From: Ignavibacteriales bacterium
GTDB lineage: Bacteria; Bacteroidota; Ignavibacteria; Ignavibacteriales; Melioribacteraceae
NCBI GenBank assembly: GCA_026390795.1
Contig: JAPLFG010000005.1
Location: 98,200 to 162,199, forward strand
Reading direction: 5' to 3'
Length of the DNA: 64,000 nt
The translations under genes and the position numbers were made by a program. Below are positions 1 to 64,000 of the stretch, piece after piece (within the stretch, counting starts at the first letter, position 1; each line of letters starts with the position of its first letter). Below the pieces are notes generated by a model. That model was not told where the DNA came from. It ran no database searches and saw nothing but the letters and a program-made list of their open reading frames with translations.

Positions 1-972
1 GGGATCCGTCTTTCTTAGAACTGCATGACCGAATCCAGGAATTACACCTGTCTCCAGAGTTTTGTAAACGAAAGCTTTAATATCTTCCTCTGTCGGAACT
101 TTTCCGCCCATTGATTCCATTACACCATGAAGCCATCTTAATACTTCTTCGTTTGCAAGACCATGTAATGGTCCGGCTAATCCATTTAACATTGCGCTGA
201 TAGCATAATACATATCAGAAAGTGCGCTTGCTACCAAATGACCGGTATGTGCGCTGACATTACCGCTTTCGTGATCGCTATGTAAAATAAAATACATTCT
301 TGCAACATCGTCGTAAGGTTTATCAATGCCCATCATGTGAGCAAAGTTTCCGCCAAAATCCAATTTAGGATCTGCGGCAATAATTTTACCATCACGGTAT
401 TTCAATCTATATATGAAAGCTGCAATCTCAGGAAGTTTTGCAAGGAGATCCATTGCGTCTTCGTAATAGGCTTCCCAATAATTTCCTTTTTTCAATCCTT
501 TATGATATTCTTTAGCAAAGACAGAATCTTTTTGCATACACATAATTGCAGTTGCCAACATAGTCATTGGATGAGAATCGAGAGGCATTGCACGAAGAAG
601 ATCAAATACATATGACGGAACAGTTTTTCTGCTATCGAATTCAGCTTTAACTTCAGCAACTTCTTTTTCAGTTGGAATGTCTCCCGTTAGAAGAAGATAG
701 AAAAATCCTTCAACAGAAGGCATTTCACTTCCGGCAACTTTGGGAAGTTTTTCAAATACTTCTGGAATTGTGAATCCTCGGAAACGAATTCCTTCAAAAG
801 GATCTAGATAAGAGATATCCGTCACAAGACTTTTGATATCACGCATACCGCCGATGATTTGACCAATTGTGACTTCATCAACTTTAACATTGCCGTATTC
901 TTTTAATAACTTTTCTGTTCTCGGACGTTCAGCTACTATTTTCTCGCGTAACTTATCCTTTAGGATGGACAT
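1..972 (-). CDS. gltA: citrate synthase, N-terminal 324 codons (3' end runs off the window)
   Basis: Absent from the ORF track because it is open at position 1. My minus-strand translation from ATG at 972 reads MSILKDKLREKIVAERPRTEKLLKEYGNVKVDEVTIGQIIGGMRDIK... and ends ...GVIPGFGHAVLRKTDP at the edge, which is the citrate synthase His signature. GGAGG sits at 978-982. Confidence 0.9.
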   Translation of the reverse strand, partial: MSILKDKLREKIVAERPRTEKLLKEYGNVKVDEVTIGQIIGGMRDIKSLVTDISYLDPFEGIRFRGFTIPEVFEKLPKVAGSEMPSVEGFFYLLLTGDIPTEKEVAEVKAEFDSRKTVPSYVFDLLRAMPLDSHPMTMLATAIMCMQKDSVFAKEYHKGLKKGNYWEAYYEDAMDLLAKLPEIAAFIYRLKYRDGKIIAADPKLDFGGNFAHMMGIDKPYDDVARMYFILHSDHESGNVSAHTGHLVASALSDMYYAISAMLNGLAGPLHGLANEEVLRWLHGVMESMGGKVPTEEDIKAFVYKTLETGVIPGFGHAVLRKTDP

Positions 973-1017
973 ACTTTCCTCCTTACTTTTAAGAGTATTA
1001 GTTTATATTAAAATTCT

Positions 1018-2319
1018 CTAAATCAATTTCTTTAGAGAAGTGATTACATTACCGGCGGCTAATCTGCCGCTTAAAACCGCACTTTCTATTGTAGAGGGCA
1101 GTCCAGTATTAATCCAGTCACCTGCAAAGAACAAATTTTCAAAAGACAAAAAGAAATTTTTCCTTAATTCATTCGAAACAATATCAGGGACAAACGTAGC
1201 ACGTTTCTCTTTAATAAATTTTGAATCAAGGATAATTTCTCTATGGAATATAGGGAAATATCTTTCTAACTCGGAAATAAATTCATCAACTATTTTTTCA
1301 TTTTCCATCTTGGTTAGAATGTCCGCTGAACTTGCGGTTAGACTAATGTGCTTACCATGATTAAAGACCCAATGTATTTTGGAATCAATCAATCCATAAA
1401 ATTTTTCATTAAATGGATTCTCTTTAAGCCATAGGTGAACATTGACAATTGGAGAATACTCAAGTCCGGGAAACTCAATTTTTTGATTTGAAAGAAAATC
1501 TATTTTTTCGAGTGCGTATGCCGGTACGGCAGAGATGACAAAATCGAATTCGTTATAAGTATTTCGGTCCGTCACGATTCCGGTAATTTTATTTCCTTCC
1601 AGAATTATTTTAATTACTTTTTCCGAGAGATTAATTTTTGCTTTTCTGTTTGTAATGAACTTTATGGAATCTTCAATGTAGAGTTGTGTCAATCCGGCTT
1701 TTGGTAAAAGAATTGCGGCAGAGTTATTTCCAGTTAAAAAAATTCTTTTTAAAATTTCCGCAAATATTTCCGCAGAGGCTTTCTCCACAGTTGTATTGAA
1801 TGCGCCAACAACAAGAATTTCCCAGAATGCTTTAATCGAATTATCGCTTTGATTTTTGCATTTAAGCCATTCACTTACTGTTTTATCTTTTAGATCGCAT
1901 GAATAACAGCAGAGAAGATCTAAAAAGAAATCGATCACTTTTAATCTTTCTTTTACAGAAAGAGCTTTGTAATTCATAATTCCATATAAAAGATTCAATG
2001 GGTAAAAATATTTTTTTGAATCAAGTCTATGAATTGAGCCGCCTCTTTTAACAAAAGGAATGGAAAGAGATTTTTGAATCTCCAGTTTATCCAACGAATT
2101 AATTTTTTTTAGGAAGGCAATTGTCTCTTCATAACAACCCATCAAAATATGCTGACCGTTATCAAAGATATCATTTTGTGAATCGTTTAAAAGAGAGTAT
2201 GCGCGTCCGCCAAGTTTGGGAGATGCTTCAAGGAGAGTGACTTCAAAATTGTTTTCTGCAAGGTAAACTGAAGTACTTAGACCGGCAAATCCTCCACCGA
2301 AAACAATAACACGTTTCAT
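1018..2319 (-). CDS. hpnE: FAD-dependent desaturase, HpnE-like hydroxysqualene dehydroxylase
   Basis: 433 aa with dinucleotide-binding N-terminus VIVFGGGFAGLSTSVYLAE. 1-nt stop/start overlap (TGATG) with the two upstream squalene/phytoene synthase paralogs gives the HpnC-HpnD-HpnE order. Confidence 0.8.
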   Translation of the reverse strand: MKRVIVFGGGFAGLSTSVYLAENNFEVTLLEASPKLGGRAYSLLNDSQNDIFDNGQHILMGCYEETIAFLKKINSLDKLEIQKSLSIPFVKRGGSIHRLDSKKYFYPLNLLYGIMNYKALSVKERLKVIDFFLDLLCCYSCDLKDKTVSEWLKCKNQSDNSIKAFWEILVVGAFNTTVEKASAEIFAEILKRIFLTGNNSAAILLPKAGLTQLYIEDSIKFITNRKAKINLSEKVIKIILEGNKITGIVTDRNTYNEFDFVISAVPAYALEKIDFLSNQKIEFPGLEYSPIVNVHLWLKENPFNEKFYGLIDSKIHWVFNHGKHISLTASSADILTKMENEKIVDEFISELERYFPIFHREIILDSKFIKEKRATFVPDIVSNELRKNFFLSFENLFFAGDWINTGLPSTIESAVLSGRLAAGNVITSLKKLI

Positions 2320-3161
2320 CAGTAAACGAGATTATACTTAGCCCAAACGCCAACAGATATTGCGGCTTTTTCGAATGTGCCGACTTTTATTCTTTTATTG
2401 TACACGTCAAAGTTTTCAGTTTCCAGTTTGGAGAGGAGACGATGATAAATATGCTGCATTGCCCGGGCAGGAAATAATGCGGGCTTGTCATCAAAATCGA
2501 GAGCTTGATTTGCCTTATCAAAGAAATTTTCAGCGCGTTTTGCCTCATGACTCATAAGGGAAATAAAATTATCGTTGTACTTCTTGTTAAAAATATCCTG
2601 TTCACTATATTGAAATGTAGCTAAATCATTTTGCGGAAGATAAATTCTCCCCTTCTCAGAATCTTTCTTTACATCACGCAAAATATTTGTCAGCTGCATT
2701 GCTAAGCCAAGATTAACAGCGTAATCTCTTGTTGATTTATTTTTATACCCGAAAATTTCGATACACATTAGTCCTACTGTTGAAGCGACTTGATAACAAT
2801 ATTGAACCAATTCCTCAAAGTTCCGGTAACGTTTATGCTGCAAATCCATTTCCATACCGGCTATTAAACCAAAGAATGGATCGATAGGAATATTGAACTG
2901 TTTTATAATTGAGGCAAGTTTATTGAAAAGCGGAAAGTCTGATGTGGCGTATAAAGCTTTCTCTAATTCAATTCTCCATTTGCGAAGTCTCTCATATTTC
3001 AATTCTTCGTTATCATCACCTTCATCAACAATATCATCTGTCTTTCTGCAAAAAGCATAGACAGTATTCATCGCGTCTCGTTTTGGCTTTGCCAGGAGCG
3101 AGAACGCGTAATAGAAACTGCTATTACTTTCTTTCGCTATTTGCTTGGATTGATCAATCAT
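2319..3161 (-). CDS. hpnD: squalene/phytoene synthase family, HpnD-like presqualene diphosphate synthase
   Basis: 280 aa with Asp-rich motif AFCRKTDDIVDEGD and second motif QLTNILRDVKKDSEKGRIYLP. Overlaps hpnC by 8 nt. Confidence 0.8.
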   Translation of the reverse strand: MIDQSKQIAKESNSSFYYAFSLLAKPKRDAMNTVYAFCRKTDDIVDEGDDNEELKYERLRKWRIELEKALYATSDFPLFNKLASIIKQFNIPIDPFFGLIAGMEMDLQHKRYRNFEELVQYCYQVASTVGLMCIEIFGYKNKSTRDYAVNLGLAMQLTNILRDVKKDSEKGRIYLPQNDLATFQYSEQDIFNKKYNDNFISLMSHEAKRAENFFDKANQALDFDDKPALFPARAMQHIYHRLLSKLETENFDVYNKRIKVGTFEKAAISVGVWAKYNLVY

Positions 3162-3906
3162 TTAAAAAAGTTCTGAAGAATAGTTTTATGTAGTCTAATT
3201 TAGTTAGGGACGGACGTGAGTGGAGAACATCGTAATTGTACTCTTCAATAATTTCTAGAATCTTTTCTCCTCCGTTAATTGTCATTTGTATCTGCCTCTT
3301 CAATTCCTTTGGAAGTCTCGGTAATAGTTTCCGTCCTTCTCTAAAAAGCTTCTTGGTTCTATCTACCTCGTATTTCAATAGCTGTTCAAAGTTAGTATTA
3401 TTTTTTCTTAACTCAAACTTGTCCTCCGTAACACCAAATTTTTGCATCTCATCAATAGGAACGTAAATTCTGCCTTTTTGGATATCAACCGAAACATCTT
3501 GATAAAAATTTGTTAATTGCAGAGCAGTGCAAACCGAGTCTGAATACCGGCAGGATTCTTCATCATATATATTAAAAAATTCCAGAATAATCCTTCCGAC
3601 GGGATTTGCAGATCTCTCGCAGTAATTGAGAATTTCCTCAAATGTTTTGTAACGTGTTTTAACAACATCTTGTCTGAACGCGCTTAATAGATCAAAGAAA
3701 TATTTGGGAGTGAGTTTGAATACAGAGATCGTATTATTGAGCGCAAACCAAAAATCATTTTCAAATTTTCCGGTAATACATTTTTTAAGACTCTCTTCAT
3801 ACAATTCTAAATTCTCAATTCGCAATTCTGAATTAAATTCTCCTTCATCCGCAATATCATCCGCTTGACGGGCGAATTGATATACAACTGCTACATGTTC
3901 TTTCAA
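3154..3906 (-). CDS. hpnC: squalene/phytoene synthase family, HpnC-like hydroxysqualene synthase (true start probably further upstream)
   Basis: Motifs YQFARQADDIADEG and QLTNFYQDVSVDIQKGRIYVP. The track start at 3906 is TTG. The frame stays open to 4056 and encodes the conserved SHYENFPV segment upstream of that TTG. Confidence 0.8.
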   Translation of the reverse strand: MKEHVAVVYQFARQADDIADEGEFNSELRIENLELYEESLKKCITGKFENDFWFALNNTISVFKLTPKYFFDLLSAFRQDVVKTRYKTFEEILNYCERSANPVGRIILEFFNIYDEESCRYSDSVCTALQLTNFYQDVSVDIQKGRIYVPIDEMQKFGVTEDKFELRKNNTNFEQLLKYEVDRTKKLFREGRKLLPRLPKELKRQIQMTINGGEKILEIIEEYNYDVLHSRPSLTKLDYIKLFFRTFLND

Positions 3907-4067
3907 ATGTTTTGGAAGGAAATAAGAAATTACCGGAAAATTTTCATAGTGGGATTTTGTAAAGAGAAGAGCCTGCTTGTATGCTGATTCTAATGAAATA
4001 GCCGCACCATTTTTATTTGTGTCCGGAACTGTCCGCGAAAGCGGATGTAACCCAAACTATTTATTAG

Positions 4068-4151
4068 TGCCCAAAAGGGGACTCGAACCCCTACGAGATT
4101 GCTCTCACTAGCTCCTGAAGCTAGCGCGTCTACCAATTCCGCCATCCGGGC
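4068..4151 (-). tRNA. tRNA-Leu (anticodon CAG), type II with long variable arm
   Basis: Minus strand reads GCCCGGA-TG-GCG-GAATTGGTAGA-CGC-G-CTAGC-TTCAGGA-GCTAG-TGAGAGCAATCTCGT-AGGGG-TTCGAGT-CCCCT-TTTGGGC-A. This gives a 7-bp acceptor (three G-U/A-U pairs at the base), GAGA/TCTC variable stem, GGTTCGAGTCC T-loop and anticodon CAG. Confidence 0.9.
4121..4151. repeat. 31-bp direct repeat, left copy (inside the intact tRNA-Leu, tRNA nt 1-31); putative att core
   Basis: ctagcgcgtctaccaattccgccatccgggc is identical to 25446-25476. The flanking bases differ on both sides. Confidence 0.85.
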
Positions 4152-4560
4152 GTTGATTAAAGTTGCGAATTCAGCTGATAATCAAAGTTTTTTTGAAAGT
4201 AAAAAACTATTTCAAAAATTTTGTATGGTAATTTGCTAGTAAAAATTAAAAATCAGTTAATTAACGCGGTGTAAGATAATAATTTCTTGAATAAAAATAT
4301 TCTTCAGTAAAAATTAAAAAGCGATATGAATTTACTTATCACTAAGGATCAATAATTTATGGGGCTTGTTTTGGTTATGTTAGCTCACTCAACTAACAAA
4401 ACTCCCCCACTGACCGTTCTGACTACTGTGACTGCCCTTTTCGAAAACTCTTTTATATAATTATATATATACTTCTACTACTCTACTTACTAATATTAAT
4501 TCTATTATAATTTATAAAAAGAACAGTCATCACAGACACTACAGTCACTTTGTTTGATTT

Positions 4561-4611
4561 TAAAATGAAATGAAAGGATTGAGTGGCTGTTGTTGTTTAA
4601 TCAACAGTCAC
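4561..4611 (-). terminator. putative rho-independent terminator of the 685-aa gene
   Basis: GTGGCTGTTG (4583-4592) pairs with CAACAGTCAC (4602-4611), 9 of 10 bp. On the minus strand it is followed by a T-rich tract (TCAATCCTTTCATTTCATTTTA). Lies 40 nt after the stop at 4651. Confidence 0.5.
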
Positions 4612-4650
4612 ATCATTAGACTTATAATCTGCAGAAAAGGTCTACAATCA

Positions 4651-6708
4651 CTACTTAATTATTAACATTTTCTTTAAGTCTGTAAATTTATTCGCTGTTA
4701 TTCTGTAAAAATAAACTCCGCTTGAAAAATTACTTGCGTTAAATTCTATTTCATGATTGCCAGCGGGTATTTCTTGATTAATTAAAGTTTTTACCTCTCG
4801 ACCAAGTACATCATAAATAATTAATTTTGTGAATGAAACTTCTGGCAAACTGAATTTTATTTTTGTTGAGGGGTTGAATGGATTTGGATAGTTTTGTTCA
4901 AGTACATAATTTATCGGGAAGATATTTTCATTATTTATGTCTGTAGTAAAATCTGATAGAAGGCGTTTCCAGACACCAGTATCATATGTAGCAGCAAATA
5001 GATATGTACTATTGACAGCGACAGGACCTACACCCTGACCATTTAAACCTAAGGCAGTCCAGCTTGTACCGTTGTTTGTTGAGAGAAAAACATTATTATA
5101 AGTACCTGCAAAGATATTAGAATTGCTGACTGCAAGAGACGTGATAAAAATATTTAAACCAGTATTGACAGCAGTCCAACTAGTTCCATTATTTGTTGAA
5201 AGAAAGACACCGTTGCCATAGGTTCCTGCAAATAGATTTGTGCCTTTAACAGCAAGAGATGTGATCGTTAAGTTTGTCAAACCATTATTTACTGCACTCC
5301 AACCTGTGCCGTTGTCTGCAGATAAAAACACACCGCTGTTATTTGTTCCGGCAAAGAGATTTGAGCCGTTGACGGCAAGACATTGAATGCCTTGATAGTC
5401 AAATGACAAACCATTATTTACAGCATTCCAGCTAGAGCCGTTGTTCATAGAAAGATAAACACCAGAATTGATTCCGGCAAAAATATTTGTGCCCTTAATG
5501 ACTAGTGAATAGACTACTGTATTATCTGGTTGCGGAAAACCATTATTAACGGCTGTCCAGCTTGTTCCTTTGTTTGTGGAAAGATAAACACCGGCTGCAT
5601 GTAGACCAGCAAAAAGATTTATACCGTCGAAGGCAAGAGAAGAGACATAAAAGTTAACAAACGCAACTACATTCCAGTTTATACCGTTGTTTGTTGAATG
5701 AAAGATATGTTTGTCCGATCCAGCATAGATATCTGTGCCGTAAATGGCAAAAGAATAAATATGGGTGTTTGTAAAACTAGTATTGAGAGTGACCCAGCTT
5801 GTGCCGTTGTTTGTTGATAAAAAAACACCACTGCCATCTGTTCCTGCAAAGAGATTTGTACCATTGAAGGCAAGAGTCGTGATCCAAGTATTCGTCAAAC
5901 CATTATTTAAAGAAGTCCAGTTTATTCCATTATTTGTGGAAAGATAGACGCCGCTGCTGGTTCCTGCAATTAGATTTGCACCATTGAAGAAAAGAGAATT
6001 GACCATTGCACCTGAAAAACCAATTGACGTCCAACTTGTTCCATTGTCTGTTGAAAGGAAAATACCGTCAATAGTTCCAGCATAAAGATTTGTACCTTGG
6101 ATGGCAAATGAATGTGTAATAGTATTCTTCAAACCAACAGAAGTCCAGTTTGCTCCGTTGTTTGTGGAAAGCCAGACTCCACTGCCAATAGTTCCTGCAA
6201 AGATATTTGTACCGTCAAAGGCAAAAGAATAAACACCATACACCCATGTCAATCCATTATTGACTTCAGTCCAACTTGTACCATTGTTTGTGGATAGATA
6301 GATGCCCCAATCAGTACCTGCAAATAGATTTGTACCATTGAAGGTAAGACGATAGACATTAGCTCCGGGTTTAAGACCATTATTGACCTCAGTCCAACTT
6401 GTTCCGTTGTTTGTGGAAAGATAAACGCCGGAATTGGTTCCTAAAAAAATATTTGTGCCTTTAATGGCAAGACTTTGGTACTTATGCGCTGAGCTCAACT
6501 GTAATCCATTATTGACCGCAGTCCAACTTGTTCCGTTGTTTGTGGAAAGCCAGACTCCACTATCCTCTGTGGCAGCAAAGATATTGGAACCAGAAAATGC
6601 GATATCCAGAACTACATCACCATAAGGCCCTGTTCGAGTCCATTGTGCTTGCGCCATACTTGTTACTAAAATAAAGCAAGTAAGGAAATGAAAAAATATT
6701 TTATTCAT
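4651..6708 (-). CDS. secreted repeat protein (13 BNR/Asp-box-like STNNGTSWT repeats) with T9SS C-terminal sorting domain
   Basis: 685 aa. Signal peptide MNKIFFHFLTCFILVTSMAQAQ. 13 repeats of G-V-[YFW]-L-S-T-N-N-G-T-S-W-T-x-V-N-N-G-L. C-terminus is NYPNPFNPSTKIKFSL...IYDVLGREV...GVYFYRI. Confidence 0.85.
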   Translation of the reverse strand: MNKIFFHFLTCFILVTSMAQAQWTRTGPYGDVVLDIAFSGSNIFAATEDSGVWLSTNNGTSWTAVNNGLQLSSAHKYQSLAIKGTNIFLGTNSGVYLSTNNGTSWTEVNNGLKPGANVYRLTFNGTNLFAGTDWGIYLSTNNGTSWTEVNNGLTWVYGVYSFAFDGTNIFAGTIGSGVWLSTNNGANWTSVGLKNTITHSFAIQGTNLYAGTIDGIFLSTDNGTSWTSIGFSGAMVNSLFFNGANLIAGTSSGVYLSTNNGINWTSLNNGLTNTWITTLAFNGTNLFAGTDGSGVFLSTNNGTSWVTLNTSFTNTHIYSFAIYGTDIYAGSDKHIFHSTNNGINWNVVAFVNFYVSSLAFDGINLFAGLHAAGVYLSTNKGTSWTAVNNGFPQPDNTVVYSLVIKGTNIFAGINSGVYLSMNNGSSWNAVNNGLSFDYQGIQCLAVNGSNLFAGTNNSGVFLSADNGTGWSAVNNGLTNLTITSLAVKGTNLFAGTYGNGVFLSTNNGTSWTAVNTGLNIFITSLAVSNSNIFAGTYNNVFLSTNNGTSWTALGLNGQGVGPVAVNSTYLFAATYDTGVWKRLLSDFTTDINNENIFPINYVLEQNYPNPFNPSTKIKFSLPEVSFTKLIIYDVLGREVKTLINQEIPAGNHEIEFNASNFSSGVYFYRITANKFTDLKKMLIIK
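5030..6560 (-). repeat. in-frame tandem coding repeats (~40-45 codons each, 13 copies)
   Basis: Recurrent LSTNNGTSWT-type blocks in the 4651..6708 translation. These are coding repeats, not a CRISPR array. Confidence 0.8.
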
Positions 6709-6963
6709 AATAGTCTCACTACTGCAAGTATATCAGATTCTTTATATCCCAAAAATTTTTATCACCATTTGGAGCTATGGCCTCAATTTTACACCGACCT
6801 GCCCCCGAATTAAAGTTAGAAAAGTTAAGTTAGTTTTATTTTAATATCAACCACTGGCAACTCATCCGTCTAGCACGGATCGGTCAAGAATTTTTTTATC
6901 CTCTTGCTTTTTTACTTATTAAAGAGGTTAGCCAGCGACTCGTCACAAGCCAAGACGGCCGCC

Positions 6964-7344
6964 CTAGGGGTCTCGTTGGAATAACTTGTCAAGTACCGCC
7001 TTCTCAGTGGCCGCCTGCTGGCGCGCACGTTCCGCAAACGCCAATGAGAGTTTTCCATCTATCCACCTCCTGAGATGCGCCTGGGACTCTGGCGATGTGT
7101 CACTGGAATAGCGACGAAAGAGCCCCGAGAGTTTGATCCAGCATGACCACACTTCGGTACCGGTGTAAGTGCCGATACGGGTTTCATCGTCCCACCCAAA
7201 CTCCAGGCTGAGCCCGTTTGAGCATTCCGCACTCACCTTATTACTAAGAGTCCCGCAAGTATATTCGAGCCGATTCGCCGAATTCCAAGACAGCTCAAGT
7301 TGGTCGATGCGCTCTAGGATCACGACCAGTTCTTTATCGATCAT
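6964..7344 (-). CDS. hypothetical protein on a compositionally foreign GC-rich segment
   Basis: 126-aa ORF with GGAGG at 7351-7355. Hand counts give 35/60 G+C for 6961-7020 and 34/60 for 7021-7080, against 19/60 for 7441-7500. No recognisable motif. Confidence 0.55.
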   Translation of the reverse strand: MIDKELVVILERIDQLELSWNSANRLEYTCGTLSNKVSAECSNGLSLEFGWDDETRIGTYTGTEVWSCWIKLSGLFRRYSSDTSPESQAHLRRWIDGKLSLAFAERARQQAATEKAVLDKLFQRDP

Positions 7345-7361
7345 GTTCTTCCTCCGGTCTG

Positions 7362-7389
7362 ACTAACAGCGTTGTGCCTAAGCCGAAGC
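7362..7389 (-). repeat. GC-rich ~28-nt element, copy a (18-45 nt upstream of the 126-aa ORF start)
   Basis: CTAACAGCGTTGTGCCTAAGCCGAAGCC aligns with ATAACGGCGTTGCGTTTAAGCGGACGCC at 10003-10030, 21 of 28 identical with no gaps. Confidence 0.6.
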
Positions 7390-7520
7390 CCAACACAACT
7401 ATTTTTATTTTATTGACTAACTTTTATTTCGAACATACTTTCATTTACAAACTACGTTAAACAAAAAACTGAATCGGAACTACGAACTATCAAATTGCAC
7501 AAATGCCAAATGCGAAAACT

Positions 7521-7545
7521 GCGTCCGCTTTATTGGCTGGTTATA
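7521..7545 (+). repeat. GC-rich element, copy e (inverted; ends 5 nt from the ATPase stop codon)
   Basis: GCGTCCGCTT-TATTGGCTG-GTTATA. The reverse complement of 10002-10029 is GCGTCCGCTT-AAACGCAACGCC-GTTATA, so a 10-nt and a 6-nt terminal block are identical. Confidence 0.6.
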
Positions 7546-7550
7546 CGTAA

Positions 7551-9284
7551 CTATCCAGATATATATTCATCAGCAGCATTTTTAATGAATTTCGATCTAA
7601 CTTCACCTATATAATTAATAGTCATTAGTTCTTTCCTTGTTGAATGAATGACATCACCAACTGTTTTGAATTTAACTATAATCCTCTTAGCAATCTTTTT
7701 GCTAATTGACATTTCATCAATAGAATCCTCTAGAAGAGTTCCTATTATTGATTTTTCTTCTACTTTTGTCCCACAACTCGGGCAAAATTTTGCGTCGGTT
7801 GGCAATTCCAAATTACAGTTTGAACAATCTTCATTTGTTGATTTAAGAGCGATTAGATATTCATCAATGCTAGGATCGTTTGAAGAAAACTCTCTATAAT
7901 CTGTCAAACTAATCATTCGCATAATATCATTGAGCTTGTTGGTAATAAATGCTTTTTCAGTATAAAGAAGTGCTAGATGAACCATGTATCGTTGCCCGGT
8001 TTGTCTTGAAGCAATTTTTATTGTTCCTTGACGTGTAAGAATTCCAGAATAGCATAATAAGTCTAAAGACAATTTTAAATTTGGAGATACACCTCTTTCA
8101 ATTGTAAAAAAAGCCGATTGATATTTTGTTTTTTTCTCACGTAAATTTTTCTTTTTGATTTCCGGTATAATATAGTCACGTAATAATTTTAAACCGATTT
8201 TTACGTGATGCGCATATTTGGGCAATCTTTTGGATAAACCATTATGATAAGGGAGTAATTCTTCATCAACAAATTCCTGCGTTGCTAATAAAAGTGAGCG
8301 TTCAGAAAATCCTTTTTCATGAACTCGATTAAATAGGTGGAGAAAAGCTCTAGGATTTCCGGAGGACAAATCAATGCAGTTATCAAGTAATTCACCACTG
8401 CTAAATATTTCTTTTTTTAGTTGATTATTATTAGGTATACGATTAGTAAGTAAGTTGCGAAATAATTTTCTCGTATTGAACCGTCCAGCTAAACCAGGTT
8501 CAAACCTACCTAATTCGATTTGAATTGCATCTTGCCCGACTTCGAAGTTTCTACCATATGATGTTATGCTTGGATAAACAGCGGCTTTGACAGCAACTTT
8601 TCCGCCATGAAGAAGTTTGAATATTTCAAAAAATATTTCTTGTTGTTTTGGAATGAAGGTATGAGCAGCTTCATCAAATAGAAATATGAGTCTTTCAATT
8701 TTATATTCTTTTATAATATCCCTTATTATACTATTTATATATGTGATATCGTTTACTTTGTTAATAAACTCTTTTCCTAATTTTGTAATAATTTCTCCGT
8801 GATCTCCCTTCTGAGATAATTGCTGTAATAGATGAATTTTCTCTTGAAGAGTTTCTTTTAATCCTTGTGATCCAACTACATCAAATATTCTCTTAAATGG
8901 ATCAGCAACTGTAGCACTTGATATTAAATCAAGTTCAACAAGTTTTTCGTAAGTAGCTTGCAATATTTTAGCCCCAACCCAGATTTGAAACGCATCATTA
9001 TTTCCAGCTTTAACTCCTTCTAAAAGAGTACTTGTTTTAAAATTTACATAGATGGCTAATATTCTATTGTCATTAAAGCTACTATCTAGACTCACTTCTG
9101 CGGCTTTCATTAACATAGATTTACCAATTCCCCTTGCACCTTGCAAAAGATGAGCTCCGGCTAAGGAAAGCTTATTCACGATTTCTTGTTCAAAATCTCC
9201 AAACACCATTAATTTCATTATTTGCGAATCCTCTAGGTCTTCTGTCCTAGCAGCGTGTAAAAGATCAAGTTCATTACTAGACAT
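7551..9284 (-). CDS. ORC/Cdc6-like (AAA_16/AAA_22-type) P-loop ATPase with C-terminal zinc ribbon and helix-hairpin-helix-like tail
   Basis: 577 aa. Walker A is LQGARGIGKSML and Walker B is RLIFLFDEAAH. CSNC-x10-CPSC zinc ribbon. C-terminal ISKKIAKRIIVKFKTVGDVIHSTRKELMTINYIGEVRSKF resembles an RpoA-CTD-type HhH. 8-nt overlap with the upstream gene. Confidence 0.7.
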   Translation of the reverse strand: MSSNELDLLHAARTEDLEDSQIMKLMVFGDFEQEIVNKLSLAGAHLLQGARGIGKSMLMKAAEVSLDSSFNDNRILAIYVNFKTSTLLEGVKAGNNDAFQIWVGAKILQATYEKLVELDLISSATVADPFKRIFDVVGSQGLKETLQEKIHLLQQLSQKGDHGEIITKLGKEFINKVNDITYINSIIRDIIKEYKIERLIFLFDEAAHTFIPKQQEIFFEIFKLLHGGKVAVKAAVYPSITSYGRNFEVGQDAIQIELGRFEPGLAGRFNTRKLFRNLLTNRIPNNNQLKKEIFSSGELLDNCIDLSSGNPRAFLHLFNRVHEKGFSERSLLLATQEFVDEELLPYHNGLSKRLPKYAHHVKIGLKLLRDYIIPEIKKKNLREKKTKYQSAFFTIERGVSPNLKLSLDLLCYSGILTRQGTIKIASRQTGQRYMVHLALLYTEKAFITNKLNDIMRMISLTDYREFSSNDPSIDEYLIALKSTNEDCSNCNLELPTDAKFCPSCGTKVEEKSIIGTLLEDSIDEMSISKKIAKRIIVKFKTVGDVIHSTRKELMTINYIGEVRSKFIKNAADEYISG

Positions 9285-9981
9285 TATCTACATCTCCGAA
9301 GTATTTTTCAACTGAAGAATAAGCTCTGATTAATTCGGTGCGGCTGTTAAATCTAATCATATACATATGTAAAAGTAGCTGGGCTATTTCAATTACAATA
9401 TCAATTAAGTCATTCCAATCTTTTTCAAGATATGAATATTTTGATTCCAATTCAGTTTCGAATGTTTTAATTTTCCCGTGTACTGTGTCACTTAATTGAC
9501 CATATATTCTATTTGTCTTTTTAGCATCAATTAGCTTTTTGATTTCTAAATAATTGTTTTCCTCTTTAACAAAATGGATAAAACCATCTGCACAAAGGTG
9601 TGAAAGCATTTCAGAGAAACTTAAATCCTTTTCTAAAATGTCCCAAGAGTACAGAAAATGGGGCATATCCCATAAGTATACTACAGCAACACCTAATTCA
9701 AGTGCACGTCTTAAAACAATCATTGCTGGCTTATCTAAAGAATTTGCCGCCAGATAAATACTTATTGACATATCAGCAAAAATTTCATCGAAAATATTAC
9801 AACATCTAATTTGATGTTTTTGTAAATCTCGTTTGCGTAATATCTGTCCTATTTCAGCTATACCTTTAATTAGTGAAAAAGCTTTAGGAAGTTCTTTGTT
9901 GTCAGCTTCCATACTTAAGACAAAATTATTAGAGAATTTCTGATGCAAGCCATTCAATATTTCTTTTGGTTTTTCTTTCAT
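9277..9981 (-). CDS. all-alpha hypothetical protein, weak HEPN/DUF4145-like signature
   Basis: 234 aa. LRRALELGVAVVY followed about 75 residues later by YGQLSDTVHGKI. Translationally coupled to the ATPase gene (overlap 9277-9284). The family assignment is tentative. Confidence 0.6.
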   Translation of the reverse strand: MKEKPKEILNGLHQKFSNNFVLSMEADNKELPKAFSLIKGIAEIGQILRKRDLQKHQIRCCNIFDEIFADMSISIYLAANSLDKPAMIVLRRALELGVAVVYLWDMPHFLYSWDILEKDLSFSEMLSHLCADGFIHFVKEENNYLEIKKLIDAKKTNRIYGQLSDTVHGKIKTFETELESKYSYLEKDWNDLIDIVIEIAQLLLHMYMIRFNSRTELIRAYSSVEKYFGDVDNV

Positions 9982-10001
9982 ATTACCTAAATTATTTTAC
10001 A

Positions 10002-10029
10002 TATAACGGCGTTGCGTTTAAGCGGACGC
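10002..10029 (-). repeat. GC-rich element, copy b (fills the 55-nt gap between the res stop and the 234-aa gene start)
   Basis: See copies a and e. Contains a GGCGT...ACGCC 5-bp stem. Confidence 0.6.
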
Positions 10030-10036
10030 CACTTTA

Positions 10037-12634
10037 TTATAAAACAGTTAACTCATTCATCAAACTTGATCTCCAATTTTCATATCTGTTTTCTCTAAGT
10101 GCCTGGAAAAATTCTGTTATATCTTCCGGAGAAAGAAAATAGAAATAATATTTCCATCCTTTTTTTTCAGTGGACAATAATTCACTAAGTTTTTCAAAAT
10201 GAGCTTTCCCATCACGATATTTCGCTCTATTCTTCTGGGAAGAATCTCCATCAGCTTTTATCTCAACGACCAATATTTCGTTTTTGTCTTTTAACTTAAA
10301 AAAGAAATCGGGATTGAAGTTTTCCCTTTTCACATGTGAACTTCCATCATCTGTTGGTTTGTATGAGTATGGGAAGTAATAGAAATTTTTATCGGGTGAT
10401 TTTATAAAGCAATCTATCTTTTCGATGTTGTTGAAAATAGATGTTGTGAATTTGTATTCCGGTGTTGATGAAACATAAATTAAATTAAGGGGTGTTTTGA
10501 AGATTTCTTCTTTTTGCTCAATAAGATTTTCTCTCAGATATTTTATCTCATCTTCACTTCTACCAGCTAATCTTACTATAGTATCTCTAACACGATCATA
10601 ATTTTGCTTGTCATATAAGAATTGATTAAAAAGAGTTTTCTGTTCTGATGAAAGTGATTTCGGTGAAGATTTAGTGTAAAATACTTTACTATTTGTCTTA
10701 ATGCTATTTTCGCTAAATGATTGTGCAGCCATCTCCTCAATTTTAATTTCTCTCAATGCTTTCGGCACCATTTTCATTCGTGCTGCAACTTTGCCAAGTT
10801 CTCGGAACATCGGACCGAAAGCTTGTTTGGCTGTACCAAGATTTTCGCGGGTTATGAATGATGAATCGTATCCCTTGCTTTCTAAATTAGATTTAAGCAA
10901 TTCTTGAATTTTTTTCAGTGTCCATTTTTTTGAAAGAGTTTCGTCCTTTGCTTTTAGGAACAGCTTAATTTCTTTTGAAGCTTCTTCAATAGTAATAGCA
11001 TCTTTCATTTCTACTGAGAATTTGAATAACCCGGTTTCAGAATATTTGCTCGTTTCATCCCAAGTTTTGCTTTGCGGGTTAAATTTTATTTCCGAAGGTT
11101 CTGAAGCGGTTTCTCTTTTTGCTTCTGTTGTATCTTGTTCTGATGAATATTCTAAATTATATAATGGAGAAAGATATTGCTTTCGGTTTGAGTCATAACC
11201 CCAATTTATTCTGTTTTCAATTTCTAAAACTTCGTTGTAAAGATTACGTATTTCATCTGTCCAACTTTCATGATTATTTATTTTTACATAAATGGGTTGC
11301 GTTAAGCCGGGAGGAACTCTCAAGCCTCTGCCAAGAACTTGTGATATAAGAAGTTTTGAATTAAATGCTCTTTGCTCGTGTGGTACAATTTGAAAAACAT
11401 TTTTAACGTCCCATCCTTCTGTAAGCATAGAAACGGAAATTATCCATTCAACCGGATTATCTGGTTCGTCAACTGTTTTTAGTATAGCAAGGTTTTCTTT
11501 TCTTACTTTTTCTGGTTGAGAAATTATTGATTCAATCTCGGTTTTTTCTCTTTCATTAGAAGGAATGCCGGAAGTAACCCAAATTGCTTTTGTTGCAGCT
11601 TCTTCATAAGAAATCTTTTCTTTATCTGAAATAAATTTTACGAGTTCATCCCATACTTTTATACAAGAATGAATCTTCTCCGTAATTATAATTGTGATTG
11701 GTTTTAGCTTACCGGCATATTTTTTTTGATTTTCTATGTGATTAGCATAAGTCTCTGAAAATCCTTTTTCCTTCTGCGATTCTTCTTCAACTTTATAATC
11801 AATCTTTTTAATTATACCGTCTTCCATAGCTTGCTTTAAACTATAACGGTAAATTACATCGAAGAAGTAATCATTGTTTATATAAGGAGTGCCGGACAGA
11901 CCAAGCAGATAATAAAAATTATATTCGGGATCGGTTAAAAACTCAAACCATTTTTTTACTGCTGAATCTGCTTCGCTGTAAATATGATGAGCTTCATCAC
12001 TTATTACGAGTGTTCTTCTTCCTTTTCCTTTGAAGCTGTCCGAGATGGATGATCCGGTTCTTTGATATGCGGCGTGAATATTTTCGATGCAAATATCGCC
12101 TTCCAAAATCGGAACGTTTGCGTTTTTTATTGCGGGTGAAGGATAGGGTGAATTTAACTCTTGTAATATTTTAGTAAGAACTTGATCTCCGCTGAACAAT
12201 TCAAATTTCTTTTTTAATTCTTCTTCAATTGTAAGTGAAGGGCACAAAACTAATACTTTATCAACAAGCCCTTCTGAAAGCATAATTACAGCAACCGAGT
12301 AAATCACCCAGCTTTTACCAGTTCCTGTTGCTAAATCTATGCTGAATGATTTTTTGTCTCTTATCTTAAATTTGTTCAGGTAATCATCAATGCTGCTGAA
12401 ATGAATTTTAAGATTTTCAGAATCAGCATAAGTATATCTTGAGGCATCTTCGGTATTCTTAAAATCATTTGAAAGAAAATATGCGAAAGCTGTTCGTGCG
12501 GCTTCCCTTAGATGTTCAAAATTATTCGTCGTAAGGGCATCCAGAAAAGAGTCATACTTGTAAACAAGCAGATTATTTTTTTCTTCTTCCTTTAACTTTA
12601 GAATTAGATCTTCGTTTTTGAATTGTAGGGGCAT
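10037..12634 (-). CDS. res: Type III restriction enzyme Res subunit (SF2 DEAH helicase plus C-terminal PD-(D/E)xK nuclease)
   Basis: 865 aa. Motif I DLATGTGKSWV, motif II VISDEAHH, motif III GLSGTP. C-terminal FNPDFFF...ILVVEIKADGD nuclease motif. Lies directly downstream of mod. Confidence 0.85.
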   Translation of the reverse strand: MPLQFKNEDLILKLKEEEKNNLLVYKYDSFLDALTTNNFEHLREAARTAFAYFLSNDFKNTEDASRYTYADSENLKIHFSSIDDYLNKFKIRDKKSFSIDLATGTGKSWVIYSVAVIMLSEGLVDKVLVLCPSLTIEEELKKKFELFSGDQVLTKILQELNSPYPSPAIKNANVPILEGDICIENIHAAYQRTGSSISDSFKGKGRRTLVISDEAHHIYSEADSAVKKWFEFLTDPEYNFYYLLGLSGTPYINNDYFFDVIYRYSLKQAMEDGIIKKIDYKVEEESQKEKGFSETYANHIENQKKYAGKLKPITIIITEKIHSCIKVWDELVKFISDKEKISYEEAATKAIWVTSGIPSNEREKTEIESIISQPEKVRKENLAILKTVDEPDNPVEWIISVSMLTEGWDVKNVFQIVPHEQRAFNSKLLISQVLGRGLRVPPGLTQPIYVKINNHESWTDEIRNLYNEVLEIENRINWGYDSNRKQYLSPLYNLEYSSEQDTTEAKRETASEPSEIKFNPQSKTWDETSKYSETGLFKFSVEMKDAITIEEASKEIKLFLKAKDETLSKKWTLKKIQELLKSNLESKGYDSSFITRENLGTAKQAFGPMFRELGKVAARMKMVPKALREIKIEEMAAQSFSENSIKTNSKVFYTKSSPKSLSSEQKTLFNQFLYDKQNYDRVRDTIVRLAGRSEDEIKYLRENLIEQKEEIFKTPLNLIYVSSTPEYKFTTSIFNNIEKIDCFIKSPDKNFYYFPYSYKPTDDGSSHVKRENFNPDFFFKLKDKNEILVVEIKADGDSSQKNRAKYRDGKAHFEKLSELLSTEKKGWKYYFYFLSPEDITEFFQALRENRYENWRSSLMNELTVL

Positions 12635-15032
12635 TGAAGTCCTTTTGAGTTTTTACAATTTTCAGTTCGTTACCGTATTTATCAAGATATATTACCATCA
12701 TTTTATTTCCGGTAAATGAATCTTGCGGAATTCTAATTTCTGCTTTGGTTTTATTTACTGCAGTTATTTTATCCGACCAGAATACTTGTGAGAGATTGAA
12801 ATAATCATCGTTGTAATTAGTGTCAAGCATTACCATAGAAAGCGTTTCAAAGTTTTCAAAATCTTCCGGGTCGTAAACGAGAGTATTGGATTTAAACTCG
12901 TTTATTTCTATTACAAAATCTTTCTTACCTTGATCTTCAAGAGTAGCATTAAGAGGTTCGTCTCTATAATATTTAGCTTGTACAACAGGCTGAGAAATAA
13001 AATCATAGCCAACTGCGTCAATTACTTCGTTTACATCATTTTCGCTTGTTGGCTGTTTCAAGCTTCCAGCTTCTCCTCTTTCAATTAAAGCTCTTAAGAC
13101 AGAGAGTGGTACTTTTAGGAAAACGTAACTTGTGTTTTCTATTTTGATTTCATCTTCCATAAACGACATTGCTGTAACTGGAGCAACAACATAAAATTTA
13201 TCACCAGCTTTTCCGCCAAGCACTGTATGCAGTGTAGAAACATATTCTCTGTCAATTATCAGATTTTTCTGTTCGGGGTAATTCCATACAAAAGCGGAAA
13301 ATGTTCCTATGTAACCATCAGCAATAAAACCGTGTATCTTGTGTTCTTCCGGGCGTAAGCTGAAAAGTTGTGAAACGAATGGTTTGTAAGTCTGCCAGTC
13401 TAGATTTAGAATTTCGTTGTTATCATAAATACCAGCGTTGTAAAGTGTAAACTCTTTTGCTTTAAGCGGTTTTTCTTTATCTGGTTTTACTTTGGGCTGA
13501 ATGAAGGAAATAAGGAAATTAACTCTGCCAATTTTTATAGTTGCTTCGCCGGCTGAACCTTCTTCATTTTCCGCAACTTCTAAATCTTTTACTTTGAACT
13601 TATCTTCGGGAATACAAAGTGAAAAGTTTTCTTCTGAACTTCCGCTTAAATTTTCTTCGATAAACTCAGCAAGATTTTTTAAGAATGAATCGGTAATTAA
13701 CAAATCACCTTTTCTTGCTTTTTCCGTTATAAAAAATAAACCACGTGAGTCTTTAAGATGTTCATCAAAGTTATCAATCCTTTCGTATTCATTCTTTTTA
13801 TCATTTTTTGACCCACCAATCTTAGTAGATAGATTAAGCATCCTTTTCTGTATAGTGTAGATTGACAATTTTCCACAATCTATCGCAATCCATTTCCTAT
13901 TAAGTTTTTCTGCTACAGCCGATACTGTGCCGCTACCAGCAAATACGTCAATGACTATATCATTTTTGTTTGAAGAAGAAGAAATTATTCTTCTTAATAA
14001 ATCTTCTGGTTTTTGAGTAGGATAATGAATTCGTTCCGCAGCTTGTGAATTTGTAGGGAATATATCAGTCCAACTTGATTGTATAGGAATTCCTTTCATT
14101 TCAACAAAATATTTTTTGACGCGTATACCACCTTTTGAAGTAAAATATAATTTATTTGCTTCTTCAAGTTTTTTCATTGTTGTAAGCGGACATCTCCAGT
14201 AACCTTGAATTCCTTTATATGAATAATGATAACCACGACCTTTTAGTCCTTTAGCGGTTAGTGGACTATCCGTCCATCTTCGTCCATCATCATCATAATG
14301 ACTGAAACGTAGGATGTATTCTTCTGAATAATTTTCATATTGTTGATTCCATGTATAAACTTCATTTTTTGTATAAAAATAAATATGATCTGTATTTGCC
14401 CCATATCTGCCAGAATCACTATGTGCGCTTGTTCTTTTCCAAGCGATTGAATTTTTAAAATTATTTTCCCCAAACACTTCATCAATAATTGTCTTTATAT
14501 AATGTCCTTTCTTTTCGTCAAGATGGACATAAATAGAGCCATCATCAGCTAATATTTCGTTCAGAAGTATAAGGCGTTTGCGTAAAAACTCAATAAACTG
14601 CGCACCTATAATTTTATCTCGGTAAGCTTTCTCGCGGTCTTTCATAAAATCTTGCTTTGTAGCAAAAGGAGGGTCTATGTAAATAAGTTTTATTTTGTTT
14701 TTGGTTTTATACTTGTTTTCACCACGCTGGTCTTCATAAATAGTTTTTAGTGCAAGCAAGTTATCACCAAAGATTAACATATTCTGCCAGCCGTCATTAA
14801 ACTTATTATCACTGTTAAAAGAACGCACTTTTTGGAAAGGTGCAGCAAGAGTGTTGGCAATAATTTTTTCTTTAGGTTCTTTGCCTTTATAGATGAGCTT
14901 ATAATCTTTTGTTACTTCTACAAACTCGCTGTCACCGCTGTCAAATAACTTGGATTTATAATAGGAAGGTATTGTTTTCCCTTGCTGAATTAGCTCTATA
15001 AGTTTTTGTTTATCTTGTTCGATAAGTTTCAA
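12573..15032 (-). CDS. mod: Type III-like DNA methyltransferase Mod (beta-class N6A/N4C MTase) with a long C-terminal extension
   Basis: 819 aa. Motif IV IYIDPPFATK lies about 250 residues before motif I DVFAGSGTVSAVAEKL (beta-class order). About 440 further residues carry no motif I recognise. Confidence 0.8.
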   Translation of the reverse strand: MKLIEQDKQKLIELIQQGKTIPSYYKSKLFDSGDSEFVEVTKDYKLIYKGKEPKEKIIANTLAAPFQKVRSFNSDNKFNDGWQNMLIFGDNLLALKTIYEDQRGENKYKTKNKIKLIYIDPPFATKQDFMKDREKAYRDKIIGAQFIEFLRKRLILLNEILADDGSIYVHLDEKKGHYIKTIIDEVFGENNFKNSIAWKRTSAHSDSGRYGANTDHIYFYTKNEVYTWNQQYENYSEEYILRFSHYDDDGRRWTDSPLTAKGLKGRGYHYSYKGIQGYWRCPLTTMKKLEEANKLYFTSKGGIRVKKYFVEMKGIPIQSSWTDIFPTNSQAAERIHYPTQKPEDLLRRIISSSSNKNDIVIDVFAGSGTVSAVAEKLNRKWIAIDCGKLSIYTIQKRMLNLSTKIGGSKNDKKNEYERIDNFDEHLKDSRGLFFITEKARKGDLLITDSFLKNLAEFIEENLSGSSEENFSLCIPEDKFKVKDLEVAENEEGSAGEATIKIGRVNFLISFIQPKVKPDKEKPLKAKEFTLYNAGIYDNNEILNLDWQTYKPFVSQLFSLRPEEHKIHGFIADGYIGTFSAFVWNYPEQKNLIIDREYVSTLHTVLGGKAGDKFYVVAPVTAMSFMEDEIKIENTSYVFLKVPLSVLRALIERGEAGSLKQPTSENDVNEVIDAVGYDFISQPVVQAKYYRDEPLNATLEDQGKKDFVIEINEFKSNTLVYDPEDFENFETLSMVMLDTNYNDDYFNLSQVFWSDKITAVNKTKAEIRIPQDSFTGNKMMVIYLDKYGNELKIVKTQKDFNAPTIQKRRSNSKVKGRRKK

Positions 15033-15289
15033 AAATTCTCCATAAATAAATCAAAAGGTTTTTTAAATTAATTATAATTTCAACAATGTCATTTGTGTTA
15101 TAATTCACATTTATTTTGAGCCAGATACATATTAACGACAGAATTTGGGAATAGCGACATGAACCCACCGAATGTTAAATTAAATTTAGCGTAAATCTAA
15201 ATTATATTCTATGAAATTGTGAGATAACCGTGAATCAAGAATTTATATGAATGGAGATTAAGTTAAGATTTGTATGTAAAATAAGGCTT

Positions 15290-15336
15290 TTTTAAAACCA
15301 AGCAGCCGTTGAAAGTACAAACCAACGGCTTCTTTT
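15290..15336 (-). terminator. bidirectional-looking hairpin terminator after the 101-aa gene
   Basis: AGCCGTTG (15304-15311) pairs with CAACGGCT (15323-15330), an 8-bp stem. TCTTTT follows on plus and GCTTGGTTTTAAAA on minus. Confidence 0.55.
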
Positions 15337-15359
15337 ACTCATACTTCACTACGCAAAGA

Positions 15360-15665
15360 CTACTTGTTCATCAGCTTACTGTTTTTTTCTAGATAACTAG
15401 AATAGACAGTACGACGTGTGTCGAATTTAGCTTGAAGATTTTTAATCCCAGCTTCCAAAGATTCTTGCCTTAATCCTAAAGCAACTTTTTTGGCTGAAAA
15501 TTGTGGATCATCACCAAACTTAGCAAGTTCGCCATTAACCGAAGTTAACGCGTTTAATGATTTCTGTAGCTTTTCCGCCAAACCAATAGTCTGACGCTTT
15601 ACATTAGTGATTCGTCCTCGAGAAATACGTCTCTCTGGTGTCGAAGAGTTTGTACTTGAACCCAT
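15360..15665 (-). CDS. small basic coiled-coil hypothetical protein
   Basis: 101-aa ORF with Arg/Lys-rich N-terminus (ERRISRGRITNVKRQ) and a helical remainder. Has its own terminator hairpin. Confidence 0.5.
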   Translation of the reverse strand: MGSSTNSSTPERRISRGRITNVKRQTIGLAEKLQKSLNALTSVNGELAKFGDDPQFSAKKVALGLRQESLEAGIKNLQAKFDTRRTVYSSYLEKNSKLMNK

Positions 15666-15820
15666 GTTGGGCTCCTTTCATTATTTGTAAAAAAGTGCCT
15701 ATACCAGGCACACTTGGTTTCCCGTCATCCCTTTAGGGAATGGAGTAGGAAAATTCCACTCGAAAATTAAGTTGATCAATAGTTAATATCCAGTTTTTCG
15801 AATTCATTTATTCTTGCTCA

Positions 15821-15851
15821 CCATAACTCATTTCATTTGCAATAGTTATGG
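15821..15851. promoter_or_regulatory. 8-bp inverted repeat in a divergent control region (possible operator)
   Basis: CCATAACT (15821-15828) and AGTTATGG (15844-15851), between the divergent genes starting at 15665 (-) and 15990/16107 (+). Confidence 0.3.
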
Positions 15852-16106
15852 CATTTGCTAAAAGCGAGTTAAGAAAAGTTAAGCCTTAGCTAACACTAAC
15901 TAGCAGTTTTTATTATCTAGAATTTTTTGATATAAGAAGTATGTGCGGTTCTAATCCGCAGATCTAAATACTAACCAAAGGTATATCATATGAATGAAAC
16001 AGTAGAAAAAATACTTAACACAGTCGTTAAAGTAATTGTATGGATCATTTCCAATCTTGGTGGAAGTTCCGGCGAATCAACTTCAAAGAAGAAGTAGGAG
16101 GAAATC

Positions 16107-16661
16107 ATGGAAAACAATTTTCTAGATGAACTGCTTCTAGAAGTTGAAGCTAAAGAACAGCAAATGGAATTATCTCACGTTGATCTGGTCTTAAAAGAAA
16201 TATCATCTCTTAATTCAGATATTTCCAAAATACTTTCGCAATTAGAGGAAGAACGTCAGATAATATCTGACTGGGCATTAAAACGTAGTTCAAAATTAAA
16301 CGAACGTGCGGAATGGTTGACAAAAAAACTCGAAGCATTTATGAATGAACAAGAGCCGGGCGTACGGACAATTGACCTTGCACATGGTCAACTATTGCGG
16401 CGGAAGCAAGTTGAAAAAATTGTTGTGGAGGATCTTGAACAGTTCCTGCAGAATAACAATTTGTCGGATCTAACAACAACGTCACCAGAAGTTGTTAAAC
16501 CGGATCTCACAAAGATTAAACAATATTACAAAATGACAAAGAAGATCCCACTTGGAACTTCTCTTGTCGAATCAACAGACAAATTTTCAATCAAACTAAA
16601 AGGAGGCGTTAATGGAACGTCAAAAAATGGAACTGGAAGTGAACAAGCCGACGAAGATTAA
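16107..16661 (+). CDS. Mu Gam-like host-nuclease inhibitor family protein
   Basis: 184 aa with a coiled-coil N-terminal half, then VRTIDLAHGQLLRRKQVEKIVVEDLEQFLQ, matching the Gam-family layout. Strong RBS AGGAGGA 5 nt upstream. Confidence 0.6.
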   Translation: MENNFLDELLLEVEAKEQQMELSHVDLVLKEISSLNSDISKILSQLEEERQIISDWALKRSSKLNERAEWLTKKLEAFMNEQEPGVRTIDLAHGQLLRRKQVEKIVVEDLEQFLQNNNLSDLTTTSPEVVKPDLTKIKQYYKMTKKIPLGTSLVESTDKFSIKLKGGVNGTSKNGTGSEQADED

Positions 16662-17088
16662 ATTATTATTTAATGATTGCATCGAAGGTTCTACTCCCAA
16701 GTTCGGTAAATATTATTTGTATGCTGTGCAAAACGGGAATGGCTCTAGCGAGTATTCGCTATTCGCAGCTGATCAACTTCATGAAGAACTAAAGAAGTTC
16801 AAAAAAGATGATGAACTTCTTGTTACAAAACTTGCTGCTAATCGAAATGGAAAGTTGGTTGTGACTTATGAAGTAAAAAAAATGAATGAAGCAGTTGAGC
16901 CGGTAGTAACCAACCAAACCAACCTAACTAGTTCTTCCGATGATTTTTATTACAACATGATGGAGAAGTCATTCGAGGAAGCCCTGCGTATTCAAAATCG
17001 ATTTAATGGGATGGCTAATGTTAATCAATTGGCAGTAACCATTTTTATAAGTCGGTTAAAACAAAATCATTCCTTCGCGGGAGGTTAA
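16612..17088 (+). CDS. hypothetical protein
   Basis: 158-aa ORF packed between the Gam-like and DUF932 genes. Its start may be the ATG at 16627. Confidence 0.5.
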   Translation: MERQKMELEVNKPTKIKLLFNDCIEGSTPKFGKYYLYAVQNGNGSSEYSLFAADQLHEELKKFKKDDELLVTKLAANRNGKLVVTYEVKKMNEAVEPVVTNQTNLTSSSDDFYYNMMEKSFEEALRIQNRFNGMANVNQLAVTIFISRLKQNHSFAGG

Positions 17089-17089
17089 G

Positions 17090-17863
17090 ATGAATGAAGT
17101 TGATAAAAAACTACAACCATATTTATTCCCAGTGATCGAACGTGAGGTATTTCATTCCGACATTTCTGGGAAAGCCTCTCCCTTACTTACAAAAGACTAC
17201 AAAGCTATTGTAAGAAAAGACACTTCGGAATTAATCAGCATTATGAATGATACATATAAAATCGTTCCTAACTCTGATGTGATAAGGCCTCTAATGGAAC
17301 AGCTTAATATGCTAGATACTTCATGGTTCATCGATTCAAGTCATTCCTTCGTTGAGAACAACCGGATGAGATTACAAGTCACGTTTCCAGAATTGATATT
17401 CTCAGACGGTAAATCAGATGTATCGCTCAGTCTATTCCTGCACAATAGCTATGACGGCTCCGAAGGTGTAAGAATGTTTTGGGGTGCGATAAGGGCAATA
17501 TGTAAAAATGGTATGGTATTCGGTGAAGTGCTGTCAAGGTTCTACGGTAAACATACAGCAAAAATTAATATTGGAAATCTTAATCAGCAAGCGGAAGCAT
17601 CATACGAAAAGATTCCTGTTATTAAACACCGCATTGATCAGCTCTTAAATGAGAAAGTTACTGAAGCTCTCCGCACTTCCGTCGAGAATCGACTCGGGAA
17701 GAAAGTAATGAAGTTTGTTGAAGAGCAGGAAGATGAACGAAATCAGAAAGCTAAAAACATGTGGGTGCTCTACAATTTTTTGACCTACTTTATTTCTCAT
17801 AATGTTCAACAGCGGATGCGAGCCGGTTATCAGTTTGAAGTTTCGAAACTTTTCAAGTTGTGA
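17090..17863 (+). CDS. DUF932 (phage/plasmid-like) family protein
   Basis: 257 aa with LFLHNSYDGSEGVRMFWGAIRAICKNGMVFG, matching the DUF932 core (NS.DGS ... R.vC.NG). Confidence 0.7.
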   Translation: MNEVDKKLQPYLFPVIEREVFHSDISGKASPLLTKDYKAIVRKDTSELISIMNDTYKIVPNSDVIRPLMEQLNMLDTSWFIDSSHSFVENNRMRLQVTFPELIFSDGKSDVSLSLFLHNSYDGSEGVRMFWGAIRAICKNGMVFGEVLSRFYGKHTAKINIGNLNQQAEASYEKIPVIKHRIDQLLNEKVTEALRTSVENRLGKKVMKFVEEQEDERNQKAKNMWVLYNFLTYFISHNVQQRMRAGYQFEVSKLFKL

Positions 17864-17882
17864 GGCACGCCAAGCTAGGCAC

Positions 17883-17908
17883 AAACAAGAGAAGAAATTC
17901 TCTTGTTT
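17883..17908 (+). terminator. hairpin terminator after the DUF932 gene
   Basis: Perfect 11-bp stem AAACAAGAGAA / TTCTCTTGTTT with a GAAA loop, 20 nt after the stop. Confidence 0.6.
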
Positions 17909-18171
17909 AGATTAAAAATCTATATAGCCATGAATATTTTTTTAGAAAAAATTTTTATTGCCTTCATTCTAATCCAGAAATAAAAGGGGTACGTCACTTT
18001 TCCTGGACTTCTTTTTCCAGCTGCGTTTCCGGGCGACCTGCTAGGCATGGTATCCATTCAGGGGGCTTATGCTATTCGCTTAAGCGTTGTCTTAGGCTTT
18101 GTTTTTCACAACTTCTTTACTAATTATCAGATGCTTATTTTAAGCATGAACATAAATACAATGAGGTCGAT

Positions 18172-18516
18172 ATGAAACAATTATTAATTCTTACAATAAT
18201 TTTTACTGCATCTTTATTCGCACAAGATAAATATCTTTTCACCGACGCTAAAAATCATGTAGATGAAACTGTTGTCATCAACGGAGAAGTAACTCAGGTT
18301 ACTATCACAGCCAAAGGAATGGGCTATCTAAACTTCGGAGATAAATTCCCAAAGAATCAATTCACAGCGGTAGTGTTTGCCAAGGATGTTGAAAAGTTCG
18401 GTGATCTCAAGCGATTTGAAGGAAAGACTGTTGAAGTAAGCGGAAAGGTCGAACTCTACAAAGAAAAACCACAGATTATTCTAAAGAAAGTTGATCAAAT
18501 AAAAATTGTTGAATAG
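18172..18516 (+). CDS. small secreted OB-fold-like protein
   Basis: 114 aa. Signal peptide MKQLLILTIIFTASLFAQ. VVINGEVTQV...GKTVEVSGKVELYKEKPQIIL resembles an OB-fold nucleic-acid-binding module. Confidence 0.55.
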   Translation: MKQLLILTIIFTASLFAQDKYLFTDAKNHVDETVVINGEVTQVTITAKGMGYLNFGDKFPKNQFTAVVFAKDVEKFGDLKRFEGKTVEVSGKVELYKEKPQIILKKVDQIKIVE

Positions 18517-18602
18517 TTCTGTTGAAGCCTTATGCTATTAGACAAATTGTAAAACACTGAGTGCGAAGAATGCTCTTCGAATTTAGCAATTCGTTAAGTG
18601 TA

Positions 18603-19637
18603 TTACATATAAGGATTAAGTTCACCATACTGATTTAAATGATTAATAATTTCTTGAACATACCAAGCACCTTCATTTACAAGTGGCTTTACAAGAGGGA
18701 TGGCTGAGACCCCTTCATTCATTAATAATATGAAGGCAGCAGATTGACGAATAGTTAATGGTATATTATTATCCTCAACAATCTCCGTCAAATATAATTT
18801 CGAACTTGGTAATGAAGAAATAATCGCCTCTACAGACTGACCGATTGTCCCTCGAGCGATGCCTTCTTCCTCATTTATAAAACACAATAGTTTTATTACA
18901 TCATTTTTATTAAATGTTTTAAAAAGATTCTTTGCATATTCCTTTGTTTCAGTATTGATTGATTCGCCAGTATACATGATGTCTGGATGCCAAGGAATAT
19001 GTGCAAGGTAGTATATCATTCTATTAGGAATAGTTTCTTGTTTTTTTTCCTTAAATGAATTAACCATTGCATCCCAAGTTTCGGAATGATTGGGATAACG
19101 TCGGAATATCGTTATTAATCCAATATAGAATTCATCAGGCTTTTCAGAATTAAAATATTTCACGGCTTCAAGAAGTGAGAGTTCCGGAACCTCACGTAAA
19201 TTTCTAGGCATAAATAGTTGATTAAATGCAATCCTATCAAAGCGATTTACATTACTAACTTTGAAACGAATCATAGTTTCTTCTAGATGGCTATTTATAT
19301 AGTCAGAAATGTTTAACCAATATGCACATTTTAAAGCAGGAACATATACAATACCTATAACTGGAAGTGGATGGTTCAACCAATAATCTCGATGTTTGCC
19401 GATGGGGATAATGCATTCTTGCTCACTAGGATTGAAGTACGAAGAGCCAGATTTAATCTGTATAGCAATTTGAGAATTCAACGGTTTTTCATCACGAATA
19501 AATTCGATCAAGGCATCAATTCCCAAATCATTTTCTGATTCAATCTTGTGAAATAAAGAACCTGCTTCTTCAACTATTGATCGAATATAGTTAACCCCAG
19601 TCTTAGCAGTAATATTAGTTTTTTTGTATTTCAACAT
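18603..19637 (-). CDS. DUF4365-type PD-(D/E)xK nuclease-like N-domain fused to an alpha-helical-repeat C-domain
   Basis: ENDLGIDALIEFIRDE...IAIQIKSGSSYF fits the DUF4365 (D..GID...E...Q/E-x-K) pattern. The track ORF starts at GTG 19658; ATG at 19637 (MLKYKK) is the likelier start. Confidence 0.6.
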   Translation of the reverse strand: MLKYKKTNITAKTGVNYIRSIVEEAGSLFHKIESENDLGIDALIEFIRDEKPLNSQIAIQIKSGSSYFNPSEQECIIPIGKHRDYWLNHPLPVIGIVYVPALKCAYWLNISDYINSHLEETMIRFKVSNVNRFDRIAFNQLFMPRNLREVPELSLLEAVKYFNSEKPDEFYIGLITIFRRYPNHSETWDAMVNSFKEKKQETIPNRMIYYLAHIPWHPDIMYTGESINTETKEYAKNLFKTFNKNDVIKLLCFINEEEGIARGTIGQSVEAIISSLPSSKLYLTEIVEDNNIPLTIRQSAAFILLMNEGVSAIPLVKPLVNEGAWYVQEIINHLNQYGELNPYM

Positions 19638-19731
19638 AAATATTCTTCGGTTCCTCACAACTTTGCTTACAATCGTAATTCAGATGATTCCCGCCACTAA
19701 TAATTTGATCTATTGATTTTAAAAATCACTA

Positions 19732-20376
19732 TCACAAAAACGAATTTGTTGGACCAGTCCAAATTTCAACAATATTTCTTAAATAATTTTCAGCTTCTCT
19801 TAATTCAAATGCCTCATCATCCTGATCTGCATATGACAAATGATCGTCAAGGATCTTGAGTCTATTTATTATATCATCAATTCCATTTTTCAACAAATGC
19901 TTATATTGTTTTTCTAAATGAGTTTTAGACAAAATGAAATCGGGGCAAGGATTTGCCTTGTTACGATCATACTTACCTATATCATCATTAATCTCGAATC
20001 CAAGTTTTTTCCCTACAGCCTTGCCGTCATCAGTCCCCAAAGTACAAACTAAGTCACCAGAAGTTCTAGAACATATATGAGGGATGATATATTTTGAGAG
20101 AGCATCTGTGACATAGTGCTTTCCGCTATGTTCTTTTTTCACAAACCAAAGCATATCCCCATTACTCATATGCTGCACTGCCCCAACATATTCACCTTTT
20201 TCATTTTTGATATAATAAATAAAATCTGCAGTCATTTCGATTTGATACTCGTAGCCCATATTATACCAGACTTTTACATATTCGACATTATCACAAGTTG
20301 ATATTGGTATTATATTAAGTTTTTTAAATTCTTTTTCTCTATCATTTATAAGTTTTTCAATAGTCTTAAAAGTCAT
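19732..20376 (-). CDS. hypothetical protein, GNAT-acetyltransferase-like core (tentative)
   Basis: FVKKEHSGKHYVTDALSKYIIP ... GKAVGKKLGFE resembles GNAT motif A/B. The track start at 20412 is TTG; ATG at 20376 (MTFKTIEKL) is the likelier start. Confidence 0.45.
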   Translation of the reverse strand: MTFKTIEKLINDREKEFKKLNIIPISTCDNVEYVKVWYNMGYEYQIEMTADFIYYIKNEKGEYVGAVQHMSNGDMLWFVKKEHSGKHYVTDALSKYIIPHICSRTSGDLVCTLGTDDGKAVGKKLGFEINDDIGKYDRNKANPCPDFILSKTHLEKQYKHLLKNGIDDIINRLKILDDHLSYADQDDEAFELREAENYLRNIVEIWTGPTNSFL

Positions 20377-20538
20377 AGTATTTCTCAAACTTGTTAGAAT
20401 TATTCCAAACAAACTTAACGAAAATAATGTAAATAGAACGCGGGTAAGCGTTGTTGTTTTTTAGTAGCTTAAAATGGAAATATCCCGTTAACAATACATA
20501 CAACAATTGATAAAGCTTTTTTTGTATCATAAAATTAC

Positions 20539-20645
20539 AACCTAGGTAATTGTTTTTGGTTATTCTGCTTAAATAGCATTGAACCCGGTTGGTTTTGTTG
20601 GTTATTCTCTACCTAGGTAAATGTTTTGGGAAATTCTGAATAAAC
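20539..20645 (+). repeat. two ~36-bp imperfect direct repeats (putative origin/regulatory repeats)
   Basis: ACCTAGGTAATTGTTTTTGGTTATTCTGCTTAAATA (from 20539) against ACCTAGGTAAATGTTTTGGGAAATTCTGAATAAAC (from 20610). A third GGTTATTCT core sits at 20600-20608. Confidence 0.6.
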
Positions 20646-20654
20646 TGTTTAGAC

Positions 20655-20700
20655 CCTAGTACCAAAACAACAATCCCCCGTAGCCGTAGGCGAAGGGGGA
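20655..20700 (-). terminator. hairpin terminator downstream of the Rep-like gene
   Basis: TCCCCC (20674-20679) pairs with GGGGGA (20695-20700). On the minus strand it is followed by TTGTTGTTTTGG. Confidence 0.45.
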
Positions 20701-20785
20701 TATTGTCTTTTAGATTCTTTTAGAATCTTTTAGTCGATTTCTATGGCTGTAACTCATTGCAAATAAAGAAGTTATAAAACGCCTT

Positions 20786-20856
20786 GACACCCAAATGATT
20801 ACTTTTTTCCCTTATTTGACACCCAAATGATTACTACTAGCACCCAAATGATTACT
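20786..20856 (+). repeat. three direct iteron-like repeats CACCCAAATGATTACT
   Basis: Copies at 20788-20803, 20820-20835 and 20841-20856 (the first two extend to GACACCC...). Copies 2 and 3 lie inside the last codons of the 374-aa gene and encode the repeated SNHLG. Confidence 0.8.
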
Positions 20857-21936
20857 TTTTATATCGCTGTCCAACTCCTTAACATCACTCTTAACCTTGA
20901 TATGGATAACCGTGTTCTCCAACTCAGAGGGGCTTAAGTTGGTTAGGTTGGCTACTGATGGGCTGATCTCCGAAATAATAGCAATTTCAGCCAATGCTTT
21001 CAAAAATTCTGCTTTCCGTTTAGTTGCACGTCCGGAATTTATATTCATAACCCACATAAACCTCTTTACGGTGAACGCCACTACCTTATAATCCTTGTCA
21101 TTCAGTTGTACATTTCCCTGTTCAGCAATCAGATAATTGGTCAATAAATAAGCAGCTGTTGAGTATTCCCTTGTCGCTGAAATGATTGAGGTTGGGTAGG
21201 ATAAATAACCTCGTTCAAACATTTCAGGAGTGTTTCCCCGTTTATCATTAAACAATGAACTCACACAGCCAACAAATTTCATATTTACATCAATGATATA
21301 TCCTTTCGGAGTTTCAACAACGTTGTAAATGAAATTTCCAAATGCTTTGTATCTCGGATCAATCTTTGTCTTGTTCCGGTATTTAAATATTTGATAGTTG
21401 AGCCAGGTTAGTGAAAACATGGCATCACTTATATCTCTATAAATGTTTTTTTCCGATGATGAATATCCTAGCCAATCCCGCATTTCATGTTTAGAAATTT
21501 CCAGTTGTGTAAAAGTCCTTTTTTCATAAACCTTTGACAAAATCACGAGCACTAAACGATGAGCCAACTTAAACAACCTAACCCTCTTTAGTCCATCTTC
21601 AACAGGATCAGTACAATGGGTTTTTTTATCTAACAGTTCGGTTTCAATTTTTCCGATATAGTCAGCATACATATTTGCACTGAAGGCAATCGCGTAATCG
21701 CCAAAATCACGAACTACGAAATTTGTTGATCTGTATTGCCCCGCTGCTGTTAAGGCGCTACGTTGGAGCTCGGGAGTCAGCTCAGCGACTCCCAATCTCT
21801 TTCTTTCTGTTTCCAGTATCTCCTCTTTAATCGGTAAAGAGAGGTAATTTGAAAAAATCCCTTTATGCATTAACATCGGCAAAAAATCTTGCATGGTTGA
21901 TCTGTCTATTCTGACAATTGGATATTTTTCTTTCAT
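20812..21936 (-). CDS. putative replication initiator-like protein (hypothetical)
   Basis: 374-aa ORF, 1-nt overlap (TAATG) with the primase-helicase gene. Iterons sit at and just past its 3' end. The assignment is by context only. Confidence 0.45.
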   Translation of the reverse strand: MKEKYPIVRIDRSTMQDFLPMLMHKGIFSNYLSLPIKEEILETERKRLGVAELTPELQRSALTAAGQYRSTNFVVRDFGDYAIAFSANMYADYIGKIETELLDKKTHCTDPVEDGLKRVRLFKLAHRLVLVILSKVYEKRTFTQLEISKHEMRDWLGYSSSEKNIYRDISDAMFSLTWLNYQIFKYRNKTKIDPRYKAFGNFIYNVVETPKGYIIDVNMKFVGCVSSLFNDKRGNTPEMFERGYLSYPTSIISATREYSTAAYLLTNYLIAEQGNVQLNDKDYKVVAFTVKRFMWVMNINSGRATKRKAEFLKALAEIAIISEISPSVANLTNLSPSELENTVIHIKVKSDVKELDSDIKSNHLGASSNHLGVK

Positions 21937-23801
21937 TAGTCAAGCTCACCTCCAGATTCTACTTCGTCGGATTGTGTTGTACTAGTATTACTAACTCCAA
22001 TTTGAAGGTTGTTTTCTTCCATTGTGCCAGTAGCTCTAATGAAAATAAGATCCTGAATTCCCTTATAGTCGGAAAGTTTGTTTTTAACAAATTCCATTTT
22101 AATTGCGCATTGATCCTCTTTTAATTGATCTACGTTGAGTGGATACAACAATAAAACCACACTAGCGTTGTAAGCATATTTCCCGGTCTCATTTATGTCA
22201 CTGAGTGTCGGTTTTTTATTTTTACTATCTGTATTAGATCTCTTGCGCAATTCACCTGTAGCTATTACGGGGATTTTACATTTGTCAACTAATTCCTTAA
22301 TTGTTTGAGCCCTTTTAATATTCTCAATCCGAATTCCTTCCCCGGCTTCTACATTTAGATTATACATGCCGTCTATGAACACCACTAAATTTTCAAATGA
22401 TCCGATTGAAGTTAAAGTATCTAATACTTGGTCTATGTGGTTTAAGTCTCCTAAGTCCTTCATGATCAATCTTCCAGTATCTACGAGATCAAGGATCAGT
22501 TCTCTTTTTGCATTTAATGTATTCTGATCGTTAGGATCCGGGCAAGCTTTGATAACATTATTAATATTAAATTTAGTCAGAATGCTGATTAATCTATTTA
22601 CTGTATAGAACTTATTGTCATCCATAGAAAAATGAACAATTTTCAACTGAGGATTTGTAAGAAGTAAATCCAGTTCAAGATTAGTCAACAATGCAGTTTT
22701 ACCAACATTTGATTCTGCAGCAATTAAGTAAAAGCCAGGTTGTACACCATCTAAATTTTTGGCTAGCGCTTTGAATTTATCTAATTTATATCCAATAAGT
22801 TCATTGGGATCACGAGTGTCATAGAAGGCAAATTTTTCTCGTAATTCATCCCCAAATGATTTTGGCACAGCCGGTTGAGAAATGATCGTGGGGGATTCAG
22901 ATTGATTGGAATATTCAAAACCATAACTTTTTGCTATTGCGAATAATGTTGCAAGATCAATCTCTCCAGTTGCAGTTTGAACAAAGTTTTCAAATTTTTC
23001 ATCAACGTATTCAAAGGAATCATTGTAACTTGGATTCGAAGAAAGAATATGGAAGTAACTCCGGCCTTCGTCACCTAAACTGGCAAGAGCGAATCCGCAC
23101 TTCATCCATTCAGCATACCCATTTAGTTTTTCTCGCAGAAAGTTTACAGCATTGTATACGTATTTCGTTTTGCTTTTATCGACTTGGTGAAAATTAATGG
23201 GGGTAGTTTTGGTTGTACTTTGTGGTTTCTGAGTTACTTGAATATCACTTACAACTATCGGAACTGCATTATCATTTACATACAAGTCTAGATCATAGCT
23301 TAGAAAACAAGTACGTGATACATTCTTTGTAACTTCATCCGCATTTACGCCGTATTCAATTTCCTTTCTCTCTTTATATTTCAGATAAACAGCGGTGTAG
23401 TGCTCAGCAGATGTAACTGGTTTTTCAAATACGTATCCGACTTTAATTCCGTCTCCGCTTGGAGACCGAAACGCAAAGTAAGCTTCTGAATCTTGTATGA
23501 TCTTTTCCCATAGAACAGCGTATTGTTCTCCAACGTGATCAAAGTCTAAGATCATCATTTCAGCAGTTATCAAATTTTCAGCAGTTCGAATTCCATTTGT
23601 AAATGTTGCACCTACAAAGTATGGTAGCAAGATTACCTTTGCGTCTCTTCGTTCATTATCAGTTTCTAATTGTCTAATTCGTTCAACGTTTTCTTTTAAT
23701 GTTTTGTCAGTTCTAATTTGTTCAAAAATGTTTGAAATAGATGTTACCTCTACAGCATTGGATTTAACGCTGTCCCCAGAGGAAATGTTAAAATTATTCA
23801 T
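21936..23801 (-). CDS. primase-helicase (BT4734/VirE-N-like primase domain plus DnaB/RepA-like P-loop helicase domain)
   Basis: 621 aa. N-terminal MMILDFDHVGE...AFRSPSGDGIKVGY. C-terminal Walker A AAESNVGKTALL and Walker B LVVFIDGMYNL. Confidence 0.7.
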   Translation of the reverse strand: MNNFNISSGDSVKSNAVEVTSISNIFEQIRTDKTLKENVERIRQLETDNERRDAKVILLPYFVGATFTNGIRTAENLITAEMMILDFDHVGEQYAVLWEKIIQDSEAYFAFRSPSGDGIKVGYVFEKPVTSAEHYTAVYLKYKERKEIEYGVNADEVTKNVSRTCFLSYDLDLYVNDNAVPIVVSDIQVTQKPQSTTKTTPINFHQVDKSKTKYVYNAVNFLREKLNGYAEWMKCGFALASLGDEGRSYFHILSSNPSYNDSFEYVDEKFENFVQTATGEIDLATLFAIAKSYGFEYSNQSESPTIISQPAVPKSFGDELREKFAFYDTRDPNELIGYKLDKFKALAKNLDGVQPGFYLIAAESNVGKTALLTNLELDLLLTNPQLKIVHFSMDDNKFYTVNRLISILTKFNINNVIKACPDPNDQNTLNAKRELILDLVDTGRLIMKDLGDLNHIDQVLDTLTSIGSFENLVVFIDGMYNLNVEAGEGIRIENIKRAQTIKELVDKCKIPVIATGELRKRSNTDSKNKKPTLSDINETGKYAYNASVVLLLYPLNVDQLKEDQCAIKMEFVKNKLSDYKGIQDLIFIRATGTMEENNLQIGVSNTSTTQSDEVESGGELD

Positions 23802-23948
23802 GAAAATCCTTGGTAATAAATTGATATAGAAACACAGCAGCCAACACAGCTTTTGTGCGTTTCCATTCGTGCGGGATTACAGTTAGAGAGTTGTACTATT
23901 TCCGATTAAAGAAGTTTTCTTGTGTTTTGAGTTGTCAGTCTGAAGGAG

Positions 23949-24140
23949 TTACTTTTTTCCAATTGTTTCTCTATTAACTATATATCCTTTCATAACAGCT
24001 TTTACGAAGCGGTGGAATGTCCAATGTTCTTCTTTAGCCCACCTTTGCAATTTATTAATATCTTCTTCATCCATGCGTATCGAGAATATCCCACGTTCTT
24101 TCTTTTCTTCGTCAACCAATTGAAATCTGCTCATACTCAT
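23949..24140 (-). CDS. ribbon-helix-helix (CopG/Arc-like) DNA-binding protein, possible regulator/excisionase
   Basis: 63 aa. RGIFSIRMDEEDINKLQRWAKEEHWTFHRFVKAVMKGYI has a beta-strand plus two-helix layout. Lies between int and the replication genes. Confidence 0.55.
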   Translation of the reverse strand: MSMSRFQLVDEEKKERGIFSIRMDEEDINKLQRWAKEEHWTFHRFVKAVMKGYIVNRETIGKK

Positions 24141-24231
24141 AACCTATGTTTATTAATCAGTAAAATAAATATAGTACTTTTTGGTGTACAAAGTCAAGAG
24201 TTTTGTAAAATATTTTTCCACTAACTTTATG

Positions 24232-25248
24232 CTATCCTAGATCAAGAGTTTCCACTGCACCGCGTAGATCTTCAGTTCTTAAATGCGAATAAATCATCGT
24301 AGTTTTAATATCAGCGTGCCCTAGGAGTTTTGAAACAATAAAAATGGAGACTCCCTTTTGGACAAGCGTACTAGCAAAGGAATGTCTAAGAGTATGAAAA
24401 TGATACACATCATTTAACTTAGCTGCTCTAACAGCTCTCTTAAAACCTAAAGTTAATAGATAATCTCTAATGACTGTTCCATTCCGCATGAATACATATT
24501 CTTCATTATTCTTTTTATCTCGCAGACCAAGTAATTCAATCATTAATTTCGGATGGATTGGAATAACGCGGGATCTTTTACTCTTCGTTGTAAATTCATT
24601 ATGGTTTTGGACATTTATAACATTAGTTGAAAAATCTATTGCATCCCACCTGATGTATCGTATCTCAGATAACCGCATTCCTGTATAAATCGCCATTGTA
24701 TAAACTGATTTTAATTGAGCGTCTTCTTCCACCTCATAAATTTTGTCAAATTCTCCCGCCTGTAAAAAGATTGGTTTGTTCTCCGCGAATTTGAGTTTCC
24801 TTACTTTTGCAAATACATTTTCTTTTAGATAGTTGAATTCAACAGCTCTCTGAAATGCTGCTTGTAGTGTTCTCAAATATCCATTAATTATCCTTGCTTT
24901 TGCTTCAGTTAGCTTTAGACTAATGAATGCTTCAACGTTTGCGGTCTTAATATTTCTTATCGGAATTGAACTAGATATAACTCTGTTGAATTGTGAAAAA
25001 GCTGTGCAAACAAATTCTTGGTAACTGGGAGTAAATCTGGTTGTTGCATACTTGGAATAAAAACTTTCGAATTGCTCGAAAGTTAAATCTAAATGTTTTG
25101 ACTCTTCAATTTTGGGGGAGTTAGTAAAATCTTGTAAAAATTTGTTCGCTTCAGCTTTTGTTGTGCATTTGGTACTGATACTTGTTTCTTTTCCATTTTC
25201 ATCTTTGTAAAATAAATGAAAAATTTTGTTACGCTTGATAAGGTACAT
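24232..25248 (-). CDS. int: tyrosine-type site-specific recombinase/integrase
   Basis: 338 aa. Catalytic motifs TGMRLSEI, HTLRHSFAS and LLGHADIKTTMIYSHL (R...HxxR...H...Y). Starts 198 nt from the right-hand repeat. Confidence 0.9.
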   Translation of the reverse strand: MYLIKRNKIFHLFYKDENGKETSISTKCTTKAEANKFLQDFTNSPKIEESKHLDLTFEQFESFYSKYATTRFTPSYQEFVCTAFSQFNRVISSSIPIRNIKTANVEAFISLKLTEAKARIINGYLRTLQAAFQRAVEFNYLKENVFAKVRKLKFAENKPIFLQAGEFDKIYEVEEDAQLKSVYTMAIYTGMRLSEIRYIRWDAIDFSTNVINVQNHNEFTTKSKRSRVIPIHPKLMIELLGLRDKKNNEEYVFMRNGTVIRDYLLTLGFKRAVRAAKLNDVYHFHTLRHSFASTLVQKGVSIFIVSKLLGHADIKTTMIYSHLRTEDLRGAVETLDLG

Positions 25249-25279
25249 ATATTCTCCTCAAGCAAAATCCACAACAAAA

Positions 25280-25316
25280 TTTTGTAAGGTCTTTTGTAAG
25301 GTTGTTACTTTACAAA
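25280..25316. promoter_or_regulatory. repeat cluster upstream of int (two direct TTTTGTAAGGT plus one inverted TTTGTAAAGT)
   Basis: Copies at 25280-25290, 25292-25302 and 25307-25316 (inverted), 32-68 nt upstream of the int start. Candidate operator or arm-type sites. Confidence 0.4.
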
Positions 25317-25445
25317 TTGAAAAGCTCTGACATCAGTAAGAGTTACTCGCAGCGTAAAGAAAAAAAAAGTTGCAATCTGTAACTGAAAGTGCAACTTTTA
25401 ATTTGCCTGGAAAGAGTTTTGAAACTACGCTATTTAAAAATCGAT

Positions 25446-25476
25446 CTAGCGCGTCTACCAATTCCGCCATCCGGGC
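25446..25476. repeat. 31-bp direct repeat, right copy (orphan 5' fragment of tRNA-Leu); putative att core
   Basis: Identical to 4121-4151. No remainder of the tRNA follows it. Confidence 0.85.
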
Positions 25477-25522
25477 ATATTTTTAAATCAAAAATAAAGA
25501 ACGATGCTTTCTAAAACAAAAC

Positions 25523-27847
25523 TTATCTGATTTCTTTTGCCTCATGGCTGCTTGTATCTTTATAGGGAAACCGGTCAATATATTTATAATCACCGTCGCG
25601 AAACGCATCAAATTTATCAGGCATATCTTTGATATTTATAATATCGGTTACTACACCTGTGCGACAGTCGGGTGAAACCAATTTTGGATTTCCAAGTTCA
25701 AAAATAGATTCTTTGCAGAAATTTGCAGAGACAACATTTCCGCTTGCCGGAGGTGTAAAATCTTCAAGCGGAAGATTTAACTGCTCATAAACATCGTGCA
25801 TAAAAATTGCCCAGATAGGCAACGCAGCCATTGCACCCTGTCCGTAATTTCCGGTGAATGAAACACGCTGATCATCAAAACCAACCCAAACGCCAGCCGC
25901 AAGTTGCGGAGTATATCCAACAAACCATGCATCGGCAAATTCTTGCGTTGTACCGGTTTTTCCAGCTGCCGGTCTGCGGAAATTATAAACACTGCGCGCT
26001 GAGGCGCCTGTACCGGCATCAATGGCTGTCTGAAGCATGTTTGTAACAATGTATGCTGTTTCTTCCGGAATCGCTTCGCTTGTATTTGAGGCAAAGTTAT
26101 CAATCAATCCCCCGTCTTTGTCTTCAATTCTTAAAATGGAAATCGGTTCGTTATAAACTCCATGATTTGCCAGTGTAGCAAAAGCATTTGTTAATTCAAG
26201 AGGAGAAACTACAGAAGTACCAAGTGCAATTGATGGGACTAAATCTAATTTCCCTTTTATTCCCATTTTCTCTGCAAATCTTCCAATCTTCCATAGAGGA
26301 GCGTGATCTTCAATAATTAATCTTCCGGCCACAATATTGAGTGATTCTCTTAACGCATCCCGTAGTGTTACAAAACCGCTTGTAGATCTGTCAAAATTTT
26401 CCGGACTCCAAATTTTTGCTGATCCGTCATTATATGCAAAACGGTCATTCATAATTGGAAATGCGGGATATAGGCCATTATCAATTGCAACCGAATAAAC
26501 AATCGGTTTAAATGCAGAACCCGGCTGCCGACGTATTTGTGTTACATGATTTAAGCCGTATAAAAATTTTGGGTCCCGCCCACCTACCATGGCTCGTATT
26601 TCACCGTTCTTTGGATCCATGGCTACAAACCCGACTTCTATTTTTTTCTCAGCATGTTTGACCGAATCAATAAATGCCGTATCCTTGAGAAGATTTTTAT
26701 ACACCGCGCGTTTCTCTTCTTGACTCGAAGCGGATTTATATTCCAAAGAATTTTTCGCAGCTTTGTCAATCATTTCTGTGAGTATAGAAGAATATTTAGT
26801 CCAGCTCCAATGTTTATCAAATTGTTTTTGGAATTCATCCAGATGAATTTTAGCGGCATTATTAGCAATCTTCTGCATGCGGCTATCAAGAGTTGTTATT
26901 ATGTTTAATCCGTCCTGATAAATATCAAATCCATACTTTGGTGAAAGTTTTCTCATTTGCTGACGGATATACTCAAGAAAATGCGGAGCTAAACCTCCAA
27001 GAATTCCTTCTTCAATTCTTTTATAAGAAAGTTTGATCGGTTCAAGTTTCAGTTTCTCGTATTGTGCTTCAGTTAGATATCCTTCATCAACCATGTTATA
27101 CATAACAAGATTTCTTCTCCGGAACGCGTTATCATATTTATCAAACGGATCATACCTAACATCAGATTTGAGAAGTGAAATTAATACTCCAGCATCAGAA
27201 ACCGAAAGTTCTTTAACACGTTTATTGAAATAAACCCGAGCCGCCACGCTAAGACCATAAGCTCCGTGCCCGAAGTATGATGTATTAAAATACATCTCTA
27301 AAATTTCTCTTTTTGTGTAAGTCTTCTCAATTTGTATCGCGGTTATCCATTCTCTTATTTTTCTAATTACTGCCCCGCGTGTCGATTCTTTTTTAACTTT
27401 TAGCTTATATAAATTTTTTGCCAACTGCTGGGTTATTGTACTGGCACCTTCACGCTTGAAGAGAATCACATTTTTGACAATTGCTTTTATAAACCTTTGT
27501 AGATCAACACCCCAATGCTTGTAAAAATTTTTATCTTCGGTTGCAATCAATGCGTTAACAACATGAGATGGAATACTATCAATACTAACTTCAACCCTGT
27601 TCTCGTTAAAGAATGATCCAATCAATTGACCGTCTCTGGTCCAAACATTGCTTGCGAGTTGTGTACTGGGACTTTCCAAATCTTGCAGTGAAGGCATTCC
27701 TTCAAAAATGTATTGCATGAATAAAAAAATTGCAACTACCGCTAATACAGCGAATCCTAACAAATAATATTTTAATGTTTTTTTATTCGGCTTAGTGAGT
27801 TTCTTTTTAATAGGTGTTTGTTTGATGTTCATCTTATTCCCAATCAA
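25523..27847 (-). CDS. mrcA: penicillin-binding protein 1A (bifunctional transglycosylase/transpeptidase)
   Basis: 774 aa. GT51 motif ATEDKNFYKHWGVD, then SAFKP (SxxK) and KTGTT. Confidence 0.9.
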   Translation of the reverse strand: MIGNKMNIKQTPIKKKLTKPNKKTLKYYLLGFAVLAVVAIFLFMQYIFEGMPSLQDLESPSTQLASNVWTRDGQLIGSFFNENRVEVSIDSIPSHVVNALIATEDKNFYKHWGVDLQRFIKAIVKNVILFKREGASTITQQLAKNLYKLKVKKESTRGAVIRKIREWITAIQIEKTYTKREILEMYFNTSYFGHGAYGLSVAARVYFNKRVKELSVSDAGVLISLLKSDVRYDPFDKYDNAFRRRNLVMYNMVDEGYLTEAQYEKLKLEPIKLSYKRIEEGILGGLAPHFLEYIRQQMRKLSPKYGFDIYQDGLNIITTLDSRMQKIANNAAKIHLDEFQKQFDKHWSWTKYSSILTEMIDKAAKNSLEYKSASSQEEKRAVYKNLLKDTAFIDSVKHAEKKIEVGFVAMDPKNGEIRAMVGGRDPKFLYGLNHVTQIRRQPGSAFKPIVYSVAIDNGLYPAFPIMNDRFAYNDGSAKIWSPENFDRSTSGFVTLRDALRESLNIVAGRLIIEDHAPLWKIGRFAEKMGIKGKLDLVPSIALGTSVVSPLELTNAFATLANHGVYNEPISILRIEDKDGGLIDNFASNTSEAIPEETAYIVTNMLQTAIDAGTGASARSVYNFRRPAAGKTGTTQEFADAWFVGYTPQLAAGVWVGFDDQRVSFTGNYGQGAMAALPIWAIFMHDVYEQLNLPLEDFTPPASGNVVSANFCKESIFELGNPKLVSPDCRTGVVTDIINIKDMPDKFDAFRDGDYKYIDRFPYKDTSSHEAKEIR

Positions 27848-28562
27848 TTATCTCAAATGTTTCAATAAATTTCCCGAAGCATGGCTGGTCTAACCATGAG
27901 CCAAGGTTGATGTAATATCCTTCTTTATATTTTTCAAGCGTTCTATTGTGTGAATGACCGAAGATTACGTAATCAAATCCGGAATCTATTTTTGTCTTTG
28001 CGGTTTCAAATAGTCCGTCCACTGTTCCATAATTTTTATTAGCCGTATAATCACGGCTTGATTTACTTGTAGCACTTGCAATTTTAATCCCTAGATCGGG
28101 ATGAACAAGCGAGTATATTTTTTGCAGTGTTTTGTTTCGTAAAATTTTCTTTAAGATTTGGTAACCAAGATCGTTCTTTACCATTCCGTCGCCGTGCGCC
28201 ATAAAAAATTTTTTACCGTTCAATCTAATATCAATTGGATCGTGATAAAGAACGGCTCCTATTTCTTTCTCGAAGAAATCCCGGTGGAGAAAATCATGAT
28301 TACCAATTATGTAATGAATTTTTTTACCGCTTTCGGTAAAATCAGCTAAAGAAGCAAGTGTTTTTATAAATCCTTTTTGAATTACACGCTTATACTCGAA
28401 CCAGTAATCAAAAAGATCGCCTATTATAAATAACTCATCACATGAATCCTGAGCATGATTAATCAACTTTACTAGTTTTTTTTCAGTTTCTTTCTCAACT
28501 TCCGGAGAACGGAGCCCAAGATGAATATCAGAAATAAAATAATAGGTTTTGTTAGGAATCAT
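27834..28562 (-). CDS. lpxH: UDP-2,3-diacylglucosamine hydrolase
   Basis: Metallophosphoesterase motifs FISDIHLG, GDLFDYW, GNHD. ATG at 28562 forms an ATGA overlap with the upstream stop. The track ORF extends to 28607. Confidence 0.8.
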   Translation of the reverse strand: MIPNKTYYFISDIHLGLRSPEVEKETEKKLVKLINHAQDSCDELFIIGDLFDYWFEYKRVIQKGFIKTLASLADFTESGKKIHYIIGNHDFLHRDFFEKEIGAVLYHDPIDIRLNGKKFFMAHGDGMVKNDLGYQILKKILRNKTLQKIYSLVHPDLGIKIASATSKSSRDYTANKNYGTVDGLFETAKTKIDSGFDYVIFGHSHNRTLEKYKEGYYINLGSWLDQPCFGKFIETFEIIDWE

Positions 28563-30316
28563 TTCCCGTTCTCTTCTATAGATAAATTGATTTTTGCCAA
28601 CAACCAACTGTCGGGATCCAAAATTAAATCAACAGGTTTATATTTTGATTTCATTTCTAGAATAACCTCTTTGCCATCAATTCGAACAGTTGAAATTCCC
28701 GATTCGCTTACTTTTTCCGAAATCAATTTAATATCGAGTGGGAATTTATAAATATCGTAACCTTTTTGTAACTGTTTTATTTTAATTGTTGAAATAAATT
28801 CTTCTCCCTCCTTTTGAACAGACCAAACACAATCCAGCTCAATTATCCCTTCGCCTTTATAAACCCATTGATCAAAGAATTTATCCAAACTTTTCTTTGA
28901 AATCTTTTCACAGAAATTTTTGAAGTCGGCAGTTGAAGCATTACCGTATTTGTATTCTTTGAAATAGCTCTGTAATATCTTAAAAAATATTTCATCGCCG
29001 ACTTCTCTTCTTAACATATGCAGCACCCATGCGCCTTTATCATATATAAGAGAACTAAACAATGCGTTCCCGGGATTGTATAGAGTGCCGTTTGGAAACA
29101 TACTGAACTTACTTCTGAGCGTTGATTGAAGTGCCCGGATATCGCTTTGTTTTTCCCAATAGAGAGCTTCGGAGTAAGTCGCAAATCCTTCATTCAGCCA
29201 GATATCTTTCCATGTTTTTGGACCGACGGCATCTCCCCACCAATGATGCGCAAGTTCATGAATCAACATATCAGAAAAAAATTTTCTCCCGGAAATAAAA
29301 TTTGATCCAATTCCGGTTATAGTTTGGTTTTCCATTGCCCCGGACTGCCACCAAAATTCCGCGACACTATATTTTTCCTTTACAAACGGATATGCGCCGA
29401 ACAGTTCTTCAAATGTTTTAAGATATTTTGGATGATCGGAAAAATCCCTTTGAGCGTTATCTATATTTTCCGGAAGCGCATAGTAAGACAATTTCAACGA
29501 ATCACCACTAATAGAAATATATTTTTGTGAGACCGATTTATAATTTCCGGAATAGAGTGCGATTAAATAGGTAGAAATTGGATAAAATGTTTTCCAATGA
29601 TAAGTTCTGCGTGCACCTTGTGTATTTGTTTCAATCAATCTGCCGTTCGATAACGACACGTCTGAGGAATCATTGGTGATGTAAATATCGGCTAACGCTT
29701 TATCATCCGGCAGATCCACACAAGGGAACCAAGTTGAAGCAAAGACCGGTTCGCTCAATGTATAAACCTGGTAACGGTTATCAACTTTTTCAAAATTGAA
29801 TGAACCGAAGCCTAAACTTTTTGGAGTCCCTTCATAAACAATTTTAATAACCGCCGTATCAATAGAATTATTATTGTGAATACTTAACAATTTTTCGGAA
29901 CGATCATATTCCACTTTGGTATCATTGAGGCGAAGATCGCGAATAATAAGATTATCATAAAAATTAATTTCTATTTTTGATAATTGCTTCTCATTTACTT
30001 TCATTTTTATCGTTACTTCACCAAAGATTTTTTTTTGTTCCGGATATAAATCAATTTTGATCTGATAATGAAGGACATCAATTGCACTTTGAGTTTTGGG
30101 ATTGTATTCTGCCAGCTCTTTTTCATCAAAGTTTTTTAACTGACTCGAAAGATTGATCAGTTTGACAGTATCACTCGGTAGATTGAATCGATTGACCAGC
30201 CAACGGTACGTAAGAAATCCCGCGATTAGAACAACAAGCAGAATTATTGAGGAAATTAGAAGTATTAGTCTTTTTCGCATTAATATGTTGTGGAGTCCGA
30301 GTTTGATTTCATACAA
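28559..30316 (-). CDS. M1-family zinc aminopeptidase (aminopeptidase N-like), membrane-anchored
   Basis: 585 aa. HELAHHWWGD plus WLNEGFATY (HExxH-x18-E). N-terminal TM helix. The start may be Met13 (30280). Confidence 0.85.
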   Translation of the reverse strand: MYEIKLGLHNILMRKRLILLISSIILLVVLIAGFLTYRWLVNRFNLPSDTVKLINLSSQLKNFDEKELAEYNPKTQSAIDVLHYQIKIDLYPEQKKIFGEVTIKMKVNEKQLSKIEINFYDNLIIRDLRLNDTKVEYDRSEKLLSIHNNNSIDTAVIKIVYEGTPKSLGFGSFNFEKVDNRYQVYTLSEPVFASTWFPCVDLPDDKALADIYITNDSSDVSLSNGRLIETNTQGARRTYHWKTFYPISTYLIALYSGNYKSVSQKYISISGDSLKLSYYALPENIDNAQRDFSDHPKYLKTFEELFGAYPFVKEKYSVAEFWWQSGAMENQTITGIGSNFISGRKFFSDMLIHELAHHWWGDAVGPKTWKDIWLNEGFATYSEALYWEKQSDIRALQSTLRSKFSMFPNGTLYNPGNALFSSLIYDKGAWVLHMLRREVGDEIFFKILQSYFKEYKYGNASTADFKNFCEKISKKSLDKFFDQWVYKGEGIIELDCVWSVQKEGEEFISTIKIKQLQKGYDIYKFPLDIKLISEKVSESGISTVRIDGKEVILEMKSKYKPVDLILDPDSWLLAKINLSIEENGK

Positions 30317-30388
30317 AGTTAATAATTTCTTTAATTGCCAATCAATTCATAATTAGATATATTTTAATCAAATTCTTATAGGATTGAA

Positions 30389-31627
30389 ATGGCATACACC
30401 GGTTCAACTATCCTACGAAAAACTTTAACTATGATCTTAGCAGGCGGGCAAGGAGAACGATTATTTCCGCTTACTAAAGAGAGAACAAAACCTTCCGTTC
30501 CGTTCGGAGGTAAATACCGGATAATTGATTTCACATTGTCTAATTGTTTGAATTCCGGATTTCGAAAAATCTATGTCATCACACAATACAAATCGGATTC
30601 GTTAAACCGTCATTTATATGAAGCCTGGAGCATTTTTAATCCGGAGCTGAGAGAATTTGTATATTCAATCCCGCCTCAATTTAAAACAAGCAACAATTGG
30701 TATTTAGGAACTGCGAATGCTATTCACCAAAATTTTAATTTGATAGATGACGAAAGTTTCGAATGGGTTCTAATTCTCTCCGGTGATCATATTTACAAGA
30801 TGGACTATTTGAAAATGATCCAGTACCACATTGAAAAAAAAGCTGCACTTTCACTTGCTGCTATTGAAGTTCCTAAGGCGCAAGCATCCCGTTTCGGTGT
30901 AATCGATATTGATCCACATTATAAAGTCACTGCCTTTGTTGAGAAACCAAAGTCTCCGCCGACAATTCCCGATAAACCGGAATCATCCTTTGCCAACATG
31001 GGAATTTATGTTTTCAATGTTGCAGCACTTAAAGAAGTTTTTACCAAAATGGATAAAGAAAAAAGTTCAAATCATGATTTTGGCAAAGATGTTATTCCCT
31101 ACATGTTAAAAAATGACTACCATGTTCAGGCTTACCGTTTTATTGATGAGAACAAAAAGGATCAGCCGTATTGGGTTGATGTAGGTACGATTGATAGCTA
31201 TTACGCAGCCAGCATGGATTTGATAAATGTCAGTCCACATTTTAATCTTTACGATTTTGACTGGCCGCTACGCACACAGCAGCAGCAGTATCCACCGGCA
31301 AAAACCGTATCGCATGAAGGTGAACGTGTCGGACGTGCAATTAATTCGTTAATATCAGATGGAACAATTATCTCTGGCGGTTTGGTTGAACGTTCAATAG
31401 TTGGATTCAATGTTCGCGTTAATAGTTATTCCTATGTTACCGATTCGATTATCATGGATAACTGTAACATTGGGCGTCATGCTAGAGTTAGAAGAACCAT
31501 AATTGATAAAAACGTCTCTGTACCAGAGGGTTTTGAAATTGGATTTGATTCCGAAACAGATAAAAAAAGATTTACTGTATCGGAAACTGGTATTGTCGTG
31601 GTTCCCAAAAACTATATTTTTAAATGA
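30389..31627 (+). CDS. glgC: glucose-1-phosphate adenylyltransferase
   Basis: 412 aa with ILAGGQGERLFPLTKERTKPSVPFGGKYRIIDFTLSNCLNSG. Confidence 0.9.
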   Translation: MAYTGSTILRKTLTMILAGGQGERLFPLTKERTKPSVPFGGKYRIIDFTLSNCLNSGFRKIYVITQYKSDSLNRHLYEAWSIFNPELREFVYSIPPQFKTSNNWYLGTANAIHQNFNLIDDESFEWVLILSGDHIYKMDYLKMIQYHIEKKAALSLAAIEVPKAQASRFGVIDIDPHYKVTAFVEKPKSPPTIPDKPESSFANMGIYVFNVAALKEVFTKMDKEKSSNHDFGKDVIPYMLKNDYHVQAYRFIDENKKDQPYWVDVGTIDSYYAASMDLINVSPHFNLYDFDWPLRTQQQQYPPAKTVSHEGERVGRAINSLISDGTIISGGLVERSIVGFNVRVNSYSYVTDSIIMDNCNIGRHARVRRTIIDKNVSVPEGFEIGFDSETDKKRFTVSETGIVVVPKNYIFK

Positions 31628-31649
31628 AACATTTATTGTACAATAATTC

Positions 31650-31675
31650 GGGCTGGTAACTACCAGCCCTTTTTA
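31650..31675 (+). terminator. rho-independent terminator of glgC
   Basis: GGGCTGGT / ACCAGCCC 8-bp stem, AACT loop, followed by TTTTTATTTT. Confidence 0.8.
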
Positions 31676-31722
31676 TTTTAAAGAATCAATTTTATTTTGG
31701 TACAGTTAAAAATAAGCTCAGC

Positions 31723-33540
31723 ATGAATTCAACATTACAAGACAAACTTAACTCACTCCCCGCTCTGCCGGGCATATACCAATTCTTAAATGAGAAAGGG
31801 AAAATCATTTATGTTGGTAAAGCAAAAAATTTGCGCGGCAGAGTACGTTCCTACTTCCAAAAAAATGTTGATTCGCCAAAAACCGAAGTGCTCGTTTCAA
31901 AAATTAACGATCTGGAATTGATTGTTACCAATAATGAAATTGAAGCACTTGTTCTTGAAAACAATCTTATTAAAGATTTAAAACCGAGATACAATATTAT
32001 TCTTAAGGATGATAAATCATTCCCTTATATCCGTGTAACAAATGAACCATATCCGCAGATCTTCCCTACAAGAAATGTCATCAAAGATGGATCAAAATAT
32101 TTTGGCCCTTTTACAGATGTAAAGAATATGAAGACTTCTCTCCGTGTGATAAGCAAAATATTTAAGATCAGAAGCTGCAAATTGGATATTACTCAGCAAG
32201 CGATTGACAAGAAAAAATTTAAGGTCTGCTTGGATTATCACATAAAAAAATGCGAAGGTCCATGCGAAGGACTGGTGACACAGTTGCATTACAATGGAAT
32301 GGTTAGTCAAGTTATAAAAGTTTTGAGAGGTAAAACCGAAGAACTTATTCAAGAATTAAAAAATCAGATGGAAAGTGCTTCTGCCAAATTAGATTTTGAA
32401 AAAGCTGCCGAGATTCGAGATAGAATTGATCAACTGCAAGTTTATTCTTCCAAACAAAAAGTTGTTTCAAACGATTTAGAAGACCGGGATATTATCAGCG
32501 CAGCATACGAAGGCAAAGATGTTGCTGCAACAATTTTAAATATCCGGGCAGGCAAGTTAGCGGGTAAACGGCAATTGAATTTGGGTTGTGAAGTTAACGA
32601 AGAGCCTGGTCAAATTTTTGCCGCAATAATTAAATTTTATTACAGCGAGTTTGTTGAAGTACCGCGTGAGATTATTGTTGAAACTGAACCAGACGATTCT
32701 GAAGCATTGATGGAATGGCTGAACATAAAAGCTATTAAGAAATGCCATCTCATAATACCTCAAAAACAGAGTGACGCGAAATCTCTATTAATGATGTGTA
32801 AACAAAATGCACAATTGCAGCTGAAAGAAATTCAACTTCAGAGAATGAAGAAGGAAGGGAATGTTCCCTATGCGCTCTCGGCACTTCAAAGAGATTTGCG
32901 TTTGAAAAATCTTCCGCGCGTTATTGAATGTTTTGATAACAGCAATCTTCAAGGAAGCGACGCAGTTGCAAGCATGGTCGTTTTTGTTGACGGCAAGCCG
33001 AAAAAAAGTTTGTACAGGAAATTTATAATCAAGACTGTTGAAGGACCGGATGACTTTGCCAGCATGCGGGAAATAATTTTCCGAAGATACAACAGATTAA
33101 AAGAAGAGAATCTGCCGTTCCCTGATCTCATCATGGTTGACGGCGGTAAGGGTCAGCTTTCAAGTGCCATTGAGATACTTAATGAACTAGAAATAAAAAA
33201 TTATGAGATTATCGGATTGGCAAAACGGTTGGAAGAAGTTTTTCTTCCCGGCGAATCGGAAGCGCAATCAATACCTAAGACATCATCAAGTCTAAAATTG
33301 CTTCAGCATGTGCGCGATGAAGCTCACCGTTTTGCAATAACATTTCACCGCGAGCGGAGAAGCAAAAGAACAATTACAAGCGAACTTCTTGAAATAAAAG
33401 GGATCGGCGAAAAAGTTGCGCATAAACTTTTAACCGCTATGAGTTTGGATGAAATAAAATCTGCTGATGAAACAAAGTTAGCTGAAGAGATTGGTAATGC
33501 AAAAGCAAAATTGATATTTGAACATTATCATACAAAATAA
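31723..33540 (+). CDS. uvrC: excinuclease ABC subunit C
   Basis: 605 aa. GIY-YIG N-terminus GIYQFLNEKGKIIYVGKAKNLRGRV. C-terminal HhH (LLEIKGIGEKVAHKLL). Confidence 0.9.
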   Translation: MNSTLQDKLNSLPALPGIYQFLNEKGKIIYVGKAKNLRGRVRSYFQKNVDSPKTEVLVSKINDLELIVTNNEIEALVLENNLIKDLKPRYNIILKDDKSFPYIRVTNEPYPQIFPTRNVIKDGSKYFGPFTDVKNMKTSLRVISKIFKIRSCKLDITQQAIDKKKFKVCLDYHIKKCEGPCEGLVTQLHYNGMVSQVIKVLRGKTEELIQELKNQMESASAKLDFEKAAEIRDRIDQLQVYSSKQKVVSNDLEDRDIISAAYEGKDVAATILNIRAGKLAGKRQLNLGCEVNEEPGQIFAAIIKFYYSEFVEVPREIIVETEPDDSEALMEWLNIKAIKKCHLIIPQKQSDAKSLLMMCKQNAQLQLKEIQLQRMKKEGNVPYALSALQRDLRLKNLPRVIECFDNSNLQGSDAVASMVVFVDGKPKKSLYRKFIIKTVEGPDDFASMREIIFRRYNRLKEENLPFPDLIMVDGGKGQLSSAIEILNELEIKNYEIIGLAKRLEEVFLPGESEAQSIPKTSSSLKLLQHVRDEAHRFAITFHRERRSKRTITSELLEIKGIGEKVAHKLLTAMSLDEIKSADETKLAEEIGNAKAKLIFEHYHTK

Positions 33541-33544
33541 AAAT

Positions 33545-33636
33545 GCCAAGCACTCAACCACCCAAGTTAAATACTAACCGTTGCTTCCTTCCGGACCTGG
33601 CGGGATTGGGTAAAAACTTGCCGGTAAGTGCCTGGC
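33545..33636 (-). ncRNA. ffs: signal recognition particle RNA, small (4.5S) type
   Basis: The minus strand contains CCAGGTCCGGAAGGAAGCAACGG (the conserved SRP domain IV motif; E. coli has CAGGUCCGGAAGGAAGCAGCC). 5' GCCAGGCACT pairs with 3' AGTGCTTGGC to close a ~92-nt hairpin. Confidence 0.8.
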
Positions 33637-33755
33637 AAAAATCGGGGTGCTAATATAGAAAAATTAAGAATAGAACGCTGATCATTATGATCTTTTCTTA
33701 TACAAAATGATTAATCATTAAAAATCATAACCATCATAAAAATCCGCGTTCCATT

Positions 33756-34769
33756 CTACATAAATTCCGCTTTAATTATATCGAACACTTTGGCAGAATC
33801 AATTCCCCCAACACCGGCGAATGAACATTTCTTCGGATCGCCGGGACAAACAGTCTGGCAATAATTTTCTGAGGGCAGAACAATTTTACTTTGATTGCCC
33901 ATAGGTCCCCATAGTTTTGGTGAACAAGCAGTAAGAGGACAAAACATTGAAAGTGTTTTAACTTTTAAAGCTGCAGCAATATGCATTGGGCCTGTGCTTG
34001 CGGAAACTAATAAATCAAGCGAAGCAAAATTCAAAAACGACTCACGTAACGTCTTACCAACATTAGGATAAAAAATATTTTCTATTCCTTCAAGTTCTGC
34101 CGGAACTTTATTATCAGTGACAGCAATGCTTATTTCTTCATTATGATTCAGCATTAGGATTAATTTTTTATATTCATCCGGCAACCAGTTTGGCGAAGAA
34201 TTACCGCATGTAGAGTGGATTCCAATTAAATATTTTTTGCCGTGCAGTAACTTAATTCTAGTTTCTACAACTTTTTGCTTTTCTTCTTCGGTTAGAAATA
34301 CTTCCGAATCAAGATTATTGGATTGTACTCCAATCTTCCGCGCAAGGTCCATACAATAATCAGCTTCGTGACGAAGCGGAATATATTTTTTACGATCTAC
34401 GTACCGCGTAAAAGTTAGAAACTGATAAAGCTTATGCCCCACACCAACTCGGAATGGAACACCGGCAAAGAAAAGAATGTAGTTCAACTTTTCAGTTGGT
34501 AGAAGAGTTAGGGAATGAGTGAACTTGTAATTTCTAATCTCGCGGACTTGCTCGAAAAATGATTTCGGCGAATCCTTATCCTCAATCAAAATAATTTTAT
34601 CTACATAAGGATTGTTCGTGTAAATATCTTTTGTGTATCGACGAAGAAGGAGTGCAACGAAACTATCCGGAAAAGCTTTCTTAATTTCACGCGGAAGCGG
34701 TGTTGATAATACTACATCGCCAATTCTATCGGGTCTAACGATTAATATTCTTTTCTGTTTAGACATCAA
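33756..34769 (-). CDS. glycosyltransferase family 9 (LPS heptosyltransferase-like)
   Basis: 337 aa. N-terminal ILIVRPDRIGDVVLSTP is typical of GT9. Confidence 0.75.
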   Translation of the reverse strand: MMSKQKRILIVRPDRIGDVVLSTPLPREIKKAFPDSFVALLLRRYTKDIYTNNPYVDKIILIEDKDSPKSFFEQVREIRNYKFTHSLTLLPTEKLNYILFFAGVPFRVGVGHKLYQFLTFTRYVDRKKYIPLRHEADYCMDLARKIGVQSNNLDSEVFLTEEEKQKVVETRIKLLHGKKYLIGIHSTCGNSSPNWLPDEYKKLILMLNHNEEISIAVTDNKVPAELEGIENIFYPNVGKTLRESFLNFASLDLLVSASTGPMHIAAALKVKTLSMFCPLTACSPKLWGPMGNQSKIVLPSENYCQTVCPGDPKKCSFAGVGGIDSAKVFDIIKAEFM

Positions 34770-35896
34770 TCCAAATCCAGCAATCTTTTTCTAGATTTTT
34801 TGTATTCTTCTTGCCAATTCAATTCTTGAGCGGCAATAAGACAATTTTTTCTGTATGAGTCCAATAGCTCCGGACTTTCGCTCCATCGCCTCAGAATTAG
34901 ATAAATATTATTTTCATTTTCAGCACTGACACTTTCACCAACATTAAATCCTTCAACAATTTTTTTCATCTGAGGCAAATCACTGCAGAGAACCGGTAAA
35001 CGGGCCATGATATATTCGAATAATTTATTTGGAAGAGCGTGGTAATAACTTATACTAATGTTTTCAATTAATGAAAGCCCGACATCCGCGCCAGCAGTAT
35101 AATTAATTAATTCTTTCTGATTGATCGTACCGGCATAAAAGATTCTCTCTGATATTTTCAACTCATCGGACAATTTTTGAAAATTATTTTTTTGTTCCCC
35201 GTCTCCAAGAATCACTAAAACTGTATTTGGGAGATTAACCATTGCACGCATTATTATCTGCACGCCACGTCCTTCCAATAGAACCCCTTGGTATAGCAAG
35301 ATCAATTTATCAGCCGGGATATTGTAAAGCTTTCTAAAATCAATTTTGTCTGATGGAATTTGAAGCAGTGGAATATTTCTAATTACCAGCGTCTTCTTAA
35401 TTCCATAAAATTTTTCGATGAATGCGGAATCCATTTCGCCCGTAGTTAGAACAAGATCAACTTTTGTAATGAAAAATTTTTCAATCTGTTTAACGATGGC
35501 TTGTAAAAACGGACGGTTTCTCAATCCGCCGATAAAAGCATAAAGTTCGCGGCTGTTATAATAAACTTTCGCCCGTTTCAATTTAGCAATTACGGTAACA
35601 AACGGAAGTGTGTACAAATCTTCTGCAAAATAAAGATCAGCTTTCGTTTTGAATAACTCTCGGATCAAAATCAAAGCAAAACGTAAATAGAAAAATAGAT
35701 TAAACTTTCCTCTGGTGAGCTTGAAAATCTTTAATTCATTACCGGAAAATTTCTCAGCCGGATTAAGCCAATCAAATGAAATTATTGAAACTTTGTAGCC
35801 GTCTTCTTTGAGTGAATTGGCAAGATTTGTAATGCGGGAATCGTGTTGAGCATTACCAAGGAAAGCAATACAAATTTTCTTTTGCTGATTCATCAT
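34766..35896 (-). CDS. glycosyltransferase family 4 (GT-B fold)
   Basis: 376 aa. C-terminal E-x7-E-like region (LPNKLFEYIMARLPVL). 4-nt overlap with the GT9 gene. Confidence 0.7.
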   Translation of the reverse strand: MMNQQKKICIAFLGNAQHDSRITNLANSLKEDGYKVSIISFDWLNPAEKFSGNELKIFKLTRGKFNLFFYLRFALILIRELFKTKADLYFAEDLYTLPFVTVIAKLKRAKVYYNSRELYAFIGGLRNRPFLQAIVKQIEKFFITKVDLVLTTGEMDSAFIEKFYGIKKTLVIRNIPLLQIPSDKIDFRKLYNIPADKLILLYQGVLLEGRGVQIIMRAMVNLPNTVLVILGDGEQKNNFQKLSDELKISERIFYAGTINQKELINYTAGADVGLSLIENISISYYHALPNKLFEYIMARLPVLCSDLPQMKKIVEGFNVGESVSAENENNIYLILRRWSESPELLDSYRKNCLIAAQELNWQEEYKKSRKRLLDLD

Positions 35897-35906
35897 TTAA
35901 TGAGAA

Positions 35907-36866
35907 TCATAATTTTATGTGAAAAGTATTTCTCATAATTGTCTTCGCATCAAATTTCTCTTTGAACTCGATCAAACTCATGCTAGGAGTCATAGGATTT
36001 ACAGCTTTAGTGTCTTGAGAAACACCAATATCAACGTAAGCGTAACCATTTTCTGTGGAGTATTTTAAAACTTCGTACATCACGCGCTGAATCGGTTTAT
36101 GATCGGCGTAATCATATTTCAGCATATTATAAAAACAGAGTGCAACATTTTTGTTCACAAAAAACATTGATGAACCGGCAATTGGAACATCGCCAAGATA
36201 AATCATAAACAATTTTAAATTATCCGGCATCAGTTCTTTTAAACGAAGCAAGTCTTCATAAGAGTGAGTCGGTTTAACATTATGACGAGCTTTATTTTCA
36301 AGAAGTATCGGGTAAAACTCATCGTAACGTTCGTTGATCTCAACACGAATATCAGAATTTTTTAACGACTTGCGTACATTGCGGCGGATAGTCGGTGAAC
36401 AGCGTTCAAGTATATCTCTCTCCTTATCAAGTTTGATTGCGCTGGAGATATAGTGCAGCTTGAAAGAAAACCCTTGCCACAACATTGCGAAATCGAGATT
36501 CTGATTTTGATAAGTCTCATAAACCATCGGAGCCGGCGTCAATTCAAATTCATTGATTCCGTTTTGCCTGCCGTAATCAAGAAGAGTAGAAACAAGTTCC
36601 ATTGCTTCGGCAAATTTAATATCTCCGGTTACAATCGAACCGTAGCTTGCGCCAACGGGTGATTCAAAAAGTCCGTTTGTAAGTCTGCCCGGTAGCAGCG
36701 CTTTAATTTTATTTTTCTCAATAAACATCAAATGATCGAATCTGAATTTTCCGGGTGTGTGATAATCAAAAAATTTTTGAAGGTGAAACATTGTGCCGTT
36801 GTTTGATTGAAGAACAAAGCGGTCCCATTTTTCTCTCCAATCGTCAGAGTATTTGATTACTTCCAT
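35907..36866 (-). CDS. FemAB/GNAT-like acyltransferase family protein (tentative)
   Basis: 319 aa. Two-lobed FemAB-like length and its location in a glycosyltransferase cluster. Motif-level support is weak. Confidence 0.45.
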   Translation of the reverse strand: MEVIKYSDDWREKWDRFVLQSNNGTMFHLQKFFDYHTPGKFRFDHLMFIEKNKIKALLPGRLTNGLFESPVGASYGSIVTGDIKFAEAMELVSTLLDYGRQNGINEFELTPAPMVYETYQNQNLDFAMLWQGFSFKLHYISSAIKLDKERDILERCSPTIRRNVRKSLKNSDIRVEINERYDEFYPILLENKARHNVKPTHSYEDLLRLKELMPDNLKLFMIYLGDVPIAGSSMFFVNKNVALCFYNMLKYDYADHKPIQRVMYEVLKYSTENGYAYVDIGVSQDTKAVNPMTPSMSLIEFKEKFDAKTIMRNTFHIKL

Positions 36867-36971
36867 TTCAATCCACGATAAAGTTTATCAAAAAAGGTTG
36901 GGTAAAAATAAACAATTTGAAGTTAACTGCTAACCGAAGAAGAGTCTGAAATTTATAATTTGATTTCAATT

Positions 36972-37868
36972 CTATTCAAAAGTATAAGTGAATGAGATAA
37001 TGTGCGAATCGCCAAGACCATATTTAACAGGAACATATGCATAATCAAGATTGATCCCTTTCCAGTTCACTCCGAATCCGGCAGAAAGATTTTTGGTATC
37101 ATATCCGCTGGCATAACCAAAACGAAGAGATAATAATTTGTCATAAACCGCTTCTCCGCCAATGTGAATGTGTGAATCATCTTGTAATGTATATTTTTGA
37201 AATCCGGCAAGAGCGGTAAAATTTAATTTCGAATTTTGTAATGAGAAATTATACGCAGTACCGATACGGAAATCCGTCGGCAGTTTTGTTGATTCACTGC
37301 GAAGTTCATTCATTGATCCTAAATTGCGGATAGCAGCACCAAAAGTTAGTCCGGCTATATTACTCTGATAATTTATACCGAAATCCAAACCATATCCTGA
37401 TGCATCATCTGAAAACATATTTTCATAAATGTATTTATAAGTAGCTCCAAAATAAATTTTTTCAAAGAGATGAAAAGCTGTTGAGATACTTCCGTTAAAA
37501 TAATGTGCGTTAAATTTTGATTGCACTTCGCCGGGTATTGTACGGATCTCAATATCTGCTATGTTTGTTGTGTTCACTCCAACTGCAATTGGTACACCGA
37601 ACGCTTTAAAACTTCCGGCGAACATTTCGGAATTCAAATCTTGCAAAAGTGAGTTGTGAGTAAATGATAACTGAGTTTTATTGTTCACAGCTAGAATTGA
37701 AGGGTTGTAATTCAATGCCGATAAATCGTTGACACCGACAACTCCAAGATCACTCATTGCCACATTACGTGCACCGAATCCAAATTTTAGAAATGATAAA
37801 CCGGAATTGCCGGCTGACTGCGCTGACAATGTAGCACTCATCATAAATATGAATAAAATTTTTTTCAT
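36972..37868 (-). CDS. PorV/PorQ-family T9SS-associated outer-membrane beta-barrel
   Basis: 298 aa. Signal peptide, then GLSFLKFGFGARNVAMSDLGVVG. Alternating beta-strand pattern with C-terminal ...FTYTFE. Confidence 0.6.
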   Translation of the reverse strand: MKKILFIFMMSATLSAQSAGNSGLSFLKFGFGARNVAMSDLGVVGVNDLSALNYNPSILAVNNKTQLSFTHNSLLQDLNSEMFAGSFKAFGVPIAVGVNTTNIADIEIRTIPGEVQSKFNAHYFNGSISTAFHLFEKIYFGATYKYIYENMFSDDASGYGLDFGINYQSNIAGLTFGAAIRNLGSMNELRSESTKLPTDFRIGTAYNFSLQNSKLNFTALAGFQKYTLQDDSHIHIGGEAVYDKLLSLRFGYASGYDTKNLSAGFGVNWKGINLDYAYVPVKYGLGDSHIISFTYTFE

Positions 37869-37880
37869 TTTTCTTTCTTT

Positions 37881-38879
37881 TTAGAAATTAACGTTTATAC
37901 CAATTATGTGCTGGCTGCCGGATGAATACGGTTCGATGACAAAAGCATAATCAATACCAATTTTCAGAGAATTTAACAAATGGAAATATGAGAACCCGAA
38001 TGTTGGCCGAGCCGGAAAATCAGAATTGCTCAGATTTAATTTATCAAGACCGGCACGTAAAAATAAATTTTCGTAAATATTATATTCACCGCCGGCACGT
38101 ATAATATTTGTGCCGCCGTTGCTGCTTTCGAATTCAACGGCTGCAATAATTTTTGGTTCATCAAATTTATAAGAGAATCCGATTTTCTTCAGCAGAGGAA
38201 ATTTATTTTTAGTGACGCTACCGCTTGTTCCATAAATTTTACCGGAATCCCATTCATACTTGCTGTTTATATCTGAAAGCATAAATGATAATGTCATTTT
38301 TTCGCTCAAAGAATAGAGCGCGCCTAAATCAAAGCCCAATCCTGATGAAGTTAAATTTTCATACAATTTATAATAGTAGAATTTGAATGCAATACCGATC
38401 GATAATTTTTCAGAAAACCGATTTGCTACTGCAATAAAAAATTGATTCTCACTTGTTGAAATGTCTCCGGTTTTTCTCCCTTCACTATCACGGGCATCAA
38501 TATTAGAGACACCGGCATTTATTAATCCAATACTTATTCCAGCTACGGATCTTGGTTTAATATTTCCATCAGCATCTTGCTTCTTGCCGAGTTCAAATCT
38601 ACGTGTAAAATTTAGAAAGTTGAGTGAACGGTCCAGAGACAAAATTGAATAAGAAGTTTGAAAAGAATTTCCCTGTTGAAACGACGCAAGAGCTGGATTA
38701 TAGTAAGAGACAAGGTTTCCGTCTTTCACGGCAGACATTGCGTTTCCCATTCCCATACCACGTGCGCCAAAACCCATTCTGCTGAAAGCGCCCGGCATGC
38801 TGCTGATATCGGAAACAGTTGATTGCGCAGAGATAAGAGAAGAAATAAAAATTATTTGGAGAATTATCTTTTTCATCAT
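37881..38879 (-). CDS. PorV/PorQ-family T9SS-associated outer-membrane beta-barrel (paralog)
   Basis: 332 aa. GAFSRMGFGARGMGMGNAMSAV N-terminal motif. C-terminal ...IGINVNF. Confidence 0.6.
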   Translation of the reverse strand: MMKKIILQIIFISSLISAQSTVSDISSMPGAFSRMGFGARGMGMGNAMSAVKDGNLVSYYNPALASFQQGNSFQTSYSILSLDRSLNFLNFTRRFELGKKQDADGNIKPRSVAGISIGLINAGVSNIDARDSEGRKTGDISTSENQFFIAVANRFSEKLSIGIAFKFYYYKLYENLTSSGLGFDLGALYSLSEKMTLSFMLSDINSKYEWDSGKIYGTSGSVTKNKFPLLKKIGFSYKFDEPKIIAAVEFESSNGGTNIIRAGGEYNIYENLFLRAGLDKLNLSNSDFPARPTFGFSYFHLLNSLKIGIDYAFVIEPYSSGSQHIIGINVNF

Positions 38880-40477
38880 TACATGATCACCATAATTTTT
38901 CCAAATAAAGGTTCACCCGAACCAAAATCAATGCGGTAGAAATAAACTCCGTTCGGAACAATTCTGCCGCTCTCATCTCTTCCGTCCCAAAGATCAAGCT
39001 GTTCGCTATTCGGAATACGCGACGCATTTTGAATAACAGTTCTAACCAGATTCATTCCAAAATCTAAAATTCTGATTGTGACAGTTGATGATCCGGCAGT
39101 AGAATATTTTAGTTTCACCTGCTCTGAGTTTGGTGAGAAAGGATTTGGGAATGCGTATGACTCGGTAGCAGAACTCAGCTTTTCCGAAGCTAAAAAAACT
39201 TTCCACGTGCCGTTCCATGCACCTGTTACCTGATCTGATTCATTTAAGCGTGCAAGACCATTATTCGAACCAAGCCAGATATCGCTTGTATTATCACTTT
39301 TGTTATTAACCTTAACAGAAAGAAAATGTTTTGTGTTGATATTGACTGATGAATTATCATCTTTTATTTCTGGTGCAGAGATCCAAGTTGTGCCGTTATT
39401 ACTGCTCCTGTAAACACCGCTCTCAGTTGCGGTAAAAATATTAGCAGATGAATAATTCCCCAATGGACCAAAATATTTGAAACCAAAATCGTGAACTCTT
39501 TCACCGCTTAAATAATTTTCCCAACTCAGTCCGCCGTCTCTGGAAACACTAGCTCCCCAGAATTCCGACTGCCCTTCTGCTTTCCAAGTTCCCGCCCATA
39601 TCGAATTATCAAAATCATTTTTCTCAAGGGCTAAAATAAAATTTCCGCTTATCGGTTTAGACTGATTTGTGTTATTGAATTTTGTCCAACTTGGAAACTC
39701 GCTACCTGCATCTGTTGTTTTATTTATTCCTCCAGCAGTACCTACATAAATTGTATTATCATCTATAGCTAGAATCGAAAACGCTCTATGATTCAAATTA
39801 TTTTGAAATCCCAAAGCGCCGGAGGAAGGAGAAAGATCAAATTTTAAAACATCCGTTGGTTTAATCGAATTAAGATTATCGGGAGGAAGTACTACACGTC
39901 GCCATGTTCTACCAAGATCAGTAGATTTCCTTAGCCCACCGTAATAAGAGACAATCCAAATTGCATTTTTTGTAAACGCTATATCATAGATGAAATTGCC
40001 CGGGCGAACGGTTATCGGAAGGGCTCGAAGTTTATTATTCCCATAGTAAATTGTTGAATCACTATTAGCATCAACCGGTTGAGTAACTTCATGCCAGTTT
40101 GAGCCTGAATCCGTGGAATATCTTAATCCCGTTCCAACCGGAGTATCCGAACCAAGCAAGTTTTCCATGTGCCATGTTGCCGCCCAGATAACACCGTTAT
40201 TATATCCAACAGCAGATACACTTTCTGTCCCGAATACTGTGTTCCCATAGTTTATCCAGCTCACTCCATTGTCCGTTGATTTGCTGAGCCCATCAGATGT
40301 TGCAAGCAAAATCATATTATCATTTATTAAAATTCTCTCTATCGTATTACTTGCCGGATTTTGATCGTTAGTTTTTAATAACCGCTTAGCTCCAAGATCA
40401 TACTCTGAAGGAATCTGCTGAGCAAACAATTCAACTGAAACAAATAGAACAAAAAATATGTGGAATAATTTCTTCAT
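38879..40477 (-). CDS. BNR/Asp-box repeat (Ycf48/sialidase-like beta-propeller) protein with T9SS C-terminal domain
   Basis: 532 aa. Repeated S-x-D-x-G-x-x-W boxes (KSTDNGVSW, YSTDSGSNW, KSTDLGRTW, VSRDGGLSW, RSSNNGTTW). C-terminus is FPNPFSPNSE...GVYFYRI. Confidence 0.8.
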   Translation of the reverse strand: MKKLFHIFFVLFVSVELFAQQIPSEYDLGAKRLLKTNDQNPASNTIERILINDNMILLATSDGLSKSTDNGVSWINYGNTVFGTESVSAVGYNNGVIWAATWHMENLLGSDTPVGTGLRYSTDSGSNWHEVTQPVDANSDSTIYYGNNKLRALPITVRPGNFIYDIAFTKNAIWIVSYYGGLRKSTDLGRTWRRVVLPPDNLNSIKPTDVLKFDLSPSSGALGFQNNLNHRAFSILAIDDNTIYVGTAGGINKTTDAGSEFPSWTKFNNTNQSKPISGNFILALEKNDFDNSIWAGTWKAEGQSEFWGASVSRDGGLSWENYLSGERVHDFGFKYFGPLGNYSSANIFTATESGVYRSSNNGTTWISAPEIKDDNSSVNINTKHFLSVKVNNKSDNTSDIWLGSNNGLARLNESDQVTGAWNGTWKVFLASEKLSSATESYAFPNPFSPNSEQVKLKYSTAGSSTVTIRILDFGMNLVRTVIQNASRIPNSEQLDLWDGRDESGRIVPNGVYFYRIDFGSGEPLFGKIMVIM

Positions 40478-41310
40478 TAATTAACCGGTAAATTATGTGA
40501 GATTGGATCACTGAATTTTCCACCACGGTCTCTTGCTTGTAATTCGAAGCGCCAAGTTCCTATAGGCTGACCTGATGGAAATGTTAGAACGGCTGAATAA
40601 ATTCTATCCTGAGCTGTAATATCTCCATGTACAGAAGTATTCCCATCATCAAATAACAAAAACTTTGAAATTCCTTGACTGTTGATAACCAATGTACCAT
40701 TTGGACGATATAGTTTATAATAGACGGAATCAATATCGCTCTGACCATTTGGATCAACTGCTTTCACAGAGAACGTGAACTGTTGATCAATATTAACTGT
40801 AAACGGAAAATTTTCATTTGAAATAACAGGGGGCAGATTATTTTGTCCATTGTTAAAAGTGAAGATATGCACTCCGGCTTTAACTAAATTTTCCGGAGCT
40901 TGACGGATATTATCCTCAATAAAATATTCGATCTGATAGTTACCGTTTGGATTTAATTTCCCCATAACAAATTTGGCAGCATAAATTCCATCACCTTTAA
41001 TCTGATCACCATTAAATGCGAGGTTTCCATTGTCATACATTGTGGCCTGATCTATTACCGTAAGAGTTCCATCAATGGAGCTCACCTTGCACCATACATT
41101 AGAAACTGTTTCGTAATTCGCAACTTGAATGGATGTTACAATTGCAGAATCAGTTTGTGAATATGTAAAACCAGCCGGGGCTGTGATGGAAACAATATTA
41201 TATTCAACTGTACTTACGTCAACAACTCCATCCGGAATTTTAGTACACGATAAGAGCAAAAAACCAATTAATGAAGAATAAATAAGATTATTATTGAAGA
41301 TTTTTTTCAT
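40477..41310 (-). CDS. lipoprotein, hypothetical (Ig-like beta-rich)
   Basis: ATG at 41310 gives MKKIFNNNLIYSSLIGFLLLSC (lipobox). The track ORF extends to 41385. 1-nt overlap with the downstream cargo gene. Confidence 0.5.
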   Translation of the reverse strand: MKKIFNNNLIYSSLIGFLLLSCTKIPDGVVDVSTVEYNIVSITAPAGFTYSQTDSAIVTSIQVANYETVSNVWCKVSSIDGTLTVIDQATMYDNGNLAFNGDQIKGDGIYAAKFVMGKLNPNGNYQIEYFIEDNIRQAPENLVKAGVHIFTFNNGQNNLPPVISNENFPFTVNIDQQFTFSVKAVDPNGQSDIDSVYYKLYRPNGTLVINSQGISKFLLFDDGNTSVHGDITAQDRIYSAVLTFPSGQPIGTWRFELQARDRGGKFSDPISHNLPVN

Positions 41311-41520
41311 GGTAGATAAAATACTAATGGAATGATTGCCCGGTCTGTTCAATGTAGTTTTGATATGAATCGGAAAAAAGGACATAATAGAAAATTGCCA
41401 ACTTTGTTGTAAAATATCGTAAAATTAAACCGTAGCAAAATTTTCTATAATCTTTCCCATTTTCTTGGTGTTAAATTAAAAGATGTTTGCATACATAGTC
41501 AAGTCAATTTTAATAACATG

Positions 41521-42516
41521 TCAAAGTGAAAAAATAAAAGGAGTAGGTGAAAATGATATTATAAAAATCAGAATAGACAAATAGCCAACTATTTTTCTTC
41601 CCGTACTTAATTCTTCAAAATGATTTACGGGCGGATGTTTTATTTTTATGAAAAAGTAAAGAATGATTGCCCAGAATAACCATCCGCTCCATCCAAAATG
41701 AACTTCTAAATTTATAAACGATTCTAAGAGACCCAAAACTCCTAAGAGTACCAAAATGATCATCGATATGCTGGCGATCGCTTCATGTTTTTTGCTGTTA
41801 AACATGCTGTAAATAATATGTCCCCCGTCAAGCTGCCCAACGGGAATTAAATTCATGGCAGTTACAAATAGACCAAACCATCCAACGCATAAATATGGGT
41901 AGTGGTAAACCTCGCTCATGGGAGGAATAAACTGTGAGGGATTTGTAAAAATATTTTTAAGTAAAGCAAAGAGAATCGAATTGCCAAATTCTAATCCGAT
42001 TTCACCTTTTCCATATAGAGGTGAAAAATAATCAGGATGAATTTTCAGAAGAAATTCTTGTCCGGGAAGGTGTGTGAATCCGTATATCAAAACAATTACG
42101 CACGCAATGAAGCCGCTGATTGGACCCGCAGCTCCAATATCAAACATTGCTTTATTGTTGGGAATTTCTGATTTGGTTTTAATAACTGCACCCATTGTTC
42201 CAAAGTTTCCAAGTCCACCAATAGGCGGAAGCGGTATAAAGAATGGAAGAGTCGCTTTTACTTTATGAATTAATGCCGCAAAGAAATGACCGAATTCGTG
42301 AACACCTAAAATAAAAAGGATCGAAAGAGCATACGGCAACCCACGATACAAATCTTCCAATTGATATGGCCCTATTTTTCCAGTAGTCCATTCTATACCG
42401 GCTATTAAGGTTGTTATGAACGTAACAATGAAGAGCACAATATGAAGTAGATAATTGTGCTTAAATTTTTTTTTTGAGGTTGCCGGTGTGTAAGTATCGA
42501 ATTTATCTTCAGGCAT
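41521..42516 (-). CDS. M50-family site-2 metalloprotease
   Basis: 331 aa, polytopic, with HEFGHFFAA (HExxH inside a TM helix). Confidence 0.8.
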   Translation of the reverse strand: MPEDKFDTYTPATSKKKFKHNYLLHIVLFIVTFITTLIAGIEWTTGKIGPYQLEDLYRGLPYALSILFILGVHEFGHFFAALIHKVKATLPFFIPLPPIGGLGNFGTMGAVIKTKSEIPNNKAMFDIGAAGPISGFIACVIVLIYGFTHLPGQEFLLKIHPDYFSPLYGKGEIGLEFGNSILFALLKNIFTNPSQFIPPMSEVYHYPYLCVGWFGLFVTAMNLIPVGQLDGGHIIYSMFNSKKHEAIASISMIILVLLGVLGLLESFINLEVHFGWSGWLFWAIILYFFIKIKHPPVNHFEELSTGRKIVGYLSILIFIISFSPTPFIFSL

Positions 42517-42517
42517 T

Positions 42518-43348
42518 TTATAGATCCAGATTTAAACCGAGAGATGAGTATTCTCGTCTTAGATTGTAATATTCTCCGTTAATATCATAACCTTTGTAAT
42601 ATTGATAATACAATCTCAATCCCCTACCATCAATCTTCCCAAATTTAAGACCAATATTTAGTGCAAAGTTTCTGCTGTTATCGTTTGTTCTCAGTTTACC
42701 ATCCGCGGCGACATACGGTGATAAATTATAACTTATCAAATCTTTCATAAAATACTCAAGACCTGTTTGTAAAGTAGCTCTACCAATTCCCGCCGGATCA
42801 ACATGGAAAAGATATGTTCCGCCGACATAAATTTTCAGATTATAAAATTCATAAAACCCAAGCATCTCCACAAATTCACGGCTAAAAACTTTAGGGATTA
42901 ACCCATCTTTCCACTCATTTTTAACTCCATCATAATGTCCGTCAACAAAATGAGCACTGATATGGCTCACTCTAATTCTTCCGCCGAAAGAATAATTATG
43001 GACACTTGTTTTGTATCCTAAATTGACTCCAAACATGTAATCAACTGCATCAACCGGAAAATGGAAATTATCTTCCTTCTTCAAGAGAGTCCATGTAAAA
43101 AGATCGGCGCCGAATGAAAAAGTTTCGTAATCATTTTTAATCTGTATAATATCCAACGAATTACCAATGTTAAGCCATAACTGGTTACTATTTAATCTGA
43201 AATCAAAACCGAGTTTTGGCTCCAATTGATTTGCAGTAAATGGATGAATAGAAAGAGAATTTGGAAAATATTCAATCTCGGTTATAGACTGAGCATTAAC
43301 CGAAGAACCAAGAATGTATATGAGATAAATAAATATATATTTTTTCAT
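42518..43348 (-). CDS. hypothetical outer-membrane beta-barrel protein
   Basis: ATG at 43348 gives signal peptide MKKYIFIYLIYILGSSVNAQS. Alternating aromatic beta pattern. Confidence 0.45.
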   Translation of the reverse strand: MKKYIFIYLIYILGSSVNAQSITEIEYFPNSLSIHPFTANQLEPKLGFDFRLNSNQLWLNIGNSLDIIQIKNDYETFSFGADLFTWTLLKKEDNFHFPVDAVDYMFGVNLGYKTSVHNYSFGGRIRVSHISAHFVDGHYDGVKNEWKDGLIPKVFSREFVEMLGFYEFYNLKIYVGGTYLFHVDPAGIGRATLQTGLEYFMKDLISYNLSPYVAADGKLRTNDNSRNFALNIGLKFGKIDGRGLRLYYQYYKGYDINGEYYNLRREYSSLGLNLDL

Positions 43349-43365
43349 AATAGTTTTATCTTCAT

Positions 43366-44457
43366 TTAGAAAGTTCTTCCCTTCCATTTAACTTTTCTAT
43401 TCGGCAGAACAATAAATGGAAGCACAAGAACATATATTATAAAATAGATTTCAAAAGCAATGAAATGTGAAATTTTCATTCTGAGATTCAATTTATTGAA
43501 AACTGGTTTAACAAAAAAATAATCCACACAAATTTTGAAAATTGTTAGATACAGTGCAGGGAGTGAGAAAATAAATGGAAGCAACAAAATTGCAGTATGG
43601 ACAATATATCCCCAGGCCATTACAGAGTAACCAATTAAATCGCTCTTCATTCCACCGACGCCCCAGCGTTTCTTCTGCCAATATAAAGTTTTCCAATCTG
43701 GGCATGCTTTGGAAGTTACCAACGCATTTTTATCAAGGGGATAAATAATTTTGTACTTCTTTAAATTGTGAATTGCCATTAAGAGATTGAAATCTTCGGT
43801 TACGGAAAAAGGCAATCCTTCATACCCACCAATTTCAAGATAGACACTTTTTCTGTATGACATATTATTGCCGATACAGCTTAACGGTTTACCTAGATTG
43901 ATAGCTCCGGCAGCAACTGTAAGAAGATAAACAAAATCAATGGCCTGCATACCGGCAAACGCATTATGATTTTCTTGGGTTGTAAATCCGCCAACAAAGC
44001 CCACATCCTCTTTATAATATGACGCAATTGTTTTTGCCCAATTTGGTGAGACCACACAATCGGCGTCAGTAGTAAGAATTATTTCTCCGGATGAAATTTT
44101 AATTGCGTTTGCAAGAGCGTTCGTCTTTCCTTTCAGTGAACCGATGGAACCTTCTGGAGATATGGACTTAAATTTCTGTTTATCCTTGATAAATGCTGAT
44201 ATTAGTTCACCTGTAGAATCGCTAGAGTGATCATCTACAATGATTATTTCTAGTTTGCCATCCGGATAGACCAAATTGTTCAATGATTCCATACAATCAA
44301 GAATATTATCTTCTTCATCACGGGCGGCTACAATAACAGATATTGCCGGAAGCTGTTCGTCTAAAAGTTGATTGTACCTCTTTCCGGCGCCAATAGTAAA
44401 AATTACAAGCTGGATGAAGTAAAGTGAAACACCAATTAAGAAAATAATTTCGAACAT
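43366..44457 (-). CDS. glycosyltransferase family 2, membrane-bound
   Basis: ISVIVAARDEEDNI and TTDADC (DxD) motifs with C-terminal TM helices. The likely start is MFEIIFLIG at 44457 (the track extends to 44523). Confidence 0.75.
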   Translation of the reverse strand: MFEIIFLIGVSLYFIQLVIFTIGAGKRYNQLLDEQLPAISVIVAARDEEDNILDCMESLNNLVYPDGKLEIIIVDDHSSDSTGELISAFIKDKQKFKSISPEGSIGSLKGKTNALANAIKISSGEIILTTDADCVVSPNWAKTIASYYKEDVGFVGGFTTQENHNAFAGMQAIDFVYLLTVAAGAINLGKPLSCIGNNMSYRKSVYLEIGGYEGLPFSVTEDFNLLMAIHNLKKYKIIYPLDKNALVTSKACPDWKTLYWQKKRWGVGGMKSDLIGYSVMAWGYIVHTAILLLPFIFSLPALYLTIFKICVDYFFVKPVFNKLNLRMKISHFIAFEIYFIIYVLVLPFIVLPNRKVKWKGRTF

Positions 44458-44552
44458 TTTTCTCTGTTTAAATAATAATTTAAAATTGCAGCCATAAGTT
44501 AAAGCGAAAAATTTATATTGCACAAAGAAAATTAATAATTAATGAAAAGTTG

Positions 44553-45341
44553 ATGAGCAATCCGCAACCATTAAAAAGATTTGGGCAGAATTATCTTGTT
44601 GATAAAAATATCATCAAGAAAATTATTTCTGAATTTGCACCCGAGAAGAGCGATGTAGTGGTGGAGATTGGACCGGGTACCGGCTCTCTTACTGCCGAAT
44701 TAAACAATAGAGTAAAAAAACTTTATGCTGTCGAAATAGATAAACGGGTTGTGGAAAGCCTAGCTCTTAGTTATCCGGCGGTTCATGTTATAAATCATGA
44801 TTTCATAAAGTTAGATCTCAACAAATTTTCAAACGAAAAACCGCTCCGAATTATCGGCAATATTCCATACAATATTACTTCTCCAATACTCTTCAAGCTG
44901 ATCGAGAACCGTCCTTTGGTAAAAAATGCAATGTTAATGGTCCAGTTTGAAGTTGCAAAACGGATTACCGCCGAAGAAAAAAGTGACGATTATGGAATAC
45001 TCGGCGTTCTGCTCAATTTTTTTGCTGATACGAAAATATGTTTTAAGATTCCGCCAACAGTATTCTATCCGAAACCAAAAGTTGATTCCGCAATAATTCA
45101 TCTCGATTTTTCAAAACAATTGCCTAACGATCTTGACTTCAAATTGTTTATTCAAGTTGTAAAAGCAGCATTTGGAAATAGACGGAAGAAATTGAAAAAC
45201 TCTCTTGGCAATAGTTCATTTGCAAATATTACGATTGATACGAATGAATTTGACACATCTCGACGTGCAGAAGAATTGACAATTAAAGAATTTGTCGATT
45301 TGACAAGAATCATCCAAAGATTCAAAAATACCGACAGATAG
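44553..45341 (+). CDS. rsmA: 16S rRNA (adenine1518/1519-N6)-dimethyltransferase
   Basis: KRFGQNYLVD, VVEIGPGTGSLT and GNIPYNITSP motifs. Confidence 0.9.
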   Translation: MSNPQPLKRFGQNYLVDKNIIKKIISEFAPEKSDVVVEIGPGTGSLTAELNNRVKKLYAVEIDKRVVESLALSYPAVHVINHDFIKLDLNKFSNEKPLRIIGNIPYNITSPILFKLIENRPLVKNAMLMVQFEVAKRITAEEKSDDYGILGVLLNFFADTKICFKIPPTVFYPKPKVDSAIIHLDFSKQLPNDLDFKLFIQVVKAAFGNRRKKLKNSLGNSSFANITIDTNEFDTSRRAEELTIKEFVDLTRIIQRFKNTDR

Positions 45342-45366
45342 CACAGCTAATATGGTATTACAAACC

Positions 45367-45687
45367 TCAGGCGGTTTCTTCGTCAACCCTTTGAATCGTT
45401 TGTACTATAAGACTGAAATATCTGTCCAGTGAACAATTTGCATCTTCACGCAGATAACAGTTTCCGTTTTCTTGAGCACGGCATTCAACACAAACTGTTT
45501 CTCTTAATTTATTGTGTAATTCTTGAAGATCGTCAGAATCGTTATTGTGCACCACTTGAATAATTTGGGGAAGAAATAATTCAACTGCACAAGATTCTTT
45601 TTCATTTAATGAGCAGCCCCCTTTTTCATTGGAGTCTGCACAAATTGCACAAACATTTTGTTTTAATGCTTTAAGATATTTATCCAT
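45367..45687 (-). CDS. Cys-rich hypothetical protein (two CxxC-x7/8-C-x7-C modules)
   Basis: 106 aa with CAIC-x8-C-x7-C and CVEC-x7-C-x7-C, an internal duplication suggesting metal or Fe-S binding. Confidence 0.5.
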   Translation of the reverse strand: MDKYLKALKQNVCAICADSNEKGGCSLNEKESCAVELFLPQIIQVVHNNDSDDLQELHNKLRETVCVECRAQENGNCYLREDANCSLDRYFSLIVQTIQRVDEETA

Positions 45688-45736
45688 AAATTTGTCCCGT
45701 CAATTCGGTAGAAAAATTAACAATAAGATACTTAAG

Positions 45737-46426
45737 ATGGAAGACACAAATAAAAAAATACAAGTAAGGAGAATATTTGATTCAATTTCGCAGCGTTATG
45801 ATTTCTTGAATCATTTTCTGAGCGCCGGTGTTGATTTCTATTGGCGCAAAAAAGCAATTCAGCTTTCCGGCATGTCGCCTAAAACAAGATTATTGGATAT
45901 AGCATGCGGGACCGGAGATTTTGCAATTACAGCCAAAAAAAACGGTGTGGAAAAAATTTTCGGTGCAGATCTTTCATTCAACATGCTCTCTTTGTTCAAC
46001 AAAAAAGTCGATTGGATAAATGGGAAAGTTGTTGAAACAGTCGCAGAGGATTTGCCATTTAAAGATGAGTCCTTCTCCAACATCACCGTAGCATTTGGAG
46101 TTCGTAATTTTTACAATATCCCTCAAGCATTCAAATCCTTTTACAAGATTCTTTCCTTAAAAGGGAAAGTCACTGTTCTTGAATTCCGTCTGCCAAAGAA
46201 TATTCTGATTAGAAATTTTTATCTTTTTTATTTTAACAAAGTACTTCCGTTTATCGGAAGAATTGTTTCTAAAGACAATGAAGCTTACACTTATTTGCCG
46301 GAGTCGGTTGGTGAGTTTGACAAAAAAATTGACCTAGTTAAGCTCTTTCAGGAAGCTGGTTTTTCTAAAGTAGAAAAGCACTCACTTACTTTTGGGTTAA
46401 CTCAAGTTGTCATTGCTGAAAAATAA
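45737..46426 (+). CDS. menG: demethylmenaquinone/ubiquinone C-methyltransferase
   Basis: From ATG 45737: MEDTNKKIQVRRIFDSISQRYDFLNHFLSAGVDFYWRKK and LLDIACGTGDF. The track ORF start at 45629 overlaps the divergent gene and is unlikely. Confidence 0.8.
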   Translation: MEDTNKKIQVRRIFDSISQRYDFLNHFLSAGVDFYWRKKAIQLSGMSPKTRLLDIACGTGDFAITAKKNGVEKIFGADLSFNMLSLFNKKVDWINGKVVETVAEDLPFKDESFSNITVAFGVRNFYNIPQAFKSFYKILSLKGKVTVLEFRLPKNILIRNFYLFYFNKVLPFIGRIVSKDNEAYTYLPESVGEFDKKIDLVKLFQEAGFSKVEKHSLTFGLTQVVIAEK

Positions 46427-46544
46427 ATGATTCGAAGTTTCTAAATTCTCTTTACGAAAATCTTTCTAATAATTTTTCTATTTACAAACATTCGGCTCAT
46501 CCTAATTATTTATTATTGATTTTAACCGGCTTCTTTTAGAGAAA

Positions 46545-48383
46545 TTATTTGTTTAATTGTTGAATCATTTTCACAAATAGATCTTTCTCTTTTGCCGAGT
46601 AACTCCAGCCCTCTTTTTCTAATTTATTTATTCCGGCAAGACCTTCCTTTAATCGCGATTCTTTGCTAAAAGCAAGGTTTAGAAATTTCGAAGAATTAAT
46701 ATTATCCTTCTTCTCAAAATATAATAATGCCAGCCCCAGCATTGAATCCCAATGTTCTGCATCAAGTTCTAGACATTTTTCAAAATTATTTTTGGCGGAA
46801 CTATAATTTTTATTTGATAAATAATAGTATCCGATGTTATTATAAGCTGCCGCAGAGTTTGGGCTAAGTTCTAAAACTTTATTAAGATCTTTAATTGCCT
46901 CGTTAAATTTCTCAAATTGTGCATAACAAAAACTTCGATTGAAATAAGCATTTGAATAATCCGATTTCAATTCTACAGCTTTATTGTAATCTTCTAATGC
47001 CGCTTTGTAATCTTTTAAATGATATTTAGATAAGCCGCGGTTATTATAAGCATTAGCATAATCTGGTTTTATTTCTATTGCCCGGCTATAATCGGCTATG
47101 GCTCCATAATAGTCCCCCAACTTATCTTTTGCAAGACCCCGATTAAGATATGCATAAGTATAATTTGGATTTAGCTCTACGGCTTTATTATTATCCTCTA
47201 TTACTCCGGTATAATCATTACTATAATATTTAGTGAGAGCACGATTGAAATATGCCACAGCACTCTTTGGATTCAATTCAATTGCTTTACTATAATCTGC
47301 ACTAGCGCCCTGTTTATCTCCAGCACCATCTTTAGCATTACCACGATCGATATAAACGTTCGGGTCCGTGGAGTTCAATTCTATTGTTTTGTTATAGTCT
47401 GCTATAGCTCCTTGGTAATCCTTTAGATAATATTTAGCGAGACCTCGATTATAATATGCAACTTCATAATTCCCATCTAATTCTATTGCCCTGTTGTAAT
47501 CTGAAATTGCACCATAATAATCTTCTAATTGAGTTTTTACTAAACCCCGGTTAGAATATGCAAGAGCATAATTCGGGTTCAATTCAATTGCCTTGTTATA
47601 ATCTATTGTTGAAGCAGAATAATCTTTTAAGTGATATTTATCGAGACCGCGATTAAGATATGCTGTTGCATCGTAGGGATTTAATTCAATCGCTCTGCTG
47701 TGATCAGCAATAGCCCCATAATAATCTTTCATTTTATCTTTTGCATTTCCACGCCCAATGTACGAGTCTGGATCCTTCGGATTAAGTTCTATTGCCATGT
47801 TGTAATCAGCAATAGATTCTAAGTAATTCATTAATTTATATTTAGCAAGACCACGATTGTAGTATGCAGACGCGTTATTTGGATTCAACGAGATTACATA
47901 ATTAAAATTTGTCACGGCATCGTTGTAATTCTCGGAATTTATATTATTATATCCCTGATCAAAGTACATATCTTCTTTATTGGTATCATACCAAGTTTTC
48001 ACTATTTCACAATTATTACCAAGAGATTGACATTGTCTCATTGCGCCATCTTTTGCATTGATCGAATCAGCCGCGGCTAAAGATACACCGATAACTCTTG
48101 CACCTTCGTTATTGGTCCCTATAGCAATGGCACTAAATCCATTTTGTTCGGTAGATACAACTAGTACCGGATTCAACCCGCCATAATTTATGCATTGCTG
48201 GTATGCTGCTTCCTTGGCATCTGATTCGGTTGTCCGACCCCATGCTGCTCCCCAAGCCCCATTGTCTTTACTAAAATACACGGCACTTTGAGCGTTTATT
48301 GAATTAGTCGATAAAATAATTACGAGAAGAAGAAATGTAATTTTCATTTTAGTTTCCTCCGTTAGATTGAGATTTCTATTCAT
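46545..48383 (-). CDS. secreted TPR-repeat protein with DUF4189-like N-domain
   Basis: 612 aa. About 12 tandem 34-aa TPR units (A.ADY..AIELNP.....Y.NRG). N-terminal NGAWGAAWGRTTESDAKEAAYQQC. Confidence 0.75.
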   Translation of the reverse strand: MNRNLNLTEETKMKITFLLLVIILSTNSINAQSAVYFSKDNGAWGAAWGRTTESDAKEAAYQQCINYGGLNPVLVVSTEQNGFSAIAIGTNNEGARVIGVSLAAADSINAKDGAMRQCQSLGNNCEIVKTWYDTNKEDMYFDQGYNNINSENYNDAVTNFNYVISLNPNNASAYYNRGLAKYKLMNYLESIADYNMAIELNPKDPDSYIGRGNAKDKMKDYYGAIADHSRAIELNPYDATAYLNRGLDKYHLKDYSASTIDYNKAIELNPNYALAYSNRGLVKTQLEDYYGAISDYNRAIELDGNYEVAYYNRGLAKYYLKDYQGAIADYNKTIELNSTDPNVYIDRGNAKDGAGDKQGASADYSKAIELNPKSAVAYFNRALTKYYSNDYTGVIEDNNKAVELNPNYTYAYLNRGLAKDKLGDYYGAIADYSRAIEIKPDYANAYNNRGLSKYHLKDYKAALEDYNKAVELKSDYSNAYFNRSFCYAQFEKFNEAIKDLNKVLELSPNSAAAYNNIGYYYLSNKNYSSAKNNFEKCLELDAEHWDSMLGLALLYFEKKDNINSSKFLNLAFSKESRLKEGLAGINKLEKEGWSYSAKEKDLFVKMIQQLNK

Positions 48384-48556
48384 CAGAAACTGGAAGTTGA
48401 TTTTATACTTAGCCGAATAAGGGAAGGTTTACAATAACGAATACTTCTTCTAAAAATAATTCCGTAATCATTATAGCGAGATTAAATGAATATGTAAAGC
48501 AGAGTTTAGACTACTCATCAAATTTTCTAAATGAAAAACTAATACTAACAAGAATA

Positions 48557-49753
48557 TTATTTATACTTTTTCTCAATCTCCTCAATCTTATTATTTTTAT
48601 AATCGGAAACACCTACCATCAAACCTGCTGTTGTAATAACGGCTCCAATAACTTGATAGATAGTTACATTTTGCCCGAATAAAAACATTATAAATGGAAT
48701 TATCGCCAGATAAACATTTGTGTACGGAACCCAGAAATGTGCAGAGAAGCGTGCCAGTTTGAAAAATCCAAAACTATATATGTACCCGGTCAATCCGGCG
48801 AGCACTACAAATAATATCGGCCACCAGTTCTTAGGTAATATTGTCCCTTGAAATAATGAGAAGAATCTATGATACTCAGTGGTTGCAAATATCTTTTTTA
48901 CATTTTCTTGAGTAACTTCTGCCAAATCCCTCTTGAGTATAAATTGACCATCTTTTTCTACATAACAGTTTAGAAGATATTCTTTCTGTTCGTTGTTTAT
49001 TTTCGTAAAAACTCTCGTTTCCATAATGTTCGCATTTAACTTATCCGGAATATTTACATTCATTAAATTGCCAATAAATGGAATTATGAATAATGCCGAT
49101 GTAATGAACATCATCTTCCAGACTTCGCGCCATGCTACAAGAGCATTCGGACCAACTCCCTTAAATGCGGTTTGAACAGTTTTGTTATTTAGAATCTGCT
49201 GCGAGAAGAGACATAAATTAATTATGATAATCCAGACAATAGCTGATCCGTCTAGAACCGACTTCGGATCAACAACTCCTCCGAGAATGCGAGGAAGATA
49301 AGGAAATGATAGGCCTGCAATTACCAATAGAATTCCAATCCAGTGCGCTTTTCTTATTGGTGCGTTAAATAATACTTTCCCGAAGAATGGAAGAAGTGCT
49401 AGGTAAACATTTACATATGGTGCGAATAAATGCGGTGAATAATATCTTGGTAAATAAAAGAAACCAATATTTTCTATAACTCCGGTAAAGGCACAAATCG
49501 CAATTGTGACCATGGAAATGGCACCCGGCCACAAATATTTCATTTTCTTTCCGCGAATTACTTCAACAATAACAGCAATTACTGCCCAGGCAAGTTTTGA
49601 AATCTCACGCCACCACGTCATAACACCTGGTGAAACACCTACAGGCTGGTTGCCAACAAACTTTTCTTGGTTGCCCATCCAGTTAAGAATGTACTGACCT
49701 CCAAGAGCACCATTAATTATTGATAACCAAAGAATTAGTATTAACCATTCCAT
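48557..49753 (-). CDS. polytopic membrane protein, hypothetical (two EamA/DMT-like halves around a soluble insert)
   Basis: 398 aa. Hydrophobic helices flank a hydrophilic segment around residues 235-300. The two halves both end in ...VIGAVITTAGL / ...WIGILLVIAGL. Confidence 0.5.
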   Translation of the reverse strand: MEWLILILWLSIINGALGGQYILNWMGNQEKFVGNQPVGVSPGVMTWWREISKLAWAVIAVIVEVIRGKKMKYLWPGAISMVTIAICAFTGVIENIGFFYLPRYYSPHLFAPYVNVYLALLPFFGKVLFNAPIRKAHWIGILLVIAGLSFPYLPRILGGVVDPKSVLDGSAIVWIIIINLCLFSQQILNNKTVQTAFKGVGPNALVAWREVWKMMFITSALFIIPFIGNLMNVNIPDKLNANIMETRVFTKINNEQKEYLLNCYVEKDGQFILKRDLAEVTQENVKKIFATTEYHRFFSLFQGTILPKNWWPILFVVLAGLTGYIYSFGFFKLARFSAHFWVPYTNVYLAIIPFIMFLFGQNVTIYQVIGAVITTAGLMVGVSDYKNNKIEEIEKKYK

Positions 49754-49846
49754 TGAGCTGTTGCCTCTATTTAAGAGATGAATTTACATTTCAAAACTTT
49801 GATGATAATATAAACATCTATATATGAAAAATGTATTCTGAAATTT

Positions 49847-50422
49847 TTATATCAGCCTTTTTCTTAATTGATTGAACGACCGCGCTCTGTGGCTGATTTC
49901 ATTTTTCGATTTAAAATCTAATTCAGCAATTGTTTTTTCGTAACCATCCGGTATAAAAATCGGGTCATATCCAAATCCGTTTGTACCTCTTTGTTCCCTG
50001 ATGATCTGCCCAGGTAATTCACCTATCGCTTCAATCTCGATTTTCCCGTCATAATAAACCGCGCAACTTATAAATTTTGCAATATGGGGTTCCGGAAAAT
50101 CTTTTAATTCTTCAATCACTTTTAGATTGTTATCTTCGTACGTGCAGTTCTCACCGCTGTAACGTGCAGAATACACACCCGGTTTTCCATTTAATTGTTC
50201 AATAGATAAACCGGAATCATCAGCAACTACCGGTTCTCTATAGATCTCATAAACTGCTTTCGCCTTTATGAATGCATTCTCTCGGAATGTTTTTCCGTGT
50301 TCTTCAATATCAATGTGGTTTCCAAGATCATAAAGAGAAATTATTTCAATTGATGAATCCGCAAAGATGGCTTTTACCTCATCTGCTTTGCCTTTATTCT
50401 GTGTAGCAAAAATTATTTTCAT
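49847..50422 (-). CDS. rdgB: dITP/XTP pyrophosphatase (Ham1/RdgB)
   Basis: 191 aa with KIIFATQNKGKADE and GFGYDPIF. Confidence 0.9.
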   Translation of the reverse strand: MKIIFATQNKGKADEVKAIFADSSIEIISLYDLGNHIDIEEHGKTFRENAFIKAKAVYEIYREPVVADDSGLSIEQLNGKPGVYSARYSGENCTYEDNNLKVIEELKDFPEPHIAKFISCAVYYDGKIEIEAIGELPGQIIREQRGTNGFGYDPIFIPDGYEKTIAELDFKSKNEISHRARSFNQLRKRLI

Positions 50423-50502
50423 TAGTATCTCTAAAATGGAACGCTGATTATTACTATTTTCTAAAACTAACTTATGTTGCGCAAGAGGTGAATTTTTTGC
50501 TT

Positions 50503-50592
50503 CTAAGGCACAAAGACACCAAGTATAAATTTGATATTTATTCGTTTTTCGATATTTCTTTGTGCCTTAGTGTCTTTGTGGCAAAGGTTTTA
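50503..50592. repeat. palindromic CACAAAG-type element (REP/MITE-like)
   Basis: CTAAGGCACAAAG (50503-50515) is the exact reverse complement of CTTTGTGCCTTAG (50558-50570). A further TGTCTTTGTGGC unit follows at 50571-50582. Confidence 0.55.
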
Positions 50593-50797
50593 AAAAGTAT
50601 GCGTAACATCTGTTACAAAGAAACATCTGAAAAATTTCAATAATTATCCTTGCGAGTACTTTCACTTTGTTCGGTATAAACTTCGTGACTCAAAATAAAT
50701 TTAGATTACTTCCCCGCAAAAAAGCGGGGCGCCTGGTATTTCATAACTCTTGATGACCATCAAGAAATATTTACCAGAAGTTTCAAGAACTTAAAAA

Positions 50798-52138
50798 TCA
50801 TTTTGCAGTTTGTCTTAGTATCTGACGTAATTCCTTTTTTCCATTTGCTACAATATCCAATTCATCATACATCAAACACCTTCCATCAGACACAATAATA
50901 TTTCCGTCAGTCATAACTACTTTCACATTTTCTTTTGAAGCAGAATAGACAATACTGGAATAAACATTTTCGTTATTCAGGAGTAATGGTTGATCTGACT
51001 TATCAAGATCGAGTAAAACAAGATCGGCTTTTTTGCCGACTTCTATACTTCCGACTTCATTTTCTATATGCAGTGCCTTAGCACCTTCAATAGTGGCAAG
51101 ACGAAATACGGTTAAGGCGTCCATCGAAGTTGGTCCATGAATCGGTTTTTGAATTAATGCTGCATTACGCATTTCATTGAATATACTTAAGCTGTTATTG
51201 CATGGTGCACCATCAGCCCCTAAAGAGATTGAAATTCCTTCTTTAATATAACGCGGAATGTTTGCTATACCAGAACCGAGCTTGAGGTTTGAGGAAGGAC
51301 AATGAGAGACACGAACAGAATTCTTTTTGAGTGTTTTCAACTCTTTATCATTCAAGTGAATGCAGTGAGCTAGAACAGTATGAGAATCAAGAATTCCAAT
51401 CGAATCAAAATATTCAACATTCTCTTTACCGGTCATTTTTCTAACAGTATCAACTTCAGTTTTATTTTCTGAAGAATGAGTATGGAAAAGTGAACCAGGA
51501 AAATCTTTCATCATCCCTTTCGTTTCAATTAATAGTTCTTTGGAACAGGAAAGAACAAAGCGCGGTGCAAATCCAAACTTCACTTTATCATTATTAGAAT
51601 TATGAAATGACTTTGCCCAATCATATGTTGATTTTAAATTCCAATCGGTCGTCTCGCAAAATGAAGGATACAGTTCATTCTGATCCATCATACAATTTCC
51701 GGCAAATGCACGTAAACCCGAAGAGATTAATTCTTCAAAAATAATTTCTTGATGCCGCAGTGTGCCCATATCTAACAAAGTAGTTGTACCGCCTGTTATC
51801 AGATCATTTAGACCTAGACGGACAGAAGCGCGCAAAGAATTTCTTGTGTGTGAATTTTCATAAGGAAAAATTCTTTTTTGAAGCCAATCGAGCAATTCAA
51901 GATCATCTGCCAATCCTCTGAATAAAGTTTGACATAGATGTATATGAGTTTGGATGAACCCAGGTATCAAAGTGTAATTTTGGTAATTAAGAATCTCTCT
52001 ATCAAATTTTTTAAATTCATTAAGCGGTGCAATTTTTTGAATTTTTCCATCTACAATTTCAACCGCATGGTTATAAAGAACTGTGTTGGTCGGGTCAACT
52101 GTAACAATCCTGTTTGGTACTATCAGTTTACTTTTCAT
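50798..52138 (-). CDS. amidohydrolase-family deaminase (MtaD/SAH-MTA deaminase-like)
   Basis: 446 aa with the metal-binding FIQTHIHLCQT (HxH) and the later HCIH / ADGAP motifs typical of the family. Confidence 0.7.
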   Translation of the reverse strand: MKSKLIVPNRIVTVDPTNTVLYNHAVEIVDGKIQKIAPLNEFKKFDREILNYQNYTLIPGFIQTHIHLCQTLFRGLADDLELLDWLQKRIFPYENSHTRNSLRASVRLGLNDLITGGTTTLLDMGTLRHQEIIFEELISSGLRAFAGNCMMDQNELYPSFCETTDWNLKSTYDWAKSFHNSNNDKVKFGFAPRFVLSCSKELLIETKGMMKDFPGSLFHTHSSENKTEVDTVRKMTGKENVEYFDSIGILDSHTVLAHCIHLNDKELKTLKKNSVRVSHCPSSNLKLGSGIANIPRYIKEGISISLGADGAPCNNSLSIFNEMRNAALIQKPIHGPTSMDALTVFRLATIEGAKALHIENEVGSIEVGKKADLVLLDLDKSDQPLLLNNENVYSSIVYSASKENVKVVMTDGNIIVSDGRCLMYDELDIVANGKKELRQILRQTAK

Positions 52139-52490
52139 TTATTTTTCTCTCAGCAAATATTTCATCCATCTTTTCTACAGCATAACGTAAATGAGGAATT
52201 ATAATCGAACCGCCAACAATTAAAGCCACATTAAATGTTTCATACAGTTCTTGCTGTGTTGCTCCTTCTTGAATGGCACGGTCAATATGATAAAGGATAC
52301 AATCATTGCATCGCAGTACCATAGAAGAAGAAAGTCCCATTAATTCTTTAGTCTTCGCATTAAGCGCACCGTCTATATATGCTTTATTATCGAGCGCAAA
52401 AAATTTATTAAAATCTCTAAATCCGGAATTGAGAATTCTGTCATTCATTTCTGCCCGGTAAGCTCTAAATTCATTTACATTGGATTTCAT
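52128..52490 (-). CDS. carboxymuconolactone decarboxylase (AhpD-like) family protein
   Basis: 120 aa with ELMGLSSSMVLRCNDCILYH (CxxC). Confidence 0.7.
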   Translation of the reverse strand: MKSNVNEFRAYRAEMNDRILNSGFRDFNKFFALDNKAYIDGALNAKTKELMGLSSSMVLRCNDCILYHIDRAIQEGATQQELYETFNVALIVGGSIIIPHLRYAVEKMDEIFAERKINEK

Positions 52491-52498
52491 AATATTTC

Positions 52499-55330
52499 CT
52501 AATTTCTGTTTAATTCTTTTTTCAAAAATTTGCCCGTTAAACTTTTTTTATTTTGAGCAATAACTTCAGGAGTTCCGGTCGCTACTATTTCTCCGCCATA
52601 TTCACCGCCTCCTGGTCCCAGATCTACAACATAGTCGGCAACTTTAATTACATCCAGATTATGTTCAATTACAATTACGGTATTTCCTTTATCAACTAGT
52701 TTGTTAAGTACGTTAAGAAGAATATTAACGTCCTCAAAATGAAGTCCAGTTGTCGGTTCATCTAAAATATAAATTGTTTTCCCCGTTTGCACTTTGCTCA
52801 ATTCTGCTGCAAGCTTAACTCTCTGCGCTTCACCGCCTGACAGTGTTGTAGCCTGCTGCCCAAGTTTGATGTAACCAAGACCGACATCATTTAATGCCTT
52901 TATTTTTCTATTGAGCGCCGGCAGATCTTCAAAGAAACCTACGGCATCTTCAACAGTCATATCTAAAACTTCGGATATTGATTTTGTCTTGTAAAGAATT
53001 TCAAGTGTTTCCATATTATATCGTTTGCCGTTACAAACTTCGCATAATACATAAACATTAGGCAAGAAATTCATCTCAATTTTTTTTAGTCCGTCACCCT
53101 GGCATTCTTCACATCTGCCGCCGGAAACATTGAAACTGAATCTTCCTGCTTTGTAACCGCGCATTTTTGACTCCGGCAATTGCGAAAAGAGATCCCGGAT
53201 GTGCGTGAATAATCCTGTGTAAGTTGCAGGATTCGAACGCGGAGTTCTGCCAATAGGCGATTGATCAATCTCTATAACTTTATCAATTTGTTCAAGTCCT
53301 TTAATTTCTTTAAATGAAAGTGGAGTCACTTTAGAGTTATAAATTTTCTTCGTCAAAATTTTTACAAGAGTTTCATTTATCAAAGAAGATTTACCGGAAC
53401 CGCTCACTCCGGTGATTGCAGTAAAACTACCAAGAGGAATTTTCAGATCAACCGATTTGAGGTTATTACCGCTCGCACCATTTAACTCAATGAATTTATG
53501 ATTCCCTTTTCTTCTTTCTTCAGGTATTTCAATTTTCTTCAAATCTTTGAGATAATCGAGTGTTAATGATTTTTCTTCTCTTTTTGATTTCAAAATTTTA
53601 TCGGTAAAACCAACTATACAAACTTCGCCTCCGTGAATACCGGCGCGTGGTCCAAGGTCAACAATATAATCCGAGCTTTCAATAGTTTCGCGGTCATGCT
53701 CTACAACTATTACTGTATTACCGAGATCGCGTAAATCTTTTAATGATTTAATAAGTTTGATATTATCCGCTTGATGCAATCCAATGCTCGGTTCATCTAA
53801 TACGTATAAAACACCGGCAAGTTGAGAACCAATTTGCGTGGCTAACCTGATCCGCTGTGATTCACCGCCGGAAAGTGTTCGTGCCGAGCGGTCAAGAGTT
53901 AGATAGTCCAGACCGACATTCAATAAAAACTCCAAGCGGGAATTAATTTCTTTTAAAATCTGGTGTGCAATTATTTCTTCTCGGGGCTTCAATTTTAAAT
54001 TAGAGAAGAATTTTATTGCTTTCTCAATTGATATTGATGTTGATTGTGAAATGTTGAGACCGTTTAATGTTACCGAAAGCGATTCTTTTTTGAGTCTGCC
54101 GCCGTTGCATGTTGAACATGTGGCTGTATTCATAAAAGATTCTGCCCACTCCCGCATTTTGTTTGAGGAGGTGTTATCGTAATAGTGTTTTATATAATTT
54201 ATTACACCGTTAAACTTGTGAGTATAAGTTACAGTTCTTCCTCCGCCGTATGTATAAGTAAAAGGAATTTTTTCTTTTGTTCCGTTTAACAATACATCTA
54301 TTTGTTCTTTAGAAAATTTTTCGAGAGGGGTGTCGTAATCAAATCCAAATTTTTGCGCAATAATTTCAAGCTGGTTAAAGAACCAAACAGTTCTCGGTTT
54401 TCCTACAGCCGCAATTCCCTCTTCATTAATTGTTTTTCCCCAGTCTGGAATAATAAGATTGATATCAAGTTCTTTCTTCTCACCAAGTCCATCACAATCC
54501 GGACATGAGCCGTAAGGTGAATTGAAAGAAAAAGAATTTGGTGCAAGTTCTTGAAATCCGATTCCGCAATAAGCACAAGCAAGATTGCGGCTGTAAATAT
54601 GATCTTGTGTTCCGTCATTAATAATTACGTTTCCGTTTCCATAGTTCAATGCAACATCAATTGATTCGGCAATTCTAGTACGGGATTTTTCACCAACTTT
54701 GATCCGGTCAATAACAATTTCAATATCATGAACTTTGTACCGATCAACTTTGAATGTTTCGGTCAATTCATGAGTTTCCGCATCAACACGTACACGTACA
54801 AAACCGTCCGCCAATATTTCCGCAAACAATTCGCGGTAGTGCCCTTTTCTACCTCTAATTACCGGAGCCAAAATAACTACACGTTTATCTATGAACTTTT
54901 CTAATACCGTATCAATAATTTGGTCCGATGATTGTTTCTCCACTTCTCTACCGCAATTGTAGCAATGTGGTTTTCCAACACGAGCATAAAGTAAACGGAG
55001 ATAATCGTAAATTTCTGTTACAGTGCCAACTGTTGAACGCGGATTACCATGCGTAGATTTTTGTTCAATTGAAATTGCCGGACTTAAACCTTCAATTAAA
55101 TCAACATCGGGTTTTTCAAGCACGCCAAGAAATTGACGCGCATAAGCTGATAAAGATTCAATATAACGTCTCTGCCCTTCCGCATAAATTGTATTGAATA
55201 CAAGAGTTGACTTTCCCGAACCTGAAAGACCTGTAATTACTATAAATGCATCCCGGGGAATCTCTAAATCGATGTTCTTGAGATTATGTTCGCGGGCACC
55301 TTTTATTATTATTTTATTTAAAGACTGCAA
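52499..55330 (-). CDS. uvrA: excinuclease ABC subunit A
   Basis: 943 aa. Two ABC modules ([20 protein letters not shown]; [16 protein letters not shown]) and zinc-finger Cys clusters. TTG start. Confidence 0.95.
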
Positions 55331-55410
55331 TTAGATAAATTTCCGTAGTTTAAAATGTTATTGTAAACAATGCAGATTAGAAAATCAATTTTTCATGAGA
55401 TCAAAAATCT

Positions 55411-56040
55411 ATGACAAATCTTCCCGAACAGGTAAAAACTATCTCCTCTGAGAGTGAATTCAAATTGAAAGAGAAAGGTTCCACTTTTATCTCAATTTCA
55501 AAGCCTATAGAAAATATTGACGAAGCGATAACATTTTTAACATCATTAAAGAAAAAATATTACGACGCGACACATCACTGCTATTCTTATCAATTAGTTG
55601 ACGGCACATTCAAATATTCAGATGATGGAGAACCGAGCGGAACTGCCGGGAAAAGAATATTCAATGCGCAAAGTCATTTTGGTCTTACAGACTTGATAAC
55701 TATTGTGATTCGCTACTATGGCGGTGTAAAACTTGGTGTTGGACCTCTGGGTAAAGCTTATTATGATGCCGCAATTCATAATTTAGAATCATCAAAAACC
55801 GAAGAAAAATTCTTACATGCAATGATCGAAATCGAATATGAGTTTGAATATTCCAACCTAATTCATCATTTAATCTCGAAATATCAACTTATTATACAAA
55901 ATCATCTCTTTGAACCAAATCCAAAATTAATATGCTTAATTCGAAATTCAATCATAAATAAATTTTCTTCGGAAGTATCGTCATCTTCGAATAGTAAGAT
56001 TCTCGTTAAGACAACCGACCAGATTTTCTACAAAAAATAA
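55411..56040 (+). CDS. YigZ/IMPACT family protein
   Basis: 209 aa with KGSTFI, ATHHCYSY and DDGEPSGTAG. Confidence 0.8.
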   Translation: MTNLPEQVKTISSESEFKLKEKGSTFISISKPIENIDEAITFLTSLKKKYYDATHHCYSYQLVDGTFKYSDDGEPSGTAGKRIFNAQSHFGLTDLITIVIRYYGGVKLGVGPLGKAYYDAAIHNLESSKTEEKFLHAMIEIEYEFEYSNLIHHLISKYQLIIQNHLFEPNPKLICLIRNSIINKFSSEVSSSSNSKILVKTTDQIFYKK

Positions 56041-56169
56041 ATAGCTTTTTTTTATGATTTGGCATATCTTGACAAAGAGCCCTTATTTACTTAATTTGAT
56101 TTTAGGATAAGAAGCACCCTATAGTCCTTTAAAAGGAAAAAATAATATCAATAAAATGCTGAGGCATAA

Positions 56170-56601
56170 ATGATTTACACCAAAACGGGAGAATATGCAA
56201 TAAGAGCAATTTTATTCTTAGCTCGACAAACGAAAGAAAATCTAATTATGTCTTCTGAGATTGCAAAAAATGAAGACATCCCCGCTCATTACCTTGCAAA
56301 AATTTTACAAAGGATGGCCAAATACGGATATGTTGATTCATTCAAGGGAAGAGGCGGCGGTTTCAAAATTACCGAACTTGCTAAAAAAAGTTCAATTCTT
56401 GAAATAGTGGAAAGAGTTGAAGGTCCTGTTATTAATTTAAAATGTGTTACCGGATTGAAAGAATGTTCTGATGAATATCCTTGTCCTTTACATGATGAAT
56501 GGGCTGAATTGAGGAATAAAATTTATAGTCTTATTTCAAGTAAATCGGTTCAAGAAGTTGCGGAAAAATACGCAGAGACTTTGAAGAAACCGAGACAATA
56601 A
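56170..56601 (+). CDS. Rrf2-family transcriptional regulator
   Basis: 143 aa. N-terminal wHTH TKTGEYAIRAILFLA. Cys cluster C-x6-C-x5-C. Confidence 0.85.
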   Translation: MIYTKTGEYAIRAILFLARQTKENLIMSSEIAKNEDIPAHYLAKILQRMAKYGYVDSFKGRGGGFKITELAKKSSILEIVERVEGPVINLKCVTGLKECSDEYPCPLHDEWAELRNKIYSLISSKSVQEVAEKYAETLKKPRQ

Positions 56602-56619
56602 AATCATTCTGAAGAAAAA

Positions 56620-56653
56620 GGATTTAAGGCATTTCGCTTTAAATCCTTTTTTT
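56620..56653. terminator. bidirectional terminator between convergent genes
   Basis: GGATTTAA (56620-56627) pairs with TTAAATCC (56639-56646), followed by TTTTTTTATTTT. An A-run precedes it and serves the minus strand. Confidence 0.7.
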
Positions 56654-56667
56654 ATTTTAAAAGAAAA

Positions 56668-57099
56668 CTAACTTTTGAAGTTCTTCAAATCATTAAAAAA
56701 AAGTTTGAGATAACTCAAGTCCGAGCATAAAATATTAAGATTCGTGAGGCTGATCTGATTTAACTGAAGATATTTTTCTGAAAGAACAGATCTTATGAAC
56801 TCAGATCCATTACTCAAAAGTTCTTCCAGAATTATTCTAACTTTTTCAATACTGTTTTTATATTCTTCCACTGCTTTTAAAAAATATGGTTCATCAATTG
56901 CAGTGTCTTTTTTCTGCACGACTCTAAGAAGTCCATTTGAAAATTTTGCTTGAAAGGATAATTCTTTTAGAAGAGAAATTTTATTTTGTTTAATTGAAGT
57001 ATCTATAATCAATTCGAGATCTTCACGGTTGTGAAGATGATTTTCTGCAAGTTCATCAACTTTTAGCATAATATTTTCTGTAGTTAATTCTAGGTTCAT
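56668..57099 (-). CDS. hypothetical helical protein
   Basis: 143-aa ORF tightly packed (2-nt gap) behind the O-methyltransferase gene. No motif recognised. Confidence 0.4.
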   Translation of the reverse strand: MNLELTTENIMLKVDELAENHLHNREDLELIIDTSIKQNKISLLKELSFQAKFSNGLLRVVQKKDTAIDEPYFLKAVEEYKNSIEKVRIILEELLSNGSEFIRSVLSEKYLQLNQISLTNLNILCSDLSYLKLFFNDLKNFKS

Positions 57100-57101
57100 C
57101 T

Positions 57102-57746
57102 CTAAACTTTTACTCCAAGACCAATCCCGTCGCCAATAGGAAGGATTGTAGTTTTTAAAGACGTTTGGTTAGCAAACAATTTATTAAACTCACGTATAAA
57201 TTTTGTTGATCTGCTATAAGAAGCGGGAACAGATCTCGCTGCCGGATAACCATGCCAGAGAAGATTATCAACAAATAAAATTCCATGTTTCTTTAGCAAC
57301 ATTAATGAATAATAAAAAAGTTTTTCATAATCTTGTTTATCGGCATCCAGAAAGATCAGATCATATTTTTTTTCGAGTGACGGCATTATTTCTAATGCGT
57401 CGCCTTCAAGAATATTTATTGATGAATTAAGTTTGGCGCGTTTAATAAATTCTGTTGCAAGTGTAATATTATCTTTGCTTTTCTCAATAGTATCTAATAA
57501 TGCTTTCTTACGCAGATGTCTTGCAATTCTGATTGATGAATACGCAATTGCAGTTCCAATCTCTAAAACTCTTTTAGGGCGATGAATGAGAATAAGTTCT
57601 TCAAGAAACTCAGCTGAATTCCAGTCAAGTATCGGGATTTTTTTTTCAAGTGCAAATTCTTCCATCTCTTTAAGAAGCGCATCCGGTGGATTTCTTAATG
57701 ACGATAAATAAACTTGCTGTCTCTCATAAAGAATTTTTGTCATCAA
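57102..57746 (-). CDS. class I SAM-dependent O-methyltransferase (caffeoyl-CoA OMT/YrrM-like)
   Basis: 214 aa with VLEIGTAIAYS and IFLDADKQDY. Confidence 0.75.
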   Translation of the reverse strand: MMTKILYERQQVYLSSLRNPPDALLKEMEEFALEKKIPILDWNSAEFLEELILIHRPKRVLEIGTAIAYSSIRIARHLRKKALLDTIEKSKDNITLATEFIKRAKLNSSINILEGDALEIMPSLEKKYDLIFLDADKQDYEKLFYYSLMLLKKHGILFVDNLLWHGYPAARSVPASYSRSTKFIREFNKLFANQTSLKTTILPIGDGIGLGVKV

Positions 57747-57753
57747 TAATCTC

Positions 57754-59748
57754 TCATTTGATCAACATCATTTTTTTTGTTGATGTAAAATTATCTGTCT
57801 GCAATCTATAAAAATAAACACCGGAAGATAATTGATAATTGACAATTGAGAATTGCGAATTATAATTTCCAGGTTGTTGAACTTCGTTTACAAGAACGGC
57901 TACCTCTTTTCCCAACACATCATAAACTTTCAACTGTACATGGCTGATAGTTGAAAGCTGATAGCTGATAATTGTACTCGGATTAAACGGATTCGGATAA
58001 TTTTGAGAAAGATTGAACTGAGATGGAATTTCATTTTTACTTACTACAGAAGTCAGATTACTAATATTATAACTTCCGAAAGAAAATTTGTATGTACCGC
58101 TAGCTGGTTCACTTACAGATCCGCCAGAACTTGTTTGATAAGTAAAATAAAATTCTACAGAAGCGCCGTTGGTAGACCCAGGAATTGTGTAATTGAATTT
58201 AAGAGTATTATTGAAAGTAACTTGATTCATTGGAACTGATTGATAAGAACTTCCATTAATACTGTAATTTAATCTTACTGTTGAAGAATTCACACCATCA
58301 GCATTTATAAAAATTTTATTGAGTACATTGTAAACATTATTAACTGCACTTAGATTTGGATAAGAAATTGCTTTCTTAGCTGAAATCAATCCCCAACCCC
58401 TATCGTTGTTAGGATTAGCTGTGTTGTCGCCCGATTCAAAAAAGATTTTTCTCATTTGCACATTAGTTAAATGTGGCCAGGCTGATTTTAATAAGGCAGC
58501 AATACCTGCCGTTATTGGAGTCGCATAAGAAGTTCCATCGCCATAACCATATGAACTTCCAGAAATAACATGATACACATCAACACCCATTGCAACGACT
58601 TCAGGTTTAGTTCTGCCATCCGACGTTGGACCACGGCTGCTAAAACCAGCCATTAAATTAGAATGATCAACAGCCCCAACAGTAATTATATTAGGAGCGT
58701 CGCCCGGAGAAACAATCCCGCCTTGATTAACTCCCCAATAGTTACCCTCATTTCCAGCAGCAGTAAATGTTGAGACACCCTTAGCAAATGCAATGTTAAC
58801 TGCCTGTGCGACAATAGTAGTATGACCATTCATATCAGCATAAGTATATGATGCTTGGTTAGGATCAAAAGTACTATATCCAAGAGAACTACTGGTGATA
58901 TCAACACCTGCATTTTCCATATCTTCGAGAGCTGCGGCGTAGTTATCTTCCTCTATATGAAGGTCGTTATTTCCATTGTCAATTTCGGTTTTGGCAAGGA
59001 AAAAATTTGCGTTATAAGCTGGTCCAATGATTTGCCCGGGATCATATCCTGCCATGATAGAGAATACTCCGGTCCCATGTGTATTCGCATTACTTACATC
59101 GCTACTATTAGTGGCATAATTATATTCTCTTAAAACTTTTCTGGATGATAAAGAGGGGGGAGTTTTCCAATTGAAACCATTATCAAGAATTCCAACATAA
59201 ACTCCAGTGCCGTCAATTCCCAAATCATGCACAACAGGAATATCTGAGAGCGCATTTTGTGTCAGCGAGGGTCCATAGTTCAAAGAAGTTGTCGAAACAA
59301 TTTTATTTAATTGCTGAACATTATTATTCTGATTGATTAATTGATTTTCATCCGTTCTTGATTTGAACACCCGAACTCTTTCAATTTTCGTAATACATGA
59401 TAATTTTTCCAATTGATTTATTTGAGCATCAGTTAAGTAACTGCTCACCGCATTGAACCATTTTAATTTGTTCACAATTTTAATTCCTTGCTGCTCAATT
59501 TGAGTAGTATAATCTTCGTTGAGGGGTATATCTTCATACGTTATATAATTATCCTCACCCATAACCTGCTTTCTTCTTTCAATAGCTTTAGGTGAGAGTT
59601 CTTTCTCTGCCATTTTAAATAAGGCGGAAGATTTCTGAAGTACTCTTGCCTCTGATACACCTTTATCTTTGAAATAGATCAGATATTTTGTTTGTGCTGA
59701 AATGAATGAAGCAGATATAAGAATTAGCAAAAAGACGATTTTTCTCAT
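57754..59748 (-). CDS. S8 subtilisin-like serine protease with T9SS C-terminal sorting domain
   Basis: 664 aa. Catalytic triad contexts GILDNGF, HGTGVFS and GTSYATPITAG. C-terminus is NYPNPFNPSTIISYQL...VYDVLGKEV...GVYFYRL. Confidence 0.9.
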   Translation of the reverse strand: MRKIVFLLILISASFISAQTKYLIYFKDKGVSEARVLQKSSALFKMAEKELSPKAIERRKQVMGEDNYITYEDIPLNEDYTTQIEQQGIKIVNKLKWFNAVSSYLTDAQINQLEKLSCITKIERVRVFKSRTDENQLINQNNNVQQLNKIVSTTSLNYGPSLTQNALSDIPVVHDLGIDGTGVYVGILDNGFNWKTPPSLSSRKVLREYNYATNSSDVSNANTHGTGVFSIMAGYDPGQIIGPAYNANFFLAKTEIDNGNNDLHIEEDNYAAALEDMENAGVDITSSSLGYSTFDPNQASYTYADMNGHTTIVAQAVNIAFAKGVSTFTAAGNEGNYWGVNQGGIVSPGDAPNIITVGAVDHSNLMAGFSSRGPTSDGRTKPEVVAMGVDVYHVISGSSYGYGDGTSYATPITAGIAALLKSAWPHLTNVQMRKIFFESGDNTANPNNDRGWGLISAKKAISYPNLSAVNNVYNVLNKIFINADGVNSSTVRLNYSINGSSYQSVPMNQVTFNNTLKFNYTIPGSTNGASVEFYFTYQTSSGGSVSEPASGTYKFSFGSYNISNLTSVVSKNEIPSQFNLSQNYPNPFNPSTIISYQLSTISHVQLKVYDVLGKEVAVLVNEVQQPGNYNSQFSIVNYQLSSGVYFYRLQTDNFTSTKKMMLIK

Positions 59749-59790
59749 TTAATCCTCTTAGACAAATGAATTTTTCTATTTAACAATGTA

Positions 59791-59838
59791 CCAAATAAAA
59801 AAGTGCGAATTGAGAAATAATTTTTCCCTATTCGCACT
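59791..59838 (-). terminator. rho-independent terminator of lepB
   Basis: AGTGCGAAT (59802-59810) pairs with ATTCGCACT (59830-59838), a 9-bp stem. On the minus strand it is followed by TTTTTTATTT. Confidence 0.65.
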
Positions 59839-59865
59839 TCGATTTAAAGATTTATTTGCAAAAAC

Positions 59866-60792
59866 TCAATGGACTAATTTTGCAATTCTTCCTAACCTAA
59901 CTGTACTTAACAAGTTAAAGAAATCAGAGAATGGAATACTCGGATCCCATGACCAATAGATCATAAGTGCCTCGCCGACAACTTTATCCCGGCGTACAAA
60001 TCCCCAGAAACGGCTATCCAAACTATCGTCACGGTTATCTCCCATCATGAAATAATAATCTTGCTTTAATGTATATGAATCAACAGGTTTGCCTTCAATC
60101 ATAATTTTGTTGCCATCGACAGTAACAACACGCATTCCAAATTCACGGTCAATAATTGTGCGCCATTGTTCAATGTTTTCAATTGTTAGTTTAATTACAT
60201 CTCCTTTTTTCGGAACGACAAGCGGACCATAATTATCTTCGTTGTAATTACTTCCTTTAGGAAATATTCCTTCATTACCAATTCCCTTTGGAGTAACATA
60301 ATTATTTGCATATTGAATTTGCGGTGCGCGCGGCGCTTCCTTTCCGTTCACGAAAACAACTTTGTCAACAATTTCAATTGTATCGCCGGGTACTCCGATG
60401 CATCTTTTAACATAGTTACTAATATCGGGTGGAATTAATTCATCTTTAGAACCGGGAAATTCAAAAACAACAATATCTCCCCGTTTTGGTTCACGAAGAG
60501 CGGGCATTTGAAAATATGGAAGAGAAATATTTGTGAATGGAATATTTCTTGGCGATGACGCACCATATACAAATTTATTAACAAAGAGAAAGTCACCAAC
60601 CCAAATTGTTTTTTCCATAGAACCTGTTGGCACACGCGACGTTTCTATAAAAAATGTTTTGATTAGAAATGCGGCAACAGCAGCGAATAATAAATTTTTC
60701 CAAAACTCCCAAAATTTTTGTTTTGAGGTTTTCGCAACCGGATACTTTTTCTCTTTTGATTGTTCTTTCTTTTCTTCGTTTAACAGCGCCAT
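59866..60792 (-). CDS. lepB: signal peptidase I
   Basis: 308 aa with GSMEKT (Ser), VKRCIGVPGD (Lys) and GDNRDDSLDSRFWG. Confidence 0.9.
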   Translation of the reverse strand: MALLNEEKKEQSKEKKYPVAKTSKQKFWEFWKNLLFAAVAAFLIKTFFIETSRVPTGSMEKTIWVGDFLFVNKFVYGASSPRNIPFTNISLPYFQMPALREPKRGDIVVFEFPGSKDELIPPDISNYVKRCIGVPGDTIEIVDKVVFVNGKEAPRAPQIQYANNYVTPKGIGNEGIFPKGSNYNEDNYGPLVVPKKGDVIKLTIENIEQWRTIIDREFGMRVVTVDGNKIMIEGKPVDSYTLKQDYYFMMGDNRDDSLDSRFWGFVRRDKVVGEALMIYWSWDPSIPFSDFFNLLSTVRLGRIAKLVH

Positions 60793-60900
60793 GTTTCCTT
60801 CTTCAAATTTCTATGCGAACTGGTTTATTAATTTTATTTTCATATTCTCGTTCTTGAGCAAGATCATGAACACGATTAAGATCATGAGCAAGATGAAGAA

Positions 60901-62703
60901 TCAATCATCAATTTGTAATACTGCTAAGAATGCTTCTTGCGGAATTTCAACGTTGCCAACTTGCTTCATCCGCTTCTTTCCTTCTTTTTGTTTCTCAAGA
61001 AGTTTTCTTTTTCTTGTAATATCACCGCCGTAACATTTTGCCAATACATTTTTACGCATCGCTTTCACAGTTGTCCGGGAAACAACTTTAGAACCGATAG
61101 CCGCTTGAATTGCAATCTCAAACATTTGCCGCGGAATCAATTCTTTCAGTTTTGTACATACTTTCTGTCCCCACACAAAAGATTTCTTTTCATGGCAAAT
61201 AATCGAAAGTGCGTCAACTTTTTCACCGTTCAATAAAATATCGATCTTAACTAAATCCGATTCACGGTAACCGGTAAATTCATAATCGAATGAAGCATAA
61301 CCGCGCGAGATCGATTTCAATTTATCATAAAAATCAAAAATAATTTCTGCAAGCGGAAACTCAAATTCAATATCGGCACGAGTCGGATCAATGTACGTTG
61401 TGTTCTTATATACACCCCTTTTTTCAATCGCAAGCTGCATTAAGTTCCCAACATATTCGCTAGGGGTAACTATTTGTGCTTTTACATATGGTTCTTCAAC
61501 GTGTTCAATATCTCCCACGGCAGGCATATCAGAGGGATTATCAACAATTACTTTATCTCCATTTTTCTTGTAAACCCAGTATTCAACGTTAGGAAGAGTT
61601 GTAACGATTGACTGATCATATTCACGTTCAAGTCTTTCCTGAACTATCTCCATATGAAGCATGCCGAGAAATCCGCACCGGAAACCAAAACCGAGAGCTG
61701 CAGATGTTTCAGGAGAATAGCTTAAAGCTGAATCGTTGAGACGGAATTTTTCTAATGCTTCTCGTAGGTTTTCGTAATCATCGGAACTTGTTGGATAGAG
61801 ACCGCTGAAAACCATCGGTTTAATTTCTTTATAACCGGGAAGTGCTTTTTCTGCACCATTACGGAGATGTGTAACGGTATCACCAACTTTAGCATCGTGA
61901 ACGTCTTTCACGCCGGGTATTAGATATCCAACATTACCGGCTCTAAGTTCACCAGTTCGAATTCTTCCAAGACGTAAAGTGCCAACTTCCTCTGCAAGAT
62001 ATTTTTTATCATTAACAAAAAATTTTATTTCATCTTTTTCTTTTATAACGCCATTGAAAAGACGAACGTAAGCAACAGCACCTCGGTAAGAATCAAAAAT
62101 TGAATCGAAAACGAGTGCTTGAAGCGGTGCGTTTTCGTCTCCTGTAGGCGGAGCGATCCGATGAACAATCGCTTCCAACATCTCTTCGATACCGATTCGT
62201 TCCTTGGCGCTTACTAAAATTATATCTTCGTTTTTGCATCCTATCAAATCTATAATTTGCTTTTGGACAACATCAATCATTGCGCTTGGCAAATCGATCT
62301 TGTTTATAACCGGAATAATTTCCAGGCCGGCATCAATTGCCATATAAAGATTACTGATAGTTTGTGCTTCAACACCTTGTGCAGCATCAACAACCAGAAT
62401 AGCACCTTCACATGCGGCAAGCGAGCGGGATACTTCATAAGAAAAATCAACATGTCCGGGAGTATCAATCAAATTCAGAGTGTATTCAAAGCTATCCTTT
62501 GCAATATATTTCATCTGTATTGCATGAGATTTTATTGTAATTCCACGTTCGCGTTCCAGGTCAAGACTATCTAACAGCTGATCCTTTGCCTCACGCTTGG
62601 AAATTGTGTGCGTTGTTTCTAGAAGACAATCGGCGATTGTAGACTTACCGTGATCTATATGAGCAATTATGCAGAAATTGCGGATGTGTATCATGTTTCT
62701 CAA
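60901..62703 (-). CDS. lepA: translation elongation factor 4
   Basis: 600 aa with [24 protein letters not shown] and NKIDL. The start may be Met4. Confidence 0.95.
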
Positions 62704-62786
62704 TTTTTAGTGCGCAAATATATAAAAAATGATGATGGTATAATAATTCTGTATATGAAAGAACAAATGATCAAAAATAGATTTTG

Positions 62787-63974
62787 CTATTCGAGAACGT
62801 TCTTAGCAAGTGCCCATTTTTTCTGCCACTCGGAATATTTGTTTAAAACGTCTTGCGGAGAATATATATACCATCCATAACCGATCCTTCGCTCCCTATC
62901 GACTTCGGCTAATGAATAAACGGGTTTCCCATCGCGGTTACAGAACAATGGCCTATGAATTCGTAATTCATAATAACGTGCCCAAATTGGAGGCGCAAGC
63001 GGATCTTTTTCAATCACTTTATCTGAACTTGTAGTACGATATTTATATTCAACTCTAGGAGCCGGAATTTCTTTTACCCTAAATCCAAAAATTTTAGAAT
63101 CTTTAAACCATTCAACAGCACTCTGAATTGAATTTATTATTTTTTCATCCGGATTATTGATACTCATCAGCAGAAGAACTATTCCTGAACTTTCACCATT
63201 ACAAATTGATGCCGGTTCAAATGTTCGTGCATTTTGCGGAAGCAGAGTTACATTATCATGCTGCTGACACCAGACATATAATTTATCGCCTTCCTTAATC
63301 TGACATTTTAAAATACAGTCTAAACCCTTATCAAAAGCATTCTTTACTTTTTCTCTCAGGTCATTGTTAAGAAAAGAAAATTGAGGCGCATCTTCGGTAA
63401 ATTTTTTAAGTAGTTCCATTATACCAATCATCGCACCATCATTAAATGTTATATATTTTCTATATCCGCTTGTGTCCGGATAGAACTGAGGCCAGCCGCC
63501 GTTTGGATATTGAGCGGATAAAATAAATTCAATCCCGAGAATACATGATTCTTTATATTTTTCATCATTTGTGATTGAAAACGCTTTTGCCAAATAATCT
63601 ATTTGCGAATGAGTCGTACCGTTGTCGAAGGTTGTATTCAATTCCCCTTTTGATTTTAGAACAGCATCTCGTTGCTCGTCGGTTAAAATCGTGAGCATAT
63701 CATAATTTTTTGGCCAGCCGCCATTTGTTTTTTGATAGAGCAATATGTTGTCTGCAATCTTTCTGATTTCACTGGGATTATATCTCTGTTGCCCTGGCAT
63801 TGGTGAGATTACTCTATCGTCTTCATTTATGTCGTACCAGTGATGAGAGCTGTCATAAAATCCGGTGATTGGTATAGCATTTTCTTTTTCAGAGATTTTA
63901 TTCTGCGCGATTATTAAAGTTGAACAAACCAGCATCAACAATAATGTAGACAATTTTTGGATTTGCATATTCAA
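62787..63974 (-). CDS. secreted pectate lyase, PelA/Pel-15E (PL10)-like
   Basis: 395 aa. Signal peptide. Repeated NGGWPK / NGGWPQ motifs (YQKTNGGWPKNYD, AQYPNGGWPQFYP), as I recall for the PL10 (alpha/alpha)-barrel family. Confidence 0.6.
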   Translation of the reverse strand: MNMQIQKLSTLLLMLVCSTLIIAQNKISEKENAIPITGFYDSSHHWYDINEDDRVISPMPGQQRYNPSEIRKIADNILLYQKTNGGWPKNYDMLTILTDEQRDAVLKSKGELNTTFDNGTTHSQIDYLAKAFSITNDEKYKESCILGIEFILSAQYPNGGWPQFYPDTSGYRKYITFNDGAMIGIMELLKKFTEDAPQFSFLNNDLREKVKNAFDKGLDCILKCQIKEGDKLYVWCQQHDNVTLLPQNARTFEPASICNGESSGIVLLLMSINNPDEKIINSIQSAVEWFKDSKIFGFRVKEIPAPRVEYKYRTTSSDKVIEKDPLAPPIWARYYELRIHRPLFCNRDGKPVYSLAEVDRERRIGYGWYIYSPQDVLNKYSEWQKKWALAKNVLE

Positions 63975-64000
63975 CCTCTGATTTTTACATGTCGATAAAA

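Follow-up and report, generated by a model that had tools for sequence, protein, structure and literature searches.

Which function is served by two overlapping genes that follow a Type III restriction-modification (R-M) operon at close distance, and how did they come to lie there? The locus was analysed within a stretch of 64 kb from an Ignavibacteriales genome, here called the window (Table 1). The two genes belong to a two-cassette remnant that lies inside a 21.3-kb integrative element at tRNA-Leu, just downstream of the Type III R-M genes. The element has replication genes of its own (Rep3-like and primase-helicase). A preliminary description, made from the DNA letters alone, had placed the genes in an integrated island, and the island is real, as judged from the perfect 31-nt direct repeat and the adjacent tyrosine recombinase gene. 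The two minus-strand reading frames, their overlap and the 55-nt gap between the res stop (10037) and the start of the gene pair are present as it reported, and the motifs that it quoted (LRRALELG, LSDTVHGK, GARGIGKS, LIFLFDEAAH and CSNC-x10-CPSC) were all found in the translations. The overlap of the two frames suggests translational coupling. An identical 8-nt overlap is found in the pair of Clostridium butyricum (26% identical), and among the loci with readable starts overlaps of at most 8 nt or short intergenic gaps between the small gene and the ATPase gene recur. Here the pair probably owes its expression to read-through or to the short spacer that precedes it.

Table 1. Features of the gene pair, its proteins and its surroundings (nucleotide positions refer to the window, residues to the 577-aa ATPase).
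Feature	Position	Strand	Remarks
Small-partner gene	9277..9981	-	234-aa ORF
ORC/Cdc6-like AAA+ ATPase gene	7551..9284	-	577-aa ORF
Reading-frame overlap of small-partner and ATPase genes	9277..9284	-	8 nt
Gene cassette (integron convention), 2640 nt	7367..10006	-	TT of upstream R' to G of downstream R'
Truncated upstream attC	10001..10031	-	6 nt past res stop
Cassette's own full-length attC, 186 nt	7361..7546	-	Whole-length alignment to 51-member 'type A' consensus
Second cassette	6927..7366	-	R' TTAGTC start, R''-like GGCTAAC end (6927-6933)
ORF126 (second cassette)	6964-7344	-	53.5% GC, against 35% for the window
Type III res	10037-12634		Pfam ResIII, PADLOC REase_III
Type III mod	12573-15032		Pfam N6_N4_Mtase, PADLOC MTase_III
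Tyrosine recombinase gene	24232-25248		Beside direct repeat
Perfect 31-nt direct repeat	4121-4151 and 25446-25476		First copy in tRNA-Leu
Walker A	Residues 49-56		
Walker B	Residues 199-206		
GNPR sensor-2-like motif	Residues 309-312		
Winged helix	Residues ~392-444		Helix-strand pattern (AF2 secondary structure) fits
Cys4 zinc ribbon	C487/C490/C501/C504		Invariant
C-terminal HhH-like domain	Residues ~515-577		Conserved tail

The large protein, one of the ORC/Cdc6-STAND-type AAA+ ATPases, keeps both Walker motifs (A and B) intact and has a lid that bears the GNPR motif of Table 1, a winged helix, a zinc ribbon and a helix-hairpin-helix (HhH) tail. It matches Pfam family PF24389 over residues 11-265 (37.0 bits, cutoff 27, E 2.3e-9), a family that is carried by all listed ATPase homologs. 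The best Foldseek match of its AF2 model, which is of moderate confidence only (pLDDT 70.5), is Cdc6/Orc1 (2qby_B, E 6.5e-5), followed by Apaf-1, ORC4 and RdrA. The family match and the fold match bear out the earlier assignment of this protein to the ORC/Cdc6 type, and its proposed zinc ribbon (Zn_Ribbon_1, E 9e-7) and HhH tail (HHH_5, a weak match, E 0.006) are supported as well. Invariant columns of the homolog alignment include G49, R51, G52, G54, K55, S56, D204, E205 and G309-N310-P311-R312; the mean column identity is 73% across phyla and the C-terminal tail is invariant. Sequence profiles of both proteins, run against PDB chains, retrieved nothing but a zinc-ribbon match, and a search of phage genomes and PHROGs returned, zinc ribbon aside, no relatives.

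The small partner is predicted with high confidence to be all-alpha (AF2 pLDDT 94.7, 12 helices). No fold match with E <0.05 was found for it among PDB and BFVD structures, and neither these fold searches nor the PDB-chain profile search gave a catalytic family. An alignment of 63-66 homologs has twelve invariant residues (F16, N19, E66, D70, R91, W104, W113, L120, S164, H168, G169 and K170), seven of which are polar or charged, as those of an active site would be; R92, E95, D105, D117 and D119 are near-invariant. The protein had been likened to HEPN and DUF4145 domains, an assignment that fails: no Pfam match to either was found at E <=0.1. The histidine of its putative HEPN motif, H168, is indeed invariant, but at the position seven residues upstream, where arginine is expected, the window protein has a glycine, as does its clade. 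The HEPN Rx4-6H motif was rejected on the Arg position, which falls outside the 90%-conserved columns, and the HEPN fold on its best structural match (4nqf, E 0.19, TM 0.31/0.46). A second domain family, DUF5677, matches the small partner below its cutoff (17.9 bits, cutoff 27.1) over about 45 residues and appears faintly in 22 of 63 homologs (best E 1.5e-4); a distant relationship is possible. The small partner outpaces the ATPase in divergence at 36/36 loci (identity 37% vs 59%). Faster evolution of the small protein is compatible with a sensor role too.

As had been proposed, the two genes constitute a self-contained module, and synteny across the homolog loci shows it to be conserved. The small gene lies directly upstream of the ATPase gene on the same strand at 41 of 45 genome loci, that is at 41 of the 43 informative ones; the remaining four comprise two loci without upstream DNA and two degraded ATPase remnants. 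The loci come from about ten phyla in all: Pseudomonadota, Campylobacterota, Desulfobacterota, Nitrospirota, Acidobacteriota, Verrucomicrobiota, Cyanobacteria, Bacillota, Bacteroidota and Fibrobacterota. Homologs are 58-71% identical across phyla, and synteny is kept even on plasmids of Clostridium and Planktothrix, where ATPase identity is down to 26-28%. Among housekeeping genes of Vibrio, Alcanivorax and Paenibacillus the pair stands alone as an insertion, and on one plasmid it adjoins toxin-antitoxin (TA) genes. Cross-phylum identity, naked insertions and the cassette form described below point to a horizontal mobility of the kind that is typical of defence genes.

The neighbourhoods of the homologs support the expectation that they occupy recognised defence hotspots, namely P4-like satellites, a satellite-like element and a SIR2-HerA island. 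In Kosakonia and Serratia the pair lies between Psu/Delta and the integrase of P4-like satellites, and in E. coli TUM9757, whose pair is WP_061352521.1/WP_061352522.1, it lies at the end of a satellite-like element. The P4 psu-int locus has been described as a reservoir of antiviral systems (PMC9122126), and six of eight randomly picked unknown occupants of the P4 hotspot were protective against phages (PMC13586616). In Leclercia/Enterobacter the pair adjoins SIR2 and DUF87 (HerA) genes and ResIII genes. The E. coli ATPase (WP_061352522.1) has been listed as a 'Predicted novel defense gene' with a log-odds of 9.56 (PMC13092281, Table S10); the E. coli homolog is absent from the tested tables of the same DefensePredictor study (PMC13092281). 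One DUF5677 ORF that was tested in E. faecalis gave no protection (PMC12632615). When the neighbours of 17 loci were pooled (122 ORFs, PADLOC and Pfam, counted by family only), defence and ordinary genes were mixed; housekeeping genes were numerous, and MTases, REases, MADS, PIN and AbiEii-like proteins were few.

The preliminary description could not match the pair to a named system, and the PADLOC v2 and NCBIfam searches agree. PADLOC v2 gave no match for either window protein or for 63 small-protein homologs, and in NCBIfam 2026, which includes DS-41, DS41_1 reached 24 bits against a cutoff of 370. No description of the pair and no phage-protection experiment with it were found in the literature searched (accession, DUF5677, ORC-CDC6, DS-41, Aditi, integron cassettes and P4 hotspots). 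The pair is a good candidate for a new defence system because it occurs in anti-phage hotspots of many phyla and matches no named system. From its sequence and surroundings, an anti-phage defence function appears likely.

Among known systems, RADAR (RdrA/RdrB), BrxC/DUF499 of BREX-related systems and Avs/NLR-like proteins likewise have a large AAA+ ATPase of the ORC/Cdc6-STAND clade. Their ATPases and that of the pair have C-terminal helical and winged-helix modules in common, and RdrA and Apaf-1 are within the top five fold matches of the latter. The nearest remote homolog that DefensePredictor gives for the E. coli ATPase is the NLR part of Rst_TIR-NLR (PMC13092281). A two-gene operon on mobile elements is a further shared feature. 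In contrast to these systems, the pair has no deaminase, TIR, nuclease or BREX partner; its partner is a 234-aa all-alpha protein without a known fold relative, and its ATPase carries a zinc ribbon and an HhH tail rather than repeats or a coiled coil. PADLOC models of RADAR, BREX-related and Avs/NLR-like systems do not match the pair. Aditi (DitA/DitB) is also a two-gene system, and its DitA carries DUF5677 (PMC13092281, Table S5), to which the small protein of the pair bears a faint likeness. In Aditi this domain occupies residues 276-427 of the larger DitA, whereas the small protein of the pair stands alone; the PADLOC Aditi models match neither window protein nor any of the 63 homologs. The described occupants of the P4 psu-int locus (PARIS, Rst systems, Bandua, Aernus, Toga, Reve and others) use a slot identical to that of the pair in Kosakonia and Serratia, and none of them has its domain content.

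On balance we favour the reading that the pair is a self-contained, horizontally mobile and experimentally undescribed anti-phage defence module. In the mechanism proposed, the three nucleic-acid-binding modules of the ATPase would detect the DNA of a phage or an intermediate of replication or transcription. The ATPase would then oligomerise in an ATP-dependent manner, like ORC/Cdc6, STAND proteins and RdrA, and its oligomerisation would activate or release the small partner. The latter would be an enzymatic effector that halts infection, with abortive infection or damage to nucleic acids as the probable means. By analogy, we infer that the large protein would be the sensor and the small one the effector.

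It is possible, if rather doubtful, that the roles are reversed, with the small protein as the subunit for sensing or specificity, or as a decoy for phage inhibitors, and the DNA-clamped ATPase as the effector. For example, an ATPase held on DNA by its winged helix, zinc ribbon and HhH domain would block phage replication or transcription. Such an exchange of roles would fit the faster divergence of the small protein at every locus compared, the unusual constraint on the ATPase with its invariant tail, and the failure to find an enzymatic fold for the small protein. It fits poorly with the twelve invariant residues of that protein, more than half of them of the kind expected in an active site and accompanied by further near-invariant ones, and with an ATPase that has no nuclease or other effector domain.

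Two further readings give the pair no specific role against phages or none in defence. It is improbable that the pair is a TA-like addiction or stabilisation cassette that holds integron arrays, satellites and islands in place. Its layout as a promoter-proximal, translationally coupled two-gene module, its occurrence as an integron cassette and the TA genes adjoining it on one plasmid would suit that role, but no known toxin or antitoxin is similar to either protein, and a 577-aa multi-domain ATPase is atypical of TA pairs. Furthermore, it is hard to see what a copy that stands alone among the housekeeping genes of a chromosome would stabilise, and pseudogenised copies exist, so loss is tolerated. 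Still less credence is due to a role in replication initiation or DNA maintenance of mobile elements, with an ORC/Cdc6-like initiator and an accessory loader or regulator. The fold and the Pfam family are those of origin-recognition proteins, and integrative elements and satellites are among the carriers of the pair, but these carriers own replication genes (the P4 alpha primase, and the Rep3-like and primase-helicase genes here) and keep the pair in a variable cargo slot outside their core. It is also found alone in chromosomes and as a promoterless-type cassette, and no iterons or origin-like repeats accompany it.

The 10-nt sequence GCGTCCGCTT has exactly two copies in the whole window, one at 7521 (+) and its inverted counterpart at 10020 (-), accompanied by the hexamers GTTATA (7540-7545) and TATAAC (10002-10007). 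Both inverted repeats had been noticed before and are present where they were reported. The 10-nt inverted match is unlikely to be due to chance, because an exact match of this kind between a 55-nt and an 80-nt flank was reached in just 41 of 5000 random window pairs and 24 of 5000 shuffles. By the evidence of an attC family, it is part of a conserved site. One repeat is the L' arm belonging to an upstream attC that is truncated, the other is the L'' arm of the attC that the cassette itself carries; the hexamers beside them are R'/R'' core sites. The proposal that the module is physically delimited by these repeats therefore holds in so far as homology ends at the hexamers, but the repeats are halves of two attC sites and not the ends of one element. 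Given the attC family, insertion in the loop of a res terminator hairpin is unneeded as an explanation; the local hairpin is not significant (z = -1.24).

The truncated upstream attC retains the L' arm GGCGTCCGCTT, the spacer AAACGCAACGCC and the R' core GTTATAT (10001-10007). Its 27-mer matches the 3' end of a metagenomic 'type B' attC family; upstream of the 27-mer the window is unalignable with that family, and Logan contigs break exactly at this site. The same 27-nt element also precedes the unrelated ORF126, which has no match in Pfam, NCBIfam, PADLOC or PHROGs. The right end of the cassette's own attC has the R'' core GTATAAC (7540-7546) and the L'' arm AAGCGGACGC (7521-7530), its centre is AT-rich and conserved, and its left end has the L' arm GGCTTCGGCTTAGGCAC (7374-7390) and the R' core GTTAGTC (7361-7367). 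This site is a hybrid, because its L'' is type-B-like and its L' is type A. In its single-strand fold the ends are unpaired (z = +0.39), and it may be inactive. Each of the cassette cores is off at one position from the consensus (R' GTTRRRY, R'' RYYYAAC); R' and R'' are mutually complementary, and R'' comes directly after the ORF. An unrelated contig (L007) is 94.7% identical over window 7540-10007, where its homology stops at the R' and R'' hexamers; it has no attC after R'', and the 10-nt outer arms are absent. The second cassette has no full attC after its R''-like GGCTAAC, and Logan contigs end at 6901.

The attC family is about 182 nt long and is found at 65 metagenome loci, in tandem direct arrays with dozens of unrelated ORFs. 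Related arrays have up to 5-6 attC sites at 0.6-4 kb spacing in one orientation, and their cassettes are built like that of the pair; the window has two cassettes. Fifteen long-range pairs are predicted in the family, nine of them with compensatory changes, and L''/L' complementarity is higher within a site (14.1/16) than between mismatched sites (12.1/16). At 182-186 nt, these sites appear long for attC. A search for the family around the pair in other genomes found none; at two loci (L022 and L025) the pair is in integron-cassette form with its own canonical-looking core sites. The window contains no integron integrase, its sole recombinase being apparently Xer-like (78 bits against a TIGR02249 cutoff of 265); therefore the arrangement is CALIN-like. 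As one of the two cassettes of this integrase-less remnant, the module is a gene cassette of the integron type.

The repeats can hardly be transposon- or MITE-like TIRs or Xer/dif-type sites that move the pair: inverted 10-nt and 6-nt matches at both ends and a homology with L007 that ends at the hexamers are what such a unit would present, but the mobile unit does not include the 10-nt arms, which are missing from L007, a transposon or MITE would call for a target-site duplication and a transposase, of which there are none, and the 27-nt element is the 3' end of a 182-nt site in tandem arrays, with compensatory L''/L' pairing, that precedes ORF126 and dozens of unrelated ORFs at the 65 metagenome loci. 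Xer/dif-module sites were also rejected on the absence of conserved outer arms in L007 and on spacers of 9-12 nt that are unrelated.

As an integron-type cassette, the pair resembles the cassettes of integrons and CALIN in its R'/R'' flanks, in an imperfect palindrome with paired L'' and L' and in ORFs that are directed towards their attC. Unlike typical integron cassettes, it lies in a window without an integrase, its upstream attC is truncated and its own attC is a poorly folding hybrid. The family of ~182 nt belongs to Ignavibacteria-like genomes, which sets it apart from described integron cassettes. The presence of defence systems in integron cassettes is documented (10.1101/2024.07.02.601719).

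The wider picture, for which we see an even chance, is that of a widespread new defence family in which an ORC/Cdc6-like DNA-sensing ATPase controls an effector of a new all-alpha enzymatic fold, possibly a minimal stand-alone version of the Aditi-type DUF5677, and which spreads as an integron cassette, as an occupant of satellite hotspots and as a naked two-gene insertion. The pair lends itself to testing at once, since P4-type or satellite-like elements of E. coli, Kosakonia and Serratia carry versions of it. To our knowledge, integrons in Ignavibacteria-like genomes are little studied, and a long and well-conserved attC family is documented in them here. The candidate defence cargo is shown to pass, across phyla, from one kind of carrier to another, be it an integron array, a phage satellite or an integrative island. 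Should the pair prove protective against phages, it would be a compact system of two genes in which the effector fold is unexplored and the sensor is of the origin-recognition type, and it could give a functional handle on DUF5677 and Aditi.

The two genes of the pair lie on the minus strand, overlap by 8 nt and start 55 nt beyond the stop codon of an 865-aa gene for a Type III restriction subunit (res; Pfam ResIII, PADLOC REase_III), which is preceded by an 819-aa Type III methylase gene (Pfam N6_N4_Mtase, PADLOC MTase_III). These assignments agree with the preliminary description, which had placed two overlapping minus-strand ORFs behind a Type III restriction-modification system, and all peptide motifs that it quoted are found in the translations. 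The inverted repeats that it reported around the pair are also located in the window. The 10-mer GCGTCCGCTT has exactly two copies in the 64 kb, at 7521 on the plus strand and 10020 on the minus strand, while the hexamer GTTATA lies at 7540-7545 and TATAAC at 10002-10007. With flanks as long as those here, an exact 10-nt inverted match is reached in <1% of randomly drawn window pairs, and equally in <1% of shuffles.

Features of the integrative element and its cassettes in the window
Feature	Position	Strand	Remarks
31-nt direct repeat copies	4121-4151 and 25446-25476		first copy inside tRNA-Leu (4067-4151)
T9SS-sorted BNR-repeat protein gene	4651-6708		cargo inside 21.3-kb element
ORF126	6964-7344		53.5% GC vs 35% GC in genome
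Downstream attC, full length	7361-7546		hybrid of two subtypes
ATPase gene	7551-9284	minus	577 aa
Small partner gene	9277-9981	minus	234 aa
Rep3-like gene	20812-21936		within 21.3-kb element
Primase-helicase	21936-23801		within 21.3-kb element
Xer-like integrase	24232-25248		within 21.3-kb element

The repeats belong to integron cassette recombination (attC) sites. On an unrelated contig (L007), a copy of the pair is 94.7% identical and its homology is confined to window positions 7540-10007, from hexamer to hexamer. A 78%-identical copy of the 27-nt stretch that finishes with the upstream hexamer lies at 7364-7390, ahead of the next ORF, and a degenerate 27-nt pattern spanning both copies matched 65 metagenome loci (L067-L131). 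In these loci GTTA is the last conserved stretch, with unrelated ORFs beyond it, and the element reaches ~182 nt upstream, to TAAC-NN-GTGCCTCAAGCCGAAAGC. Its copies form same-strand tandem arrays with 0.6-4 kb spacing. The arms of the metagenome sites covary, with compensatory changes in 9 of 15 long-range pairs, and each site fits the partner arm of its own site more closely than the arms of other sites. The 27-nt/182-nt elements are integron attC sites; therefore, the 10-nt repeat is the L' arm of one attC together with the L'' arm of the next, with the upstream hexamer (10002-10007) as the R' core and the downstream one (7540-7545) as the R'' core. Only the last ~30 nt of the upstream attC are left in the window, against the res stop, and the downstream attC alone does not fold end to end. 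In two other loci (Nitrospirota, Ectothiorhodospiraceae) the pair lies between canonical-looking cores of their own, GTTAGGT and ACCTAAC. The ~182-nt family has at least two subtypes, and several of its sites are L''/L' hybrids. Its arrays, of up to 5-6 cassettes, occur in AT-rich, T9SS-bearing contigs of Ignavibacteria/Bacteroidota-like character, for example L078, L119, L096, L089 and L076. The L007 copy shows no attC beyond its R''-like GTATAAC (L007 2880-3000), and its neighbours are unrelated genes.

ORF126, a small ORF beyond the pair, is a second cassette (6927-7366). It has R'/R''-like ends with no complete attC afterwards and no family match in four libraries. An integron integrase is absent from the window. 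Public assemblies break off precisely at the two cassette junctions, suggesting cassette presence/absence variation in natural populations, or repeats. Independent assemblies from several samples (L012-L019) all stop at what is left of the attC behind res (window 10003/10031) and again 63 nt past ORF126 (window 6901). The host is an Ignavibacteriales MAG, as judged from a 100% identity match of PBP1A. Here the cassettes and the Type III system are part of a 21.3-kb integrative element bounded by perfect 31-nt direct repeats, which also encodes Mu Gam, DUF932 and DUF4365 genes. The 3' end of the Rep3-like gene, stop codon included, is overlapped by three 20-nt direct repeats TTGACACCCAAATGATTACT (20784-20856, two exact) that resemble origin iterons of the element. 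The T9SS-sorted gene contains BNR/Asp-box-type repeat units, ~114-129 nt and multiples from start to start.

Homologs of the ATPase that are 58-71% identical occur in very distant bacteria. In a survey of one genome per species, the small gene is the direct upstream neighbour, in the same orientation, at 41 of 45 loci; the four exceptions comprise two loci without upstream DNA and two degraded remnants. The arrangement is kept on a Clostridium butyricum megaplasmid and a Planktothrix plasmid, where ATPase identity has fallen to 26-28%; the C. butyricum genes likewise overlap by 8 nt. In 36/36 loci, divergence is faster in the small protein than in the ATPase. Split or frameshifted copies of either gene exist in some genomes (L011, L059, L062, L063), so loss of the pair is tolerated; an Actinomycetota remnant has no detectable partner.

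The ATPase was described as ORC/Cdc6-type with a zinc ribbon and HhH tail, and Pfam and fold matches agree: the ORC-CDC6-like match exceeds the curated cutoff, accompanied by Zn_Ribbon_1 and a weak HHH_5. Walker A and B residues, a GNPR lid motif, the four zinc-ribbon cysteines and a large part of the C-terminal tail are invariant across 56 homologs. Its AlphaFold model (pLDDT 70.5) combines an AAA+ core with a helical lid and bundle, a unit resembling a winged helix, the zinc ribbon and a tail of helices, with archaeal Cdc6/Orc1, Apaf-1, ORC4 and the RADAR ATPase RdrA as top structural matches. The small protein is modeled with very high confidence as twelve helices (pLDDT 94.7), and has no significant structural match in the PDB or viral predicted structures and none in a sequence-profile search. 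Its sole family signal is DUF5677, below cutoff and seen in 22/63 homologs. The HEPN reading is not borne out: the invariant histidine is present, but its partner arginine is glycine here and variable elsewhere. A full-library profile search returned only 287 representative clusters, nearly all stand-alone proteins of 215-245 aa. The only large multi-copy relative found is P0290 (1766 aa), in which eight separate stretches match profile residues 137-181.

In P4-like satellites of Kosakonia and Serratia, the pair has Psu/Delta on one side and the integrase on the other. This slot is a described antiviral hotspot (PMC9122126); when eight of its unknown occupants were picked at random, six gave E. 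coli protection, and the pair resembles none of the named occupants (PMC13586616). The pair forms the end of a satellite-like element in E. coli TUM9757, adjoins SIR2+HerA-like and ResIII genes beside vsr in Leclercia/Enterobacter, and stands alone among housekeeping genes in Vibrio, Alcanivorax and Paenibacillus. The Paenibacillus pair is flanked by 108-nt direct repeats, 92% identical (L004 6800-6907 / 9884-9991). The Methylophilus pair is flanked by ~220-260-nt direct repeats that also cover the initial codons of the small gene (L023 9017-9275 / 11903-12125), with a 21-nt tandem array just upstream. The E. coli ATPase WP_061352522.1 is a predicted novel defence gene in the DefensePredictor supplementary list (log-odds 9.56) and is absent among the systems tested there (PMC13092281).

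Because of this context, its mobility and the independent machine-learning prediction, the pair is most likely a mobile two-gene defence module. By analogy, the ATPase would sense nucleic acid, and its ATP-dependent assembly would then control the small protein as effector. A defence system with these roles swapped is the nearest rival, followed by an addiction cassette and by a replication function. PADLOC v2 and NCBIfam (2026) contain no model for either protein, in line with the preliminary description, which matched the pair to no named system. The pair corresponds to no described system and the partner fold is uncharacterised; as a whole, it fits a known kind, the ATPase-plus-partner defence cassette on mobile elements.
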